From: Muribaculaceae bacterium
GTDB lineage: Bacteria > Bacillota > Clostridia > Lachnospirales > Lachnospiraceae
Direction of reading: 5' to 3'
NCBI GenBank assembly: GCA_023663465.1
Contig: JAMPHJ010000002.1
Coordinates: 26,039-90,038, forward strand
DNA: 64,000 nt
Part shown: one piece after another, positions 1 through 64,000 of the stretch
Numbering within the stretch: position 1 is the stretch's first letter
Layout: each line of letters starts with the position of its first letter
Position numbers and translations under genes: made by a program
The notes under the pieces: model-generated
Told to the model about the DNA's origin: nothing
The model's input: the letters and a program-made list of their open reading frames with translations, nothing else
Databases searched by the model: none

Positions 1-1
1 A

Positions 2-784
2 AAAGCCTTGGCGGAGCAGTTGTTTGGCGATGAGAATAACTGTATCCGTTTCGATATGAGTGAGTTTTCAGAGGCGCAGGCTGACCAGAAATTATTTGGC
101 GCGCCGCCCGGATATGTGGGCTATGAGGCAGGAGGACAGTTGACCAATGCTATCAAGGAAAGACCTTTTTCTATTTTATTATTTGATGAGATAGAAAAGG
201 CGCATCCGTCCATTATGGATAAATTCTTACAGATACTTGAGGACGGCCGCATGACAGACGGTCAGGGGAATACGGTCTATTTTTCAGAGACCTTGATTAT
301 TTTTACAAGTAATCTTGGAATCACACAGAAGTATATCGATGCAAACGGCAGGGAACGAAGGGAACAGCTAGTATTTCCAAGCGAAACCTATGAGGAAATC
401 GAACCGAAAGTATTGAGCGCCATCAAAGACCATTTTAAGCCGGAGGTTTTAAACCGGATAGGAAACAATATCATCGTTTATGATTTTATCAGACCGGAAG
501 CGTCGAAAGCCATTGTGAAAGGACAGATTTCCAAAATTAATGCGCGTATTGCGAAACAAAATAAAATCACAATCAATGTCCCGGAAGATGTTTACGAATT
601 TTACTATGCACAGGCAAATCATGACGAAGTCCTGGAAATGGGCGGCAGGGGAATCGGAAATATGATGGAAGAAAAATATATTAATTCTTTAGCGGAGTTT
701 ATTTTTGAAGCGGATTGCAAAGAAGGCGATTCCATAGCGGTTGTTGTGGATGGCGATAAGGTAAAGTTTGTAAAAGCAATTTAG
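2..784 (+). CDS. ClpA/ClpB-type AAA+ ATPase, C-terminal (AAA_2-like) part; 5'-truncated by the window edge
   Basis: The frame is open from position 2 (KALAEQLFG...). Motifs: FDMSEF, pore loop GAPPGYVGY, Walker B LLFDEIEKAH, LEDGRMTD, IFTSNLG. Sensor-2 reads GGRGI rather than the GARPL of housekeeping ClpB/ClpC. Confidence 0.9.
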   Translation, partial: KALAEQLFGDENNCIRFDMSEFSEAQADQKLFGAPPGYVGYEAGGQLTNAIKERPFSILLFDEIEKAHPSIMDKFLQILEDGRMTDGQGNTVYFSETLIIFTSNLGITQKYIDANGRERREQLVFPSETYEEIEPKVLSAIKDHFKPEVLNRIGNNIIVYDFIRPEASKAIVKGQISKINARIAKQNKITINVPEDVYEFYYAQANHDEVLEMGGRGIGNMMEEKYINSLAEFIFEADCKEGDSIAVVVDGDKVKFVKAI

Positions 785-807
785 AGAAAGGGGCATGGTT
801 ATTCGAT

Positions 808-1572
808 ATGTTTTCCTATGCAGGCAAAGTAGATATAGGAGTATATGAGAAACAGAATGATGATAGATTGCTAATAGGCTCTCATATACTGACGGATGGG
901 GAATTTTCAGACAGTACGGAGAAGGATTATATTGTTGCGACAGTTTGTGACGGTGTGGGCGGTATGGTGGAAGGATACCGGGCGGCGATGATTGCTCTGG
1001 AAACCTGCAGCCATTTGAACAGACCGGGAGTTACGACTGTGGACATCAAAGAGATGATAGAAGTATCTAACAGACGGATACGGAACATACAGAGTATGGA
1101 AAATCTGCAGAATGGTTTAAGGACGACGATAGCAGGAATCTATGCGGATAAAGAGCATTTTATCGTATTCAATGCAGGAGATAGCAGAGTATACCGGTTT
1201 CGTTTTAAATATTTCACCCAGATATCCAAGGATCATTCATTGGTGCAGGAGCTTATTGATATCGGTGAAATTACTCCCGACGAGGCTAAGGTGCACCCAA
1301 AGAAAAATATTATCAATAAATGTTTAGGCAATGAGGAAACGGTGAATCCAAGAATTGTAGATATGTCGGATGATTTCGCAGAGAATGATATCGTTATGAT
1401 ATGTTCGGACGGAATCTCAGATGAAGTTTTAGATGCTGAATTGAAAGAGATTCTATTGGCGCATAAGCAGGATGAATCCCTGCTTGAATGCTGTAGACTG
1501 ATAGCGCAGAAGGCTGTAGAAAAAGGGTCAAAAGATAATATGAGTGTTATTTTGCTCAGGAAGGGAGCTTAG
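808..1572 (+). CDS. PP2C/PPM-family Ser/Thr protein phosphatase
   Basis: NDDR, VCDGVGG, NAGDSRVY, SKDHSLVQ, ICSDGISD and GSKDNMS motifs; no TM segment. Confidence 0.95.
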   Translation: MFSYAGKVDIGVYEKQNDDRLLIGSHILTDGEFSDSTEKDYIVATVCDGVGGMVEGYRAAMIALETCSHLNRPGVTTVDIKEMIEVSNRRIRNIQSMENLQNGLRTTIAGIYADKEHFIVFNAGDSRVYRFRFKYFTQISKDHSLVQELIDIGEITPDEAKVHPKKNIINKCLGNEETVNPRIVDMSDDFAENDIVMICSDGISDEVLDAELKEILLAHKQDESLLECCRLIAQKAVEKGSKDNMSVILLRKGA

Positions 1573-1576
1573 AATA

Positions 1577-3973
1577 ATGGACGATGAAAGAATCCCCACG
1601 ATGCCGCAGGCGGAAGACAGTTTATCTGAACGGATACCAACGATGCCGCAGATGGAGGACGGTGTATCCGAACGGATACCGACGATGCCGCAGATGGAGG
1701 ACGGTGTATCCGAACGGATACCGACAATGCCGCAGATGGAAGATGGGTTATCCGAACGGGTGCCGACGATGCCCCAGGGACAGGCGGACGCAGATGGACG
1801 CGTGGCGACGATGCCGCAGCAGGGAATGACACAGAATGGCGTAGTAGGCGGAAGGCTTATTGTTACATCCGATATTCATTTTACTGGCGATAAGGGATTG
1901 TCCTTTGTTATCGAATCGAATCATGTGGTAAGCGCGGACAGCGGTGAGTCGCAGATTTACGGCTGCCATAAATCAATTGGAAATGAGAAATATGTCGCAA
2001 GAATCCTGATTTCCGTTACCCCGGAATCAGATGCGGACAAAAGATTAACGCGCGATAAGGTGATTCGTTTCCTGGATAGTATCAGTGCAAAAGAAGACAG
2101 TCATATTCTGCCATTAATCGAGCATGGAACAGCCAATATCAATGGAAAAACCTATTTTGTAGAAATTTATCCATTCTGCGAAAGCGGTGATTTAGGCAGA
2201 CGGAAAGGGCAGATTTCTTATCAGGAATTACATGATGAAATCATCCCGGCATTAAATGAGGCGCTGCATCTCTTCCATAATGCCGGATTGGTACATAGAG
2301 ATGTAAAACCGGATAATTTATATCGGTATAACGATAAAATTGTCATAGGTGATTTCGGTATTACCTGTGATTTGCGGACGGATGGTTTTGCAACGGATAG
2401 GTATAAGACCGGAACCTTGGGCTATTATGCGCCGGAGCTGATGTCTCAGGCCGCTATTACATCATCAGATTATTATTCCTTCGGACAGACGATATGGACC
2501 CTGTATTATGGAGAAATGATGTATCGGAATCTTTTGCGCCGCTGTAAGGCATACGGCATTGAAGAGCAGAGAAATCAGATTAATTTCGCCATGCTGAATA
2601 ATGTGTATTATGGATTAGAGGAAATAAGACCGGAGGACGCTTTTTTTGAAATATTAGTCCGGGGACTCCTTCAGTATGACCCGTCTAGCCGTTTCGGTTA
2701 TGAACAGGTGGCGCGCTGGCTCAGAGGCGATAAGTCGGTTGCCCGCGAGATTGCCAACTTTGACAGCAAGGGGACTTTCAAAACAGCGTTTGTCTATCAT
2801 GGCAAGGAATGCTGGGATAGCAATGATATTTATAATGTATTGGTTGAAGATTGGGAAAACGCAAAGGAATTGCTTTATACGGGCATGTTAAAAGATTTCT
2901 TTGTATCACAGGATTTCGGCATGTCCATTGAAATCGATAAGATAGTCAAGACCTACTCTACCCTGCGGGCGGATAATGGGCGTAAAGTGACCGATGAAGA
3001 AATTGAGACACAAAATGATATCGGACTTGGTAAATTTTTCATGCTTCTGAATAAGGGAGCGACGCTGGTATGGAGGGCGACACAGTATAAAAACTTTGAA
3101 GGGCTTGCCGCCCATATCGCGCAATATATCTATAACTCGGATTCTGGGAATGCCAATGCCCATTTTACAGATTTGCTTGGCTCAGATTTACTTGGATACT
3201 GGTACCAGTATCAAACGTCCGGAAAGGGAACCTTTGATGAAGGAATCGCAGATGTCATCAATCATATCAGATTGTTGGCGGGGGCGGATTCAGAGTGGGT
3301 TCAGTGGATTGCCTATGCGACGACTTGTTACCTTTTTGCCGGTAATTCGGAGGCGCTTAATTTCAGGGAATGTAAGACCTTAAATGAGATTGGAAAGTAT
3401 GTGGCAGAATTGTCCGGGGATTTTTATGCCGGAGTTGCCAGCGTCTTAACAAGCGCATTTTTCTATGGGTTTCTTTTTGCCAGCGGCTATGGAGAACATG
3501 CATGGTATATGATTAACCGAATCCAAAACGGCAGGGCGTATGAGGACGTCGAAATGCTTTTTGATTTATTTAACGCAGAAATAGATGATTCAGAAATAAA
3601 AAAAGCAGTTATGGATTGTTACTTGAAAAAAGGACCGTATGCACATTTATATTGGTGGAAGAACCATTTAGAGTTGTATAGTTTTCATTCCGCAGAGGCA
3701 GATGCCATAAAGACGGAAATAGAGAGCTGTGCGGTTTCTGGAAAGGATATTCAGCAGCTTCGGGAAGGATTTGCAAGGCTGGAACAGCTTGCGATTAGAT
3801 TCCGTGAAATGTTTGTTGATAATATATTCCTGGCAAGTCTTGGACTTAACAAAGGTAAAAACGATATTACGGCAGAGAAAGCGGCTGCCTATTGGCATTA
3901 TAATTTTCTGGACAGAGAGGCGCCTATCGGATTTCGTTTATACATTGAGGAAGGAGGAGTGAATCGTGGCTGA
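1577..3973 (+). CDS. Hanks-type Ser/Thr protein kinase with N-terminal TMPQ tandem repeats and a long helical C-terminal region of unknown function
   Basis: HRDVKPDN, GDFG, GTLGYYAPE and DYYSFG motifs. ATG at 1577 follows AAGGGAG, 4 nt after the PP2C stop (the ORF-track GTG at 1544 overlaps PP2C). The beta-3 position reads VAR rather than VAK. Confidence 0.9.
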   Translation: MDDERIPTMPQAEDSLSERIPTMPQMEDGVSERIPTMPQMEDGVSERIPTMPQMEDGLSERVPTMPQGQADADGRVATMPQQGMTQNGVVGGRLIVTSDIHFTGDKGLSFVIESNHVVSADSGESQIYGCHKSIGNEKYVARILISVTPESDADKRLTRDKVIRFLDSISAKEDSHILPLIEHGTANINGKTYFVEIYPFCESGDLGRRKGQISYQELHDEIIPALNEALHLFHNAGLVHRDVKPDNLYRYNDKIVIGDFGITCDLRTDGFATDRYKTGTLGYYAPELMSQAAITSSDYYSFGQTIWTLYYGEMMYRNLLRRCKAYGIEEQRNQINFAMLNNVYYGLEEIRPEDAFFEILVRGLLQYDPSSRFGYEQVARWLRGDKSVAREIANFDSKGTFKTAFVYHGKECWDSNDIYNVLVEDWENAKELLYTGMLKDFFVSQDFGMSIEIDKIVKTYSTLRADNGRKVTDEEIETQNDIGLGKFFMLLNKGATLVWRATQYKNFEGLAAHIAQYIYNSDSGNANAHFTDLLGSDLLGYWYQYQTSGKGTFDEGIADVINHIRLLAGADSEWVQWIAYATTCYLFAGNSEALNFRECKTLNEIGKYVAELSGDFYAGVASVLTSAFFYGFLFASGYGEHAWYMINRIQNGRAYEDVEMLFDLFNAEIDDSEIKKAVMDCYLKKGPYAHLYWWKNHLELYSFHSAEADAIKTEIESCAVSGKDIQQLREGFARLEQLAIRFREMFVDNIFLASLGLNKGKNDITAEKAAAYWHYNFLDREAPIGFRLYIEEGGVNRG
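1586..1819 (+). repeat. Intragenic 42-nt tandem repeat (14 aa, consensus ERIPTMPQMEDGVS), 6 copies, outer copies degenerate
   Basis: The Thr codon of TMPQ falls at 1598, 1640, 1682, 1724, 1766 and 1808, an exact 42-nt period. Confidence 0.95.
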
Positions 3974-5384
3974 TAGAAGTGTAATCAAATATTTTGAAAG
4001 TGCATATCAGGAAGCAAATGCCTATTCTCAAAAAGTCCTGGAAGAATATGAAAATATCGGTGCAAGCTATGTGAAAAAAGATAAGTTTTATACGCCCTTT
4101 TCTTCCAAAGAAATTGTATGGACGGCAGTATATTTAATTGTTGGTATTGCCGGTCTCATATTGCATGGGACTGCCTTTGGGTACATAGAAAAATATCTGT
4201 TTTCCAGATGGAAGTTTGACGTTTTGGAAGGATATCTTTCCTTAGTTTATAATCTGGCGTTTACCGGTCTGCTTGCCTTGGGAATCTGGTATTTATTTAA
4301 ACTCATCTATTCTATGAAGGTTAAACGCGAGCTTGACGATATTGCCAGACTTTCGGATTCCTTAAAAGCAGATTTAAAAAATTTGCGGGAACATGTAGAA
4401 GAGCGCATGGCGGAATTTTTTGCAAATCCCGGCGGGGTGTCGATTGGAAATGTGAATCAGCATGAAAACGCTCTTGAGAAATACAAAAATAAGGTGGATA
4501 CCATCGAGAAGAAAACCACACAGGCAAAAACGATATTTCTTTTCGTACTTTTTGCCGCATTGATGGTGATTCATTTTCTGTTTTTGGGAAGATATGCGGT
4601 TGTTTCCATCAAGGCGAGATATAGTTATCCCTCTACCTTTGTTGTGTGCAGTTCTTATTTACTACTTTTTGCAGTACTGTATGAATTTCAGATATCCACT
4701 TATGAGTATTTAAAAAGAACCACGAAGTATGTGGCGATTGCAGCGTTTGTAATTTATCAGGCTGCGATGGGACTGCTGATGAGAAAGTATGACCTTTTTC
4801 ATGGTATGTTACATATCAACAGCGATTTAAAAGAGGACGCCGCAGAGTGGCTTCTCATGATATATGATTTCTTAGAGAAATATATTTTGACGAAGGGAGC
4901 ATTGATTTTGATTGTGCCTTCCATTCTGTGCATTATGTTTATCATACGGACCGATGCGGAAAAAGACATCCGAATGGGCAGGGAAGGTTTTGTAGTTCCC
5001 ATGCTAGGCGCTGCGGACAGGGTATATTCTGCCACCCATACAAAAATACGAAATAAAGGAGCATTTATTGCAGGGGCAGCCTATGCGGCGATAGCGCCAA
5101 AATACATGGCACAGATACTAGGGAATAAAATGTCGTTTGGGCGGGTAGTGTTGTATATTGTATTAGGCATGGTATGGTTTGGCGTCGGATTATTTTTTCC
5201 CGGAAAAGAAGGAAGAGCGGTATGTGGAAAGCGGCTTGACTGGGTAAAACATAGCTTTTTCGTATGCTACATGTTCCTAACGCTCGCGATGCTTCCGGGT
5301 TTTGATGTGGACAGGATTCTTCTTATCCTGCTCCAGCCTGCATTAACAATGATAGTATTTGGGATTATAGGGTTGATTATTTAA
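3966..5384 (+). CDS. Hypothetical polytopic membrane protein with a coiled-coil-like soluble segment
   Basis: GTG start after GGAGGAG, overlapping the kinase stop by 8 nt. Two N-terminal hydrophobic helices, a charged helical stretch, then about 7-8 more hydrophobic segments. Confidence 0.8.
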   Translation: MADRSVIKYFESAYQEANAYSQKVLEEYENIGASYVKKDKFYTPFSSKEIVWTAVYLIVGIAGLILHGTAFGYIEKYLFSRWKFDVLEGYLSLVYNLAFTGLLALGIWYLFKLIYSMKVKRELDDIARLSDSLKADLKNLREHVEERMAEFFANPGGVSIGNVNQHENALEKYKNKVDTIEKKTTQAKTIFLFVLFAALMVIHFLFLGRYAVVSIKARYSYPSTFVVCSSYLLLFAVLYEFQISTYEYLKRTTKYVAIAAFVIYQAAMGLLMRKYDLFHGMLHINSDLKEDAAEWLLMIYDFLEKYILTKGALILIVPSILCIMFIIRTDAEKDIRMGREGFVVPMLGAADRVYSATHTKIRNKGAFIAGAAYAAIAPKYMAQILGNKMSFGRVVLYIVLGMVWFGVGLFFPGKEGRAVCGKRLDWVKHSFFVCYMFLTLAMLPGFDVDRILLILLQPALTMIVFGIIGLII

Positions 5385-5399
5385 TAGGAAAGGAAAAGC

Positions 5400-6551
5400 A
5401 TGAAATTTCTACATTTAGGAGATTTACACTTGGGAAAAACTTTGAGTGATTTTGATCTGATTGAGGATCAGAGATATATCCTTGATCAGATTCTTTGTAT
5501 TGCAGATAAAGAATCTGTAGACGGCGTACTTATCGCAGGGGATGTGTATGATAAATCCATTCCAAGCGAGGCGGCTACGAAGCTTCTGGATTATTTCCTG
5601 ATTGAACTGGCAAAAAAAGAAATCAAGGTATTTATGGTGAGTGGCAACCATGATTCGGATGAACGTCTGAATTACGGGAGCGCCCTATTTGCATCTAATC
5701 AGATATTCATATCGGCTGTCTTTGATGGAACGCTTCATAAGCAGAGCTTTACTGACGGGGATACAGAGATTGACGTCTATATGCTTCCGTTTGTAAAAGC
5801 TTCCCAGGTAAGACATTATTTCCCGGATGCAGATATAGAGAGTTACGATGACGCTGTCAGGACTATTATAAGAAACACGCCTATCAATCAAAAAAATAAA
5901 AATATTCTGGTGGCACATCAATTTGTTGCAGGGAAGGGAGAAGACCCCGCCCTTGCAGGTTCGGAAAGCGTTGGAACACAGAGTGTAGGTATGGTTGAAA
6001 AAATCGGATACGACTGTTTTGATGGTTTTGACTATGTGGCATTAGGTCATATTCATTCTCCACAAAGGGTTGGAAGGGATGGGATTCGATATGCTGGTTC
6101 CCCGCTTAAATATTCACTTAGCGAAGCCAATAATGAAAAGTCGGCTCCTCTTATTACGGTATCAACAGAGATTAAGATAGAGCCTGTTCCCTTAAAACCG
6201 AAAAGGGACATGCGGCACATCAAGGGGACGATGAAGGAACTGCTGGATAAAAAGAATGTAAAAGCGCCAGAGGATTTCATTTATGTAACATTGACAGATG
6301 AGGACATCATCAATGATGCAATGGGAGTGTTTAGGCAGATATATCCGAATACAGTGCGGATTGACTACGACAATTCACATACAAGAGAGATTGAGCAGGT
6401 GGATATCAGCAGAATTGCCGAAAATAAATCTTTCTCAGAGCTAATCGGAGATTTTTACAGGCTGGTGTATGGCTGTGAGATTACCGAGGAAGAAATGGAT
6501 GTAATGAGGACAGCGGCACGGGAGGCAGGTGTTATCAATGAAGCCGATTAA
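5400..6551 (+). CDS. sbcD: Exonuclease SbcCD subunit D (Mre11-like metallophosphoesterase)
   Basis: HLGDLHLGK, IAGDVYD, SGNHDS, ALGHIH and RYAGSPLKYS motifs. Confidence 0.95.
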   Translation: MKFLHLGDLHLGKTLSDFDLIEDQRYILDQILCIADKESVDGVLIAGDVYDKSIPSEAATKLLDYFLIELAKKEIKVFMVSGNHDSDERLNYGSALFASNQIFISAVFDGTLHKQSFTDGDTEIDVYMLPFVKASQVRHYFPDADIESYDDAVRTIIRNTPINQKNKNILVAHQFVAGKGEDPALAGSESVGTQSVGMVEKIGYDCFDGFDYVALGHIHSPQRVGRDGIRYAGSPLKYSLSEANNEKSAPLITVSTEIKIEPVPLKPKRDMRHIKGTMKELLDKKNVKAPEDFIYVTLTDEDIINDAMGVFRQIYPNTVRIDYDNSHTREIEQVDISRIAENKSFSELIGDFYRLVYGCEITEEEMDVMRTAAREAGVINEAD

Positions 6552-9500
6552 ACTGATCATAAGCGCAATTGGTCCCTATGCCGGAAAACTTCCTGAAATA
6601 AAGTTTGATGCCTTTGAAGAAAAGGGATTATTTCTGATATCCGGAGATACCGGTGCGGGGAAAACGACGATATTTGATGCGATATGTTTTGCATTATATG
6701 GCACGACCAGCGGGACATATAGGGATACCAAAAATTTAAGAAGCGAATACGCCAGTGAGTCTGCCCAGAGCTATGTGGACTTTTATTTTTCCCATCAGGG
6801 GCGTGAATTTCATGTCTGGAGGCAGCCGTCTTATGAAAGGCGGAAACAACGTGGTGATGGCATGACATTAGAAAAAGAAAACGCGATTCTTTATGAAGAG
6901 GGACAAGCGCCGATAGAGGGATTGACTCAGGTTAATAATGCCGTAAAGGAACTGCTGCATATAGATGACAGGCAGTTTAAACAGATTGTGATGATTGCGC
7001 AAGGGGAATTCTGGGATTTGTTAAATGCGAAAACGGAGCAGAGAACAGAGATACTGCGTACTATATTTTTGACGAACGGTTATAAAAATATAGAGTATAA
7101 ATTGAAGGATAGAATGGATGCAAGCTATAAGATTAAGATAGAGACTGAACGCAGTATTATCCAGCACTTCGGGGATGTGTCGGCGGATGGAAAAGATGCG
7201 CTTTCTGGCGAACTGGAAAACCTTAAAAACAGAGTCAGACAATCTGAAAGTGCGTGGAATCTCGATGAAATCTTAGACCTCATGGAGCGTCTGATTTTGT
7301 CAGACAAAGAAAAATTAAAACGTATGAAAACAGATTTGAAAAAAGCGGAGACGGAGTTGGAAAAGAACAAAGAGAAGCTTGCGCTGGCCAGGAGCAATAA
7401 CAGCTTCATCGAGAAAAGAGATAGACTTGAAAAAGAAAAAGAAGAGCTTGAAAAAAGAAAGATGGAAATTGATGAAGAAAACCGGCTTTTAGACAGACAA
7501 AAGAAAGCCACCCGTAATGTGAGTCCGTCTTATGATGCATGGATGAAAAAGTGTAAGGAAGTATCTTCCACCGAAAAGCGGATTAAGACAACGGAATTAA
7601 ATCTAAAGACGGCTAAGGCAGCCGCAGGACAGGCCGAGGGAGCGCTTGCTGATGCCCAAAAACAGGAACCAGAGGTTGAGCAATTAAAGCAGACGATAAG
7701 CAGGATTGATGATGAGGAACAGAAATATCAGCAAAAAGAGGAACTTGAAGGAAAGCTGAAAGAACTTGAAAAACGCGATAAAAATATTAGCGCAGAGGAA
7801 GCAGGGTTAAAAGAAGATGAGAAATCCCTTAAAGAAAAGATAAAAGCCCTTGATAAGACAGTTAAAGAATTGAAAGGTAAGCCGGCTGAGTTAATAGAGA
7901 CAAAAAATGAAGGTGAAAAGCTGGAGAAGCTTTTGACAGATTTAAATGCAATAATAGAGGAACAAATTCCGGAAAGAGAGAAAAGGAAAAAAGCTCTTTC
8001 TAAAAAGCAGGAAACATTTTTAGATATACGCGGCAGATATGAGGAAGCGGGCAGCAGAAGAGAAAAGGCTGAGCGCATTCTCGAAGATAGCAGGGCCGGT
8101 ATTTTAGCGGGAAAACTTGTAGAAGGTAAGAAATGCCCGGTGTGCGGTTCCGTGCATCATCCAGAACCAGCCAAACTGAAAGAAACCTCGGTTTCGGAAG
8201 ATGATTTTAAGAAACTTCAGAAAGAAGAGTCGGAACTTCAAAAAGAAAAGGACAATGCAAATACAGAAGCAGAAAAAGCAAAAACATCGTTGGAGGAATT
8301 TGAGGGACAGCTTAGGATAACGATGTTGGATTGCATGGAAAGAACGCTCCTTTATAAGGATATGGAGCAAGCGTCTCTTGAGGAACTAATCAATGCAATA
8401 AAGGAAGCAGAAACGCAGGTTGCGGCGAAGTCAAAAGAAAATACCAGAAAATACAATTCCCTTGATAAGGATTGCAAGACACTTGAGAAGGCTGACAAAG
8501 AGCTTGAGACTGCACAGGGAGAAGAAACAGAGAAACTCACTGTGAAAAAAGAAAAACTCGATGAAAACAAGCAGAAGATAAAACAGGCGCTGACAGAAAC
8601 GAAAGCCACGCTAAAGACGCTTGAGAAATTGAGCTTCCCGGATTGGAAAACCGCAAAAAAAGAAAGAAAACAGGCGGAAACAAAGAAAAATAAAATATTA
8701 GATGATATCACGGAGGCAGAGAATAAAAAGAAAAAAGCTGATAACGATGTTACCGTTGCAATGTCAGGGCTAAAGACATGGAATGACAGCTTGAAACAGC
8801 AGCAGGAGGATGAAAAAGATTTAAGAAAGAAGTTGGATAAAGAAGTCCGTGCAAATGGATTTTCTTCTGTAGAAGAAATGCTGATATGGGTTGTGAAAGA
8901 AGAGGTTATTACATCGTCAGAAAAAAAGATTAATGAATATAAACAGGCTGTCGTGACGAACAAGAAACAGCTTGCCGATGCGAAGGCGGATGCCAAAGGG
9001 AAAAAAGTTATAGACATTGAGGCATTAAAAGCCGTATGCGATGAGCAGAACGCAAATGTAGATTTGATGAGGAAGAACTATAACAATAGTGAAAACAGAA
9101 GAAACACGAATGAAGAGAAGCAGAAGAGCATTCTTGGCAGAAAAAGAGAATTAGAAAAAGCGTGGGAAGAGCATAGAATCTGCCAGCGGCTTTATAGTCT
9201 GGTCAAAGGCACAACTGGAAACGGAAAGATTACACTGGAACAGTACATACAGGCTGCGGGATTTGATGGGATTATTGCTGCTGCAAACAGGCGGCTGCTG
9301 CCGATGAGCGACGGGCAATATGAACTGTATCGTCAAGAGGATTCTCTTGGTAAGAAGAGTAATAATTTCCTTGACCTTGAAGTGCTAGATAATTACACGG
9401 GACACAGAAGACCTGTGGGAAATCTTTCTGGTGGAGAAAGTTTTAAAGCTTCCCTGAGTCTTGCCTTGGGACTATCCGATACAGTGTCATCTAATCTTGG

Positions 9501-9720
9501 CGGAGTGCAGATGGATGCGCTCTTTGTGGATGAAGGCTTTGGGACATTAGACCGCAAATCAATAGATAGTGCGATGGAAATTTTAATGAATCTGACCGGA
9601 AGCAACAAGTTAGTAGGAATTATCAGCCATAGAGAAGAACTTATGGAAAATATTCCGCAGCAGATTAAGGTCAGGAAGACAAAAGAAGGAAGCCAGATTA
9701 CCGTCGAATATGATATATAA
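6538..9720 (+). CDS. sbcC: Exonuclease SbcCD subunit C (Rad50/SMC-like ATPase)
   Basis: Walker A GDTGAGKT, long coiled coil with central zinc hook CPVCG, signature LSGGE, Walker B LFVDEGFG; overlaps the sbcD stop. Confidence 0.95.
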   Translation: MKPIKLIISAIGPYAGKLPEIKFDAFEEKGLFLISGDTGAGKTTIFDAICFALYGTTSGTYRDTKNLRSEYASESAQSYVDFYFSHQGREFHVWRQPSYERRKQRGDGMTLEKENAILYEEGQAPIEGLTQVNNAVKELLHIDDRQFKQIVMIAQGEFWDLLNAKTEQRTEILRTIFLTNGYKNIEYKLKDRMDASYKIKIETERSIIQHFGDVSADGKDALSGELENLKNRVRQSESAWNLDEILDLMERLILSDKEKLKRMKTDLKKAETELEKNKEKLALARSNNSFIEKRDRLEKEKEELEKRKMEIDEENRLLDRQKKATRNVSPSYDAWMKKCKEVSSTEKRIKTTELNLKTAKAAAGQAEGALADAQKQEPEVEQLKQTISRIDDEEQKYQQKEELEGKLKELEKRDKNISAEEAGLKEDEKSLKEKIKALDKTVKELKGKPAELIETKNEGEKLEKLLTDLNAIIEEQIPEREKRKKALSKKQETFLDIRGRYEEAGSRREKAERILEDSRAGILAGKLVEGKKCPVCGSVHHPEPAKLKETSVSEDDFKKLQKEESELQKEKDNANTEAEKAKTSLEEFEGQLRITMLDCMERTLLYKDMEQASLEELINAIKEAETQVAAKSKENTRKYNSLDKDCKTLEKADKELETAQGEETEKLTVKKEKLDENKQKIKQALTETKATLKTLEKLSFPDWKTAKKERKQAETKKNKILDDITEAENKKKKADNDVTVAMSGLKTWNDSLKQQQEDEKDLRKKLDKEVRANGFSSVEEMLIWVVKEEVITSSEKKINEYKQAVVTNKKQLADAKADAKGKKVIDIEALKAVCDEQNANVDLMRKNYNNSENRRNTNEEKQKSILGRKRELEKAWEEHRICQRLYSLVKGTTGNGKITLEQYIQAAGFDGIIAAANRRLLPMSDGQYELYRQEDSLGKKSNNFLDLEVLDNYTGHRRPVGNLSGGESFKASLSLALGLSDTVSSNLGGVQMDALFVDEGFGTLDRKSIDSAMEILMNLTGSNKLVGIISHREELMENIPQQIKVRKTKEGSQITVEYDI

Positions 9721-9789
9721 TATCGTATTGTATTTGATAAATCAAAATCTGTAAACCGAACGTCTGATATATTGCTTACAAGACAGAGG

Positions 9790-9798
9790 TGTTATAAT
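9790..9798 (+). promoter_or_regulatory. Extended -10 promoter element (TGtTATAAT) upstream of the GNAT-primase-helicase gene
   Basis: Exact TGnTATAAT in the intergenic gap, about 30 nt before the RBS/ATG. Confidence 0.55.
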
Positions 9799-9829
9799 CA
9801 AATTGGAAAAAGTGAACGGAGGCGTCCCG

Positions 9830-12800
9830 ATGGAAATTCGATATATGATGCCTGCTGATGATAGAATGGCAATCAGTAAGATATATGAAGAAAGCTGGAA
9901 ATATGCCTATCATGGGATTATACCGCAAAGCTATCTTGAGTCGATTCCAGAAGGAAAGTGGGCATCAAATCTGGACGATCCCCGCTGGAAAACGTTAGTT
10001 TGTATAGAGGATGGCAAATTGATTGGAACGAGTAGTTTTGGTAAGTCCAGGTTTGAAAAATTTGATGGCTGGGGAGAAATCATTTCAATCTATCTGTTGC
10101 CTCATTATATCGGAAAAGGATATGGAAAAATTCTTTTGCAGGGCGTGGTTTTAGAATTGGAAAAAATGGGATATGAAGATATTTTTTTATGGACGCTTAA
10201 AGAGAATACCAGGGCAAGGCATTTTTATGAGCGATTCGGTTTCTTGAAGACAGAGGATTCTTTAGCGGATAATATTGGCGGAAAGGAGCTGACGGAAATT
10301 AGGTATGTTTATAAAAGGAGCAACTCCCCAATGAACAATCTTCAAGAATTGCAAACTAAAATCCAATATCTGGAAGAAGAAAATAATTATCTGAAGTCTT
10401 TACTGAATCATGCGGGAATATCTTATGATACCCCCATAAACAGGCCAAATACGGAATTGTTTGACCCAAATCAGGGGGCAAGAATTATCCATAAGGATAT
10501 TACGGATAAGGATGCCAATCTGTTTTTTGGGATGTTTTGGGGGCGTACGGATGTTTATAGTAAACGAACGATAAAGAAGTCTACTGGTGAAGTGAATTAT
10601 TATACGCAGTGTTATAATTTTTGGAAGAATGGGTGTCCTAGAAAAATTGGCAGCAAAATAAAATGTCAGGATTGCAGTAAACAGGCATATGCAAAGCTGG
10701 GCAAGCAGCAGATTATAGAGCATTTAAAAGGTAGTGCCGAGGATTCTACAGACGTTATCGGGATATATCCGCTTCTAGAGGATGATACCTGTAGGTTTAT
10801 CGTTTTTGATTTTGATAATCATGAGAAAGGCGCAGAAAAATACGATTTTGCCAATAAAGACGATGCATGGAAAGAGGAAGTCGATGCTTTAAAAGAAATC
10901 TGTATCCTAAACGGAACAGACCCACTTATCGAACGGTCCAGGTCTGGACGGGGAGCGCATGTATGGATATTTTTTCAACAGAAAATCGAAGCGTCGCTGG
11001 CAAGGAAATTTGGCAATGCGTTGCTTAGAAAAGGGGCTGAGTCCGTAAATCTAAAATCTTTTCATTTTTATGATAGAATGCTGCCGGCGCAGGAGCATCT
11101 GCCGCAGGGCGGTGTGGGGAATCTGATTGCACTTCCTTTACAGGGGCAGGCGTTAAAGGACGGGAACAGCGCCTTTGTTGACGATAATTGGAATGCGTAT
11201 CCGGATCAGTGGAAAGTATTATTTAGTAAGCCGAAGCTTTCAGAGGAATTTCTGAAAGAAAAGATAAAGGAATGGAATATGTCCGGCTCCGGTGAAATGG
11301 CTGGGACGCAGGATGTTTTTGGGGAGGATGGAGAGAAGCCTTGGAATAAGACAGATTATTTTATAAAAGCTGATGTAGAGGGTAAATTAAGGATAACGTT
11401 AGCGGATGGTGTGTATGTTGATACGGCAAATCTTGAGCCTAGAATACAGAACAGAATTAGGGAATTGGCAGCATTTCATAATCCGTTATTTTATAAGAAT
11501 CAGGCAATGGGATTATCTAATTTTGCAAATTCCAGATTTATTTATCTTGGCAGTGATGAGAGGGGCTACATAAAAATTCCAAGAGGGTTGTTTGAAAACG
11601 TTATAGAAGAGTGTGAAAAGGCAGATATTACATATCAGATTCAAGATGAGCGTTGTCAAGGGAAAAAACTTCGTTTAGCGTTTCATGGAACGCTGAAAGA
11701 GACGCAGGAATTGGCTGTTAATACTTTGCTAAAGAATGAGATAGGAATACTAAATGCAGCAACGGCATTTGGCAAAACGGTTGTCTGTTGTAATATCATT
11801 GCCAGGCTTAGTATTAATACATTGATATTGCTTCAATCCTCAGCATTGTTGGAGCAATGGGAAAGCGCTTTGAATAAATTTTTAATGATAAATGAGGAAC
11901 CGCCGGAATATGAAACACCAACCGGAAGAAAGAGGAGGAGAAAAAGTGTAATCGGAAAGCTGCAAGGCGCGCATGATTCCACAACAGGGATGATTGATAT
12001 TGCTATGGCTGGTTCTGTTTGTAAAAAGGGAAAATTCCATGAGAGATTAAAAGACTACGGACTTGTAATTGTGGATGAATGTCATCATGCTGCAGCAGAT
12101 ACCATTGTAGAAGTGTTGCAGGAAGTAAATGCAAAGTATGTGTATGGGGTAACAGCTACGCCGTTTCGTAGTGATGGATTGGAAAAGATAAATGAAATGC
12201 TTCTTGGACCTATCAGATATCGGTATACTTCAAAAGACAGGGCGAAGGAACAAGGCATTGAACATTTAGTTTATCCAAGATTTACAAGGGCGGTGGCGCC
12301 GCGGTTTGCACAGGAAAGAATGCACCCGAATGAGGCGTATGCGATTCTAAGAGAAAATGAAGATAGGGATAATATCATTGTAAATGATGTGATAAAATGT
12401 GTGGAAGACGGAAGGACTCCGGTAGTTCTTTCAAAATATGTTGACCATTCAAGAAAGCTGTATGAACGTCTGGCGGGATGTGCAGACTATATCTTTTTAC
12501 TTTCAGGTGAAAATTCTAAGAAAGAGCATAGGGCTATTTTGCAGCAGATGGAACAGGTAGAAGAGAAGGAAAGCATGATTCTGATAGCAACCGGAAAGCT
12601 GATTGGCGAGGGTTTTGATTTTCCGAGACTGGATACGCTTATTATGGCAATGCCGATATCGTGGAAAAGTGTTGTCGAGCAGTATGCGGGGCGTCTGAAC
12701 CGGGATTATGAGGGAAAAGAAAGCGTCGTCATTTATGATTATGTAGACAGTCATATTCCGATGTTTGAAAAAATGTATAATAAGCGGCTGAAAGCATATA

Positions 12801-13300
12801 AGCAGATAGGATATGATGTGTCTGTAAAAAGCGCAGGCGAAAAGCAGGAGTCGGGTTCTATCTTTGATATAGACAGCTATCTGGAAGTTTATCAACAGGA
12901 TTTGCTGGAAGCGGATAAAGAGATTATGATATCCAGTCCTGTTATCAGTGGATTCAAAGTGGAAGAATTAATCAGATTGCTAAAAGAAAAGCAGGAGTCA
13001 GGAGTCGTAATACGGATTATTACATGGAAGCCGGATAAGTATGGTTTTGGTGATAGTGCGTATTGGATGGAATTGCAGGAGCGAATGCGAAAACAGGGAT
13101 TTGAAATGAATCTTGTAGAAGATTATTGCCAGCATTACTGTATCATTGACAGGGAAATTGTGTGGTATGGCAGTATGAATTTTCTTGGAAAAGAGGACAG
13201 CGAGGATAATCTGATGCGCGTGCGCAGTAAGGAAATAGCGGACGAACTTGTAGAATTGACGTTTGTAAATTCTGAGAAGAAGCTGGGGGAAAGTATGTAG
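9830..13300 (+). CDS. Fusion protein: GNAT acetyltransferase + AEP-type primase-like domain + SF2 (ResIII/DEAD-like) helicase + degenerate PLD-like domain
   Basis: GNAT: SIYLLPHYIGKGYGKILL, NTRARHFYERFGF. AEP-like: FDFD, SRSGRGAHVW, GNLIALPLQ, with Cys pairs. Helicase: ATAFGKT, DECHH, GVTATP, QYAGRLNR. PLD-like: QHYCIIDREIVWYGSMN. ATG 9830 follows GGAGG. Confidence 0.85.
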   Translation: MEIRYMMPADDRMAISKIYEESWKYAYHGIIPQSYLESIPEGKWASNLDDPRWKTLVCIEDGKLIGTSSFGKSRFEKFDGWGEIISIYLLPHYIGKGYGKILLQGVVLELEKMGYEDIFLWTLKENTRARHFYERFGFLKTEDSLADNIGGKELTEIRYVYKRSNSPMNNLQELQTKIQYLEEENNYLKSLLNHAGISYDTPINRPNTELFDPNQGARIIHKDITDKDANLFFGMFWGRTDVYSKRTIKKSTGEVNYYTQCYNFWKNGCPRKIGSKIKCQDCSKQAYAKLGKQQIIEHLKGSAEDSTDVIGIYPLLEDDTCRFIVFDFDNHEKGAEKYDFANKDDAWKEEVDALKEICILNGTDPLIERSRSGRGAHVWIFFQQKIEASLARKFGNALLRKGAESVNLKSFHFYDRMLPAQEHLPQGGVGNLIALPLQGQALKDGNSAFVDDNWNAYPDQWKVLFSKPKLSEEFLKEKIKEWNMSGSGEMAGTQDVFGEDGEKPWNKTDYFIKADVEGKLRITLADGVYVDTANLEPRIQNRIRELAAFHNPLFYKNQAMGLSNFANSRFIYLGSDERGYIKIPRGLFENVIEECEKADITYQIQDERCQGKKLRLAFHGTLKETQELAVNTLLKNEIGILNAATAFGKTVVCCNIIARLSINTLILLQSSALLEQWESALNKFLMINEEPPEYETPTGRKRRRKSVIGKLQGAHDSTTGMIDIAMAGSVCKKGKFHERLKDYGLVIVDECHHAAADTIVEVLQEVNAKYVYGVTATPFRSDGLEKINEMLLGPIRYRYTSKDRAKEQGIEHLVYPRFTRAVAPRFAQERMHPNEAYAILRENEDRDNIIVNDVIKCVEDGRTPVVLSKYVDHSRKLYERLAGCADYIFLLSGENSKKEHRAILQQMEQVEEKESMILIATGKLIGEGFDFPRLDTLIMAMPISWKSVVEQYAGRLNRDYEGKESVVIYDYVDSHIPMFEKMYNKRLKAYKQIGYDVSVKSAGEKQESGSIFDIDSYLEVYQQDLLEADKEIMISSPVISGFKVEELIRLLKEKQESGVVIRIITWKPDKYGFGDSAYWMELQERMRKQGFEMNLVEDYCQHYCIIDREIVWYGSMNFLGKEDSEDNLMRVRSKEIADELVELTFVNSEKKLGESM

Positions 13301-13348
13301 ATCTGGTAAAGAGATTGTATTTGTTTTGCAGAAAAAAGGAGCCAACCA

Positions 13349-14077
13349 ATGTACCACATAGCAATATGCGATGATGAAGAATATTTCCGGCTTCGGGAGA
13401 AGAAGCTGATTGAGAAATATATGGAAGAGCAGGGCGGCGCATGCAGCATAGATTTGTATGCTTCCGGGGCGGAGATGTTAAGTGCATTAGATGCAGGGCA
13501 GCAGTATGACATGGTATTTCTGGATGTCAATATGGAAGAGATGGACGGCATGGAAACCGCCGAAAGAATCCGGGCATTGTCGGATGATGTTTATATCGTG
13601 TTTGTGACGGCATATATCACTTATGCGCCGCAAGGGTACAAGGTGGACGCGGTACGCTATCTTTTAAAAGAGGATGCCGGTCTGGAACGGGCGTTGAAAG
13701 AGTGCCTGGATACGATTCTTGAGAAAATGGGTTATCGGAACATGGTGTATGAGCTGGATTTCCAGAATGGAAGGAAAAAAGTCCCGACGGATTCCATTCT
13801 TTATGTGGAAAGCAGACTGCATAAGGTCATTTTTTTTGTAAAGGAAGATGAAATAAAAGAGTATTCCAGATATGACAGGCTGGATGTGGTGGAAAGAAAA
13901 CTGAGGCAGTACGGTTTCTGTCGTGTCCATCAGAGTTTTCTCGTACATATGAAGTATGCGAAAAATGTGGTAAGATACACGCTGTCGCTGGAGGGCGGGA
14001 CGGATATTAACATTTCCAAAAAGTATTATAAGAATGTGGAAGCGGAGTACATCAAAAGGCAGGGAGATATCGATTGA
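13349..14077 (+). CDS. LytTR-family (AgrA/AlgR-like) response regulator
   Basis: Receiver motifs IAICDDE, FLDVNM, VFVTAY, YLLK; LytTR motif FCRVHQSFLV. Confidence 0.93.
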   Translation: MYHIAICDDEEYFRLREKKLIEKYMEEQGGACSIDLYASGAEMLSALDAGQQYDMVFLDVNMEEMDGMETAERIRALSDDVYIVFVTAYITYAPQGYKVDAVRYLLKEDAGLERALKECLDTILEKMGYRNMVYELDFQNGRKKVPTDSILYVESRLHKVIFFVKEDEIKEYSRYDRLDVVERKLRQYGFCRVHQSFLVHMKYAKNVVRYTLSLEGGTDINISKKYYKNVEAEYIKRQGDID

Positions 14078-15462
14078 AACTGCCTTGGGAGGTTATTGTG
14101 GAATACTCAGTTTATTGTGCGTTTGATATCATATATGCATATTGTTGTATTTTGCTGTTTGGTTTTTTTGCGGTAAAAAGAAGCAGGGTCAATGGATTGG
14201 TTACACTGGCAGCAGCGGTTATCTTGGGCGTTGTTTATTTTGTGGTTGCCGATATTTTTTATGACAGATTCGTTTTAAAAGCGTTTCTGGTGATAGGCGT
14301 TACAGCAGTGGGAATGCTTATGCTGTTTCGGATTCACTATGCGAAGGCAGTAGTCTTATCCATGCTCAGTTATGGGATGCTGCTTATTGTAGAATATGTG
14401 GTAGTTACTGTCATGGGAAAACTTGTCTGGGTGGCGACTGGCAGAGCGTTCGATTTAACAGACGCACTTGCTTTTAATATCGTCCGCATCGTGAATAAGG
14501 CGATATTATTAGGTATGGTTTTATGGATTGGAAAGAAGCTTGGAAGAAAGAACCATGATATTTTGTCGAAAAAAGAATGGTGGATTCTATTTGTCGTTTC
14601 TTTTATGACAATCTGCCTGATTGTCGCCTTAGCGGAAGGGACGGATGTGCTTTATAGTAAAAATCCAGACAGCTCTTTTGTCTATATAGCAATCGGGATA
14701 TCCGTAGTCAGTTTTATCGTGTATTATCTGCTTTACGATGTTATGAAAAGAGAGGCGCAGTTGCGGGAACATGCGGTTTTCCGTGAAAAAGTGAAAAGCG
14801 AGACGAGTATGTATCGTTCCATATCTGAGAACCTGGAAAAGCAGCAGAAGAGGACGCATGAGTATAAAAATCAGATTGCTGCCATTCGTGCGCTTGTGGC
14901 GGATGGAAAGTATCAGGAATTGGATAGGTATCTGGGCAAAATCGACCATGATTTGCAGCATGGTACGGACGCAGTGGATACCAACAACGTAATTGTGAAT
15001 GCAATTTTAAATACAAAGTATCGTGAGGCAGTGGGCAAAGGGATTGTCTTCGTGCTCAAGGTAAATGATTTGTCGAGACTTCAGATGGAAGACGATGATA
15101 TTGTAATCATTCTTTCCAACCTTTTAAATAATGCACTGGAAGCTTGCGAGCGGTGTAAGGATAAAGTGATAAAACTTAAATTTGTTCTGGAAGAAGGGCA
15201 GACGGTGATATCCGTGGGAAACAGCATGGAAACAAGACCTGTCATGGAAAATGGGAAACTGCTGACAACGAAAACCGTAGAGGCACAGGAACACGGGATG
15301 GGGCTGCAGAATGTGGCAGAAACCGTTGAAAAGTACGGCGGCAGGTATGCGGTTAATTATGGAGATGACTTTTTCCAGATTACAATTCTGATTCCGGGCG
15401 GAGCCTATGCCTTGTCGGAGGATTTCCAATTCTGTCGAAAAATTTCCAATTCTGCAAAATAG
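14074..15462 (+). CDS. AgrC/VirS-like membrane sensor histidine kinase (GHKL)
   Basis: About 6 TM helices, H-box THEYKNQ, N-box NLLNNALEA, G-box HGMGLQNV; overlaps the regulator stop. Confidence 0.92.
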   Translation: MKLPWEVIVEYSVYCAFDIIYAYCCILLFGFFAVKRSRVNGLVTLAAAVILGVVYFVVADIFYDRFVLKAFLVIGVTAVGMLMLFRIHYAKAVVLSMLSYGMLLIVEYVVVTVMGKLVWVATGRAFDLTDALAFNIVRIVNKAILLGMVLWIGKKLGRKNHDILSKKEWWILFVVSFMTICLIVALAEGTDVLYSKNPDSSFVYIAIGISVVSFIVYYLLYDVMKREAQLREHAVFREKVKSETSMYRSISENLEKQQKRTHEYKNQIAAIRALVADGKYQELDRYLGKIDHDLQHGTDAVDTNNVIVNAILNTKYREAVGKGIVFVLKVNDLSRLQMEDDDIVIILSNLLNNALEACERCKDKVIKLKFVLEEGQTVISVGNSMETRPVMENGKLLTTKTVEAQEHGMGLQNVAETVEKYGGRYAVNYGDDFFQITILIPGGAYALSEDFQFCRKISNSAK

Positions 15463-15486
15463 GTGGCGTTATCAAATATTTATGAT
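15422..15486 (+). promoter_or_regulatory. Candidate LytTR-regulated promoter: direct repeat ATTTCCAATTCTG x2 followed by TATGAT -10
   Basis: Identical 13-mers at 15422-15434 and 15442-15454 (20-bp period), TATGAT at 15481-15486; located next to a LytTR regulator gene. Confidence 0.6.
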
Positions 15487-15523
15487 AAGATTATTTCTGT
15501 GAGACTTAGGGGGGAGGTGTCAT

Positions 15524-15563
15524 GGGTTGAAAAATAAGCGGAACAGCGCTTATTTTTCAACCC
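15524..15563. repeat. Perfect 17-bp inverted repeat with a 6-nt loop (REP/MITE-like hairpin)
   Basis: GGGTTGAAAAATAAGCG-gaacag-CGCTTATTTTTCAACCC. Confidence 0.85.
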
Positions 15564-15666
15564 GCTTCAACTTGCAATAGGATAGCCTGTAGTTGTTCAT
15601 ATGCGGGTAGGGCGGATGGCACAACTATTACGGACTGGGAAAAAGCATGGAAGGCATGGTATTCAT

Positions 15667-16914
15667 ATGAAGATGTTTCAAAAATCAAGGGGTATATTTT
15701 TCGTGGCAGTGGCATTGTGTGGCGCTGCTTTATTGTGTAGCTGCGGAAAGCAGGATGGCGCTGAGGAAGCGGAAAATTTGGTTAATATACAGTCGGATAC
15801 GGCGGATAGTATAGACGCCGGAGAAGACTATGGAGGACTATCTGCGTCAGAAGGAATGGAAAGTTATGAGGAAGATGGGGGAGACATTGCCAGTGGGAAT
15901 ACTAACACCATCGGAATTAATTTTACCGGGGATGCTGCAGGGCTGAACGGTAAGATTCGTTCTATGGCTGCGGCTGATACAGATTGGATTATCGCGGAAA
16001 CGACAGAAGGAAAGCTGTTTCTGCTGCAGCCATTTATTGATTATTATATGCCGGAGGATTCGGAAATAAAATCCCACGAAATCGCCGACGGCTGTATGAT
16101 TGATGATTTGGTTTATGCAGGTCAGCATCTTGCTTACGGACAGAATCAGCTTATTTATTTTGAGATGATTGGGGAATATGATGAGAATGTGGATAGATTG
16201 GATTCTCTTGAACTTCCCGAATATGTATACACCGCAGAGAATGTGAAACAAGTCGAGCTGGAAGGGGCGCAGGATTTGCTATGGGTAGGCGCCGAGGCAG
16301 ACTGTATTGCCTACGCAGGGGCGGATGGACATGTGTGCGTATCTTATAAGGGCGATACTTATGCCGATGTGGGTATTACCGCGGAGGATGATGCGATGGA
16401 AGATACCGCAGTGCGAAAAGGGATTTACAGTTTCGTGCTGACAGAGAAGCAGAAATTATTATATGTGACGAATGTAAGCACGAGCGGAAGTTTTGGAGGA
16501 ACAGTGGAAGCAGTTTCCCTGGAATGCCGGAATCTGACAGATAAGATTGGCAGTCAGGCGGCGGACATTTATAATCTTCAAAATTATGAGGACGCCTGCT
16601 ATGTCGTGGACGAGGACAATTATATTTACTATGTTGAGGATAGCTGGCTGGAGGACGATCTAATCGTGGAGCTTATTACTCAGTTTGAAAACGGAGTCAT
16701 TACGGATATTCAGGGATTTGCCGGCGAATATGAAAACATACTGATTCAGACGGACGATGGCTCTTATTATTATAGCGACAGTAATGGAAATATCGTAAGA
16801 ATCGAAGAATTGGATGAGACTTACCAAAACGCTGTTTTGCTGATGGATAATAATATCATCGCACTTGGAACGGATGGCTGTTTGTATTTGATTGTGAATC
16901 AGGCGGCGGAATAA
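15667..16914 (+). CDS. Acidic lipoprotein, possibly beta-propeller-like; function unknown
   Basis: Signal peptide with lipobox-like LLCSC, D/E-rich mature region, repeated short beta-strand/DG turns. Start uncertain (15601, 15667 or 15673). Confidence 0.75.
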   Translation: MKMFQKSRGIFFVAVALCGAALLCSCGKQDGAEEAENLVNIQSDTADSIDAGEDYGGLSASEGMESYEEDGGDIASGNTNTIGINFTGDAAGLNGKIRSMAAADTDWIIAETTEGKLFLLQPFIDYYMPEDSEIKSHEIADGCMIDDLVYAGQHLAYGQNQLIYFEMIGEYDENVDRLDSLELPEYVYTAENVKQVELEGAQDLLWVGAEADCIAYAGADGHVCVSYKGDTYADVGITAEDDAMEDTAVRKGIYSFVLTEKQKLLYVTNVSTSGSFGGTVEAVSLECRNLTDKIGSQAADIYNLQNYEDACYVVDEDNYIYYVEDSWLEDDLIVELITQFENGVITDIQGFAGEYENILIQTDDGSYYYSDSNGNIVRIEELDETYQNAVLLMDNNIIALGTDGCLYLIVNQAAE

Positions 16915-16923
16915 AAACGGATA

Positions 16924-16972
16924 AAGCCTTACCGATTTTCAGCTAGGAGCTGGGAGTTGGTGAGGTTTTTTT
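16924..16972 (+). terminator. Probable intrinsic terminator after the lipoprotein gene
   Basis: Long G-U-containing hairpin (aagccttaccgattttcagct/agctgggagttggtgaggttt) followed by a T-run. Confidence 0.6.
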
Positions 16973-17165
16973 ATTGGTTTTCTTTTTTAGAAATGGAAGA
17001 GCCAAATATTATATTTGAAATTATTAAAATTTGAAGTATAATATTTGACTTTGGCATATTTAACGTATTTAGAAAAATAAAAATACTGGACCATTTGAAA
17101 TGAATACATCCTGTGTTATGATATAGTTATCAGGTCTTGAGAAAATAAACTGTTGGGAGAAAAGT

Positions 17166-18245
17166 ATGGGAATATTCACAAAAAGCATAGGTCCGGTATT
17201 TTTAAAGGAAACAAGCGATGTAGACGCTTATCTTGAAAAACTTCAAGGGCTTTTGGCACAAACGGAAGGTGAAAATGCCAATCTGATTAAGAAACAAATC
17301 AATATAGCAAATGCAGGCAGATACGGCGAGTCCAATATCGCTTTTGAATTGAAAAACAGCGGAATGGATATGTATATTCTTCATGATATTTACTTAGAAT
17401 ATGGCGATTTATCTGCGCAAATTGATTATCTCGTCATTACAAGAAAACATATCTATGTTATCGAATGCAAGAATTTGATAGGCAATATGGAAATTGACAA
17501 TACAGGAGCTTTTATCAGAAAATATGAATTTTCCGGAAAATTTATAAAAGAAGGCATCTATTCACCCATCACGCAGAATCAAAGGCATTTGCAGGTATTA
17601 AAAGAGGTTCGCAAAAGTAGTAAAGGCAATCTGCTTACTAAAATACTGTTTGAAAAGTCTTTTGAAAATAACTATTAGTCCATTGTGGTATTGGCGAATC
17701 CCAAAATCTGCCTTCAGGCAAGATATGCACCGAAAGAAATAAAGCAGCAGGTAATCCGGGCGGATCAGCTCATTGCCTACATCAGAAAAAAGGATGATGA
17801 GTCTAATGGGGAAATGGGTATTACGGAAATGCGTACCCTTGCAGAATTTTATCTTGAACAAAATAAACCGGACAGATCAGACTATGCACAGAAATATGAA
17901 AAACTTGCACAGAATATCGTTAGTCAACCACCTAAAGCTGATACCAGTGCGGAAGCGGCTGAAGGAGAAGCGCTTCCAACGAATAATTTGGAGTCTGCTG
18001 AAGTTGACGCAGGATATGGAAATAAAGAAGATATTAGGAAGCAGTTAAAAGAATATCGCCTGAAACAAAGCAGGGCTGAGAAAATCAAGCCATATTATAT
18101 TTTTAACGACGCGCAAATGGAGGACTTATTGGATAAAATGCCCCGGACAAAAGAAGGGCTGTTAAAAGTTTCCGGTTTTGGAGAAGTGAAGACGGGAAAA
18201 TATGGGGAGGATATTATAGGGATTTTACAAGGAGCAGATAATTAG
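17166..18245 (+). pseudogene. NERD nuclease-related domain + C-terminal HRDC domain protein, interrupted by an in-frame TAG at 17676-17678
   Basis: NERD: GRYGESN, QIDYLVIT, VIECKN, SPITQN. HRDC: LKEYRLKQS..IKPYYIFND..P.T...LKVSGFG..K..KYG. The two ORFs are in the same frame (...NNY*SIVVLANPK). Confidence 0.75.
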
Positions 18246-18281
18246 AAAAAGCGAAGCCACAATCGGGTTTTAACCACCCAT

Positions 18282-18326
18282 AGCAACAGCCAGTTGCTTG
18301 TCTGGCGCGCAATATCCGGCTAAAAT
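18282..18326 (+). promoter_or_regulatory. Sigma-70-type promoter (TTGTCT-17-TAAAAT) with an adjoining palindromic operator AGCAAC-N5-GTTGCT
   Basis: Palindrome at 18282-18298, -35 at 18298-18303, -10 at 18321-18326; directly upstream of an XRE gene. Confidence 0.6.
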
Positions 18327-18351
18327 AAAGATACATTGTAGGAGCGGCGAA

Positions 18352-19263
18352 ATGGAAACAAAGGATATCCTTAAAAACCTACGCGAAAAAAGACAACTGA
18401 CGCAGGAACAACTGGCGGAGCGCATGATGGTCACAAGACAGGCAGTCAGCCGCTGGGAAACCGGTGAGACCCAGTCGGGTACGGATACGCTGAAGCTTTT
18501 GTCGCGGGAGTTTGATGTATCAATCAATACCCTTCTTGGCGCTCCCAGACAGCTTGTCTGTAAGTGCTGCGGCATGTTATTAAGCGAAGACGATATGATT
18601 GGCCGCGACCGCGATGGAAATTATTATGAGGATTTTTGCAAATGGTGTTATGCAGACTTCAAATGGAAAAGTCCGGTTTTAAAACCGAATTGGAGGAAAA
18701 ACGATATGAAAATCTATGAAGCGTGCCCGATATTAGAGAGTGAAAATTTTTTGATACGATTAACGAAAAGTGAAGATTGCGACGACCTGCTAAAAGTATA
18801 CAGCGACAAGAATGCGGTGCCGTTTTTTAACAGTGATAATTGCGATGGGGATAATTTTTATTATCCTACGAGAGAAAGAATGGCGGAGGCGATTAACTTC
18901 TGGAATTTATCTTATGAAAACGGCTGGTTTGCCAGACTTTCCATTGTGGATAAAGCGACATCGGAAGTCATCGGGACAATCGAGTTATGTCTGCGGGTTT
19001 CCGAGGATGAATTTAATCAGATGGGAATCCTGAGGGTAGACGTAAGAAGCGATTATGAAAAAGAAGATGTATTGTTGGAAATTGTTACGCTGACCGCGCC
19101 CCATATGCCGGAGCTTTTAGGGTGCACCGGCATACTTACCAAGGTTCCAGTATACGCTATAGAAAGGATGAAAGCTATCCAGAGAGCGGGCTTTACCAAG
19201 TCAGAGCATTTACTGATTGGGAAGACGGGGTATGGTTATGATGGGTATTGGGTGAAAGAGTGA
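18352..19263 (+). CDS. XRE helix-turn-helix + zinc ribbon, fused in frame to a RimJ/L-like GNAT
   Basis: HTH LTQEQLAE..VTRQAVSRWETG; CKCCGM...FCKWC; then MKIYEACPILESENFLIR GNAT-like module with its own GGAGG RBS before ATG 18706. Confidence 0.8.
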   Translation: METKDILKNLREKRQLTQEQLAERMMVTRQAVSRWETGETQSGTDTLKLLSREFDVSINTLLGAPRQLVCKCCGMLLSEDDMIGRDRDGNYYEDFCKWCYADFKWKSPVLKPNWRKNDMKIYEACPILESENFLIRLTKSEDCDDLLKVYSDKNAVPFFNSDNCDGDNFYYPTRERMAEAINFWNLSYENGWFARLSIVDKATSEVIGTIELCLRVSEDEFNQMGILRVDVRSDYEKEDVLLEIVTLTAPHMPELLGCTGILTKVPVYAIERMKAIQRAGFTKSEHLLIGKTGYGYDGYWVKE

Positions 19264-19300
19264 AACAAAATGTACCCGGAATGCCCTTTTTAAAACTTCT

Positions 19301-19876
19301 CTATTCACACTGCGCGCTTACAGCCGCTTCCGTCGCCTTCATCGCATCAAGCGTCATCGACAGTAAGGTGTCAAGTTCCCAGCCTAACTGTTCTGCGCCT
19401 GTTCTGATGATATCGCGGGAGCAGCCCGCCGCAAATTTTTTATCTTTGAATTTCTTTTTCAGACTACTAAGCTCCATATCGGTGCAGCTTTTTGACGGCC
19501 GCATCAATGCGGCAGCGCCTACAAGACCTGTCAGTTCATCTGCTGCAAAAAGCACTTTTTCCATCTCATGTTCCGGCTTTACATCCGAGCAGATACCGTA
19601 TCCGTGGGCGCAGACTGCATGGACAAGCTCCGGCTCTGCGTCGATTTCCGCAAGCAGCTCCGGCGCTTTTTTACAATGCTGCTCTGGATATTTTTCAAAA
19701 TCCACGTCATGTAAAAGACCACAGATTCCCCAGAAATCTTCATTCCCATAGCCAAGTTTTTCCGCATACCACCGCATGACAGCTTCCACAGTATAGGCAT
19801 GCTGTAAATGAAACGGTTCCTGATTGTATTTTTTTAATAATTCCAGCGCTTTTTCGCGTGTGATTGTAGTGTTCAT
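19301..19876 (-). CDS. HD/HDIG-domain metal-dependent hydrolase
   Basis: HLQHAYTVE, GLLHDVDFE, HAVCAHG, LFAADELTG and KKKFKDKKFAAG motifs. Confidence 0.9.
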   Translation of the reverse strand: MNTTITREKALELLKKYNQEPFHLQHAYTVEAVMRWYAEKLGYGNEDFWGICGLLHDVDFEKYPEQHCKKAPELLAEIDAEPELVHAVCAHGYGICSDVKPEHEMEKVLFAADELTGLVGAAALMRPSKSCTDMELSSLKKKFKDKKFAAGCSRDIIRTGAEQLGWELDTLLSMTLDAMKATEAAVSAQCE

Positions 19877-20325
19877 GATCTTCCCTCTTTCTTTTTTAAT
19901 CTTTCTTTCAGATATTCATACCGTTGTCGTTTCTCTTCCTTCCCGAAATGCCCCGGCGATTCCCTCTCTTGTATGGCGTTATCCTGATAGCAAAGTTCTT
20001 TTGCCTTCCCGCCAAATTGCTCGCTGGTCAGGTCGAAGGTATAACCATCCGCCACATTATAGCAATGTACGCCGCCATTGTCCGTGGGCATTCCATACAC
20101 TTCTCCCCCGAAAATGTCCTGCGCCAGAAACGCCGTGATGGAACATTGCCCCAAGGTCTTATTTTCTGCATTCCAGTCGGCACGCATCCGCGGCGCGCAG
20201 GTTTCGGCGCACCAGATATGGGACAAGGCATCGTACAGGTCGATAGGCGTCTCGATACCTTGGTAGAGATGGTTTTTCGCTTTCACATTTCCGGCAGTCT
20301 GATGACCGTAAAAATAGTAGGACAT
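19873..20325 (-). CDS. YunG-like conserved protein (Cys/His putative catalytic residues)
   Basis: W..ETC, GQCSITAFLAQDIFGG, HCYN and DLTSEQF pattern; 4-nt overlap with the HD gene. Confidence 0.75.
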   Translation of the reverse strand: MSYYFYGHQTAGNVKAKNHLYQGIETPIDLYDALSHIWCAETCAPRMRADWNAENKTLGQCSITAFLAQDIFGGEVYGMPTDNGGVHCYNVADGYTFDLTSEQFGGKAKELCYQDNAIQERESPGHFGKEEKRQRYEYLKERLKKKEGRS

Positions 20326-20486
20326 GAGTGCATACCCCTTTCTTTTTCTTAATTATGAAAGAATTTTATTAAGTATAGCACAGTGTTGTGGCTGATGGCA
20401 AATTTTGGTCAAAGAAGAAGCTGTTATAGATTTTCTTTATTTATAAATTTATTATAGTGTATCTGCAAGAATTATCTAAGTTTCTA

Positions 20487-20515
20487 TTTACACCCTGATA
20501 AAAACACTATATAAT
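20487..20515 (+). promoter_or_regulatory. Sigma-70-type promoter for the R-M island
   Basis: TTTACA (20487-20492), 17-nt spacer, TATAAT (20510-20515). Confidence 0.65.
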
Positions 20516-20541
20516 ATGCTTATAAAATGGAGGGAATTGCA

Positions 20542-20739
20542 ATGATAGACAAGACGAAATCTAATTGTGGAAGACCTGCGGGTCGTAGAAAAACAGCAAA
20601 AATAGAAATATTAATTGAGCCGGTGGTGAAGGATGAATTTATGACATTACTGCATAATGAGGGAAAAACTGCTTCTGTAGAAATAGGTTTATGGATTCGG
20701 GAATACATTAGGAGTAGCAGGCTAAAGGAGGAAAGATAG
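20542..20739 (+). CDS. Small putative ribbon-helix-helix/controller-like regulator leading the R-M operon
   Basis: GRP motif, then a beta-strand-like KIEILIE and two helices. GGAGGG RBS; its stop abuts the next ATG. Confidence 0.6.
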   Translation: MIDKTKSNCGRPAGRRKTAKIEILIEPVVKDEFMTLLHNEGKTASVEIGLWIREYIRSSRLKEER

Positions 20740-21675
20740 ATGAAAGTTGTATCATTCTTTAGCGGACTAGGCGGGCTTGATAAAGGTTTTGTAGATACAG
20801 GTTATGATATAATATGGGCAAATGATTTTGATAAATTTGCGGTGCAGACATATAAGGCTAATTTTGGCGGGCATATTGTATTAGGTGACATTAAGGAAAT
20901 ACCATTAGATGAAATACCAGATTTCGATGTATTAATAGCTGGATTTCCATGTCAGCCATTTAGTATGATGGGGCGGAAGAAGGGATTTGAGGATGCCAGG
21001 GGTACATTATTCTTCAGAATAGCAGAAGTGGTCGCTGACAAGATAGAAAAAGAGAAAAGACCAAAAGCAATCATTCTGGAAAATGTGCGTTCCTTAAAGG
21101 TTCATAATAACGGAAAGACCTATGAGGAAATACATAGAATCCTGCAGGATGAACTTGGATATAAAGTTTTCTGTGATATATTAAATTCCGCGGATTATGG
21201 GGTTCCACAGACCAGAAATAGGACATATATTGTGTGCTTTGATAATCAGACGGTAGAATATCAATTTCCAGTTGGTCAAAAACTGGATAAAACCTTGCAG
21301 GATTTGCTGGAACAGGAGGTAGATAGAAAATATTTTCTGTCAGATAGGATATTGCCTACGATATTATCTGACGGAACAGGCGGATACAAGGCAAAATCAG
21401 AGATAGATTTAAAAGTTGCCAGACCATTATGTGCAACTATGGCAAAAATGCACCGGGCATGCCAGGATAACTATGTGACACAGGAAGGAAGGGTGAGAAG
21501 GCTTACCCCGAGGGAATGTGCAAGGCTGCAAGGTTTTGACGATTCTTTTGTAATACCGGTATCCGATTGCCAGGCATATAAGCAGTTTGGCAATGCAGTT
21601 ACAGTCAATGTGTCAAGGGCAGTAGCCCAATCCGTAAAAGATACATTGAAAATGCTTGGAGAGTGGGAAGATTAG
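20740..21675 (+). CDS. DNA (cytosine-5)-methyltransferase M1
   Basis: FSGLGG, GFPCQPFS, LENV, PQTRNR, LTPRECARLQGF and QFGNAV motifs. Confidence 0.96.
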   Translation: MKVVSFFSGLGGLDKGFVDTGYDIIWANDFDKFAVQTYKANFGGHIVLGDIKEIPLDEIPDFDVLIAGFPCQPFSMMGRKKGFEDARGTLFFRIAEVVADKIEKEKRPKAIILENVRSLKVHNNGKTYEEIHRILQDELGYKVFCDILNSADYGVPQTRNRTYIVCFDNQTVEYQFPVGQKLDKTLQDLLEQEVDRKYFLSDRILPTILSDGTGGYKAKSEIDLKVARPLCATMAKMHRACQDNYVTQEGRVRRLTPRECARLQGFDDSFVIPVSDCQAYKQFGNAVTVNVSRAVAQSVKDTLKMLGEWED

Positions 21676-23112
21676 ATGGAATACAAAAATGATAAAAACG
21701 AGTTTATTGCGTTTGCACAAGCCGGTCTGGATTCTATAAAAGGTAATGATGCCGGAGTGTGCATAAGCCGTGTCACGAGAGATGTAAATGAGTTATTTTT
21801 GAAAGATAGGGCAGCATTGTATCGCAGGGAAATAAAAACGGATGATGATTTGCAAGAAGCTTTCATGAAATTATCGGTTATTTGCAATAATGAAAGACAA
21901 AATTGCGTGGATTGTCCGGTCTGTAAATATTGTAATACTTATATTGAAAATGCCAGAAAAAATGTTGACGGCGGCTCTTTAAAGATGGTTGATTTATTTT
22001 GCGGGGCCGGTGGTTTATCTTTAGGTTTTTCTCAAGAAGGATTTATAACAAGTCTGGCAAATGATATACAGGAATGTTGTGTGGATACCTATGCGCATAA
22101 CCATCCGGAAACACCGAGGAATCATATCATTTTAGGTGATATTAAGGATGTAATAAGGGATTTGGATGAATTGTCTGCAGAACAAAAGGTAGACATTGTG
22201 ATTGGCGGTCCGCCTTGTCAGGGATTTAGTATGGCGAATCGACAAAGGCTGATAGATGATCCTAGAAATAATTTATATAAAAATTATGTGGAGGCTGTAG
22301 AAAAAATACATCCCGGTTTTTTTGTAATGGAAAACGTAAAAGGGATGCAGTCTGTGGCGGAACAGGTCAAAGAAGATTTTAAGAAGATTGGTTATTCGGT
22401 AGAATGTCATGTGTTGAATGCGAAGGATTTTGGGGTGCCCCAGAATAGGGAAAGGCTTATCTATATAGGAAATTGTGTGGGTGTTGATAATGCGCAGATT
22501 TTTAAAGATATTTTTGAACTGAGTAAAAAGATTCCAGAACATAATCTGGGAGAAGCATTATACGGACTTAGGGAACTAAGTGCATCGAGAACAAAAAATA
22601 CTACAGAAATTGATTCACAGGAAAGTGGATGCAAAATCGAAAAAAATATGCATACGGATACAAATGATTATATAACTTATATTAATCAGGGTAGAACCGT
22701 AAAAGTGGTTTCAAATCACAAAGCAAGATATAATAATGACAGGGATATTGAAATTTTTGGACGTATGGAACCGGGAGATCGCTCAGATGATCCGAAAATT
22801 GCGGATATTATGCCATATTCCAGAAGAAATGATATTTTTAAAGATAAGTATTTTAAGTTAGAAAATGATAAAGTATGTAAAACAATAACTGCACATATGA
22901 AGTTTGATTGTAATATGTATATTCACCCGACGCAGGCAAGAGGACTGACGCCTAGGGAAGCAGCAAGGGTACAGTCATATCCGGATGACTATTTTTTCCG
23001 GGGGGCGTATACAAAAACATATATGCAGATAGGAAATTCAGTGCCCCCATTATTGGGAAGGGCAATTGCGCAGGTAATAAAACGTTATATGAAGGGGAAA
23101 AGTGTTTTATGA
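21676..23112 (+). CDS. DNA (cytosine-5)-methyltransferase M2 with an N-terminal Cys-rich extension
   Basis: DLFCGAGG, GGPPCQGFS, MENV, PQNRER, LTPREAARVQSYPD and QIGNSVP motifs; N-terminal CNNERQNCVDCPVCKYC. Confidence 0.95.
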   Translation: MEYKNDKNEFIAFAQAGLDSIKGNDAGVCISRVTRDVNELFLKDRAALYRREIKTDDDLQEAFMKLSVICNNERQNCVDCPVCKYCNTYIENARKNVDGGSLKMVDLFCGAGGLSLGFSQEGFITSLANDIQECCVDTYAHNHPETPRNHIILGDIKDVIRDLDELSAEQKVDIVIGGPPCQGFSMANRQRLIDDPRNNLYKNYVEAVEKIHPGFFVMENVKGMQSVAEQVKEDFKKIGYSVECHVLNAKDFGVPQNRERLIYIGNCVGVDNAQIFKDIFELSKKIPEHNLGEALYGLRELSASRTKNTTEIDSQESGCKIEKNMHTDTNDYITYINQGRTVKVVSNHKARYNNDRDIEIFGRMEPGDRSDDPKIADIMPYSRRNDIFKDKYFKLENDKVCKTITAHMKFDCNMYIHPTQARGLTPREAARVQSYPDDYFFRGAYTKTYMQIGNSVPPLLGRAIAQVIKRYMKGKSVL

Positions 23113-24755
23113 ATTTTACAGAAGCAATGGAAGTTATTAAAAATGTAATTCCAGAGTATACACAGAAATGGTATGATGGAATCGTCGTTAAAAGACTGGA
23201 AGCGTCCAATACCCTGGATGAGGGCAGATCAACAAACCAGACTCATATTGCGATATCTGGTGAACAGATGGACATGTTTCCGTATCTGATGGCGGATGGA
23301 TATTTTAAATGTAATTATGAAGATAGGGATGAACAATTGAAAAAATACTTTATCACACAGATTCCGCTTTATATTTATAAAAATAATATCATGTATCTGT
23401 CAGGCAATAGGGAAAGTAGAATCAGTTTTGATGAAGAGGAAAGCAAATGCGTCCGTGCCAGTATTGTAAGAAGCCGGAGAAAAGAACAGGCGGATCAAGT
23501 CCAGCTATCACTTACATCAATAGACGATCAGGATTTTGTTGCATTTAGAAGGTTATTGCATGTAGGAGACTATCTGGTCTTGTTAAAGCATAAAGAAAAA
23601 CTTTCTTATGACTGCATCGGGGTTAAGGCAAAGGATGAGACTAGAGGCGGATACCATCTTTTGACACTTAATAATAGGTTTTATAAGCTGTCTACCAATA
23701 CAAAAGTGGATATCCAGAAACTTATTGAAATCAAGGATGTGGAAGAGGTTCCTAATCATGATAAAACATTAGGAGCAGGGCAGGGCAGTGGCGTGCGTAA
23801 AACAGGGGCGGAAAACATTTTGTTTTATGGCGTTCCGGGAGCAGGTAAGAGTCATGAAATTAAGACGAAATATTGTACAGATGAACAGCGGATGGAACGG
23901 GTAGTTTTTCATCCGGATTATATGTATACAGATTTTGTTGGACAGATTTTGCCAAGAGTGGAAAGAGATGGAGAAGGTAATGACAAATTAAAATATGTCT
24001 TTAGTCCTGGACCTTTTACAAAAATGCTGAAGAAAGCAGAAAACGATCCAGACAATTACTATTATCTTGTTATTGAAGAATTAAACCGTGGTAATGCGCC
24101 CGCAATTTTTGGTGAGACATTTCAACTGCTTGATCGGAAGGATGAGGATGAATTTCCAAAGGAAGAAATTGGTGAAAGTGAATATAGTATTTCAAATTAT
24201 GAGGTTGCAAAAGAAGTATATGGGAAGGAGGATCATTCAGTAAGGATACCTTCTAATATGTATATATTAGCAACCATGAATACGGCGGATCAGAATGTAT
24301 TTGCTATGGACACTGCATTCCAGAGAAGATGGAATATGAAACGGATAGAAAATAAATTTGACGAGTCGGAGCATTCAAAGGATATTATTGCAGGAACAAA
24401 AGTAAATTGGGGGGCATTTGCAACTGTTATTAATGATATGATAATTGAAATCAATATTGATATGATAAATACTGAAGATAAGCGTCTTGGAATTTATTTT
24501 GCCAAGAAAAAAGAATTAGAAGTAAATATATTTCCAGAAAAGGTGCTTAAATACTTATGGGATGATGCATTTAAAATGGATAGAACTGCCATATTTAATG
24601 AGAACTGCAAATCATTGGACGACGTGATCGCCGCTTATAAAGATTCCCAAAGCGATAAACTGGAAGCAGTATTAAAAGCAGGCGTATATGAAAAAATGCT
24701 TTCTAAAATGCAGCAAAATAAGGAAAGTCAGGTGGTAGCTTTTGAGGGAAATTGA
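23109..24755 (+). CDS. McrB-like AAA+ NTPase restriction subunit (R1.LlaJI-like)
   Basis: GVPGAGKS, FHPDYMYTDFVG, IEELNRGN and ATMNTADQN...DTAFQRRW, after an approximately 210-aa N-terminal putative DNA-binding domain. Confidence 0.9.
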   Translation: MNFTEAMEVIKNVIPEYTQKWYDGIVVKRLEASNTLDEGRSTNQTHIAISGEQMDMFPYLMADGYFKCNYEDRDEQLKKYFITQIPLYIYKNNIMYLSGNRESRISFDEEESKCVRASIVRSRRKEQADQVQLSLTSIDDQDFVAFRRLLHVGDYLVLLKHKEKLSYDCIGVKAKDETRGGYHLLTLNNRFYKLSTNTKVDIQKLIEIKDVEEVPNHDKTLGAGQGSGVRKTGAENILFYGVPGAGKSHEIKTKYCTDEQRMERVVFHPDYMYTDFVGQILPRVERDGEGNDKLKYVFSPGPFTKMLKKAENDPDNYYYLVIEELNRGNAPAIFGETFQLLDRKDEDEFPKEEIGESEYSISNYEVAKEVYGKEDHSVRIPSNMYILATMNTADQNVFAMDTAFQRRWNMKRIENKFDESEHSKDIIAGTKVNWGAFATVINDMIIEINIDMINTEDKRLGIYFAKKKELEVNIFPEKVLKYLWDDAFKMDRTAIFNENCKSLDDVIAAYKDSQSDKLEAVLKAGVYEKMLSKMQQNKESQVVAFEGN

Positions 24756-25962
24756 TATAAGAAGTAAATGCAAAATCAATTCTAATCAAGAAAGGGATAC
24801 ATTTGTCGGTATAAGATGGAGTGACGGCGATATCAGCATTCATTTTCCGATAGGTTATCATATTTCGGAGGATAACAAAGGGCTGCGGAAGGATATTATG
24901 CTGTTGTTTGCTACGCTTGCAGAGCATACAAAGAAAAAGGAATCAGAAATTCCAGGTTATGGAAATAGTTTTGATGAGGTGGAATTTCCAATGCAGTCAT
25001 ATCTTTATATAATAAAAGATTTTTTGGCGAGGGGTTATTATAGAGAAAGGAAAATGTATCATAAGACCGCCAAATCGGGTAAGATAAACTGGAACAAAAC
25101 AATAAAAATGCAAAAACCATATGTACAGGATAAAGAAGTGTTTTATCTGGATTTTGTTATAAAGAAGAATTGTATTAAGGAAAATGAACTGATTACCTTG
25201 ATACATGAATATTGTGTATATGAAAGTTTCGGATGGATTGGCTGGCTTTTTACAAAAGAAATGCCTAAGAAGCCACAAATTGCCAAAAAGGAAAAGATAT
25301 TTAAAGTAGTTCTGAATAAAATGATTTCACAAACTTTTCAAGATAAAGATAGAATGCTTTTCCGGCATATGCTGGCAATCCTGGATTATGAAGGAAATAA
25401 AAATTCAGATAGGAACTATCGGTATGGAACATACCGTTTTGAATATGTCTGGGAAAAAATGATTGATAAAGTGTTTGGCATTGAAAATAAGGCTGATTAT
25501 TTTCCAAAAACAAGCTGGTATTTGAACGGTAATGAATATCATAATGCTTCACTGGAACCTGATACAGTTATGCTATATGGGAATAATGTGTATATTCTGG
25601 ATGCAAAGTATTATAAGTATGGCGTGACCGGCAGTGCGAGGGATTTGCCGGAGTCTTCCTCGATTAATAAACAGATTACTTATGGAGAATATGTGACTGG
25701 CGAACGGGAGTTTAAGAAGAAACATGGGAATGATATGAAGGTATTTAATGCATTTCTTATGCCATTTGATTCTTTGAAAAGTCAATATCCGGGGCATCCA
25801 GGAATGTTAAAAGTGGGCGAGGCAGTTAGTAACTGGAAAGATAATTCTGAAGAGTATCAGAGGATTCAGGGCATTCTGATAGATGTCAGGACTTTGATGA
25901 ATATCAATGTACGTCAGGAAATAAAGGAAATCGAGGAACTGGCAGAGCTGATAAAAAATTGA
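24742..25962 (+). CDS. LlaJI-family/McrC-like PD-(D/E)xK restriction endonuclease
   Basis: FEYVWEKMID, LEPDTVM, ILDAKYY and INKQITYGEY; overlaps the McrB-like gene. Confidence 0.88.
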   Translation: MREIDIRSKCKINSNQERDTFVGIRWSDGDISIHFPIGYHISEDNKGLRKDIMLLFATLAEHTKKKESEIPGYGNSFDEVEFPMQSYLYIIKDFLARGYYRERKMYHKTAKSGKINWNKTIKMQKPYVQDKEVFYLDFVIKKNCIKENELITLIHEYCVYESFGWIGWLFTKEMPKKPQIAKKEKIFKVVLNKMISQTFQDKDRMLFRHMLAILDYEGNKNSDRNYRYGTYRFEYVWEKMIDKVFGIENKADYFPKTSWYLNGNEYHNASLEPDTVMLYGNNVYILDAKYYKYGVTGSARDLPESSSINKQITYGEYVTGEREFKKKHGNDMKVFNAFLMPFDSLKSQYPGHPGMLKVGEAVSNWKDNSEEYQRIQGILIDVRTLMNINVRQEIKEIEELAELIKN

Positions 25963-25977
25963 TTGTTAGGTGATTTT

Positions 25978-26421
25978 GTGGCAGATGTTTTGACAAAAGA
26001 ACAACGACATAAAAATATGAAAAATATCCATGGAAAGGACACAAAGATAGAAATAATATTGAGAAAAGCTTTGTGGCATAAAGGGTATCGTTATCGCAAA
26101 AATTATAAAAAACTTCCAGGCAGCCCGGACATCGTATTGACAAAATACAAAATAGCGATTTTCTGCGATGGGGAATTTTTTCACGGAAAAGATTGGGAAG
26201 TATTGAAACCAAGACTGGAAAAGGGCAGCAACAGTGAATTTTGGATTAGTAAAATATCCCGCAACAAGGCGCGGGATGATGAAATAAACAAGAAATTACT
26301 GTTTGAGGGCTGGACCGTGATACGTTTCTGGGGCGATGATATAAAGAAATGTCCGGACGAGTGTGTGAAGGTTGTGGAAGAGACAATTTTTGATATGATG
26401 ATGTATGGGAATGGAGAGTAG
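25978..26421 (+). CDS. vsr: Very-short-patch repair endonuclease
   Basis: ADVLTKEQRHKNMKNI, DTKIEIILRKALW, LPGSPDI, FCDGEFFHG and GWTVIRFW; adjacent to C5 MTases. Confidence 0.93.
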   Translation: MADVLTKEQRHKNMKNIHGKDTKIEIILRKALWHKGYRYRKNYKKLPGSPDIVLTKYKIAIFCDGEFFHGKDWEVLKPRLEKGSNSEFWISKISRNKARDDEINKKLLFEGWTVIRFWGDDIKKCPDECVKVVEETIFDMMMYGNGE

Positions 26422-26458
26422 ACAGAACGCTTTTCGTTCCTTTTTGCTACGAAACTCT

Positions 26459-28270
26459 TTACGTTCTGCCTTTCACCCCAAATGCAATCACACCCCCCGC
26501 CAATAAAACGATTACCGAAATGACAATAGACAAAACGCTGCCATCCGGGGTCTGTCCCAGATTCTTATCGTCTTGTGCCAGATTGTGCTGCATACGATTG
26601 CCGCGAAATCCTTCCTGCTGCATAGCCGGCATAGCGTCCTCATTGTCTGTACGGTTCATTTCGTCTTGCGGCGGAGTCGGTGGCATGTCTTCACTATCTG
26701 TACTGTTCATTTCATCCTGTGGCATAGCTGGCGGCGCGTCTTCACCTTCTGTGTTTTCGCTGTCTGCAGTGTCGGGCATTTCCTGGAGGCGCATGACACC
26801 CGTGTCATTTTTTCGATTCCCCTCAAAATCACCTGTCCGGGGTGTGCGATTTCCTTCAAAGCCATTCATCCCCTGCGTATGATTTTCTTTAGGTCCGTTT
26901 CCCCAAGACATACGATTTCTGCCAAAGCCGCCGGAGTTCGATGAATTGTCGATAGTCACTTCTTCTTCCGTTTCGCCAATGATAATGGTGCAGGTATCTC
27001 CTACCTTCATTTCCGGTGTGCTGACAAGGACGGAGGAAAAGCTATAAGGAACCGATTGGGATAACAATTCGTTTCCGTCAGCATCTTTCAAGGTGACAGT
27101 GGTGTCAGAAGACGCCGATGTAGTGTACATCAGAAATCCTTGTGTGGAAGTGGAATCAAAGCCTTCCGCCATACCGCTGCTTCCGCAGGCAAGGACAGTT
27201 CCGCCGCTGATACTGCATACGCCGCCGTTTTCGGTCCCAGAATCAATCGCATTGCTGACGCCGTCGTTTGGTACGCTGATGAAAAGATTTCCGCCACTGA
27301 TGGTAATATCTCTATTGGAGTCCAGACCATCGGCATCCCTGCCATTAGCATTTAGGATGGTGATATCGCCGCCCGTAATGCGGATGATGGCAGTTTCGCC
27401 GCTGCCATTGGCATTAATGCCATCGTCTGTAGAGTTTATGGCAATTGTTCCCCCCGCAATGGTGATATCAATAGCTTCTATTCCCTCATAACAGGAAAGA
27501 ATATTGATATTCCCCGATTCAATATAGAAATAAGCCGTTTCATCGTCATTCGATGCAGTGATGCCGTCGTCCCCTGCTGTAATGCTGATGTCGGCATCCC
27601 GGATGCAGATACTGTCGTTGGCATGAAAACCATCCTGTACGGCGTCAACGCTTATACAGCCGCCGGTAATCGCCAGGTCATCGTTACATACGACGCCATG
27701 CTGATATTCGGCAGTTACATGAAGCGTTCCGCGCCCGTTTATCGTCAAATCGTCCTTGGAATAAATGGTTCCGTCCACGCCTGCCGAAACCGCATCGGTA
27801 TTATAGTTAGAACCGGAAGAGAGCGTATTTTCCGTACCCTCTGCCAGAGTCAGGAATACTTTATCCGCCTGTTCAATGCGGATGGCGGCGTCATCGTCGC
27901 AGTGGATGGATACATCATCCAGCAGAATCCAGATTTTGTCGGTCTTGTTTGCATCGATGATAATGTTTCCGTCTGAAAGCGAGCCGGAAAGAACATAGGC
28001 GCCCGCATAGACGATATAGATGTCTCCGTTAGAAGCATAAGCGCCGTTTCCATTTATGACACATCTGTCATCAGAGAGGGTGATTTTGGTCGCATCAGAT
28101 GTATCCCAATCTGCATTTAAATCATTTCCTGTAAAATAATTGCTGTCATTATCCCCGCTTGCGGCTACGGCAACGGTAAAATTTTTCCCGCTTATCAGCG
28201 CCAACGTCAGAAGCAGGGTAATGATTGTAACAAAGATACAAATTTTATCGATATGTTTATGTGTTGACAT
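26459..28270 (-). CDS. Cthe_2159/DUF4353-type beta-helix (carbohydrate-binding) surface protein with C-terminal TM anchor
   Basis: Repeating DG/EG-I-x-A...I-x-I-x-GG beta-helix units, N-terminal signal/anchor, low-complexity G/P/D linker, C-terminal hydrophobic helix. Confidence 0.85.
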   Translation of the reverse strand: MSTHKHIDKICIFVTIITLLLTLALISGKNFTVAVAASGDNDSNYFTGNDLNADWDTSDATKITLSDDRCVINGNGAYASNGDIYIVYAGAYVLSGSLSDGNIIIDANKTDKIWILLDDVSIHCDDDAAIRIEQADKVFLTLAEGTENTLSSGSNYNTDAVSAGVDGTIYSKDDLTINGRGTLHVTAEYQHGVVCNDDLAITGGCISVDAVQDGFHANDSICIRDADISITAGDDGITASNDDETAYFYIESGNINILSCYEGIEAIDITIAGGTIAINSTDDGINANGSGETAIIRITGGDITILNANGRDADGLDSNRDITISGGNLFISVPNDGVSNAIDSGTENGGVCSISGGTVLACGSSGMAEGFDSTSTQGFLMYTTSASSDTTVTLKDADGNELLSQSVPYSFSSVLVSTPEMKVGDTCTIIIGETEEEVTIDNSSNSGGFGRNRMSWGNGPKENHTQGMNGFEGNRTPRTGDFEGNRKNDTGVMRLQEMPDTADSENTEGEDAPPAMPQDEMNSTDSEDMPPTPPQDEMNRTDNEDAMPAMQQEGFRGNRMQHNLAQDDKNLGQTPDGSVLSIVISVIVLLAGGVIAFGVKGRT

Positions 28271-28280
28271 AAGCGGCTCC

Positions 28281-28952
28281 TTACCCCATATAGTCCCCGT
28301 GATAGCTTACCAGGACAGCGCTGTTTACGCCGTCCATTTCGGAGAGGACATTGATGAAATCGGTGTTATCGTCTTTTAACCGGATTTCCATGTTTAATTC
28401 GATACAATCTTTTTGTGCGGTCTTACTTTTCACGCTGCAGCGCTGCGCCATTTTTTCAAGATATTCTTTCGCCGCCGTCTCGCTTTCGTGGCTGCTGCAT
28501 TGCAGGACAACGATATAGGGATTACGATGGGATTCCTTGTTTACAAATACGAGGAGAATCAGTCCGATGATAACGCTTCCGATAACAGCGAGTGGAATCA
28601 TACCTGCCGCAAGGACGATACCCGCCGCAATCGCCCAGAACAGGAAAGCGATGTCTAGAGGTTCTTTGATGGCGGTCCTAAAGCGGACAATAGACAATGC
28701 GCCGACCATACCAAGGGAAAGTACGACATTGGAGGTAACGGCGAGGATGACAATTGTAGTAATCATCGTAAGGGCAATCAGCGTCACACCGAAGGAAGAA
28801 GAATACATCACGCCGGTGTAAGTCTTTTTATAAACGAGGAAAATAAAGACGCCGAGCCCGAAAGCCAGGAGGAGCGCAAGCGCCATATCAAGGATACTGA
28901 CGCTGGTTACGTTTTCGAGGAAACTGGATTTGAAAATGTCGTTAAAAGTCAT
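28281..28952 (-). CDS. DUF4956-family membrane protein
   Basis: SNVVLSLGMVGALSIVRFRTAIKEPLDIAFLFW motif; start at MTFNDIF after AAAGGA. Confidence 0.9.
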   Translation of the reverse strand: MTFNDIFKSSFLENVTSVSILDMALALLLAFGLGVFIFLVYKKTYTGVMYSSSFGVTLIALTMITTIVILAVTSNVVLSLGMVGALSIVRFRTAIKEPLDIAFLFWAIAAGIVLAAGMIPLAVIGSVIIGLILLVFVNKESHRNPYIVVLQCSSHESETAAKEYLEKMAQRCSVKSKTAQKDCIELNMEIRLKDDNTDFINVLSEMDGVNSAVLVSYHGDYMG

Positions 28953-28980
28953 GGTTTTAATTCCTTTCTGAATGCGTATT

Positions 28981-29652
28981 TTAGCCGTATATGCGGCATT
29001 GTGCGTATTTGGAAAATGCGGCGGCTCTCCGTCCGGGAAGCCAGATTGCATCGCGGATGATATCCGGGAGGAAAGCATCCCATTTGACTTCCATCAGGAT
29101 GGGGGCGTCCCCTGCCGGTATGGTCACGCAGTCGGCGTTCAAAAAATCCGTGCAGGAAATGCCGGTGCGAATATTGTAGTCGAGCGTCACCCGTACATTT
29201 CCCGGTCCGTAAATAAATGGTTCGCGGATATAATCCACGACTGTTTTAGGGCGTAAACCGTTCGTTTTTATCTTGCAATACAACTCCTGCAACAGAGGGA
29301 TGGAACTGTCCATCATCCATGCAAAATTACCATCTACGATTGACTGGGCTTCTTTCTCTGTAATCTGTGCAGACTGCTTGTTACAAAGGCTGTTGAGCTT
29401 GCTCTTTTTTTCCAGACATATAAAACTGGTATCTTTATTATAGTAGCGGATACGGAATTTCTCGCGCCGGTTCACGCCGTCTATTTTATCCCGGAGCGCG
29501 CTGTCTGCAGAATCGTCGAAGTACAGGCTGCGGATAAAATATTTTCCGTCTATAGCGTGGGTATCCTGCTTCATAACTGCCTGCAGCCGTGTGCGGAGCG
29601 ATAAGTAGTCTGCGGCATTGATTTCTATTTTCCATTCGTGGCGATAGTCCAT
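28981..29652 (-). CDS. VTC/polyphosphate-polymerase-domain (CYTH-like) protein
   Basis: RHEWK, IRSLYFDD, REKFRIRYY, LEKKSK, VRVTLDYNIR, MEVKW and FSKY motifs. Confidence 0.92.
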   Translation of the reverse strand: MDYRHEWKIEINAADYLSLRTRLQAVMKQDTHAIDGKYFIRSLYFDDSADSALRDKIDGVNRREKFRIRYYNKDTSFICLEKKSKLNSLCNKQSAQITEKEAQSIVDGNFAWMMDSSIPLLQELYCKIKTNGLRPKTVVDYIREPFIYGPGNVRVTLDYNIRTGISCTDFLNADCVTIPAGDAPILMEVKWDAFLPDIIRDAIWLPGRRAAAFSKYAQCRIYG

Positions 29653-29935
29653 GTTTTCCTCATTTCTGTGCTGTTTTTCCTATCAATCTGTCATCAATCC
29701 ATATTGTGGATTAGGGAAATCTTCTTCTTTGTTGCAAGGTTTCCATTCCGGTTGTATGCATGGGATGGAAATTAAGAATATTATATTTTGTCATTTTGAA
29801 AAATACAAGGCTGTAAGAATGAACATTCTGTGAAACTTGGCCAAACCTGCCGGCAAGGGATTTCTATCAGCTCTGCCGACTCAATGCCAACATGCTGACG
29901 GAAAATTGCTTTCCGTGCATCGCCTGGGCAGACCA

Positions 29936-29964
29936 TTGAACTTTCTTTTAAAGCGTGCTAATAT
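29936..29964 (+). promoter_or_regulatory. Sigma-70-type promoter for the S1-domain gene
   Basis: TTGAAC, 17-nt spacer, TAATAT with an extended TG. Confidence 0.5.
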
Positions 29965-30041
29965 TGAAAGAAAAGGGCGGCACATAAGGAAATGAGGGCA
30001 CTTTTTTGAACAAAAATAAACGATAAAAAGGGGATATTGTT

Positions 30042-31049
30042 ATGGAAGAAAATACTACGGTAAATGCAGCAGCAGAGGAAATCACCGAAGAAGAAATCAC
30101 CAAAGAAGAAATCGGCACAACAGAAACGATGGCTGATTACAGCAGAGAATTGGAAGCATCTTTTCGGACCATTCATGAAGGCGATATTATGTCCGGGACT
30201 GTTATCGACGTTGCAGAAGACGGCGTTATTTTGGATTTAGGTTACTATACATCAGGCATAATTAAGACGGCGGATATAAGCAAGGATCCTGCTTTCTCTA
30301 TTATGGCTGACGTACATGTGGGAGATACCATAGAAGCGATGGTTGTAAGAAAAGATGACGGAGAAGGAAACATTCAGCTTTCGTGCGTAGGGGCTGTAGA
30401 TGTGCTTGGCTGGGACAGACTGCAGGAATATTTAAACGAAAAGAAAGTGATTAAAGCAAAGGTCAGCGAGGTGGTAAATAAAGGAGTGGTTGTCTATGTG
30501 GAAGGCATACGCGGCTTTATTCCAGCGTCGCAGCTTGCATTGGAGTATGTTGGAGATTTGGATTCTTTTATGGGAAAAACTTTGGAGTTATATGTCATTA
30601 CCGTTGATAAGGATAAGCAGCGGCTGGTTCTTTCGGCTAAGGAGCTTTTAAAAGAAAAAGAAGCGGACCGCATAAACCATAAGATTTCGATGATAGTACC
30701 AGGAAGCATTTTAGAAGGGCGGGTAGAAAGTCTGATGCCTTACGGTGCCTTTGTAGATTTAGGCGACGGATTAAGCGGACTTGTGCATATTTCGCAAATT
30801 TCCATGAAAAGGATTAGAAAACCTTCAGAAGTGCTCAAGGTAGGGGATTCGGTAAAGGTTAAAGTATTGAATACCAATGATAATAAAATCAGTCTCAGTA
30901 TCAAAGCAGTGGAAGATTTTAGGGAAGTGGATGATATTGAGGAAAAACAAGCGGAAGAATACAGTTCCAAGGAATCGGTTGGGACTTCGCTGGGAGATTT
31001 GCTGAAAGGATTAGAATTAAACAATAAAATCCAGGAGGTATCAGAATGA
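30042..31049 (+). CDS. S1 RNA-binding domain protein (three S1 repeats, ribosomal protein S1-like)
   Basis: S1 repeats including GIRGFIPASQL and YGAFVDLGDGLSGLVHISQIS; C-terminal TSLGDLL. Confidence 0.9.
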   Translation: MEENTTVNAAAEEITEEEITKEEIGTTETMADYSRELEASFRTIHEGDIMSGTVIDVAEDGVILDLGYYTSGIIKTADISKDPAFSIMADVHVGDTIEAMVVRKDDGEGNIQLSCVGAVDVLGWDRLQEYLNEKKVIKAKVSEVVNKGVVVYVEGIRGFIPASQLALEYVGDLDSFMGKTLELYVITVDKDKQRLVLSAKELLKEKEADRINHKISMIVPGSILEGRVESLMPYGAFVDLGDGLSGLVHISQISMKRIRKPSEVLKVGDSVKVKVLNTNDNKISLSIKAVEDFREVDDIEEKQAEEYSSKESVGTSLGDLLKGLELNNKIQEVSE

Positions 31050-31669
31050 GTAAAGTATTATTGATTAACGGAAGTCCGAATGAGCAGGGATGCACCTACA
31101 CGGCGTTGAATGAAATTGCCGGTACGCTTTCCCAAAATGGTGTGGAATCGGAAATACTATATCTTGGGAAAAAGCCTATAGCGGGTTGTATCGCCTGTGG
31201 AAAATGTTATCAGAGCGGACGGTGTGTATTTGGCGACAAGGTAAATGAGGTTTTGGAAAAGCTGGATGAGTATGATGGTATTGTCGTAGGTTCCCCTGTT
31301 TATTATGCCGGACCCGCCGGACAGCTCTGCGCATTCTTAGACCGGCTGTTTTATTGCAGTCAGGGGCGGATGGCTGGAAAACTGGCGGCGTCGGTGGTAT
31401 CCTGTCGCCGCGGCGGCGCAAGCGCAGCGTTTGACCGGTTAAACAAATATTTTGGAATCAGCAATATGCATGTCGTTGGTTCCCAGTATTGGAATCAGGT
31501 ACACGGTTTTACGCCGGAAGATGTGCGTAAGGACGAAGAGGGACTACAGACCATGCGAACATTGGCGCAGAATATGGCGTGGCTGCTGAAGAATATGGAA
31601 GCCGGGAAAGAAAAAGGGATACCATTCCCGCAGTATGAAGAAAAAGTCAGTACGAATTTTATATCATAA
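31046..31669 (+). CDS. Iron-sulfur flavoprotein / NADPH-dependent FMN reductase (flavodoxin family)
   Basis: INGSPNEQGCT, CIACGKC...C, GSPVYY and DEEGLQTMR motifs. Confidence 0.92.
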   Translation: MSKVLLINGSPNEQGCTYTALNEIAGTLSQNGVESEILYLGKKPIAGCIACGKCYQSGRCVFGDKVNEVLEKLDEYDGIVVGSPVYYAGPAGQLCAFLDRLFYCSQGRMAGKLAASVVSCRRGGASAAFDRLNKYFGISNMHVVGSQYWNQVHGFTPEDVRKDEEGLQTMRTLAQNMAWLLKNMEAGKEKGIPFPQYEEKVSTNFIS

Positions 31670-31735
31670 AATAGCAGTGGACACATTTTTCTACAGTGGG
31701 TATAAGGTAAAAAGAACGGAAAGGAGGCGGCACCG

Positions 31736-33163
31736 ATAACAGAAAAAAATCATACGCTAGAGTGGCTTGATGACGGAAACGGCTTTTCCTTAGGACGGCA
31801 GATACAGCTGGTGATAAAGCTCAGTATTCCGGCGATTCTTGCTGAGATTAGCTCTATTATCATGCAATATATTGATGCCGCGATGGTGGGAAGCATGGGC
31901 GCACAAGCTTCCGCGGCTATCGGTCTCGTTTCCAGCTCCTCATGGCTGTTGGGGGGCTTATGCATTTCGGCAGCCACCGGTTTTTCCGTTCAGGTTGCCC
32001 ATCTTACCGGAGCAGGGCAAAAGGAAGAGGCAAGGGAAGTCTTTGGCTGCGCTTTGGGATTTTGTCTGGTATTCGGAGGACTCTTATCGCTGCTGGGGAT
32101 TCTCATCAGTCCGGCGCTGCCCGTATGGTTGGGCGGGAAAGCGGATATTACATCGGCGGCTTCGCGTTATTTTTTGATATTTTCCTGTGCCTTGCCTGCG
32201 ACGCAGCTTCGCCAACTGGCAGGAAGTATGCTGCAATGCAGCGGCGATATGAAAACGCCGAGTGTACTAAACATTCTGATGTGCATTCTGGACGTTGTAT
32301 TTAATTTCCTACTGATTTTTCCCATCCGGCAGGTGACGATTGGCAGTTTTCGGATGACGATTCCTGGCGCAGGACTGGGGGTATCGGGTGCAGCGCTTGG
32401 AACGGCGCTTTCTGAGGTTGTTACCGCGGCGTTTATGATGTGGGCTGCCTGTACGAAATCCGAGTATCTAAGACCCAGACGAGTTAAGGAAAAAGGGCGG
32501 AAAAGTGTTTATTATAAAAGGGCGGCACGGATATCCCTGCCCCTTGCTTTTGAACATATCGTTTTATGCGGAGCGCAGGTGGCGCAGACACATATTACTG
32601 CACCGTTAGGAACGGTCGCCATTGCTGCGAATACTCTGGCGGTGACGGCGGAAAGCCTATGTTATATGCCGGGATACGGGGTCGGAACCGCAGCGACGAC
32701 TCTCGTGGGTCAGAGTCTCGGAGCCGGAAAACAAGAGCTTGCCCGGAAATATGCGTGGCTGTCCGTTGCATTGGGCGTAGGGATTATGTCGGTTATGGGA
32801 GTCTTGATGTTTCTGTTTTCACCCTATATGTTTGCCATGCTGACGCCAGATGAACAAGTCCGGCGGCTGGGGACGCAGATATTGAGGATAGAGGCGTTCG
32901 CGGAACCTTTTTACGCGGCGTCCATTGTTGCGGCAGGTGCGCTGCGCGGTGCAGGAGATACGCGGGTTCCAAGCATTTTGAATCTGGTTAGTATGTGGGG
33001 CGTCCGCATTACGGCGGCTGCATATCTTGCGCCCAGAATCGGTCTCTACGGCGTATGGCTGGCAATGTGCGGCGAGTTATGGGTCAGGGGCGCGCTCTTT
33101 TTAATCCGTCTGAAACGCGGGAAATGGTTGCATAAGGATGAAATCAAAGGAGTACACTTATGA
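31736..33163 (+). CDS. MATE-family efflux transporter (probable non-canonical ATA start at 31736; first canonical start is GTG at 31811)
   Basis: LSIPAIL..ISSIIMQYIDAAMVG, GVSGAALGT, LRGAGDTR, about 12 TMs. AAGGAGG at 31721-31727 lies 8 nt before an in-frame ATA. Confidence 0.9.
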   Translation: MTEKNHTLEWLDDGNGFSLGRQIQLVIKLSIPAILAEISSIIMQYIDAAMVGSMGAQASAAIGLVSSSSWLLGGLCISAATGFSVQVAHLTGAGQKEEAREVFGCALGFCLVFGGLLSLLGILISPALPVWLGGKADITSAASRYFLIFSCALPATQLRQLAGSMLQCSGDMKTPSVLNILMCILDVVFNFLLIFPIRQVTIGSFRMTIPGAGLGVSGAALGTALSEVVTAAFMMWAACTKSEYLRPRRVKEKGRKSVYYKRAARISLPLAFEHIVLCGAQVAQTHITAPLGTVAIAANTLAVTAESLCYMPGYGVGTAATTLVGQSLGAGKQELARKYAWLSVALGVGIMSVMGVLMFLFSPYMFAMLTPDEQVRRLGTQILRIEAFAEPFYAASIVAAGALRGAGDTRVPSILNLVSMWGVRITAAAYLAPRIGLYGVWLAMCGELWVRGALFLIRLKRGKWLHKDEIKGVHL

Positions 33164-33639
33164 AAACAATAAGAGTAGCGGCTGCTGTCATTTGGGCTAA
33201 AAATGGTGACGGCGAGCCAATGATTTTCGCGACGCAGCGCGGTTACGGTGAGTGGAAAGATAGCTGGGAATTTCCAGGCGGCAAACTGGAAGAGGGCGAA
33301 ACGTCAGTACAGGCGCTGCATAGGGAAATCCGGGAGGAATTGGATACGGAAGTAATCGTCGGGGAATTGATTGATACGGTAGAATATGATTACTCTGCGT
33401 TTCATCTTTCTATGGACTGTTTCTGGTGCGAAGTGACTTCAGGCAGCCTGACATTAAAGGAACATGAAGCCGCAAGGTGGCTGACAAGATTCGAGCTTAC
33501 TACGGTAAAGTGGCTGCCAGCGGACATTGCATTGGTAGAGAAAATCGGAAAGGCGATGGGCGGGATGACAGCGCACAATTTAACCAAGCATCCGCCATTT
33601 ACACAATCCCCAGGAAATGTTAAAATAAATCGAAAATAA
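33160..33639 (+). CDS. NUDIX hydrolase (MutT/NudG-like)
   Basis: Nudix box WEFPGGKLEEGETSVQALHREIREEL and WLPADI. Confidence 0.92.
   Translation: MKTIRVAAAVIWAKNGDGEPMIFATQRGYGEWKDSWEFPGGKLEEGETSVQALHREIREELDTEVIVGELIDTVEYDYSAFHLSMDCFWCEVTSGSLTLKEHEAARWLTRFELTTVKWLPADIALVEKIGKAMGGMTAHNLTKHPPFTQSPGNVKINRK
33598..33626 (+). promoter_or_regulatory. Sigma-70-type promoter for the MTase-MTase-HNH-helicase cassette, embedded in the NUDIX 3' tail
   Basis: TTTACA (33598-33603), 17-nt spacer, TAAAAT (33621-33626) with an extended TG. Confidence 0.55.
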
Positions 33640-33680
33640 AAAGCGCCTCTTGACGCCAATCCCGAAACCCAAGGTGACTC

Positions 33681-35639
33681 ATGAATACAATAGACTACGC
33701 ATTAGTAGAAGAAAAAAGACCCCCGATGTATACGGCGATGAAATATTGGGGGAAAAAACCGCATAACATATGGGGCAAATACATAGAGACCTATACGGAA
33801 GAAAACGATATCATCTTAGATCCTTTTGCCGGCAGCGCAGTGGCGGCTTTTGAGGCGGTGAAATGCGGCAGGAAGGCGTTAGCGTTTGATATCAATCCCT
33901 TGACCTCTTTTTTGATTGACGTGTATTCTACCGAATTTGAGGAAGAAAAATTTGCCAGCAGCGTGAGGCAGATTGTGGAAAAGGTGCAAAAGGACGAAAT
34001 CGTTTCATACTATTACCGGACGAAATGCAGCTGCTGCGGAAAGGAAACTGCGTGGGTGCAGCATTTTAAATGGGATAGCGGCGTGATTTATGAGTATGGG
34101 GTAGAATGCGAAAAATGTGAAAAGCGTTATCTGCGGGAAGCGGATGACGAGCAGCTAAAGAAGAGCAGGGAAATGACAGGGATTGTCATGAAAAATTGGT
34201 ATCCTGCGGATAAGTTTTACGAAACGCCGAGCATAAGTGAAGCTTTTATACAGAAGATTGGCGGTGATGGTTACTCCGATATCTGGACGAGACGGAATCT
34301 GTATGTTTTATCTGAAATCTGCAAGGGGATTGAAGAAGAGCAGGATGAAACGATAAAGAAGCAGTTGTTGTTCGGGCTGATTCAGAGTGTGCATTTATGC
34401 TCTAAGATGTGTGTGCCGCGCCGGGCGGAGGCAAAGAGGGGTTTTTCTACAAGCTGGGGCAGGTCGGCTTATATCTGTTCTGCAAGGCAGATGGAAATGA
34501 ATCCGCTGTTAGTATTTTATAACAATTGTCTGGGGAAGCAGTCGGTAAAAAGCGCGCTGGTGAACGTAAAGCAGCATTTAGGGAAAGTGCCGCAGTGCTT
34601 TTATCTGGATAAGAATCATCCGCCGCAGCTTTCTATTTTGGAATTATCGAAAAAATATGATATTATATACGGAATATTAGATATCCGAGAACTGCCAGAG
34701 ATGGTGCCGGAAGAAAGCGTCCGTTTTATTATCACGGACCCGCCCTACGGCGGTCTGGTGCAATATATGGACCTCAGCAATTTATGGCTGATATGGCTGA
34801 AGCATTTTGATGCGAAATACACGCCGGATATCAGTAAGGAAATAACGATTAAAAAAGGCATGATAGAAATCGAGGAATATAGCAGAAGATTCACGGATGG
34901 AATCAGGAATTTAGAACGTGTGCTTGCGCCCGGCGCAAAATTGGTGATTACATTCCACAATCAGGAAATAGCGGTGTGGAATGCTTTTTTACGTTCTATC
35001 TGTCAGGCGGGGTTCCAGATTGAAAAGGTGATTCATCAGCAAAACAGGAGAACCGGGGAATCGAATGTGTCAAATCCCTACGGAACCTCGGCGAGCGATT
35101 TTTATATCCGTTGTTCCAAGGCAGATTACGTTGCCAAAGAAAAGACGAACAAAGCGGAATTTGAGCGGTTTATCGTAGATAGCGCAATCAAAATCATTGC
35201 ATCGAGGAGCGAACCTACGCCGTATCAGATTTTGTTTAACGGGTTATTGGCAGAGCTTTCCGGGGCAGGATTCGAGCTGGAAGATTTCGACGATACCATA
35301 CAGCAGCTTTTAAAAAGGCATGTGGGGGATGTTTTTGAAATTATCCAGACGAATCAAGTCTACGGTCCCTTATGGTGGTTTCGCGACAAGACCCTCATCC
35401 GGCAGGATTTACTTCCGCTGAGCCAGCGGGTAGAGAAAACGGTGCAAACGGAGTTAAAAGAAAAGGGTAAAATGAAGGCGGACGATATTCTGGCTGCATT
35501 ATTTATGCAATATCCGAACGAATTGACGCCCGATGTAAAAAAAATAGACGAATATATTAAAAAATATGCACACCCATCTGGAGGCTTATGGATTTATAAT
35601 GGAGAGGAAAGAACATACGGAGATAGTGAGGACCAATGA
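33681..35639 (+). CDS. DNA amino-methyltransferase (probably N6-adenine) with a zinc-ribbon insertion and C-terminal extension
   Basis: Motif I ILDPFAGS near the N-terminus, CSCC...CEKC insert, motif IV ITDPPY. Confidence 0.88.
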   Translation: MNTIDYALVEEKRPPMYTAMKYWGKKPHNIWGKYIETYTEENDIILDPFAGSAVAAFEAVKCGRKALAFDINPLTSFLIDVYSTEFEEEKFASSVRQIVEKVQKDEIVSYYYRTKCSCCGKETAWVQHFKWDSGVIYEYGVECEKCEKRYLREADDEQLKKSREMTGIVMKNWYPADKFYETPSISEAFIQKIGGDGYSDIWTRRNLYVLSEICKGIEEEQDETIKKQLLFGLIQSVHLCSKMCVPRRAEAKRGFSTSWGRSAYICSARQMEMNPLLVFYNNCLGKQSVKSALVNVKQHLGKVPQCFYLDKNHPPQLSILELSKKYDIIYGILDIRELPEMVPEESVRFIITDPPYGGLVQYMDLSNLWLIWLKHFDAKYTPDISKEITIKKGMIEIEEYSRRFTDGIRNLERVLAPGAKLVITFHNQEIAVWNAFLRSICQAGFQIEKVIHQQNRRTGESNVSNPYGTSASDFYIRCSKADYVAKEKTNKAEFERFIVDSAIKIIASRSEPTPYQILFNGLLAELSGAGFELEDFDDTIQQLLKRHVGDVFEIIQTNQVYGPLWWFRDKTLIRQDLLPLSQRVEKTVQTELKEKGKMKADDILAALFMQYPNELTPDVKKIDEYIKKYAHPSGGLWIYNGEERTYGDSEDQ

Positions 35640-36528
35640 GGAAAAGACTATCGAAGCAGACATAGCGATGAAGCAGGATAAGGAACATATCAAAGAGGAA
35701 AAAGAAGGCAGATACGACCCTAGGAATCAGTTAAATGATTTGACCGGAAAAGAGTGGCTGAAGCTGACGAAAAGCTTCTGGATGTCTGAAAAATGTGCGG
35801 ACGATAAGGCGGCGTTCGGGCATCCGGCTCCGTTTCTGATTAAAGATATCGAGAAGCTGATTTCCTTTTTCACCAAGCGAGGAATGACAGTGTTAGACCC
35901 ATTCATGGGCTCCGGGACGACGGCGCTTGCGGCATATAATCTGGGAAGAAAAAGCGTCGGGATGGATTTAAATCCAGCGTATCGGGAGCTTGCGTTAGAG
36001 CGGTTTGCCAAAAAGGAAATGACCACGCAGGATTACCTTTATGAGATTGGGGATTCCACGAAGGATTTGGCGGTGTTTGGAAACGTTGATTATATTGTGA
36101 CGTCCCCGCCTTATCATAACATTTTGAAAAATACCTCGAAGGGAATCCGCAACGACAACAGCCATAAAGGATTTCGCAATGGTTCGCGTCAGGGCGTGGA
36201 ATACTATTCAGATTTGCCGAACGATTTGGGCAATCAGGAAACTTATGCGGATTTTATCAGAATGCTGGGGCAGGTTATGGAGCAGTGTTATCAGATGCTG
36301 CGGGAAAAGAAATATTGTACGATTATCATCAGTGATTTTACCGTCGATAAAAAGGAAGTATGCGTGCAGGCGGATATCGTCGGGCTGATGACGGACGCCG
36401 GTTTTGAATTTGTGGGGACGACCGTTTTATTACAGGATAATAAACCGCTTTATCCGTTTGGCTATCCCTATTCATATAAGATTAACCACATGCATCAGAA
36501 TATGATACATTTCCGAAAGAACAGTTAA
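35599..36528 (+). CDS. DNA amino-methyltransferase (probably N4-cytosine)
   Basis: HPAPF, VLDPFMGSGTT and VTSPPY motifs. Start uncertain (35566, 35599 or 35668). Confidence 0.88.
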   Translation: MERKEHTEIVRTNEEKTIEADIAMKQDKEHIKEEKEGRYDPRNQLNDLTGKEWLKLTKSFWMSEKCADDKAAFGHPAPFLIKDIEKLISFFTKRGMTVLDPFMGSGTTALAAYNLGRKSVGMDLNPAYRELALERFAKKEMTTQDYLYEIGDSTKDLAVFGNVDYIVTSPPYHNILKNTSKGIRNDNSHKGFRNGSRQGVEYYSDLPNDLGNQETYADFIRMLGQVMEQCYQMLREKKYCTIIISDFTVDKKEVCVQADIVGLMTDAGFEFVGTTVLLQDNKPLYPFGYPYSYKINHMHQNMIHFRKNS

Positions 36529-36553
36529 TATGCAAAAGAGGAGCGAGGATTTC

Positions 36554-38041
36554 ATGTCCGTTTTTCAGCAGTATTATGCAAAATATCAGGGTAGTTTCCC
36601 CGGTTTTATGAAGTTTCATAATGAAGTCATCAATATGCCCCGCGACCAGTTTTCCAACACAGGCTTAGATAAGGTCAGAATACTGGCGGGCTATCTTTTG
36701 CTGACGGAAAATCACTTAGATTCTCGCGGCGTTTCGTATAAGGATACGATGCTTTGTATCAGGAACCGGCTAAAAGCGGGGGCGTATCCGGCGAAGCGGG
36801 ATAAAGGGCTGGAGTGGAAATATTTCACATTTGATTCGATTGATGCGCAGTATGAGACGCAGGGGCGTATGTTTCGGCATTTGATGGCTCTTTGCGCCTT
36901 TTTTGGATTTGTGCGAAGTCTGTCAAAACAGCGGAAAGCATTCAACTATGCTAAATGCAGGGAATACTATCTATCCAATGACGATATCCTCATGCCGATT
37001 GCCAGAAATAATATCATGATGCTGAATGTGAAAGAGAATGATTTTATTAAATCCCTAAACGGCATTACGATTGATGGAAACACGGATTATCGTCCAACTT
37101 ACGGGATTCTGCGGTATCTGAAAGAAATTGGGCGTCCTGCCACCGATTTTGAATTGTCGGTTCTGTTAGGCAGGGTGGATGATTGTAAGAGGGAAGAAGA
37201 GATTCTTGCAAGGGCGTTGGCGGTAGGAGCCGTGCTTCCTGCAACGAAGGCGGCACAGATGCGGGTCTGGTTTAAGGGAATGCACTGGGAAGGAAATGGG
37301 AGATTGTTTTCCTATGCAGCATCTCAGGAGCCGCATTTTAAATTTCACAATTATTTATTGTTTCTGGAATCGTTTGAATTAATCCAATACCATTCGCTGA
37401 CCGAGACTTATACGCTGACAGAATATGCAGAAGAACTGCTTGCGGATGATATATCCTATCTCATTGCGGATTTAGAAAAGCTGTTGAAAATAGTAGACGA
37501 CTATGATTCCGATAACAGCGAACTCAACGATTTGATTTTGTATCAGCGCAACCCGGAGCTTTTGAAGCTGGCAAAAGAAGATGCGGATTTTATTGTCAAA
37601 ATGAATCAAAGGAGTATGAACAATCCGATTTATGATAAAAAAGGCAAGAAACAGAGAAATAAACTGATTGCCGAACTTGCCAAAATCCAGGCGGACTATC
37701 AGTGCCAGTATGCAAAACGGCACATTTTCAAGATGGTGAGTGGAAAATATTATTGTGAGGCGCATCACATTCTGGAATTTAGCACAGAAGACGGACCGGA
37801 CATTACCAACAATCTTGTTGTGTTAGGACCCGAAGCGCATAAAATCATTCATCATGGATGCCGGGAAGAAGTGGATAATGTCTTTATCCAGTTAATCAAA
37901 AACGGCGTCCTGCCCTTGGAGCGTTTCCGGGAGATGATAACGGTCTACCACTGCCTGACGAAAGAACATATCCAGATTCTTTTCCATCGGAAAATTATTA
38001 CGGCGGACGAACGGGATGAGTTGGAAGGGCTGCTTTCATGA
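36554..38041 (+). CDS. HNH endonuclease, probable restriction endonuclease
   Basis: C-terminal YQCQ...CEAHHI....GPDITNNLVVLGPEAHKIIH HNH motif after a large unique N-terminal region; follows two MTases. Confidence 0.8.
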   Translation: MSVFQQYYAKYQGSFPGFMKFHNEVINMPRDQFSNTGLDKVRILAGYLLLTENHLDSRGVSYKDTMLCIRNRLKAGAYPAKRDKGLEWKYFTFDSIDAQYETQGRMFRHLMALCAFFGFVRSLSKQRKAFNYAKCREYYLSNDDILMPIARNNIMMLNVKENDFIKSLNGITIDGNTDYRPTYGILRYLKEIGRPATDFELSVLLGRVDDCKREEEILARALAVGAVLPATKAAQMRVWFKGMHWEGNGRLFSYAASQEPHFKFHNYLLFLESFELIQYHSLTETYTLTEYAEELLADDISYLIADLEKLLKIVDDYDSDNSELNDLILYQRNPELLKLAKEDADFIVKMNQRSMNNPIYDKKGKKQRNKLIAELAKIQADYQCQYAKRHIFKMVSGKYYCEAHHILEFSTEDGPDITNNLVVLGPEAHKIIHHGCREEVDNVFIQLIKNGVLPLERFREMITVYHCLTKEHIQILFHRKIITADERDELEGLLS

Positions 38042-38083
38042 CCCATATCCCGCTCCTGCCATAAAAGAAATGGAATCACATAT

Positions 38084-41000
38084 ATGGAGCAGTTTATACA
38101 AAAACAGGATGTTGTATTTATTGACACCGAGATAAATCCTCATAAAAATACGATAGAGGATATCGGGGCAGTACGCTCATTTTATCCAGTGAAGTCATGG
38201 GATGGGAAGAAGTTTCATTCCAATAATCTTAGGGAGCTGGAACAGTTTTTACAGGGCGCTGCTTATTTGTGCGGACATAATATCCTTCAGTTTGATTTGC
38301 GGTATATCATATCGCAGGTGCAGGCGGCAGGGGTGCGTTTTGTAATCGACACCCTTTATCTGTCCGCGCTTCTTTTTCCCAAAAAACCCTATCACAGATT
38401 GCTAAAAGACGATAAGCTTCAAACCCAGGAGCTGAATAATCCTTTGAATGATGCATTGAAGTCTATGGAATTATTTATGGATGAGGTGACGGCGTTTGGG
38501 CAGTTAAGCGATGGGATGAAAAAAATTTATTGTACACTTCTTGAGGAAACTTCTGGATTCGGGGGATTTTTTCATTATGTGGATTATCATGAAAAAATGG
38601 CGTATTCTTCTATAAAAACCCAATTTTTACATCAAATATGCCAGAATGTGGATGTGGAAGAGCTTGCCAGAAAGAACCCGGTGGAAATGGCGTATTGTCT
38701 AGCGGTGATATCCACGGAGGATAAGGAATCCATTATTCCCTACTGGGTGCAGAAAAATTATCCGAAGGTGCAGGGTGTATATCGTCAGCTTAGGGGGACG
38801 CCTTGTCAGGAAGGCTGCGTTTATTGCAGGGAAAATTTTGATATTCACAGGCAGTTGAAAAAGAAATTCGGCTATGAGGGCTTCCGGGAATACAACGGGG
38901 AACCTTTGCAGGAAAAAGCGGTACAGGCGGCAGTAGAGGGAAAATCACTGCTGGCAATTTTCCCGACGGGCGGCGGTAAGTCCATTACGTTCCAACTTCC
39001 TGCCCTGATGGCATCAGAAACTGTATCAGGGCTAACGGTCGTGATATCGCCGCTACAGTCGCTGATGAAAGACCAGGTAGATAATTTAAGCAGGCAGGGA
39101 TTGGCAGACGCCGTAACCGTTAATGGACTGCTGAACGTGATAGAACGAGCGGAGGCGTTGGAACGGGTGGAAAGCGGAATTGCTTCTATTTTGTATATTT
39201 CGCCGGAATCCTTACGTTCTAAAACGATAGAACGGCTACTGTTAGGACGCAATGTGGTACGGTTTGTCATAGACGAGGCACATTGTTTTTCTTCCTGGGG
39301 GCAGGATTTCAGGGTGGACTATTTATATATCGGGGATTTTATTGCACAATTTCAGGAAAAGAAGAAAACGCGGATACCGGTATCCTGTTTTACTGCGACG
39401 GCCAAGCAGAAAGTCATCAGCGATATCCGGGAATATTTTAAACAGAAACTAAATTTAGATTTGGAGTTATTTTCCACCAACGCAGCCAGGGCGAATCTTC
39501 GCTATGAAGTGCTATACCGTGGGAATGATACGGAAAAATATATGACGCTGCGTCGTCTGATTGAGCAGAAAGATTGTTTTACGATTGTCTATGTCTCCAG
39601 GACGAAAAGAGCGGTTGAAATTGCGCAAAAGCTGCATTCTGACGGATTTAACGCGAAGGCGTTCCACGGCAAAATGACAAGTGAGGACAAAATTGCCAAT
39701 CAAGAAGCTTTTATCAACGGTGAAGTGCAGATTATGGTAGCTACTTCTGCCTTTGGTATGGGTGTGGATAAAAAAGACGTTAAATTGGTTGTGCACTACG
39801 ATATCTCTGATTCTCTGGAAAATTATGTGCAGGAGGCGGGGCGCGCCGGACGTGACCAGAATATTCAGGCGGAATGTTATGTGCTTTTTAATGAAGAAGA
39901 TTTGGACAAGCACTTTCTTCTACTGAATCAGACAAGACTGAGTATCAGTGAAATCCAGCAGGTCTGGAAAGGGATTAAGGAATTGACGAGGGATAGGAGC
40001 CGTATCTGTTGTTCCGGTCTGGAAATTGCGCGAAAGGCAGGCTGGGATGATTCCGTGCTGGATATTGAGACGAAGGTCAGGACAGCGATATCCGCCTTGG
40101 AAACTTCCGGCTATGTCAAGCGAGGGCAGAACTGCCCCAGAGTCTATGCGGACAGCATTCAGGTCAGGACTGCGGCGGAAGCGGCCGAACGCATCAGGAC
40201 TTCTAAGAGGTTTGATGAAAGACAGGAAGACTATGCAGTGCGTATTATTAGAAATCTGGTTTCTGCCCGCAGCCGCGGTTGGGCGAATAAAGAAGATGCG
40301 GAAGCCAGAGTAGATTATATTGCGGACCATCTTGGCATTGAGAAGCGGGAAGTGATTGAATCCATCAATCTGATGCGGGAAGAGGGCATTCTTGCCAGCG
40401 ATAGGGATATGTCCGTTTATGTGGAAAAAACAATGCTGCATACCGCAAGAAAAACAACGCTAAACCGTTTCGCCGGACTGGAACGTTTTCTCTTGGAGCG
40501 GCTGGTGGAAAACGGGCAGAGAGTATCCTATAAGGCGATGAATGAAGAGGCTTTGAATGGGGGCATTCCTTATTCTACAGTCAGCAACATTAAGACGATT
40601 CTGTATTTCTGGATTATCAAGGAATATATTGCCAAGCCGGAAGGGGAGGTCAACAATACGATTCTGCTGGAACCTTTGGAATTGCCGGACAGACTGCGGC
40701 AGCGTTTTGAAAGGCGCATCAAGGCAGCGGAATTTATCGAAAGCTATTTTTTGGAGAAAGCAAGGGCAAAAGAGGATTCTCCGGAACATGCGGCAACGTC
40801 CTATATTACGCTGGATTTTTCCATTCAGGAGTTAAAACGTGCCTATCGGCGTAGTTTTAGACAATTAGACTTTCATACAATCCTACAGGCGGCGCAGGAT
40901 GAAGAAGCTATGACATCTGCAGAAGTGGAGGAGGCTTTATTATATTTATCCCGGATTAATGCGTTTCGCTTAGAAGGCGGTTTTCTGGTACTGTATAATG

Positions 41001-42997
41001 CTATGGAAATTACCCGGCTGGTGCTGGATAATAAGATACGCTATAAACAGGAAGATTACCGGCAGTTGAAAGAATTTTATGAGACAAAGACAGAGCAGAT
41101 TCATATCGTAGGGGAATATGCCAATATGATGGTGCGTGATTATCAGGCGGCGTTGACGTTTGTCAATGATTATTTCAACATGGATTATCGTTTATTTCTG
41201 ACTAAATATTTCAAAGGGGAAAGAAACGGTGAAATCAAGAGAAATATTACGCCGATGAAATACCGGAAACTTTTTGAAAATCTTTCACCCAGACAGGCAG
41301 AAATCATCAATGACGATAAATCGAAATCTATTGTGGTGGCAGCAGGACCGGGGAGCGGCAAAACGATGATTCTCGTCCATAAACTTGCATCGCTGATGCT
41401 TTTGGAAGACGTCAAGCATGAGCAGCTTCTGATGCTGACTTTTTCACGGGCGGCGGCGATGGAATTTAAGCTGCGTCTGGTGGATATGATTGGTAATGCA
41501 GCGTACTTTGTAGAGATTAAGACGTTTCATTCTTATTGTTTTGATCTGCTTGGTAAGATAGGGAACCTGGAAAATTCTGAAAATGTCGTTTTTGAAGCGA
41601 CGAAGATGATTCAGAATGGGGAAGTAGAACTTGACAGGATTACCAAAAACGTATTGGTAATCGACGAAGCGCAGGATATGGACGGGGAAGAATTTGGACT
41701 TGTAAAGGCATTGATGGAGCGCAATGAGGATATGCGCGTGATTGCGGTGGGGGATGATGACCAAAACATCTATGAGTTTCGACATTCCGATTCCAGATAT
41801 ATGACAGAGCTCCTTAGCGGGCCTCAGGCGAAAAAATACGAATTGACGGATAATTACCGGAGCAGCCATAAAATCGTGGATTTTGCCAACACTTTCGTAA
41901 AGACAATAGGAGGGCGCATCAAAAGTGAGGAAATCCGGGCTGTGAAGAACGAAGACGGAAATGTTATGGTCGTCAGACCTGCGTCTATTCTGGAAATGTC
42001 GCTGGTAAAAGTGGTAGGGCATACCTGGACGCAGAAAGAGGGACAGACGGCGGCGGTTCTGACGACAACGAATGAGCAGGCATATCTAGTGGCGGAGCTT
42101 CTGAATCAAAGAGGGTTCCGGGCAAGACTGATACAATCCAATCAGGGCTTTGTCCTGTCCCGTCTTGCAGAAGTAAAGTATTTTCTAGAGCAGTTAAAAG
42201 AAAAAGGCCCTGTAATTGATGAGGATGACTGGAATCTGGCCTGTCAGCGGTTGGAAAACGCCTTTTCTAGAAGTAAGAATCTGGAATCTTGCCTGTATTT
42301 GTTTGAACAGTTTGCCAAGGAAAATGTGAAGAAATATTATACGGACTTGGAATCTTTTCTGCAGGAAGCGAAATTTGAGGATTTCTGTAGCTTTCAGAAG
42401 GACGAAATCTGTGTGTCTACGATTCATAAAGCGAAAGGGCGGGAGTTTGACAAAGTTTACTTACTCGTCAGCAAGTTTTCTGGATTGACGGATGAAAAAC
42501 GCAGAAGCATCTATGTGGGGATTACCCGCGCTAAGAGCGAGCTGTATCTTTTTCACAATACAGATTATTTTGAAAGCGTCAGAAGGGAAGCGGGACAGGA
42601 GGCATTTCAGTGGTATACGGACTCTGTAAAGTATCCCGAACCGGAAGAAATCGTACTGCCGCTTTTCCATATGGACGTATGGCTGGGATTCTTCAAAAAG
42701 CCGGACTGCCAGGCGTATATGAAAGAACTGCAAAGCGGCGATAGGCTGCGTGTCCGGGAAGAAAAGAAATCCCGTTATGAAAACTTGGTTTTTGAAGGCT
42801 ATATCCACGGAGAATGGCGTCAGGTGGCGCGGTGTTCCAAAGATTTTTATGGAAGAATGTGCAGACAGAAAGAAAGGGGCTATATGCCGGCGGAAGCGTG
42901 GGTGCAATATGTAGTGGGCTGGTGGGATAAAGATGAGGAGAAGGAATACGATATCATGCTGCCTGCGCTGCGGATGAAAAAATGGAAAAATTTATAA
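38084..42997 (+). CDS. Large fusion: DEDD 3'-5' exonuclease-like + RecQ-type SF2 helicase + UvrD/Rep-type SF1 helicase
   Basis: Exonuclease: FIDTE, GHNILQFD, IDTLYLS. RecQ: PTGGGKS, SPLQSLMKDQ, IDEAHC.S.WG.DFR, ATSAFGMGVDK, QEAGRAGRD. UvrD: AGPGSGKT, IDEAQD, VGDDDQNIY, NYRS, TIHKAKGREF, YVGITRAK. Confidence 0.92.
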   Translation: MEQFIQKQDVVFIDTEINPHKNTIEDIGAVRSFYPVKSWDGKKFHSNNLRELEQFLQGAAYLCGHNILQFDLRYIISQVQAAGVRFVIDTLYLSALLFPKKPYHRLLKDDKLQTQELNNPLNDALKSMELFMDEVTAFGQLSDGMKKIYCTLLEETSGFGGFFHYVDYHEKMAYSSIKTQFLHQICQNVDVEELARKNPVEMAYCLAVISTEDKESIIPYWVQKNYPKVQGVYRQLRGTPCQEGCVYCRENFDIHRQLKKKFGYEGFREYNGEPLQEKAVQAAVEGKSLLAIFPTGGGKSITFQLPALMASETVSGLTVVISPLQSLMKDQVDNLSRQGLADAVTVNGLLNVIERAEALERVESGIASILYISPESLRSKTIERLLLGRNVVRFVIDEAHCFSSWGQDFRVDYLYIGDFIAQFQEKKKTRIPVSCFTATAKQKVISDIREYFKQKLNLDLELFSTNAARANLRYEVLYRGNDTEKYMTLRRLIEQKDCFTIVYVSRTKRAVEIAQKLHSDGFNAKAFHGKMTSEDKIANQEAFINGEVQIMVATSAFGMGVDKKDVKLVVHYDISDSLENYVQEAGRAGRDQNIQAECYVLFNEEDLDKHFLLLNQTRLSISEIQQVWKGIKELTRDRSRICCSGLEIARKAGWDDSVLDIETKVRTAISALETSGYVKRGQNCPRVYADSIQVRTAAEAAERIRTSKRFDERQEDYAVRIIRNLVSARSRGWANKEDAEARVDYIADHLGIEKREVIESINLMREEGILASDRDMSVYVEKTMLHTARKTTLNRFAGLERFLLERLVENGQRVSYKAMNEEALNGGIPYSTVSNIKTILYFWIIKEYIAKPEGEVNNTILLEPLELPDRLRQRFERRIKAAEFIESYFLEKARAKEDSPEHAATSYITLDFSIQELKRAYRRSFRQLDFHTILQAAQDEEAMTSAEVEEALLYLSRINAFRLEGGFLVLYNAMEITRLVLDNKIRYKQEDYRQLKEFYETKTEQIHIVGEYANMMVRDYQAALTFVNDYFNMDYRLFLTKYFKGERNGEIKRNITPMKYRKLFENLSPRQAEIINDDKSKSIVVAAGPGSGKTMILVHKLASLMLLEDVKHEQLLMLTFSRAAAMEFKLRLVDMIGNAAYFVEIKTFHSYCFDLLGKIGNLENSENVVFEATKMIQNGEVELDRITKNVLVIDEAQDMDGEEFGLVKALMERNEDMRVIAVGDDDQNIYEFRHSDSRYMTELLSGPQAKKYELTDNYRSSHKIVDFANTFVKTIGGRIKSEEIRAVKNEDGNVMVVRPASILEMSLVKVVGHTWTQKEGQTAAVLTTTNEQAYLVAELLNQRGFRARLIQSNQGFVLSRLAEVKYFLEQLKEKGPVIDEDDWNLACQRLENAFSRSKNLESCLYLFEQFAKENVKKYYTDLESFLQEAKFEDFCSFQKDEICVSTIHKAKGREFDKVYLLVSKFSGLTDEKRRSIYVGITRAKSELYLFHNTDYFESVRREAGQEAFQWYTDSVKYPEPEEIVLPLFHMDVWLGFFKKPDCQAYMKELQSGDRLRVREEKKSRYENLVFEGYIHGEWRQVARCSKDFYGRMCRQKERGYMPAEAWVQYVVGWWDKDEEKEYDIMLPALRMKKWKNL

Positions 42998-43087
42998 ATA
43001 TAAGAAGGTCTGAGGGATGGTAATGGGACTGCAAATATGATAAAATCAAAGAGTATATTACTTTTTGATTATAGGCAGGGAGGAATC

Positions 43088-46024
43088 ATGCATAGAACAT
43101 TCAAACCATCCAGAAGCAGATGGGGACTGCTGTCTGTTTTTATAGTCCTTCTTATTTTTTTATCCGATGATATCGGCGTATCCGCCAAGGAGTCTGTTTT
43201 TTCTGAGGCAGGATATTCGGCGGTTCTCTATGACAATAGCAACGGGCTTCCCACGTCCGAGGCAAATGCTGTTGCCCAGACGAAAGATGGTTTTGTCTGG
43301 ATTGGGGGTTACAGCGGGCTGATACGATACGACGGCAACGATTTCTACCGCTTTGATTCTTCCACGGGCATTACGAATGTCATGAGCCTTTGTGTGGATT
43401 CTAAGGATCGTCTGTGGATTGGAACCAATGATAACGGCGCAGCGTTGTATGATAACGGGGAATTTCGGTTTTTTGGCAGGGACGAAGGGCTGCTTTCTTT
43501 GTCGGTGCGTTCCATTGCGGAGGATGCAGACGGTAATATTCTGCTTGCCACGACGCGCGGACTGGCATATATCGACGACGGTTTTGCCCTGCATATGCTG
43601 GAAGACGAACCAATCAGCCAGAAATATATCTGTATCTTGCGGGCGGATGCAGACGGCATTATTTATGGCTGTACGTTGGATGGCGCCTTCTTCTCCGTGG
43701 AGCGGCTAAGGCTGATAAACTGTTATGACAGTAAAGAACTGGGAATCGGTATGGTATATTCTATCTGTCCCGACCCGGAAGAAAAGGGCAAGGTGTATCT
43801 GGGGACGGAGGAGTCCGAAATTCTATGGGGCGATATGGAAGACGGCATGAAAAATGCGAAGAAAATTTTCGTCCATCCGCAGGTGAATATCAATTTTATC
43901 CTGCCAGGCGACGATGGGATTCTCTGGGTCTGTGCAGATAACGGAATCGGTTACCTGAATGAAAGAAAATATTATTCTGAATTGTCGAATGTTCCTATGA
44001 ATAATTCTGTAGACAGGATGATGATTGACTATGAAGGAAATCTATGGTTTACTTCTTCCAGACAGGGCGTTATGAAAGTGGTAAGCACTCCGTTTACGGA
44101 TATCAGCAGTCTTGTGGGTTTGGAACCTGCAGTTGTGAACACGACCTGTTTCTATCAGGAAAATTTGTATATTGGGACAGACACGGGGCTTCAGCTTGTG
44201 AATCAATATGACCGGCCTAAGGAAAATGTCTTGACGAGGCTGTTAAAAGGCAGCAGAATCCGGTGTATCAAAGAAGATTCTGACGGAAACCTCTGGCTTT
44301 GTACATACAGTGAGAACGGATTGGTCTGCTATCATGGAGATGGGACTTATACAATTTATAATGAGGAAAACGGGCTGGCGTCCAACCGTGTCCGCGTTAT
44401 GACACAGATGTCAGATGGGACGATTGTAGTTTCCACAAGCGGCGGGATTAATTTAATCCGTGACGGCAGTGTCATGGGCACTTATGATGAAGAGGACGCC
44501 ATACTCAATACGGAAATTCTGACGCTCTGCGAGGGCGAGGATGGCAGTCTCTATATGGGCAGCGACGGGGACGGTATTTATGTTTTGCAAGACGGCAGTA
44601 TATCCCGCCTTGGACTGGAAGATGGTCTGAAATCAGAAATTGTCCTGCGGATTAAGAAAGACCCGAAACGGGATTTGTACTGGATTATCACCAGCAACTC
44701 CATATCCTATATGAAAGATGGCAGTATTACGACCTTATCCAATTTCCCTTATGGGAATAATTTCGATATGTATTTTGATAAGGAAGACGGTATCTGGATT
44801 TTGAGCAGCAACGGTATTTATGTGGTAAACGGCGAACAACTGCTGAAAGATAAAAAACCGGACTACACTTTTTATGATATGAGAAACGGGCTTCCCTGTG
44901 TGGCGACCGCCAATTCCAGAAGTGCGATAACGGACGACGGAACCTTATATATGGCAGGGGTACAGGGGGTCAGCAGTATCAATATCAATCAGATGCAGGA
45001 GTTAAAAGGCGACGTAAAACTGACTGTTCCCTTCCTGGAATTAGACGACAAGACGGTCATGGTAGAAGAAGGGGAAACTATCACGGTTCCGGCGAATTGT
45101 AAACGTATTACCATTCACGGATATGCGCTGACGTATTCCCTGCAGAATCCCCGGTTAAAATACTATCTGGAAGGGTTTGATGAAGAGGCGGTTTCTGTAT
45201 CCAAACAGGACATGCAGCCGGTCAGTTATACGAATCTGGACAGCGGGGAATATGTGTTTCATTTGTCGATTGTCAATACCATGACAGGAGAAGAGGAGAA
45301 AAACATCGCCGTCACGATTGTAAAAGAAAAAGCGGTTTATGAGCGGGGATGGTTCTGGATTTTGATTCTGATTGTGGCGATTTTAGTAATTTTGTTTGCC
45401 GCTACAATTTATGTTCATGGGAAAACGGCGAAACTTCTGAAAAAACAGGAAGAGGACGATATCTTTATTGACCAGATGATTCAGGCATTTGCGAAGAGTA
45501 TCGACTTAAAGGATAAGTATACCAACGGACATTCTTTCCGTGTGGCGAAATATACGAAGATGATAGCAGAAAAATTAGGCTACAGCCCGTCGGAGGCGGC
45601 GGCGGTTTACAATATCGGGCTTCTGCACGATATCGGTAAGATTACGATTCCGGACGAGATTCTGAATAAGCCGGGAAGGCTGACCGACGAGGAATTTGCG
45701 ATTATGAAGCAGCATTCCATCAACGGCTATGATATCCTGAAAGAAATCGAGGTTGCGCCGGAGCTTGCCCTGGGCGCCGGATATCACCATGAGAGAATCG
45801 ATGGACGGGGGTATCCTTTTGGGAAAAAGGCGGGAGAAATTCCGCCGGTGGCACAAATGATTGCGGTAGCGGATACCTTTGACGCCATGCATTCTACCAG
45901 ACCGTACCGGGAGCAGATGAAAATGGAAGATATTGTTGCAGAATTAAAGCGCGTATCAGGCACGCAGCTGAATGAAGAATTTGTGAACGTGCTGCTGGAG
46001 CTGATTGAAGAAGGAAAAGTATAA
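43088..46024 (+). CDS. Membrane-anchored sensor (two-component regulator propeller repeats + Y_Y_Y domain) fused to an HD-GYP cyclic-dinucleotide phosphodiesterase
   Basis: Signal peptide; repeated D..G.LW.GT..GL propeller motifs; YYLEGFD...SYTNLDSGEYVF; TM helix; GHSFRV, LHDIGKI and HHERIDGRGYP. ATG 43088 follows GGAGG. Confidence 0.9.
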   Translation: MHRTFKPSRSRWGLLSVFIVLLIFLSDDIGVSAKESVFSEAGYSAVLYDNSNGLPTSEANAVAQTKDGFVWIGGYSGLIRYDGNDFYRFDSSTGITNVMSLCVDSKDRLWIGTNDNGAALYDNGEFRFFGRDEGLLSLSVRSIAEDADGNILLATTRGLAYIDDGFALHMLEDEPISQKYICILRADADGIIYGCTLDGAFFSVERLRLINCYDSKELGIGMVYSICPDPEEKGKVYLGTEESEILWGDMEDGMKNAKKIFVHPQVNINFILPGDDGILWVCADNGIGYLNERKYYSELSNVPMNNSVDRMMIDYEGNLWFTSSRQGVMKVVSTPFTDISSLVGLEPAVVNTTCFYQENLYIGTDTGLQLVNQYDRPKENVLTRLLKGSRIRCIKEDSDGNLWLCTYSENGLVCYHGDGTYTIYNEENGLASNRVRVMTQMSDGTIVVSTSGGINLIRDGSVMGTYDEEDAILNTEILTLCEGEDGSLYMGSDGDGIYVLQDGSISRLGLEDGLKSEIVLRIKKDPKRDLYWIITSNSISYMKDGSITTLSNFPYGNNFDMYFDKEDGIWILSSNGIYVVNGEQLLKDKKPDYTFYDMRNGLPCVATANSRSAITDDGTLYMAGVQGVSSININQMQELKGDVKLTVPFLELDDKTVMVEEGETITVPANCKRITIHGYALTYSLQNPRLKYYLEGFDEEAVSVSKQDMQPVSYTNLDSGEYVFHLSIVNTMTGEEEKNIAVTIVKEKAVYERGWFWILILIVAILVILFAATIYVHGKTAKLLKKQEEDDIFIDQMIQAFAKSIDLKDKYTNGHSFRVAKYTKMIAEKLGYSPSEAAAVYNIGLLHDIGKITIPDEILNKPGRLTDEEFAIMKQHSINGYDILKEIEVAPELALGAGYHHERIDGRGYPFGKKAGEIPPVAQMIAVADTFDAMHSTRPYREQMKMEDIVAELKRVSGTQLNEEFVNVLLELIEEGKV

Positions 46025-46185
46025 ATTCTGATTCCTAAAAAAAGAAGCTGGTAAAGGCGATAGTTTATTTTGAATAACGCTTTACATTCCGGGAAACGGA
46101 TGATACAATAAAATGTGCATAAAAACGCACTTTTTCATCAAGAGTCATACAAGTATATAGAATAGAAAGTATGGAGGCGGCGGAT

Positions 46186-46959
46186 ATGAGAATACAAGAA
46201 TTTTGCAATATGAGTAAATTCGAGGAAATTATCGACAACTGGGCAAAAAGCACGGGACTGGCTGCAGCTGCGCTTGACGTGGATGGGAAGTATATCAGCA
46301 AACGTTACAATTTTACAGATTTTTGTACGAAATATACGAAGGGAAGCAATGAAGGCGCTGCAAGATGCGAGAAATGCGATAGGGAAGGAAAGGGCGTATA
46401 TTCCTGCCATCTAGGATTGGCGGAATTTGCACTGCCGATTACCCTGGGCGACGGCACAACGTTGGGTAAGGTCATCGGCGGGCAGGCGCTGTCTAAGGAG
46501 CCGGATGAGAATCACTTCCGCGCAGCGGCAAGGGAGCTTGGAATTGATGAGAATACTTATATCAGGGCATTGCAGACGGTGAAGGTAAAGACACAGGAAG
46601 AAATAGAAGCTTCCGCCAGTCTGCTTGGGGACGTGATAAATATGTTCGTCCGTTCCAGTTATCAGGAACAACAAAATAGCCATATAGTGGAAAAACTGCG
46701 TACCGGCATTTCCAAAGCGGCGCAGGAAATTGAGGCCGCCAATGCGAGTACTTCCCAGATAGCGGCATTCAGCCAGCGGCAGAATATCCTGGCGTTGAAC
46801 GCATCGATTGAAGCGGCGCGCGCCGGGGAAAGCGGCAAAGGGTTTGCGGTTGTGGCGGCGGAAGTGCAGAAGCTTGCCGGAGGGATGGCGGAAACCAGCA
46901 AGGAAATCAACGATAGGCTGGCGCATCTTACGGTAACAATTCATGCATTGAACGAATAA
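46186..46959 (+). CDS. Soluble chemoreceptor: PocR ligand-binding domain + short MCP signalling domain
   Basis: PocR Cys pattern FTDFC..RCEKCD..YSCHLGL..GGQ; MCP motif [25 protein letters not shown]. Confidence 0.9.
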
Positions 46960-46970
46960 CGCTTTCAGAG

Positions 46971-47001
46971 AAAAATGCAGGCCGTAGGGCTTGCATTTTT
47001 T
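46971..47001 (+). terminator. Intrinsic terminator
   Basis: aaaaatgcaggcc-gtag-ggcttgcatttttt hairpin with a T-tail. Confidence 0.7.
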
Positions 47002-47027
47002 AGGCACAAAAATAGAGGAAAAAGGAA

Positions 47028-48422
47028 ATGTTGACAAATATTAGAAAAAAATTTATCGGGGATAAGGCTTTTTATAAAATGGTACTGGCAGTCGCCGTGC
47101 CAATTATGATACAAAACGGTATTACGAATTTCGTAGGGCTTCTGGATAATATCATGGTGGGACAGATTGGCACGGAACAGATGTCCGGCGTAGCGATTGT
47201 CAATCAGCTGCTCATGGTATATTATCTTTGTATTTTCGGAGGGCTTGCCGGAGCCGGAATTTTTACGGCGCAGTATTTCGGGCAGAAGGACGACGAAGGA
47301 ATCCGCTATACCTTCCGTTATAAATTCTGGATGGCGCTGCTATTGACGGCTGGCGCCGTTCTATTGTTGATTTTTGGCGGAGAAGGGCTGATTCAGAATT
47401 ATTTAAGCGGAAGCAGCGACGGCGGAGATCCGGCGGCGGCGCTTAGGTATGGGCAGAGTTATTTACAGGTAATGCTGTTTGGACTGCCGGCGTTTATGTG
47501 GGTGCAGATTTACGTCAGTACCCTGCGGGAATGCGGGGAAACGGTTGTTCCCATGAAGGCGGGCATTACCGCTGTTTGTGTGAATTTGTGTTTAAACTAT
47601 CTGTTGATTTATGGGAAACTGGGACTGCCGGCGCTGGGCGTCGTGGGCGCTGCCATCGCGACGGTAGTTTCCCGGTATGTGGAAGCGGCTATTGTTATTT
47701 TATGGACGCACCGACATAAAGAGCAGAACCGTTTCGTGGTACAGTTATACAGCACGTTGAAAGTGCCGGGGCATTTAGTGGGAAAATATTTCATAAAAGG
47801 CGCGCCGTTATTGATTAACGAGACGTTATGGTCTGCTGGGATGGCGATGCTGACGCAATGCTATTCCGTGAGAGGTCTGCGGGTTATTGCCGGACTCAAC
47901 ATTGCCAATACGATTAACAATGTGTTTAATGTGGTGTTCATCGCTATGGGAGATGCAGTGGCGATTATTATTGGGCAGCTTCTGGGAGCAGGGAAGATGG
48001 AAGAGGCAAGGGATACGGATAATAAAATCATTGCCTTTTCGGTTTGCAGCTGTGTCGGAATAGCGGTTTTGATGAGCCTTGTCGCCCCCCTGTTTCCACA
48101 GATTTACAATACGACGCAGGACGTCAAAACGCTGGCAGTGCAGTTTATTCTGGCGCAGGCGCTTTTTATGCCGCAGGCGGCGTTCATCCATGCGGCTTAT
48201 TTTACCTTGCGCTCAGGGGGAAAGACCGTTGTGACATTTTTGTTTGACAGCGTGTTCGTCTGGTGTGTCAGCGTTCCGGTCGCCTATGCGTTAAGCCGTT
48301 TTACGCAGGTACATGTCATTGTGATTTTTGCAATGGTGCAGATTGCGGACTGGATTAAGTGCGTGATAGGGTTTTTATTGGTGAAAAAAGGCGTATGGAT
48401 GCAGAATATTGTGGAAAAGTAA
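47028..48422 (+). CDS. MATE-family efflux transporter
   Basis: PIMIQNGITNFVGLLDNIMVGQ, LGVVGAAIAT, LRSGG; about 12 TMs. Confidence 0.93.
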   Translation: MLTNIRKKFIGDKAFYKMVLAVAVPIMIQNGITNFVGLLDNIMVGQIGTEQMSGVAIVNQLLMVYYLCIFGGLAGAGIFTAQYFGQKDDEGIRYTFRYKFWMALLLTAGAVLLLIFGGEGLIQNYLSGSSDGGDPAAALRYGQSYLQVMLFGLPAFMWVQIYVSTLRECGETVVPMKAGITAVCVNLCLNYLLIYGKLGLPALGVVGAAIATVVSRYVEAAIVILWTHRHKEQNRFVVQLYSTLKVPGHLVGKYFIKGAPLLINETLWSAGMAMLTQCYSVRGLRVIAGLNIANTINNVFNVVFIAMGDAVAIIIGQLLGAGKMEEARDTDNKIIAFSVCSCVGIAVLMSLVAPLFPQIYNTTQDVKTLAVQFILAQALFMPQAAFIHAAYFTLRSGGKTVVTFLFDSVFVWCVSVPVAYALSRFTQVHVIVIFAMVQIADWIKCVIGFLLVKKGVWMQNIVEK

Positions 48423-48509
48423 GCAGGAAACTATTGCAGAGCCGGGTTTGATGTGTGATAATAAAAATCACAGGATATTGACAGCGAAAAAGATAAAGAG
48501 GTTTTATCG

Positions 48510-49991
48510 ATGAGTGACTCTCAGAATGGGAACGGGATAGGAGAACAGATTAAAAACGCGCTGGCGGAAGCCTTGCAGACCGGGGATTTTAAGAATCTGA
48601 ATGATTTGGTGTCATGGACTGTGACCAATACGTTAAATGAAGTTGGAAAAAGCATGACGCAGGGCGGCGAAAAGGTGCAGAGCGTGGGAAGTTTTTCCGG
48701 GTATGGGAAAACGGAAGATGGCGCAGCGTGGGAAGAAGAGCAGCGAAGGCAACAAGAGCGGTGGCGCCGCCAGGAAGAGCAGATGCGCCAGAAACAGGAG
48801 CAGATGCAGCGCAGACAGGAAGAGCAGATGCGGCAGCAGCATGAGCAGATACGCCGCCAGGAAGAGCAGATGCGTAAGAAACAGGAGCAGATACGCAAGC
48901 GGGAAGAACAGATTCAGAAACAACGGGCGCAGATGCAGAAACAGGAACGGCAAATGCAGTATAAGCAGGAGTTAACACCGCAGAACAAAGGATATATGCC
49001 GCCGGTAAAAATGAATAAAACAGGCAGCGTATCCAATGTGCTGTATCAGGTATTCGGCGGAGTCGGACTGGGCTTTACGAGTATTGCGACTTTTGCGCAT
49101 ATGGTGACATCCATGCTCGAAGGCGCTACTTTGGCGGGATGGATTGCAAATCTGGCTGTTTTGGCATTTTTCTTCGGAATGATCCGGCATGGAAGCAGCC
49201 AGCGGAAGCGTTTAAAACGCGCCATGCGCTATGTGCAGTTATGCGGCGGCAGAATGTATGGGGAAATTGAGAGTCTGGCGAAGGCTACGGGCAGGAGTGT
49301 GCGCTATGTGGTACGGGATATCCAGAAAATGCTTGCCCTCAACATGTTCCCGGAAGGGCATCTGGATGAGAAGAAGACCTGTCTGATGTTAAACGATACG
49401 GTTTATGGGCAGTATCTGGATGCAGAAAACAGCCGCAGACTCAGGGAAGAGCAGGATAGGAAAGCGCTGGAGCAAAAGGAACCTGACGAGAAGCTGGAAA
49501 ACCAGACGCAGCAGGATATTCGCAGTGAGCAGGAAGCGGAACTGGATATCATGATAGCGGAGGGAATGGAGTGCGTTGGCAAGTTAAACGCGTTAAACGA
49601 GCAGATTCCCGGAGAAGTGATATCCGCCAAGCTGTTTCGGTTGGAAGGGTTGTTAAAAGATATTTTTGCCAGCCTGAAAGAGCATCCCGAACAGATGCAC
49701 CGTATGCATAAACTGATGGATTACTATCTGCCCACCACGTTGAAACTGGTGGAAGCCTATGAGGATTTTGATAGGATTACGACGCCGGGAGAGGAAATCG
49801 TAGCTGCCAAAACAGAAATTGAAAACACGTTGGATACGATTAATCAGGCGTTTACGGAGCTTTTGAACAATCTGTTCCAGGACGCTGTATTCGATGCCAC
49901 GACAGACGCCCAGGTATTAAAGACCATGCTTGCCAGAGAAGGGTTGACAAGAGAAATGGAATTAAAAGATGGAGGAAGAATAGATGAGTGA
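48510..49991 (+). CDS. XpaC-like (5-bromo-4-chloroindolyl phosphate hydrolysis family) membrane protein with a Q/E/R-rich repeat insert
   Basis: Two TMs; C-terminal MDYYLPTTLKLVEAY...TINQAF..LL..LFQD...D..VLKTMLAREGL; upstream of a TelA-family gene. Confidence 0.82.
   Translation: MSDSQNGNGIGEQIKNALAEALQTGDFKNLNDLVSWTVTNTLNEVGKSMTQGGEKVQSVGSFSGYGKTEDGAAWEEEQRRQQERWRRQEEQMRQKQEQMQRRQEEQMRQQHEQIRRQEEQMRKKQEQIRKREEQIQKQRAQMQKQERQMQYKQELTPQNKGYMPPVKMNKTGSVSNVLYQVFGGVGLGFTSIATFAHMVTSMLEGATLAGWIANLAVLAFFFGMIRHGSSQRKRLKRAMRYVQLCGGRMYGEIESLAKATGRSVRYVVRDIQKMLALNMFPEGHLDEKKTCLMLNDTVYGQYLDAENSRRLREEQDRKALEQKEPDEKLENQTQQDIRSEQEAELDIMIAEGMECVGKLNALNEQIPGEVISAKLFRLEGLLKDIFASLKEHPEQMHRMHKLMDYYLPTTLKLVEAYEDFDRITTPGEEIVAAKTEIENTLDTINQAFTELLNNLFQDAVFDATTDAQVLKTMLAREGLTREMELKDGGRIDE
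48765..48935 (+). repeat. Intragenic ~42-45-nt tandem repeat (RRQEEQMRxxQEQI), about 4 copies
   Basis: cgccgccaggaagagcagatgcg...gagcagat units repeated; coiled-coil-like translation. Confidence 0.8.
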
Positions 49992-51150
49992 CAATTTAGA
50001 AGAAATGATAAAGGAAGCGCCTTCTTTGACGCTCGACCCGTTTGCACAGGCAAAAGAGCCGGTGGCTGTAGTAAGTAATGTACAGCTTGCAGAGGAGCCG
50101 CTGCCCAAAGTACCGGAGGTTGTGCTGACGCCACAAGAGCAGAAAATGGTAGATGATTTTGCCGCCCAGATTGACATTACGAATACCCAGATGGTTATGC
50201 AGTATGGCGCGGGCAGCCAGAAAAAAATTGCCGACTTTTCTGAAAGCGCCCTAAATAATGTCCGCACGAAGGATATGGGGGAAATCGGACAGATGTTGAC
50301 CGGAGTGGTCAGTGAGCTAAAAGGGTTTGATGAGGAAGAAAAAGGGTTTCTTGGCATTTTCAAAAAAAGCAGTAATAAGCTGGAAAATCTGAAAGTAAAA
50401 TACGATAAAGCAGAAGCGAATATCAATAAAATCTGTAAAGTCATGGAAGACCATCAGGTGACGCTGTTAAAAGACGCCGCCATGTTGGATAAGATGTACA
50501 ATCTGAACCTGAACTATTTCAAAGAATTGTCCATGTATATTCTGGCGGGCAAGCAGAAACTGGAACAGGCAAGGACTGTGGAACTGCCCGCACTGCTGGC
50601 GAAAGCGGAGCAAAGCGGACTTTCAGAGGATACCCAGGCAGCGAATGATTATGCCGCTATGTGCGAACGTTTCGAGAAGAAAATCTATGATTTGGAACTG
50701 ACGAGAACCATTTCCATGCAGATGGCGCCCCAGATTCGTCTGATTCAGAGTAACGATACCGCCATGTCGGAAAAGATACAATCCACGCTGGTCAATACGA
50801 TTCCTTTGTGGAAGAGCCAGATGGTCATCGCCATTGGGCTGAATCATTCCACCGAGGCGGCAAGGGCGCAGCGGGAAGTAACGGATATGACCAATGCGCT
50901 GCTGAAAAAGAATGCAGAGGCTTTGAAAACTGCCACGATTGAGACTGCCAAAGAAAGTGAGCGCGGCATTGTGGATATCGAGACGCTGACTGCCACGAAC
51001 CAGACGCTTATCAGTACCCTGGATGAGGTATTAAAGATTCAGGAGGACGGTCATGCCAAACGGATGAACGCGGAACAGGAGCTGGGAAGAATCGAAGAAG
51101 AAATGCGGCAGAAACTGCTGGCAGTAAGCCGCACTTCCAGACAGGCATAA
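49984..51150 (+). CDS. Toxic anion resistance protein, TelA/YaaN family
   Basis: QYGAGSQKKIADFS, RFEKKIYDLELTR..SMQMAPQIRLIQ, NTIPLWKSQ and ERGIVDIETL motifs. Confidence 0.93.
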   Translation: MSDNLEEMIKEAPSLTLDPFAQAKEPVAVVSNVQLAEEPLPKVPEVVLTPQEQKMVDDFAAQIDITNTQMVMQYGAGSQKKIADFSESALNNVRTKDMGEIGQMLTGVVSELKGFDEEEKGFLGIFKKSSNKLENLKVKYDKAEANINKICKVMEDHQVTLLKDAAMLDKMYNLNLNYFKELSMYILAGKQKLEQARTVELPALLAKAEQSGLSEDTQAANDYAAMCERFEKKIYDLELTRTISMQMAPQIRLIQSNDTAMSEKIQSTLVNTIPLWKSQMVIAIGLNHSTEAARAQREVTDMTNALLKKNAEALKTATIETAKESERGIVDIETLTATNQTLISTLDEVLKIQEDGHAKRMNAEQELGRIEEEMRQKLLAVSRTSRQA

Positions 51151-51201
51151 CCCAAAAACACACATCAGGAAAATTTATCACCATAAAAGAATAAATATAA
51201 T

Positions 51202-51237
51202 AACGGCAAAGAATATTTTTGACAGTTCTTTGCCGTT
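51202..51237. terminator. Bidirectional terminator-like hairpin between convergent genes
   Basis: aacggcaaagaa ... ttctttgccgtt, 12-bp inverted repeat. Confidence 0.65.
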
Positions 51238-51244
51238 TCTTAGA

Positions 51245-51679
51245 TTATAAATAATCTTTCAAATCTTTACACAATTCTTCCTCGATGGAAACCAGACGTT
51301 TGCAGATAGATTTAGAAGTATTATCCGCATCCTGATATTGGTTGAGATACTTGTGCAGCGACTTCACGCCCATGTTGCAGCCGTCGGTGATAACGTCGGC
51401 AACCGCAGCGTCGCTTTCATGCATTCCTACTTTCATATTCGTCTTCATCCAGGACATGCTTTTCGCCATTGGGCTTGGATCTTTTTCTTCACTGCCATGC
51501 TCGACTAAAAGAGAATGAATTTCATTGCCTAATTTTTCATGGTGCGCCTTGCTTTCTGTCAGTAAATCTTTCATGTGCCCGTCCTGTACTTTATCCAGAA
51601 CCTCATCAATGGAAACTACCGCCATCTTCGTGCCGGAGTCGCATTCTTTCAGTAATGAAATGGTATCATTTTTTTCCAT
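51245..51679 (-). CDS. Conserved ferritin-like four-helix hypothetical protein of Clostridia
   Basis: LLKECDSGTKMAV...GCNMGVKSLHKYLNQY...EE...LKDYL pattern; GGAGG RBS before ATG 51679. Confidence 0.75.
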   Translation of the reverse strand: MEKNDTISLLKECDSGTKMAVVSIDEVLDKVQDGHMKDLLTESKAHHEKLGNEIHSLLVEHGSEEKDPSPMAKSMSWMKTNMKVGMHESDAAVADVITDGCNMGVKSLHKYLNQYQDADNTSKSICKRLVSIEEELCKDLKDYL

Positions 51680-51861
51680 GTTTTCCTCCATTCAAAATGA
51701 CACTAATGTCACCTTTTCCTTTTTTCTGTAGTTTTAATATGCCCTGTTTTAAGAAAAATATGTTTTGTCCGGGAAAATATGACTCCGAACGCGACTTAGA
51801 TAAATATTTATAGATGATTTTATAAGAAAGAAATGATATAATGTTCGCGGTGGCAATGAGC

Positions 51862-52071
51862 AGTGCGCAGCCATTCAGAAAAGCGAAGAGGTGAGCTTGC
51901 TCACCGAAGCGTTTTTCTGAATGGCTGCATAGGGCGAAGCCCGTGATTCAGAAAAGCGAAGAGGTGAGCTTGCTCACCGAAGCGTTTTTCTTTCTGGCTG
52001 CATAGGGCGAAGCCCGTGATTCGGGAAACCAAAGGTTTTCCGAATGTGCAGTGCGGACAAAGTGCGCAGCC
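51862..52071. repeat. Two tandem 73-bp palindromic units plus a third hairpin, flanked by an 11-bp direct repeat (REP-like)
   Basis: Units at 51873-51945 and 51946-52018 differ at 3 nt. Hairpin attcgggaaaccaaaggttttccgaat at 52019-52045. AGTGCGCAGCC at 51862-51872 and 52061-52071. Confidence 0.9.
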
Positions 52072-52099
52072 CGAAAGACAGAACAATAGGAGGTACAAC

Positions 52100-52567
52100 A
52101 TGTCAATCGAAAGAGTAAAACTGTATTTTGAAAAGTACCACATGGAGGATAAGATTCAGGAGTTTGACGTATCCAGCGCGACAGTAGAGCTGGCTGCAAA
52201 GGCGTTGCACTGTGCACCCCGGCGGATAGCGAAAACCTTATCCTTTATGGGCAAAGAAGGTCCTTTATTGGTCGTTGCTGCGGGGGATGCCAAAATCGAT
52301 AATCCGAAATACAAGGCGCAGTTTGGGACAAAGGCGAAAATGCTTTCACCGGAGGAAGTGGAAACGCTTATCGGTCATGGAGTGGGCGGCGTATGCCCTT
52401 TTGCCGTTAATGAGGGCGTGGAGGTTTACCTGGACGAATCCTTGAAGCGGTTTGAAACGGTATTTCCCGCATGTGGCAGCGCAAACAGCGCCATAGAGCT
52501 TACGATTGCGCAGTTGGAGGAATATTCCGGCTGCATAAGCTGGGTTGATGTTTGTAAGGGGTATTAA
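52100..52567 (+). CDS. YbaK/EbsC (aminoacyl-tRNA deacylase/editing) family protein
   Basis: SSATVELAA.AL....IAKTLSF, GHGVGGVCPF and PACGSANSAI motifs; AGGAGG RBS. Confidence 0.92.
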   Translation: MSIERVKLYFEKYHMEDKIQEFDVSSATVELAAKALHCAPRRIAKTLSFMGKEGPLLVVAAGDAKIDNPKYKAQFGTKAKMLSPEEVETLIGHGVGGVCPFAVNEGVEVYLDESLKRFETVFPACGSANSAIELTIAQLEEYSGCISWVDVCKGY

Positions 52568-52677
52568 AGCAACATTTGGCTGTGTATTTTGCAAAAGGAT
52601 AAAAGAAGTAATTGAAGAATAGCAAGAAAAAAATGATAAAACTGGAAGAATAAGGATATAGGTTGGATTCAGATTCC

Positions 52678-52739
52678 TTGACTATTATATGTTAAGTAGC
52701 ATATAATACAAGTACGATAAATGGTACGGTTTCAAGTAC
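52678..52739 (+). promoter_or_regulatory. Antitoxin promoter (TTGACT-18-TATAAT) with three GTAC boxes at 12-bp spacing (putative operator)
   Basis: -35 at 52678-52683, -10 at 52702-52707, GTAC at 52712, 52724 and 52736. Confidence 0.65.
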
Positions 52740-52754
52740 AGAAGGAGGCTTTTT

Positions 52755-53012
52755 ATGATTGCAACAAAACAAATGGATATAAGGGCAAATATAAAAAAAT
52801 ATTTTGATATGGCATTTAATGGTGAGCCGGTAATTGTGTCGCGTAAAGAGAATAAAAATGTTGTTATAATATCTGAGGCGGAATACAATGAATTGGCGAA
52901 AGCGAAAAAAAATGCGGAATATTTAGCAAAATTAAATAGGGCAGACGAGCAAATTAAAAATGGACAGGTGGTAACGAAAACTATGGATGAACTTCTAGCG
53001 ATGGAGGAATAG
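52755..53012 (+). CDS. Phd/YefM-family antitoxin (no adjacent toxin)
   Basis: DIRANIKKYFD....EPVIVSRKENKNVVIISEAEYN motif; AAGGAGG RBS. Confidence 0.88.
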   Translation: MIATKQMDIRANIKKYFDMAFNGEPVIVSRKENKNVVIISEAEYNELAKAKKNAEYLAKLNRADEQIKNGQVVTKTMDELLAMEE

Positions 53013-53243
53013 TCTATGAGATATCAGATAATCAAATAGTCATAAAATCTTGCAGAGGTCATTATCATGATTGAATTAGGCATTGGGATAACCAATCCTG
53101 CGGTCTGTAGACAAAGTGTCACTGCCTTGTAAAAAAATCTAACTACCGCTTGCGTAACGAGAGTTTCTATGCTATAACCGATATGGATAAATTTGTATCT
53201 GCGCAGAAAGGCAGCAGGTCGGGAAACAGGAAGGGTTAAGTAT

Positions 53244-54410
53244 ATGGAAAATACAAAGATTACAGATTCCGTCTGGTATGTGGGGGCGGATGATAAAACC
53301 ATCGACTTATTTGAAAGCCAGTATGTGGTTCCAAACGGCGTATCTTACAATTCTTATGTGATTCTGGATGATAAAATTGCCGTTATGGATAGCGTGGATT
53401 TAAGGGCCGGGGATGAATGGTTTGCCAATCTGGACAGTGTTTTAGGGGAAAGAAAGCCGGATTATCTTGTGGTTTCTCATTTGGAGCCGGACCATGCCGG
53501 TAATATCCAGAAGTTTATGGAAAAATATCCGCAGGCAGAGATCGTCGTCAATGCGAAATCACTGGCGATGCTGCCACAGTTTTTCCCATTGGATATGAGC
53601 GGACGCAGCGTGGTGGTCAAAGAGGGTGAGGAACTGTCCCTCGGTAAACATGCGCTTGCTTTTGTCATGGCGCCTATGGTGCATTGGCCGGAGGTTATGG
53701 TGGCGTATGAGAAAACGGAAAAAATTCTGTTTTCTGCGGACGCATTCGGTAAATTTGGTGCGTTGGATACCGAAGAAGACTGGGCGTGCGAAGCAAGAAG
53801 ATATTATTTCAATATCGTAGGAAAATACGGAATGCAGGTACAGGCGCTGTTAAAAAAAGCGGCGGCGCTGGATATTCAGACGATATGCCCGCTGCATGGT
53901 CCCTGGCTGACAGAAAATCTGGCATACTATCTGGGAAAATACCAGATTTGGAGCAGTTATGAGCCGGAGGATAAGGGCGTGCTGATTGCCTATGCGTCAA
54001 TTCATGGAAATACCGGCAAGGCTGCAGAGAAACTGGCGGAATTGCTGCAGGAAAAAGGCGTGGAAAAAGTAGTGCTGTCGGATTTGGCGCGGGAAGATAT
54101 GGCGGAAGTGATAGAGGACGCTTATCGTTATGATAGGATGGTTTTGGCGGCGGCAACCTATGACGGCGGCATTTTCCCATGTATGGAAAGCTTTCTGGCG
54201 CATTTGAAATCCAAGAATTACCAGAAACGCACTATCGGGCTGATAGAAAACGGAAGCTGGGCGCCAATGGCGGGTAAAATCATGAAGGAAAGTCTGTCCC
54301 AGCTAAAAGAGATTACGATTCTGGAACCGGTAGTGACCATAAAATCCACGTTAAATGAGACCTCACAGGCGCAGCTGGAAGAGCTGGCACAGGCATTGTT
54401 GCAGGTATAG
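53244..54410 (+). CDS. FprA-family A-type flavoprotein (flavodiiron protein)
   Basis: GVSYNSY, SHLEPDH, PMVHWPE, SADAFG, CPLHGP; flavodoxin YASIHGNT. Upstream TTGCGT-17-TATAAC promoter at 53150-53178. Confidence 0.94.
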   Translation: MENTKITDSVWYVGADDKTIDLFESQYVVPNGVSYNSYVILDDKIAVMDSVDLRAGDEWFANLDSVLGERKPDYLVVSHLEPDHAGNIQKFMEKYPQAEIVVNAKSLAMLPQFFPLDMSGRSVVVKEGEELSLGKHALAFVMAPMVHWPEVMVAYEKTEKILFSADAFGKFGALDTEEDWACEARRYYFNIVGKYGMQVQALLKKAAALDIQTICPLHGPWLTENLAYYLGKYQIWSSYEPEDKGVLIAYASIHGNTGKAAEKLAELLQEKGVEKVVLSDLAREDMAEVIEDAYRYDRMVLAAATYDGGIFPCMESFLAHLKSKNYQKRTIGLIENGSWAPMAGKIMKESLSQLKEITILEPVVTIKSTLNETSQAQLEELAQALLQV

Positions 54411-54513
54411 TCTGCAGCATTACTACATAGTTACGGGTATAGTCTGATGCATTGTCGCAGATATGGTATGGAGTATTGACATAGCATAGAATATTTTGTT
54501 CAGAGGTGCAGTG

Positions 54514-55863
54514 ATGGAAAAAGATATGACGAAAGGAAGCCCCATGAAGTTAATTCTGGGGTTTTCGATTCCTCTTTTATTTGGATTGTTGTTTCAGCAG
54601 TTTTACAGCATGGTGGATACGGTGATTGTCGGTCAGGCATTGGGCGTCAATGCGCTGGCGGCAGTTGGTTCGACCGGTTCAGTCAATTTCATGATTATCG
54701 GATTCTGCATGGGCGTCTGCAGCGGGTTTGCCATTCCGATTGCACAGGAATTTGGCGCGGGAAATGAGAGAAAGCTGCGGCAGTATGCGGCGAACAGTGT
54801 CCGCCTTGCGGCGGTTTTTGCAGTGACAATGACGATTATCGTATCGCTTTTATGCCGTCCGATTCTGCAGCTGATGCGGACGCCGGATAATATCATTGAC
54901 GGCGCCTACAGCTACATCCTGATTATTTTTCTGGGGATTCCGGTAACATATCTTTATAATATGACCGCAGCGATTATCCGTTCTCTTGGCGACAGCAAGA
55001 CACCGGTTATTTTTCTAGTGATGGCGGCGCTGCTTAATATTATATTGGATTTGTTGTGTATCCTCGGTTTCCATTGGGGCGTTGCCGGGGCGGCAATAGC
55101 CACAGTGGTGTCCCAGGCAGTGGCAGGAATCTGCTGTTTTCTTTATATGAAAAAGAAATTCGCGATTTTACAGATGAACAGGGAAGACTGGATTAGGGAT
55201 GGGGACTGCATCAGGAAGTTGTGTGCGATGGGTCTTCCGATGGGGCTGCAATATTCCATTACGGCAATCGGCAGCGTGATTTTGCAAAGCGCGGTCAACA
55301 GCATCGGTTCTGATGCGGTGGCGACGGTAACGGCGGGCAGTAAATTGAGTATGTTTCTGGTATGCCCGTTTGACGCTATGGGTTCTACAATGGCGACTTA
55401 CGGCGGACAGAATGTGGGCGCCGGGCAGTTTGATAGAATCAGCAAGGGGCTAAAAAGCTGTATCCTGTTAGGAGCAGCCTATGCGATTATTGCCTTTTTC
55501 ATCGTCTTATTATGTGGACGTTCGCTGCTCTTATTGTTCTTAGACAGCGGCGAGACGGCGATTCTGGAAAATGCGCAGTGGTATACAACGATGAATGCCT
55601 GTTTCTATTTTGCCCTTGCGATTGTCAATATTGTCCGTTTTCTGATACAGGGTATGGGATTTAGCAGACTTGCCGTGTTTGCGGGTATCTTTGAAATGGT
55701 GGCAAGAAGTATCGTAGGGTTTGTGCTGGTGCCTTATTTTGGCTTTGCCGCAGTCGGTTTTGCCAATCCGATGGCATGGGTATTTGCTGATATTTTCCTG
55801 ATTCCTGCCTATTTATATGCAAGAAAAGAGATAGAAAAAATGCGCAGAGGAGCGGCGAAATAG
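54514..55863 (+). CDS. MATE-family efflux transporter
   Basis: MEKDMTKGSP.KLIL.FSIP, QQFYSMVDTVIVG, RSLGDSKTP and GVAGAAIATV motifs. Confidence 0.94.
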   Translation: MEKDMTKGSPMKLILGFSIPLLFGLLFQQFYSMVDTVIVGQALGVNALAAVGSTGSVNFMIIGFCMGVCSGFAIPIAQEFGAGNERKLRQYAANSVRLAAVFAVTMTIIVSLLCRPILQLMRTPDNIIDGAYSYILIIFLGIPVTYLYNMTAAIIRSLGDSKTPVIFLVMAALLNIILDLLCILGFHWGVAGAAIATVVSQAVAGICCFLYMKKKFAILQMNREDWIRDGDCIRKLCAMGLPMGLQYSITAIGSVILQSAVNSIGSDAVATVTAGSKLSMFLVCPFDAMGSTMATYGGQNVGAGQFDRISKGLKSCILLGAAYAIIAFFIVLLCGRSLLLLFLDSGETAILENAQWYTTMNACFYFALAIVNIVRFLIQGMGFSRLAVFAGIFEMVARSIVGFVLVPYFGFAAVGFANPMAWVFADIFLIPAYLYARKEIEKMRRGAAK

Positions 55864-55865
55864 CG

Positions 55866-56975
55866 ATGACGGTTACAATTTTTACAATGACCCATAAAAA
55901 ATTTAAGGAACCTTCCGATTCCGTATATATCCCGCTGCAGGTGGGGCGCGCCTGTAGTGAGGATTTAGGCTACGCCGGGGACGATACGGGAGATAATATA
56001 TCGGAGAAAAACTGTTATTACGGGGAGCTTACGGGAGTTTACTGGGTATGGAAGAATGTGCGGACTTCCGATTATGTGGGAATCAGCCATTATAGAAGGT
56101 ATTTTTGCACCGAGGAGGGCAGGATTTTTGGCGGACAGGATTATTTGTCCATTTTGAAAGAGTACGATATCATTACTTCCAAAAAGTTAAAACTGAATTT
56201 TTCCTATTATGACGGTTATGCGGGAGATTATAATATTTTTGATTTGGTTACGACAGGAGAAGTCATCCGCCAAAAAACGCCCGAATTTTATGAAAATTTT
56301 GAAAGGCTTGTCCACGGAAACGGCACTTATTTCGCGAATATGATGGTGGCTAAAAAAGAACTCTACGACGAATACTGCGCCTGGCTTTTTTCCATCTTTG
56401 AAGAGGTGGAAAAGCGGATAGACGCAAGCGGCTATGACGATTACCATAAGCGGGTGTTCGGGTTTATCTCGGAATTTCTGCTGATGGTATGGGTAGAGAC
56501 AAAAGGGCTGAAAGTATATGAGTGCAAGGTCGGCATGACCACCGAGAAATATGAAACGAAGCAGATGAAGGATACGCTTGCCGGTTTTTTCCAGAAGAAG
56601 GACATCGCGGGGGCAAAGGCATATTTTCTGGATTCACTGGAAAAAAGACCGGATGTATTGATGGAAGCCTCCGATATCACAGGCGAGCTAAAAATGGCGA
56701 TGCAGGTCGTGGCGGTCTGCGAGTTAGAACAGGACGCCTACGGGCAGAGCGTACTTGACAGGATACAGGACTTTGATGCGTTGATGCATTATTTTGGCAG
56801 GTTAAATGATGCAGTGAATGCGTGTAAGATGGAAAGCCTGGGGACGGAGGATATTCGTTTCTTACAAAAAGAGCAGGTATCGAAAATCGCGATCGAAGCT
56901 TCCGCAAGACTATTCTGTACGCAGGAAGAGGAGCTGGCAAGGGTCGTGGAGGAAATCTCTTCCGTCGGGTCATAA
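55866..56975 (+). CDS. DUF4422-domain protein (putative glycosyltransferase)
   Basis: MTHKKF..P....YIPLQVG, DDTGDNISEKNCYYGELTGVYWVWKN, HYRRYF and RVFGFISE motifs. Confidence 0.88.
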   Translation: MTVTIFTMTHKKFKEPSDSVYIPLQVGRACSEDLGYAGDDTGDNISEKNCYYGELTGVYWVWKNVRTSDYVGISHYRRYFCTEEGRIFGGQDYLSILKEYDIITSKKLKLNFSYYDGYAGDYNIFDLVTTGEVIRQKTPEFYENFERLVHGNGTYFANMMVAKKELYDEYCAWLFSIFEEVEKRIDASGYDDYHKRVFGFISEFLLMVWVETKGLKVYECKVGMTTEKYETKQMKDTLAGFFQKKDIAGAKAYFLDSLEKRPDVLMEASDITGELKMAMQVVAVCELEQDAYGQSVLDRIQDFDALMHYFGRLNDAVNACKMESLGTEDIRFLQKEQVSKIAIEASARLFCTQEEELARVVEEISSVGS

Positions 56976-58201
56976 ATATTCCCTGTCGTTTTCCCGACAT
57001 AGGTAAGACTGCCGTCTTTTTCGTAGCGGTAGAAATAACTGTATGTGACATATGTGTCATTTTCATTCTCAGAGGAAAAGAAAACAAAATCCAGTATCTC
57101 ATCCGATTCGTCCAAATCATAGATAGCATAGTCTTCCATCCATGCATATTCTACGAAACGTTCTTTTAATTCGTCGCCTGCATCCTGCGCAAAATCCATG
57201 TCGTTAACGATAAAGTGGACGGTTGTTTCGCCCCCATCTTCCGATTCGGTATACACCGTAGAAAACTGGATGGAATCTTCCTGCCCGTCGCCGTTGACGT
57301 CGATAGCATAGGACTCCTCATGCCGCAGTTTCCGGGTCAGTCTGCCGGGATAGGCGAAAGCATCTTTTAAGCCCATGACGTCCAAATCACTATAGGGGAT
57401 AACGAATTCTATCGTGCCCGCCGCGTAGGGACCCAGCGCATAGGGGTTGCTGAGAAAAACAAGACCGGACGTGGACAGATACCAGGAATCCTCGGCATAC
57501 AGCACGGACTCAAGCTCCCCGTTATGAATAGACTCACCGCTAAATAACATACCCTGATAAGAGGCGGAAGCCGCAAGTTCCTGATTATAGGCAAGCGTGT
57601 CCGCATGGAAAGTATCAGCATTTTCGGCAAGCTCCAAGAAAGATAATTTCTCGCCGGTCTGCGTATTATAGTTGACTCCGGTAGTGCTTGTAAAACCGTG
57701 GGCGCCGCCGCTATAGGCATAATTCGTTATGATAAAAGAAATGACGTTACTGTCAGAACGGGCAGCCGTAAAATGTAATTCCGACGCGTAGGGCATAAAA
57801 GGATAGTCCCATTCCGGGTCTTCGCTGCGCGTCTCATAATCGTCTTTTGCATATTGCAGCTCATCATTGTCTGCAGCAGTGAGGAAAGCGGATACGATTT
57901 CCTGGATATCCGCATTGATTTTGGCAGCGCTATCCTCATGCCCGGTAATGGTAACAATGGGATATCCATAGCTCAAAGTATAGATACATGTTCCGTCTTC
58001 CGCATTCTCGCTGGATTCTTCCGTTTTCATTTCAATGGAGATGGTGAAAACTTCATCCTCGTTTTCTATATTGCCTTTATCCAAAACAGCATCTTCTTTT
58101 GCATCTTCCATTTGTGGCAATGCCGTCTGCGTGCCGCAGGAACAGCAGAAACAAGCTAGGATGGAAGATGCGATAACGGTACGGATTTTATTTCTTTTCA
58201 T
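56789..58201 (-). CDS. Lipoprotein with DUF4163/DUF3298 (PdaC/RsiV-like) domains
   Basis: Lipobox-like CCCSC, YSGGAHG, YNTQTGEKLS and NPYALGPYAAG..EFVIPY; 3' end overlaps the DUF4422 gene. Confidence 0.85.
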   Translation of the reverse strand: MKRNKIRTVIASSILACFCCSCGTQTALPQMEDAKEDAVLDKGNIENEDEVFTISIEMKTEESSENAEDGTCIYTLSYGYPIVTITGHEDSAAKINADIQEIVSAFLTAADNDELQYAKDDYETRSEDPEWDYPFMPYASELHFTAARSDSNVISFIITNYAYSGGAHGFTSTTGVNYNTQTGEKLSFLELAENADTFHADTLAYNQELAASASYQGMLFSGESIHNGELESVLYAEDSWYLSTSGLVFLSNPYALGPYAAGTIEFVIPYSDLDVMGLKDAFAYPGRLTRKLRHEESYAIDVNGDGQEDSIQFSTVYTESEDGGETTVHFIVNDMDFAQDAGDELKERFVEYAWMEDYAIYDLDESDEILDFVFFSSENENDTYVTYSYFYRYEKDGSLTYVGKTTGNIYDPTEEISSTTLASSSSCVQNSLAEASIAIFDTCSFCKKRISSVPRLSILHAFTASFNLPK

Positions 58202-58217
58202 GAAGATACCCCTTCGT

Positions 58218-60281
58218 CTAGATTGTGAATTGTTTCAACAATTCGGAAAGATCGCCGGCTTTCTTTTGCAGGTTATCGGCAGCAGATTCCAAAGTAGTGA
58301 TAGCATCCTGCTGGGAGGAAACGGTGCGGTGCACATTGGAAGAACCTGCGGCTGTCTGCTCAGATACGGAAGAGATGCTCTCGACCGCATTCAGCGTTGC
58401 ATTTCTGGCCTGCTCCATATTTTCCACATTTTGTATAATGTGGGATAGGGAATCCATCAGAGAATGAATCTGCGTATCCATGTCGTGGAAAGATGACGCC
58501 GTCTGCTGCATTGCGCTTTCCTGCGAGGAAACGGTTTTCTCTGTTGCCTGTGCGATTTCTACGACTTCTTCCGTATTGTGGATGATATCGTCGATAATCT
58601 TCTGAATCTGACCTGCGGAAGATGCAGATTGATCCGCAAGTTCCCTAATTTGTGCGGCAACCACTGCGAAACCGCGTCCCGCTTCGCCGGCTCTTGCCGC
58701 CTCGATGGAAGCGTTTAAGGACAAAAGGTTCGTTTCCTGGGCAATATGGTTGATGCTCTCTACAATCTGTCCGATGGAACGGGATTTTTCCGACAATGTC
58801 TCAATCGCGGCGATAACGTTCTGCGTCATTTCAGAAGTCTGTTTCGCGCTCTGCGTCAGATTCTGCATGGAGGAGATGCCCTCTTCAATGGAAATGCCCG
58901 TAGCGTCGGTCAACGTACTGATTTCATTCGTATCGGCGGTTACGTCCCCGATTCTGCCAGACAAAGTATCCATCTGTGCCATACAGTCCGCCGAGTTTTC
59001 ATCTAAGTTGGATACACCGGATTCAATTTCAAAGATGGCGTTCTGGATATCCCTGGACGTATCAATGAACGTCTGGGCGGAAGAAGATACCTGCCCGGCG
59101 GAATCCGTCAGCGCGTTACTTGCCGTCGTAACGTTGGTAATTAGATTTTTCATATTCACAATCATTGCGTTGACGCCTTCCGCCAGCAGCTTAAATTCGT
59201 CTTTTGCCTTGGAAGTGATGCTGGTCGTAAGATCTCCGCCCGAAACTTTTGTTAGCTGAGATAAAATGTGGTAAATGTTCTTATTAATATGTCCCGAAAT
59301 AATCGTGCCCAATGCGGCTGCAACCAATACCGCAAAAATAACAACGATAATAGTAATGGACTGGATATCAGAAGCCTGTGCGATAATCGTCGCTTTGGGA
59401 ATTAAGGCGCAAATCATCGCATTGTGTCCTGTTAAGGCAGAATACAGGAACAAATAAGTATCGCCCTGCCAGCTGACATATTCCATACCGCTTGTTTCCT
59501 CGGAAGCGATAGCAGTCTGATAGAAATCAGCTTCTGTAAAAATCGTGTCCGTCGTGGCGGAAGCGCCGTCTGGATAAAATTCCGTGCCGTCAAAGGTGAT
59601 GAAGGCTGCATGTCCGCCTTCTCCCACATCGATGGAAGCGAGCGTATCAGCGACAACACTGCGGTTGATATCCACGAGCAGCATTGCCTTGGCGTTACTG
59701 AAACCGCGTACAAGGCGGAGCGAATATTTGGAAGAATCCGTTTCTAATATTTCATCTGCGCTGGACTGATTACCAAAAAGATAAAAATTGAATTTATCCG
59801 CCTTGGCAATCGCGCCTTCCGGCGTTTCCGTATAAGCTGTGTACAAACCTTCTGTTTTGCTTGCTGTGGAAGTAATGGAAGGCTGGTTGTCTGCAATCAG
59901 ATAGATATTGGAAATAAGGGCGTCCGTATTGACTTTACCCTGCAGTTCCTTGGTATAGGTCTTATTCATATTGGTACGGGTCGTGGTGTCCGTATCATAA
60001 GTGCCTTTGAAATATTTCACCACTTCGTCTTCGTTCAGATAAGACTTATAAGAAGAACGGACGGTATCGAGCGCAAGCGTCAGATACTGATTCATCATGT
60101 TTACCGTCTGGGAAGCGGACGTCTCATAACTGGATATAATGCCGTCCGAGGCCTTCTGGTAAGAGATGACGCCAAGCGCAATGATACAAAGTACCGGAAC
60201 CATGAAAGAGGCAATCAGCCTGACACGCAGCTGCTGGTATACCGGAACTTTTTTCTGGGATTTTTTGTTTTTTTCGCTCAT
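58218..60281 (-). CDS. Methyl-accepting chemotaxis protein (Cache-like sensor, HAMP, MCP signal domain)
   Basis: Two TMs flanking an extracellular domain; GDLT...DEF..L HAMP; [26 protein letters not shown]. Confidence 0.95.
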
Positions 60282-60520
60282 ATGGGAATCCTCCTGCTTT
60301 ATCGTATAAATGCAAATTTTTCGCAATTTTTCGCCAATCTGCCATATATGTATTGAAAAATAACCCTGCTTTTGTCATTATAGCACAAATCAGTTGGATA
60401 GCATAGTAGGAGAAGAAAGAAAATTTTCACAAAAGGGAAAGGGAATCCTCATTGAGTAAAGCAGCAATTTGTGGTAGAATATGGGAAGCAAGTATCTGGG
60501 AAAGGGGCATGGTTATTGAC

Positions 60521-61747
60521 ATGAATTATCAGGAAGCATACAAAAAACTGGAAAAATACGGACAGCTTCACGTCTTAAAGTACTATGAGGAATTAAATCA
60601 GGAACAAAAGGAAACCTTATTGCAGCAGATAGAGGATACGGACATGGAAGTAGTCGCGCTATGCTCCCATAAAGAGGAACTGAAAGAGCGGGGCAGGATT
60701 ACGCCGCTATCGGCGATGCAGCTTTCAGAGATAGAAACGAATAGGGAAGAATTTACGGCGACTGGCATAGAGGCGATAAAAGCCGGTAAAGTAGGAGCCG
60801 TCCTTCTGGCGGGCGGCATGGGCACCAGACTTGGTTCCGACGCCCCCAAAGGGGTATATAACATCGGTCTGACCAAAGAGGTTTACATTTTCCAGCGTCT
60901 GATTGAAAACCTTCTGGACGTGGTGCGGCAGACGGATACATGGATTCACTTGTTTGTCATGACAAGCGATAAGAACCATGAAATGACGACACGTTTTTTT
61001 GCAGAGAAAAATTATTTCGGATACCGCCCGGAGTATATCACATTTTTCATGCAGGATATGGCGCCGGCGACGGATTATGAGGGAAAAATCTATCTGGAAA
61101 CAAAAGAGAAAATGTCTACGTCCCCCAACGGAAACGGCGGCTGGTTTTCTTCCATGATGAAGTGGGGCGTTGTGGATAAAATTCATGAGGCGGGGATTGA
61201 GTGGCTGAATGTGTTTGCGGTGGACAACGTGCTGCAAAGGATTGCAGACCCCTGTTTCGTGGGGGCTACGATTCAGAAAAACTGCGACGTCGGCGCGAAA
61301 GTCGTATGCAAAAACGCGCCGGATGAAAAGATAGGCGTTATCTGTTTAGAGGATGGCAGACCGTCCATCGTAGAGTATTATGAGCTGACGGACGAGCTGA
61401 TGCACGCCCGGGATGAAAACGGGAACCCCGCCTATCGTTTCGGCGTGATTCTGAATTATCTGTTCCGGGAAAAAGCGTTGGAAGATATCTTATCGAGGAA
61501 ACTTCCGCTGCATATCGTTGAGAAGAAGATTCCCTGTCTGGACGAGGATGGGAACCCGGTAAAACCGGAAGAGCCGAACGGCTATAAATATGAGCAGCTT
61601 GTACTGGATATGATTCATGAGCTGGATTCCTGTCTGCCCTATGAGGTTGAGAGAAATTATGAGTTTGCGCCGATTAAGAATAAGACAGGCGTGGATTCGG
61701 TGGAAAGTGCAAGGGCGTTATGTCTGGAAAACGGTATCGAATTGTAA
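60521..61747 (+). CDS. UDPGP-family nucleotidyltransferase (UDP-N-acetylhexosamine pyrophosphorylase-like)
   Basis: LLAGGMGTRLG...PKG, SPNGNGG, VDNVL, IVEYYE, GYKYE and FAPIKN motifs. Confidence 0.9.
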   Translation: MNYQEAYKKLEKYGQLHVLKYYEELNQEQKETLLQQIEDTDMEVVALCSHKEELKERGRITPLSAMQLSEIETNREEFTATGIEAIKAGKVGAVLLAGGMGTRLGSDAPKGVYNIGLTKEVYIFQRLIENLLDVVRQTDTWIHLFVMTSDKNHEMTTRFFAEKNYFGYRPEYITFFMQDMAPATDYEGKIYLETKEKMSTSPNGNGGWFSSMMKWGVVDKIHEAGIEWLNVFAVDNVLQRIADPCFVGATIQKNCDVGAKVVCKNAPDEKIGVICLEDGRPSIVEYYELTDELMHARDENGNPAYRFGVILNYLFREKALEDILSRKLPLHIVEKKIPCLDEDGNPVKPEEPNGYKYEQLVLDMIHELDSCLPYEVERNYEFAPIKNKTGVDSVESARALCLENGIEL

Positions 61748-61880
61748 GGTTTGAACTGTAACGTTTTAGTTAACATTTTGACAAGCTTGAATAACATTCC
61801 GCGCTTGATGGAAAGGGCAGGGTGAGAGTAAAGTATAGTTATCAAAGAAATCATTTCAAAAGTGACGAGGAGGCGTTCTT

Positions 61881-62897
61881 ATGGCAATTTTAGTAACAGG
61901 CGGAGCCGGATATATCGGTTCCCACACAGTAGTGGAATTACAAAATGCGGGTTATGATGTAGTAGTAGTAGACAATTTATGCAACTCCAGCGAGAAATCA
62001 TTACAAAGGGTGGAAAAGATTACCGGCAAGCCGGTTAAATTTTACCGCGCAGACATTCTGGACAGGGATGCGCTGGAAGAAGTATTCGGCAAAGAGCAGA
62101 TTGATTCCTGTATCCACTTCGCAGGGCTGAAAGCCGTTGGGGAATCCGTGGCGAAACCTTGGGAGTATTATCAGAATAATATTGCGGGAACGCTGACCCT
62201 GGTAGACGTCATGAGAAAACACAATGTAAAGAACATCATTTTCTCATCTTCTGCAACTGTATACGGCGACCCCGCTATCATTCCGATTACGGAAGAATGC
62301 CCGAAAGGACAGTGCACGAATCCGTATGGATGGACCAAGTCCATGCTGGAGCAGATTCTTTCCGATATGCAGAAAGCGGATCCTGAATGGAACGTTATCC
62401 TGCTTCGTTATTTCAATCCGATTGGCGCCCACAAGAGCGGAACCATCGGCGAGAATCCGAATGGCATTCCCAACAATCTGATGCCTTACATTACCCAGGT
62501 AGCGGTTGGCAAGTTAAAAGAGCTGGGTGTATTCGGAAACGATTATGACACACCGGACGGCACAGGCGTCCGCGACTATATCCATGTAGTAGACTTGGCG
62601 GTTGGTCATGTGAAGGCATTGAAGAAGATAGAGGAAAAAGCGGGGCTTTGCATTTACAACCTTGGCACAGGCACAGGTTACAGCGTATTGGATATCGTCA
62701 GGAATTTTGAAGAGGCTACCGGCGTAAAGATTCCTTATGTCATCAAAGACAGACGTCCGGGCGATATCGCAACCTGCTACTCCAATGCAGAGAAAGCGAA
62801 AAGAGAGCTTGGCTGGGAAGCGCAGAACGGCATCAAAGAGATGTGCGCAGATTCCTGGAGATGGCAGAGTAATAACCCGAATGGGTATGAAGATTAA
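61881..62897 (+). CDS. galE: UDP-glucose 4-epimerase
   Basis: [41 protein letters not shown] and GVRDYIHV motifs. Confidence 0.97.
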
Positions 62898-62908
62898 ATA
62901 GGAAATAG

Positions 62909-62936
62909 AAAAAGGAGCTGTCCGCAGCTCCTTTTT
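62909..62936. terminator. Bidirectional intrinsic terminator
   Basis: aaaaaggagctg-tccg-cagctccttttt between convergent genes. Confidence 0.85.
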
Positions 62937-62942
62937 ATCCTA

Positions 62943-63593
62943 TTAAGCCACATATAGATACATGAAAATGAAATGGCAGATGCTGCCGCCCATCACGAAG
63001 AGATGGAAAATTTCATGGGAACCGAAGTTCTGGTGTCTGCTGTTAAAAAGAGGCAGCTTCAGGGCGTAAATGACGCCCCCTGCGGTATAGATGATACCGC
63101 CCGCCAAAAGCCAGAGAAACGCGCTATGTGGCAGCGTATTCCAGAGTGTTCCAAACACGCCGAGACATACCCAGCCCATAGAGATATAGATAATAGAAGA
63201 AAACCATTTCGGGCAGGTAATCCATAATGCTTTGATAAGCATCCCCACGATGGCGATGCTCCAGACAACTACCAACAGCGTATATCCTAACTGTCCGCCT
63301 AATACAATCAGACAGACCGGTGTATAAGAACCGGCAATCAGGACGAAAATCATCATATGGTCAATTTTCTGAAAAATTTTTAAAAAGCGGTCTTTGACCA
63401 CGACGCTGTGATAGAGCGTGCTGGCGCCGTAGAGGGCGACCATACTGATCATAAAAACCGTCATTGCTGCGAAAGTGAGCGCACTGTCGGAAACGGCTGC
63501 TTTTATCAAAAGCGGCGTAGAAGCAAAGACGGCAAGCATCATACCGATAAAGTGCGTAATCGCACTGCCGGGTTCACGAATTGTTATTTGCAT
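62943..63593 (-). CDS. Hemolysin III / PAQR-family membrane protein
   Basis: EPGSAITH, STLYH, DHMMIFVLIAGSYTP and HEIFHLFV motifs; about 7 TMs. Confidence 0.93.
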   Translation of the reverse strand: MQITIREPGSAITHFIGMMLAVFASTPLLIKAAVSDSALTFAAMTVFMISMVALYGASTLYHSVVVKDRFLKIFQKIDHMMIFVLIAGSYTPVCLIVLGGQLGYTLLVVVWSIAIVGMLIKALWITCPKWFSSIIYISMGWVCLGVFGTLWNTLPHSAFLWLLAGGIIYTAGGVIYALKLPLFNSRHQNFGSHEIFHLFVMGGSICHFIFMYLYVA

Positions 63594-63758
63594 AATCATC
63601 CTCCATTCTTACGAAACTTCTGTACGTTTTGTATTTTGCACAAATAAGTCTATTCATATTTCGACATGTAGTTTTTAAAACTATGTTATCCATATGGAAA
63701 TACTACTACTTATCATATGCAAAGTCAAGGATGAAATGCATAAAAGAAAAAAATATTT

Positions 63759-64000
63759 TCAGGAATCTTCCTCTATGACGTGGATTTCCAGATAGTCGAA
63801 GTCGATTGTTTCTATGAAATTATCCTGGGTGAAGCGGGTTTTGTCATGCTTTTTAAAATCCTGGATATTAGCGTCTAACCAGATTGGTTTGCCTAAATCG
63901 AACTGATAGCAGACCTCGTCCAAAGCGCGGAAAACCTTGTGCGTCCTTGTGTCTTCCCCATCATCGCAGATTGTCGTATCTTTTAACATACGATTGTCCC
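63759..64000 (-). CDS. Conserved small hypothetical protein; 5' end probably beyond the window
   Basis: The frame is open to the window edge (..DNRMLKDTT); TRTHKVF..L..VC..FDL.KPIW...F...KTRF.QDNF pattern. Confidence 0.7.
   Translation of the reverse strand, partial: DNRMLKDTTICDDGEDTRTHKVFRALDEVCYQFDLGKPIWLDANIQDFKKHDKTRFTQDNFIETIDFDYLEIHVIEEDS

Follow-up and report, generated by a model that had tools for sequence, protein, structure and literature searches.

A conserved cassette of seven genes, not found in the literature searched, ends in the first lines of the stretch analysed here. The whole stretch of 64,000 nucleotides, C105:26039-90038 of the contig, is referred to as the window. 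At a probability of roughly 0.5, the cassette is read as a phospho-Thr-gated unfoldase and radical SAM core with a variable membrane sensor, used for sensing and answering a biological threat. Its ORFs lie at the 5′ end of the window, which carries the 3′ part of g4 followed by g5, g6 and g7; g1, g2, g3 and the first half of g4 lie upstream, outside it. The features are as follows, with contig positions marked C105 and all others numbered within the window.

C105:22346-23647, outside the window: g1, 433 aa, an MSGPK start and coiled-coil, of no known family.
C105:23654-24373, outside the window: g2, 239 aa, zinc ribbons and an FHA domain.
C105:24373-24954, outside the window: g3, 193 aa, Fer4_12, a NrdG-like radical SAM enzyme.
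1..784, + strand: 3′ part of g4, a Clp-type AAA+ ATPase; the whole gene is C105:24951-26822, 623 aa, starting 1087 bases before the window.
808..1572, + strand: g5, a PP2C phosphatase with intact metal-binding Asp motifs.
1577..3973, + strand: g6, a soluble Ser/Thr kinase of 798 aa with N-terminal Thr repeats, a kinase domain and a fast-diverging C-terminal half.
1598..1777, + strand: 42-bp tandem array encoding RIPTMPQ repeats, on which the FHA protein (g2) may dock at phospho-Thr.
3966..5384, + strand: g7, a polytopic membrane protein of 472 aa (2 helices, a soluble loop, 5 helices), hypervariable and subfamily-specific.

The four ORFs within the window are co-directional on the + strand, at 2-784 (open at the 5′ end), 808-1572, 1577-3973 from an ATG and 3966-5384 from a GTG, and sbcD starts at 5400. 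A sequence-only reading of this DNA had described four tightly packed genes followed by sbcD, and the gaps of 23, 4 and -8 nt, with 15 nt to sbcD, were recomputed exactly. It had also placed the start of the operon upstream of the window, where three further tightly packed genes (g1, g2 and g3) and the first half of the ATPase are indeed located. Of the partners it proposed to look for there, the FHA protein (g2) and the radical SAM enzyme (g3) are present but a vWA protein is absent among the seven proteins. In one study, two sequencing runs (X1 and X3) gave contigs that cover the cassette, at identities of 100% and about 95%, and that break at the 42-bp repeat; the cassette is therefore not an assembly artefact. 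Membership of sbcD was rejected as the link is not conserved: none of 9 close sbcD orthologues in the genus (83-91% identity) has g7 upstream, the upstream sequence containing readable, differing ORFs in 7 and no ORF in 2. The slot upstream of sbcD is thus filled by different genes in close relatives. One other cassette copy, L095, has sbcDC downstream. The closest proteins to those of the cassette bear the names Lachnospiraceae, Blautia and Clostridium, and the host is thus a Clostridium-like bacterium.

The conservation of the cassette was followed through its ATPase. When genome contigs were scanned with the full-length protein, housekeeping Clp genes dominated the result, with 11 of 80 loci being full-length members of the family; a profile of the first ring was used thereafter. 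A total of 120 loci with this ring were collected, of which 58 have at least 7 kb upstream and at least 6 kb downstream; clustering at 70% ATPase identity placed these in 27 lineages. A radical SAM gene lies beside the ATPase in 24 lineages, a kinase in 23, an FHA gene in 17 and a PP2C gene in 15. For g1 the count is at least 18, a lower bound because divergent proteins in the same slot at L171, L172, L181, L185, L220 and L225 were missed by the profile. All six kinds of gene, g1 to g6, occur together in 12 of the 27, and the ATPase occurs without a radical SAM gene in 3. Gene order differs between lineages. Of the two genes for which neighbourhood clustering had been suggested earlier as a check, the kinase is kept with the ATPase in those 23 lineages and the g7 family accompanies it in 1 of 27. 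Judged by gene neighbourhood, the conserved core is g1, the ATPase and the radical SAM enzyme, a core absent from the view of the sequence-only reading.

Presence of the cassette is patchy. The ATPase family is found in about 2% of the genomes sampled, across three phyla. Copies were recorded in 3 of 60 genomes of the genus, 4 of 100 of relatives and 10 of 400 of the phylum, while two other phyla, that of a Pseudomonas and that of an actinobacterial centre, gave 8 of 400 (one a weak match) and 5 of 300. The ATPase ring also occurs in 9 plasmid records; phage records gave no match.

The model of g4 (pLDDT 83) aligns over residues 4-623 to both rings of ClpC and ClpB, with Z of about 30. Residue 4-5 corresponds to residue 182-192 of ClpB/ClpC and there is no Pfam match to Clp_N; the alignment starts from the fifth residue, so an N-domain is lacking. 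The Clp M-domain is also absent. The first ring retains its fold but has no Walker A motif (GxxxxGK[ST], residues 1-300) in any of 49 family members, and the IGF/LGF loop for ClpP docking is present in the loop region of 1 member and absent in the other 48. The second ring is ClpB-type (AAA_2, E 3.4e-52; ClpB_D2-small), with the Walker A and B motifs, GYVG pore loop, Arg finger and sensor-2 Arg invariant or nearly so. Both the ClpB pore loop claimed earlier, GAPPGYVGYEAGG, and the GGRGI sensor-2 were found in g4. In the latter, described earlier as atypical, G577 and R579 are invariant in the 49 members; GGRGI is thus a family signature that retains the Arg. Compared with ClpB, ClpC and ClpV, g4 shares the alignment of both ring folds and an intact second ring, but differs in lacking the N-domain, the M-domain, the Walker A of ring 1 and the IGF loop, and in belonging to an accessory operon. 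Its scores fall far under every cut-off of the NCBIfam Clp families. The earlier view, of a Clp-type ATPase distinct from the housekeeping ones and provided with a kinase and PP2C of its own, is supported, within a longer conserved operon. The anatomy of sequence and model points to an unfoldase with one motor, the activity of which we infer. Ring 1 is weakly related to the tandem ATPase of L224 (E 4.7e-5), the gene of which adjoins what we take, by eye, to be a PspA-like gene; comparison with one ClpB ring 1 was uninformative (E 0.4).

The second core protein, g1, belongs to a family without a Pfam name, for which a profile search returned 2155 clusters at 50% identity. Its model (pLDDT 91.5) opens with an N-terminal strand, followed by about 290 helical residues and then a C-terminal α/β domain. 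The MSGP start and Cys371 of the α/β domain are invariant across the family, and the tail is mostly basic, with low model confidence. The strand and the C-terminal domain align as a single unit to KA1 domains, with middling scores for the domain taken within the whole g1 model (Chk1, Z 8.2, rmsd 2.5 over 86 residues; AMPK, Z 8.0; METTL16, Z 7.8). Packing of strand and domain as one unit would account for the invariance of the start. Foldseek gave no match to g1 at E<=0.001, sequence comparison with solved structures gave generic helical matches only, and the structure atlas returned unnamed clusters with no usable named match for the C domain; none of these results is a sign of a new fold. Assignment as a PspA/ESCRT-III or WXG100 protein was rejected, no such match being among the matches listed, as was a glycyl-radical enzyme, since the Gly of its RVVG is not conserved across the family.

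The radical SAM enzyme g3 carries the CxxxCxxC motif on a short radical SAM fold. Its likeness to NrdG and other activases of glycyl-radical enzymes lies in these features and in NrdG being its best NCBIfam match. It differs from them in a score under the cut-off (119.5 bits against 126.1), in the lack of a glycyl-radical partner enzyme in the seven-gene operon, and in its phylogenetic position: a single branch (95/89) unites the enzymes of 34 cassettes, separate from the two NrdG of the genome, which adjoin NrdD-like genes.

The remaining soluble genes supply the components of a phosphorylation switch. The motifs of the FHA protein (g2), the PP2C (g5) and the radical SAM enzyme (g3) are intact. 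Those of the phosphatase read NDDR, CDGVGG, GDSR, SDGISD and DNMS, and the kinase g6 has HRDVKPDN, DFG and APE, with HRD-K-N intact. The kinase was also correctly described as lacking the TM/PASTA architecture, as hydropathy shows no hydrophobic helix and Pfam and NCBIfam give no PASTA match. A feature not in that description is an Arg in place of the β3 Lys (VAR, R142 counted from the ATG at 1577), which is shared by the 5 closest aligned relatives. An Arg at this position often cripples kinases, which counts against the gated reading. The glycine-rich loop of g6 is non-canonical.

The 42-bp array at 1598-1777 (4.3 copies, 88% matches) codes for six T-M-P repeats ahead of the kinase domain. 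Thr-centred repeats in this position vary in number and sequence between copies, examples being RIPTMPQ, KTSAMP, TVLSSQ, QQTRREND and PTQRDQ. Among hand-picked rows, one per lineage, a repeated Thr-start triplet precedes the kinase domain in 12 of 16 with an FHA gene versus 2 of 8 without. Zinc ribbons are fused to the kinase in every one of the 8 rows that lack FHA, and the DFG Asp is missing from 7 of these, which are kin and not independent. In these 7 the pseudokinase is followed by an SF1 helicase and MTES_1575 nuclease, and the two that were aligned have no β3 Lys. Many proteobacterial copies lack FHA and PP2C and contain zinc ribbons fused to pseudokinase, helicase and nuclease. FHA domains bind phospho-Thr; phosphorylated repeats would therefore recruit the zinc-ribbon-FHA protein, rebuilding the layout that the fusions hard-wire.

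The membrane protein g7 has 7 hydropathy peaks and no Pfam family. A sequence search of 5.8 billion proteins, in which the 7998 best word-sharing candidates were scored, returned 2 matches. Genes in the same slot of close copies keep its layout, with a profile match (probability 96%, E 2.3e-9) at about 20% identity. Relative to L003/L089, identity is 89% for the ATPase, 75% for the kinase domain (59-76% among relatives), 69% for the PP2C and 62-65% for g1-g3, but 29-31% for the kinase tail and about 20% for g7, the fastest-diverging gene. With such values beside an ATPase at 89%, g7 and the kinase tail look like a variable sensor and not a conserved effector. In the L100-type lineage a homologous kinase tail (probability 97.6%) runs into 6-8 membrane helices as one chain; likeness between g7 and this fused membrane region is not significant (probability 1.9%). 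On the pattern of identities, g7 and the kinase tail would form a split, diversifying receptor. Of the earlier proposal of a stress or anti-phage module toggled by kinase and phosphatase, the conserved operon of kinase, PP2C and ATPase is supported. The toggled membrane effector assigned to it is not, given the single lineage and the rapid divergence of g7.

These parts can be placed in a working scheme. The membrane protein and the C-terminal half of the kinase would act jointly as a variable membrane receptor. On a signal, the N-terminal Thr repeats would be phosphorylated by g6 or, since the β3 Lys is an Arg, possibly by another kinase. The FHA protein would then dock on the repeats, putting its zinc ribbons beside the kinase as in the proteobacterial zinc-ribbon-pseudokinase fusions. 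Threading of g1 by the ATPase, probably by way of the loose basic tail of g1, would open the domain that the MSGP strand closes, and the radical SAM enzyme may act on or near the invariant Cys. Finally, the PP2C would reset the switch. In other lineages, the cassette is coupled to an SF1 helicase-nuclease.

Several described systems share parts of this set. The threonine-phosphorylation pathway of T6SS consists of PpkA, PppA, Fha1/TagH and ClpV. The cassette has the same kinase, PP2C, FHA and Clp ATPase kinds but no T6SS structural gene; its kinase is soluble, the radical SAM enzyme and g1 are added, and ring 1 of the ATPase is dead. Scores to the T6SS families are low (TssH, 238 bits against a cut-off of 885; TagH, 19 against 120). 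The TerY-phosphorylation triad comprises a kinase and a PP2C with the vWA-domain TerY; the pair is common to both, but no vWA protein was found by Pfam among the seven. In the available text on the Esr epibiont-sensing pathway, a surface or variable sensor, AAA+ ATPase, kinase/phosphatase and FHA, often with zinc fingers, are described (10.64898/2026.09.08.750141). The cassette resembles Esr in these parts, its FHA protein having zinc ribbons as well. Esr uses MoxR and vWA, however, and the terms 'radical SAM' and 'Clp' are absent from that text (10.64898/2026.09.08.750141); by comparison with Esr and the MoxR-vWA ternary systems, the cassette ATPase is Clp-type and there is no vWA. The KKP antiphage module is reported to contain a PP2C-kinase-kinase triplet whose kinases carry fused CSD and FHA, and the text at hand holds no AAA or radical SAM term (PMC11341870). 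The toggle of kinase, FHA and PP2C described there is common to the cassette, which has one kinase and a separate FHA.

The earlier statement that no named system has this gene set agrees with Pfam, NCBIfam and PADLOC, which give no match to the whole set. PADLOC on the seven proteins returned partial ATPase and generic kinase matches only, with none for g1, g2, g3, g5 or g7, and the full component sets of Dodola, PDC-M37 and other PADLOC systems were not found. The set is likewise not described in the available portions of PMC7159879, 10.64898/2026.09.08.750141, 10.64898/2026.10.19.760177, PMC11237479, PMC11188069 and PMC11341870. Such neighbourhoods may be listed in the source data of PMC7159879 or in the supplement of PMC11237479 (Text S2.2, Table S3).

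The case for defence comes in part from the company the cassette keeps. A fused or adjacent SF1 helicase and MTES_1575 nuclease accompany the kinase in 15 of 59 loci and 5 of 27 lineages. Type III CRISPR and Csx1 genes adjoin copies L176, L178 and L179, while L171 and L182 have WXG100 and FtsK genes as neighbours. In the source genome a TOTE primase-helicase gene lies 4.4 kb from the cassette and a restriction cluster at 15 kb, both downstream. The patchy presence, the hypervariable sensor parts, the helicase-nuclease partners and these neighbours all count for defence. Many copies sit among housekeeping genes, and no recognisable toxic effector is present in this copy. Co-localisation with defence islands, proposed earlier as a check, was not borne out: PADLOC matches in the flanks amount to 5 of 129 proteins (5 of 18 cassette loci) versus 5 of 131 (4 of 9 housekeeping Clp loci), with no enrichment in a small sample scored at 1e-20 in which several matches on both sides are generic. 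The test took 129 of 146 cassette-side ORFs and left out proteins of more than 1300 aa on both sides, which drops the linked helicases; it included 1 of the 4 genomes of the genus with copies near CRISPR genes.

The flanks without defence-island enrichment also suit the alternative that survives best, a dedicated protein-remodelling unit of the stress response (envelope, redox or heat), in which the membrane protein and kinase sense cell damage and not an invader. Ycf46 has reportedly featured in studies of cyanobacterial oxidative stress, which counts on the same side, as does the weak relation of ring 1 to the PspA-adjacent tandem ATPase of L224. A PspA-linked tandem ATPase with an inactive first ring, the arrangement in question, is described in PMC11237479. 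The extreme divergence of the sensor, the patchy presence in 2-5% and the helicase-nuclease fusions nevertheless fit conflict systems better, and the stress unit is considered unlikely.

Alternatively, the relay may sense a threat but be aimed at other cells, in the manner of Esr or the T6SS kinase-FHA-PP2C checkpoint, and act through large surface proteins and a second FHA/kinase set to turn on a secretion or surface response. Directly upstream of this copy is an HTH-FHA-two membrane kinase block with two giant Ig/LRR surface proteins, and in L098 and L099 the cassette again lies beside this block. BspA-type LRR genes are inserted in many copies, and the WXG100 and FtsK genes beside L171 and L182 point the same way, as does Esr itself, a combination of surface sensor, AAA+, kinase, phosphatase and FHA in the text available (10.64898/2026.09.08.750141). 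Against this, the seven-gene core holds no MoxR, vWA or secretion-apparatus gene, the WXG100 link is confined to 2 loci, and the contig of a related strain (X3 record 7) departs from the sequence just upstream of g1, which leaves such a relay distinctly unlikely. It is improbable that the kinase of this sub-lineage is a non-catalytic scaffold, with the switch driven by another kinase or decaying. The Arg at β3 in g6 and its 5 relatives, the non-canonical loop, the true pseudokinases of the proteobacterial type, the split kinase in L003 and the broken genes in L114 and L118 are set against HRD-K-N, DFG and APE that are kept, a kinase domain 59-76% identical among relatives, and intact PP2C and FHA motifs.

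The reading as a gated unfoldase and radical SAM core may extend beyond the cassette. In L231 and L236 a DUF2997 gene, a NrdG-like radical SAM gene and a tandem ATPase, which by eye we take to be Ycf46-type, lie side by side; the unit also occurs at L232 and L233. This Ycf46-DUF1257-DUF2997-radical SAM unit shares with the cassette a tandem ATPase with a degenerate first module, a NrdG-like enzyme and a small α/β unit with one Cys. The active ring is Cdc48/FtsH-like in Ycf46, but ClpB-like in the cassette.

Sequence links between the two are uneven. At L172, a divergent Clp-type cassette, the C-terminus of the protein in the g1 slot matches DUF2997 (probability 41%, E 2.7e-4, 0 of 40 shuffles as high), as do 116 of 120 members of its family, and its radical SAM enzyme groups with that of L231 (97/95), both being long branches. 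Profile matches of g1 itself to DUF1257 and DUF2997 are weak and in the right order (E 0.035 and 0.0045), the direct DUF2997 probability being 7.7%, and 1 of 238 was matched by HMM in the g1 family. No DUF1257 or DUF2997 match is among the Pfam families listed for 96 g1 members. Comparisons of g1 with the L172 family and of ring 1 with Ycf46 (4 sequences, E 0.11) were not significant; a search of 151 genomes of the phylum gave no DUF2997, and 5 genomes that carry DUF2997 gave no match to the first-ring profile. These results show a design common to the cassette and the Ycf46 unit; they do not extend to a common ancestry of g1. It is a tentative and rather doubtful proposal that the g1-ATPase-radical SAM core and the Ycf46 unit represent two branches of a single machine, spread across phyla and so far unrecognised, whose AAA+ ATPase opens a strand-latched protein for a radical or covalent mark by a NrdG-like enzyme; in the cassette this machine would be gated by a receptor-kinase/FHA switch as an immune pathway.

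The literature searched describes no counterpart of a radical SAM activase that lacks its customary enzyme and is linked to an unfoldase and a phospho-switch. This copy adds the variable membrane partner, the logic of Thr repeats and FHA, the Arg-for-Lys kinase, the link to the Ycf46 unit and a negative flank test. The system is testable: its genes are small, all seven but one encode soluble products, and they offer clear point mutants. If the two units do represent one machine, the chemistry of glycyl-radical activases would be used in defence, and the plastid proteins Ycf46 and Ycf35 would be given a mechanistic family.

The features surrounding the seven-gene cassette of the source genome (contig G000:C105), together with one ATPase locus elsewhere, are as follows.

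G000:C105:4333-22153 (L002:4333-7767 and L001:1-14115), upstream of the coiled-coil gene g1: genes for an HTH protein, an FHA protein and a pair of membrane Ser/Thr kinases, followed by those for two giant surface proteins
Window 9803-13300: GNAT domain, TOTE AEP primase, SF2 helicase and PLD domain in one reading frame
Window 17166-18245: side-by-side ORFs of 170 and 186 aa
Window 20740-26421, a low-GC stretch: a pair of cytosine methyltransferases and a pair of genes resembling those of restriction enzymes, with Vsr
Window 33681-42997: a pair of genes resembling DNA methyltransferases, a 503-aa gene of unknown kind and a RecQ-like plus UvrD-like double helicase of 1637 aa
L224:8248-10779: a PspA-like gene (identified by eye), then a 552-aa tandem ATPase

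The HTH-FHA-kinase block upstream of g1 also flanks the cassette at loci L098 and L099. The giant surface proteins that follow it in the source genome are an Ig-like protein of 2185 aa and a DUF285/LRR protein of 1956 aa. Downstream of the cassette, the GNAT/TOTE primase reading frame may be a true fusion or two genes read through, and the 170- and 186-aa ORFs look like a single gene that has been split. The slot upstream of sbcD, occupied by the cassette in the source genome, holds at locus L246 a restriction-enzyme-like gene, which we take to be of the BsuBI/PstI type.

Several lineages have additional genes in or beside the cassette. At L181 (called by scan) and at L122, L124, L126, L130 and L170 (called by eye), it adjoins genes of sigma-factor-like, anti-sigma-like and TPR(-CHAT) type. 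Copies in the L132-L162 group carry one to four BspA-type LRR genes, varying in number, between the radical SAM gene and the ATPase gene; DUF6273, DUF4236 and a DUF4011-type helicase are common additions there.

The N-terminus of the L224 tandem ATPase weakly matches the degenerate first AAA+ ring of the cassette ATPase. At L004, L005 and L006, all that accompanies the ATPase is one short downstream gene or a pair of them, with g1, the radical SAM gene and the kinase gene all absent beside it. These three loci are reduced or relict copies.
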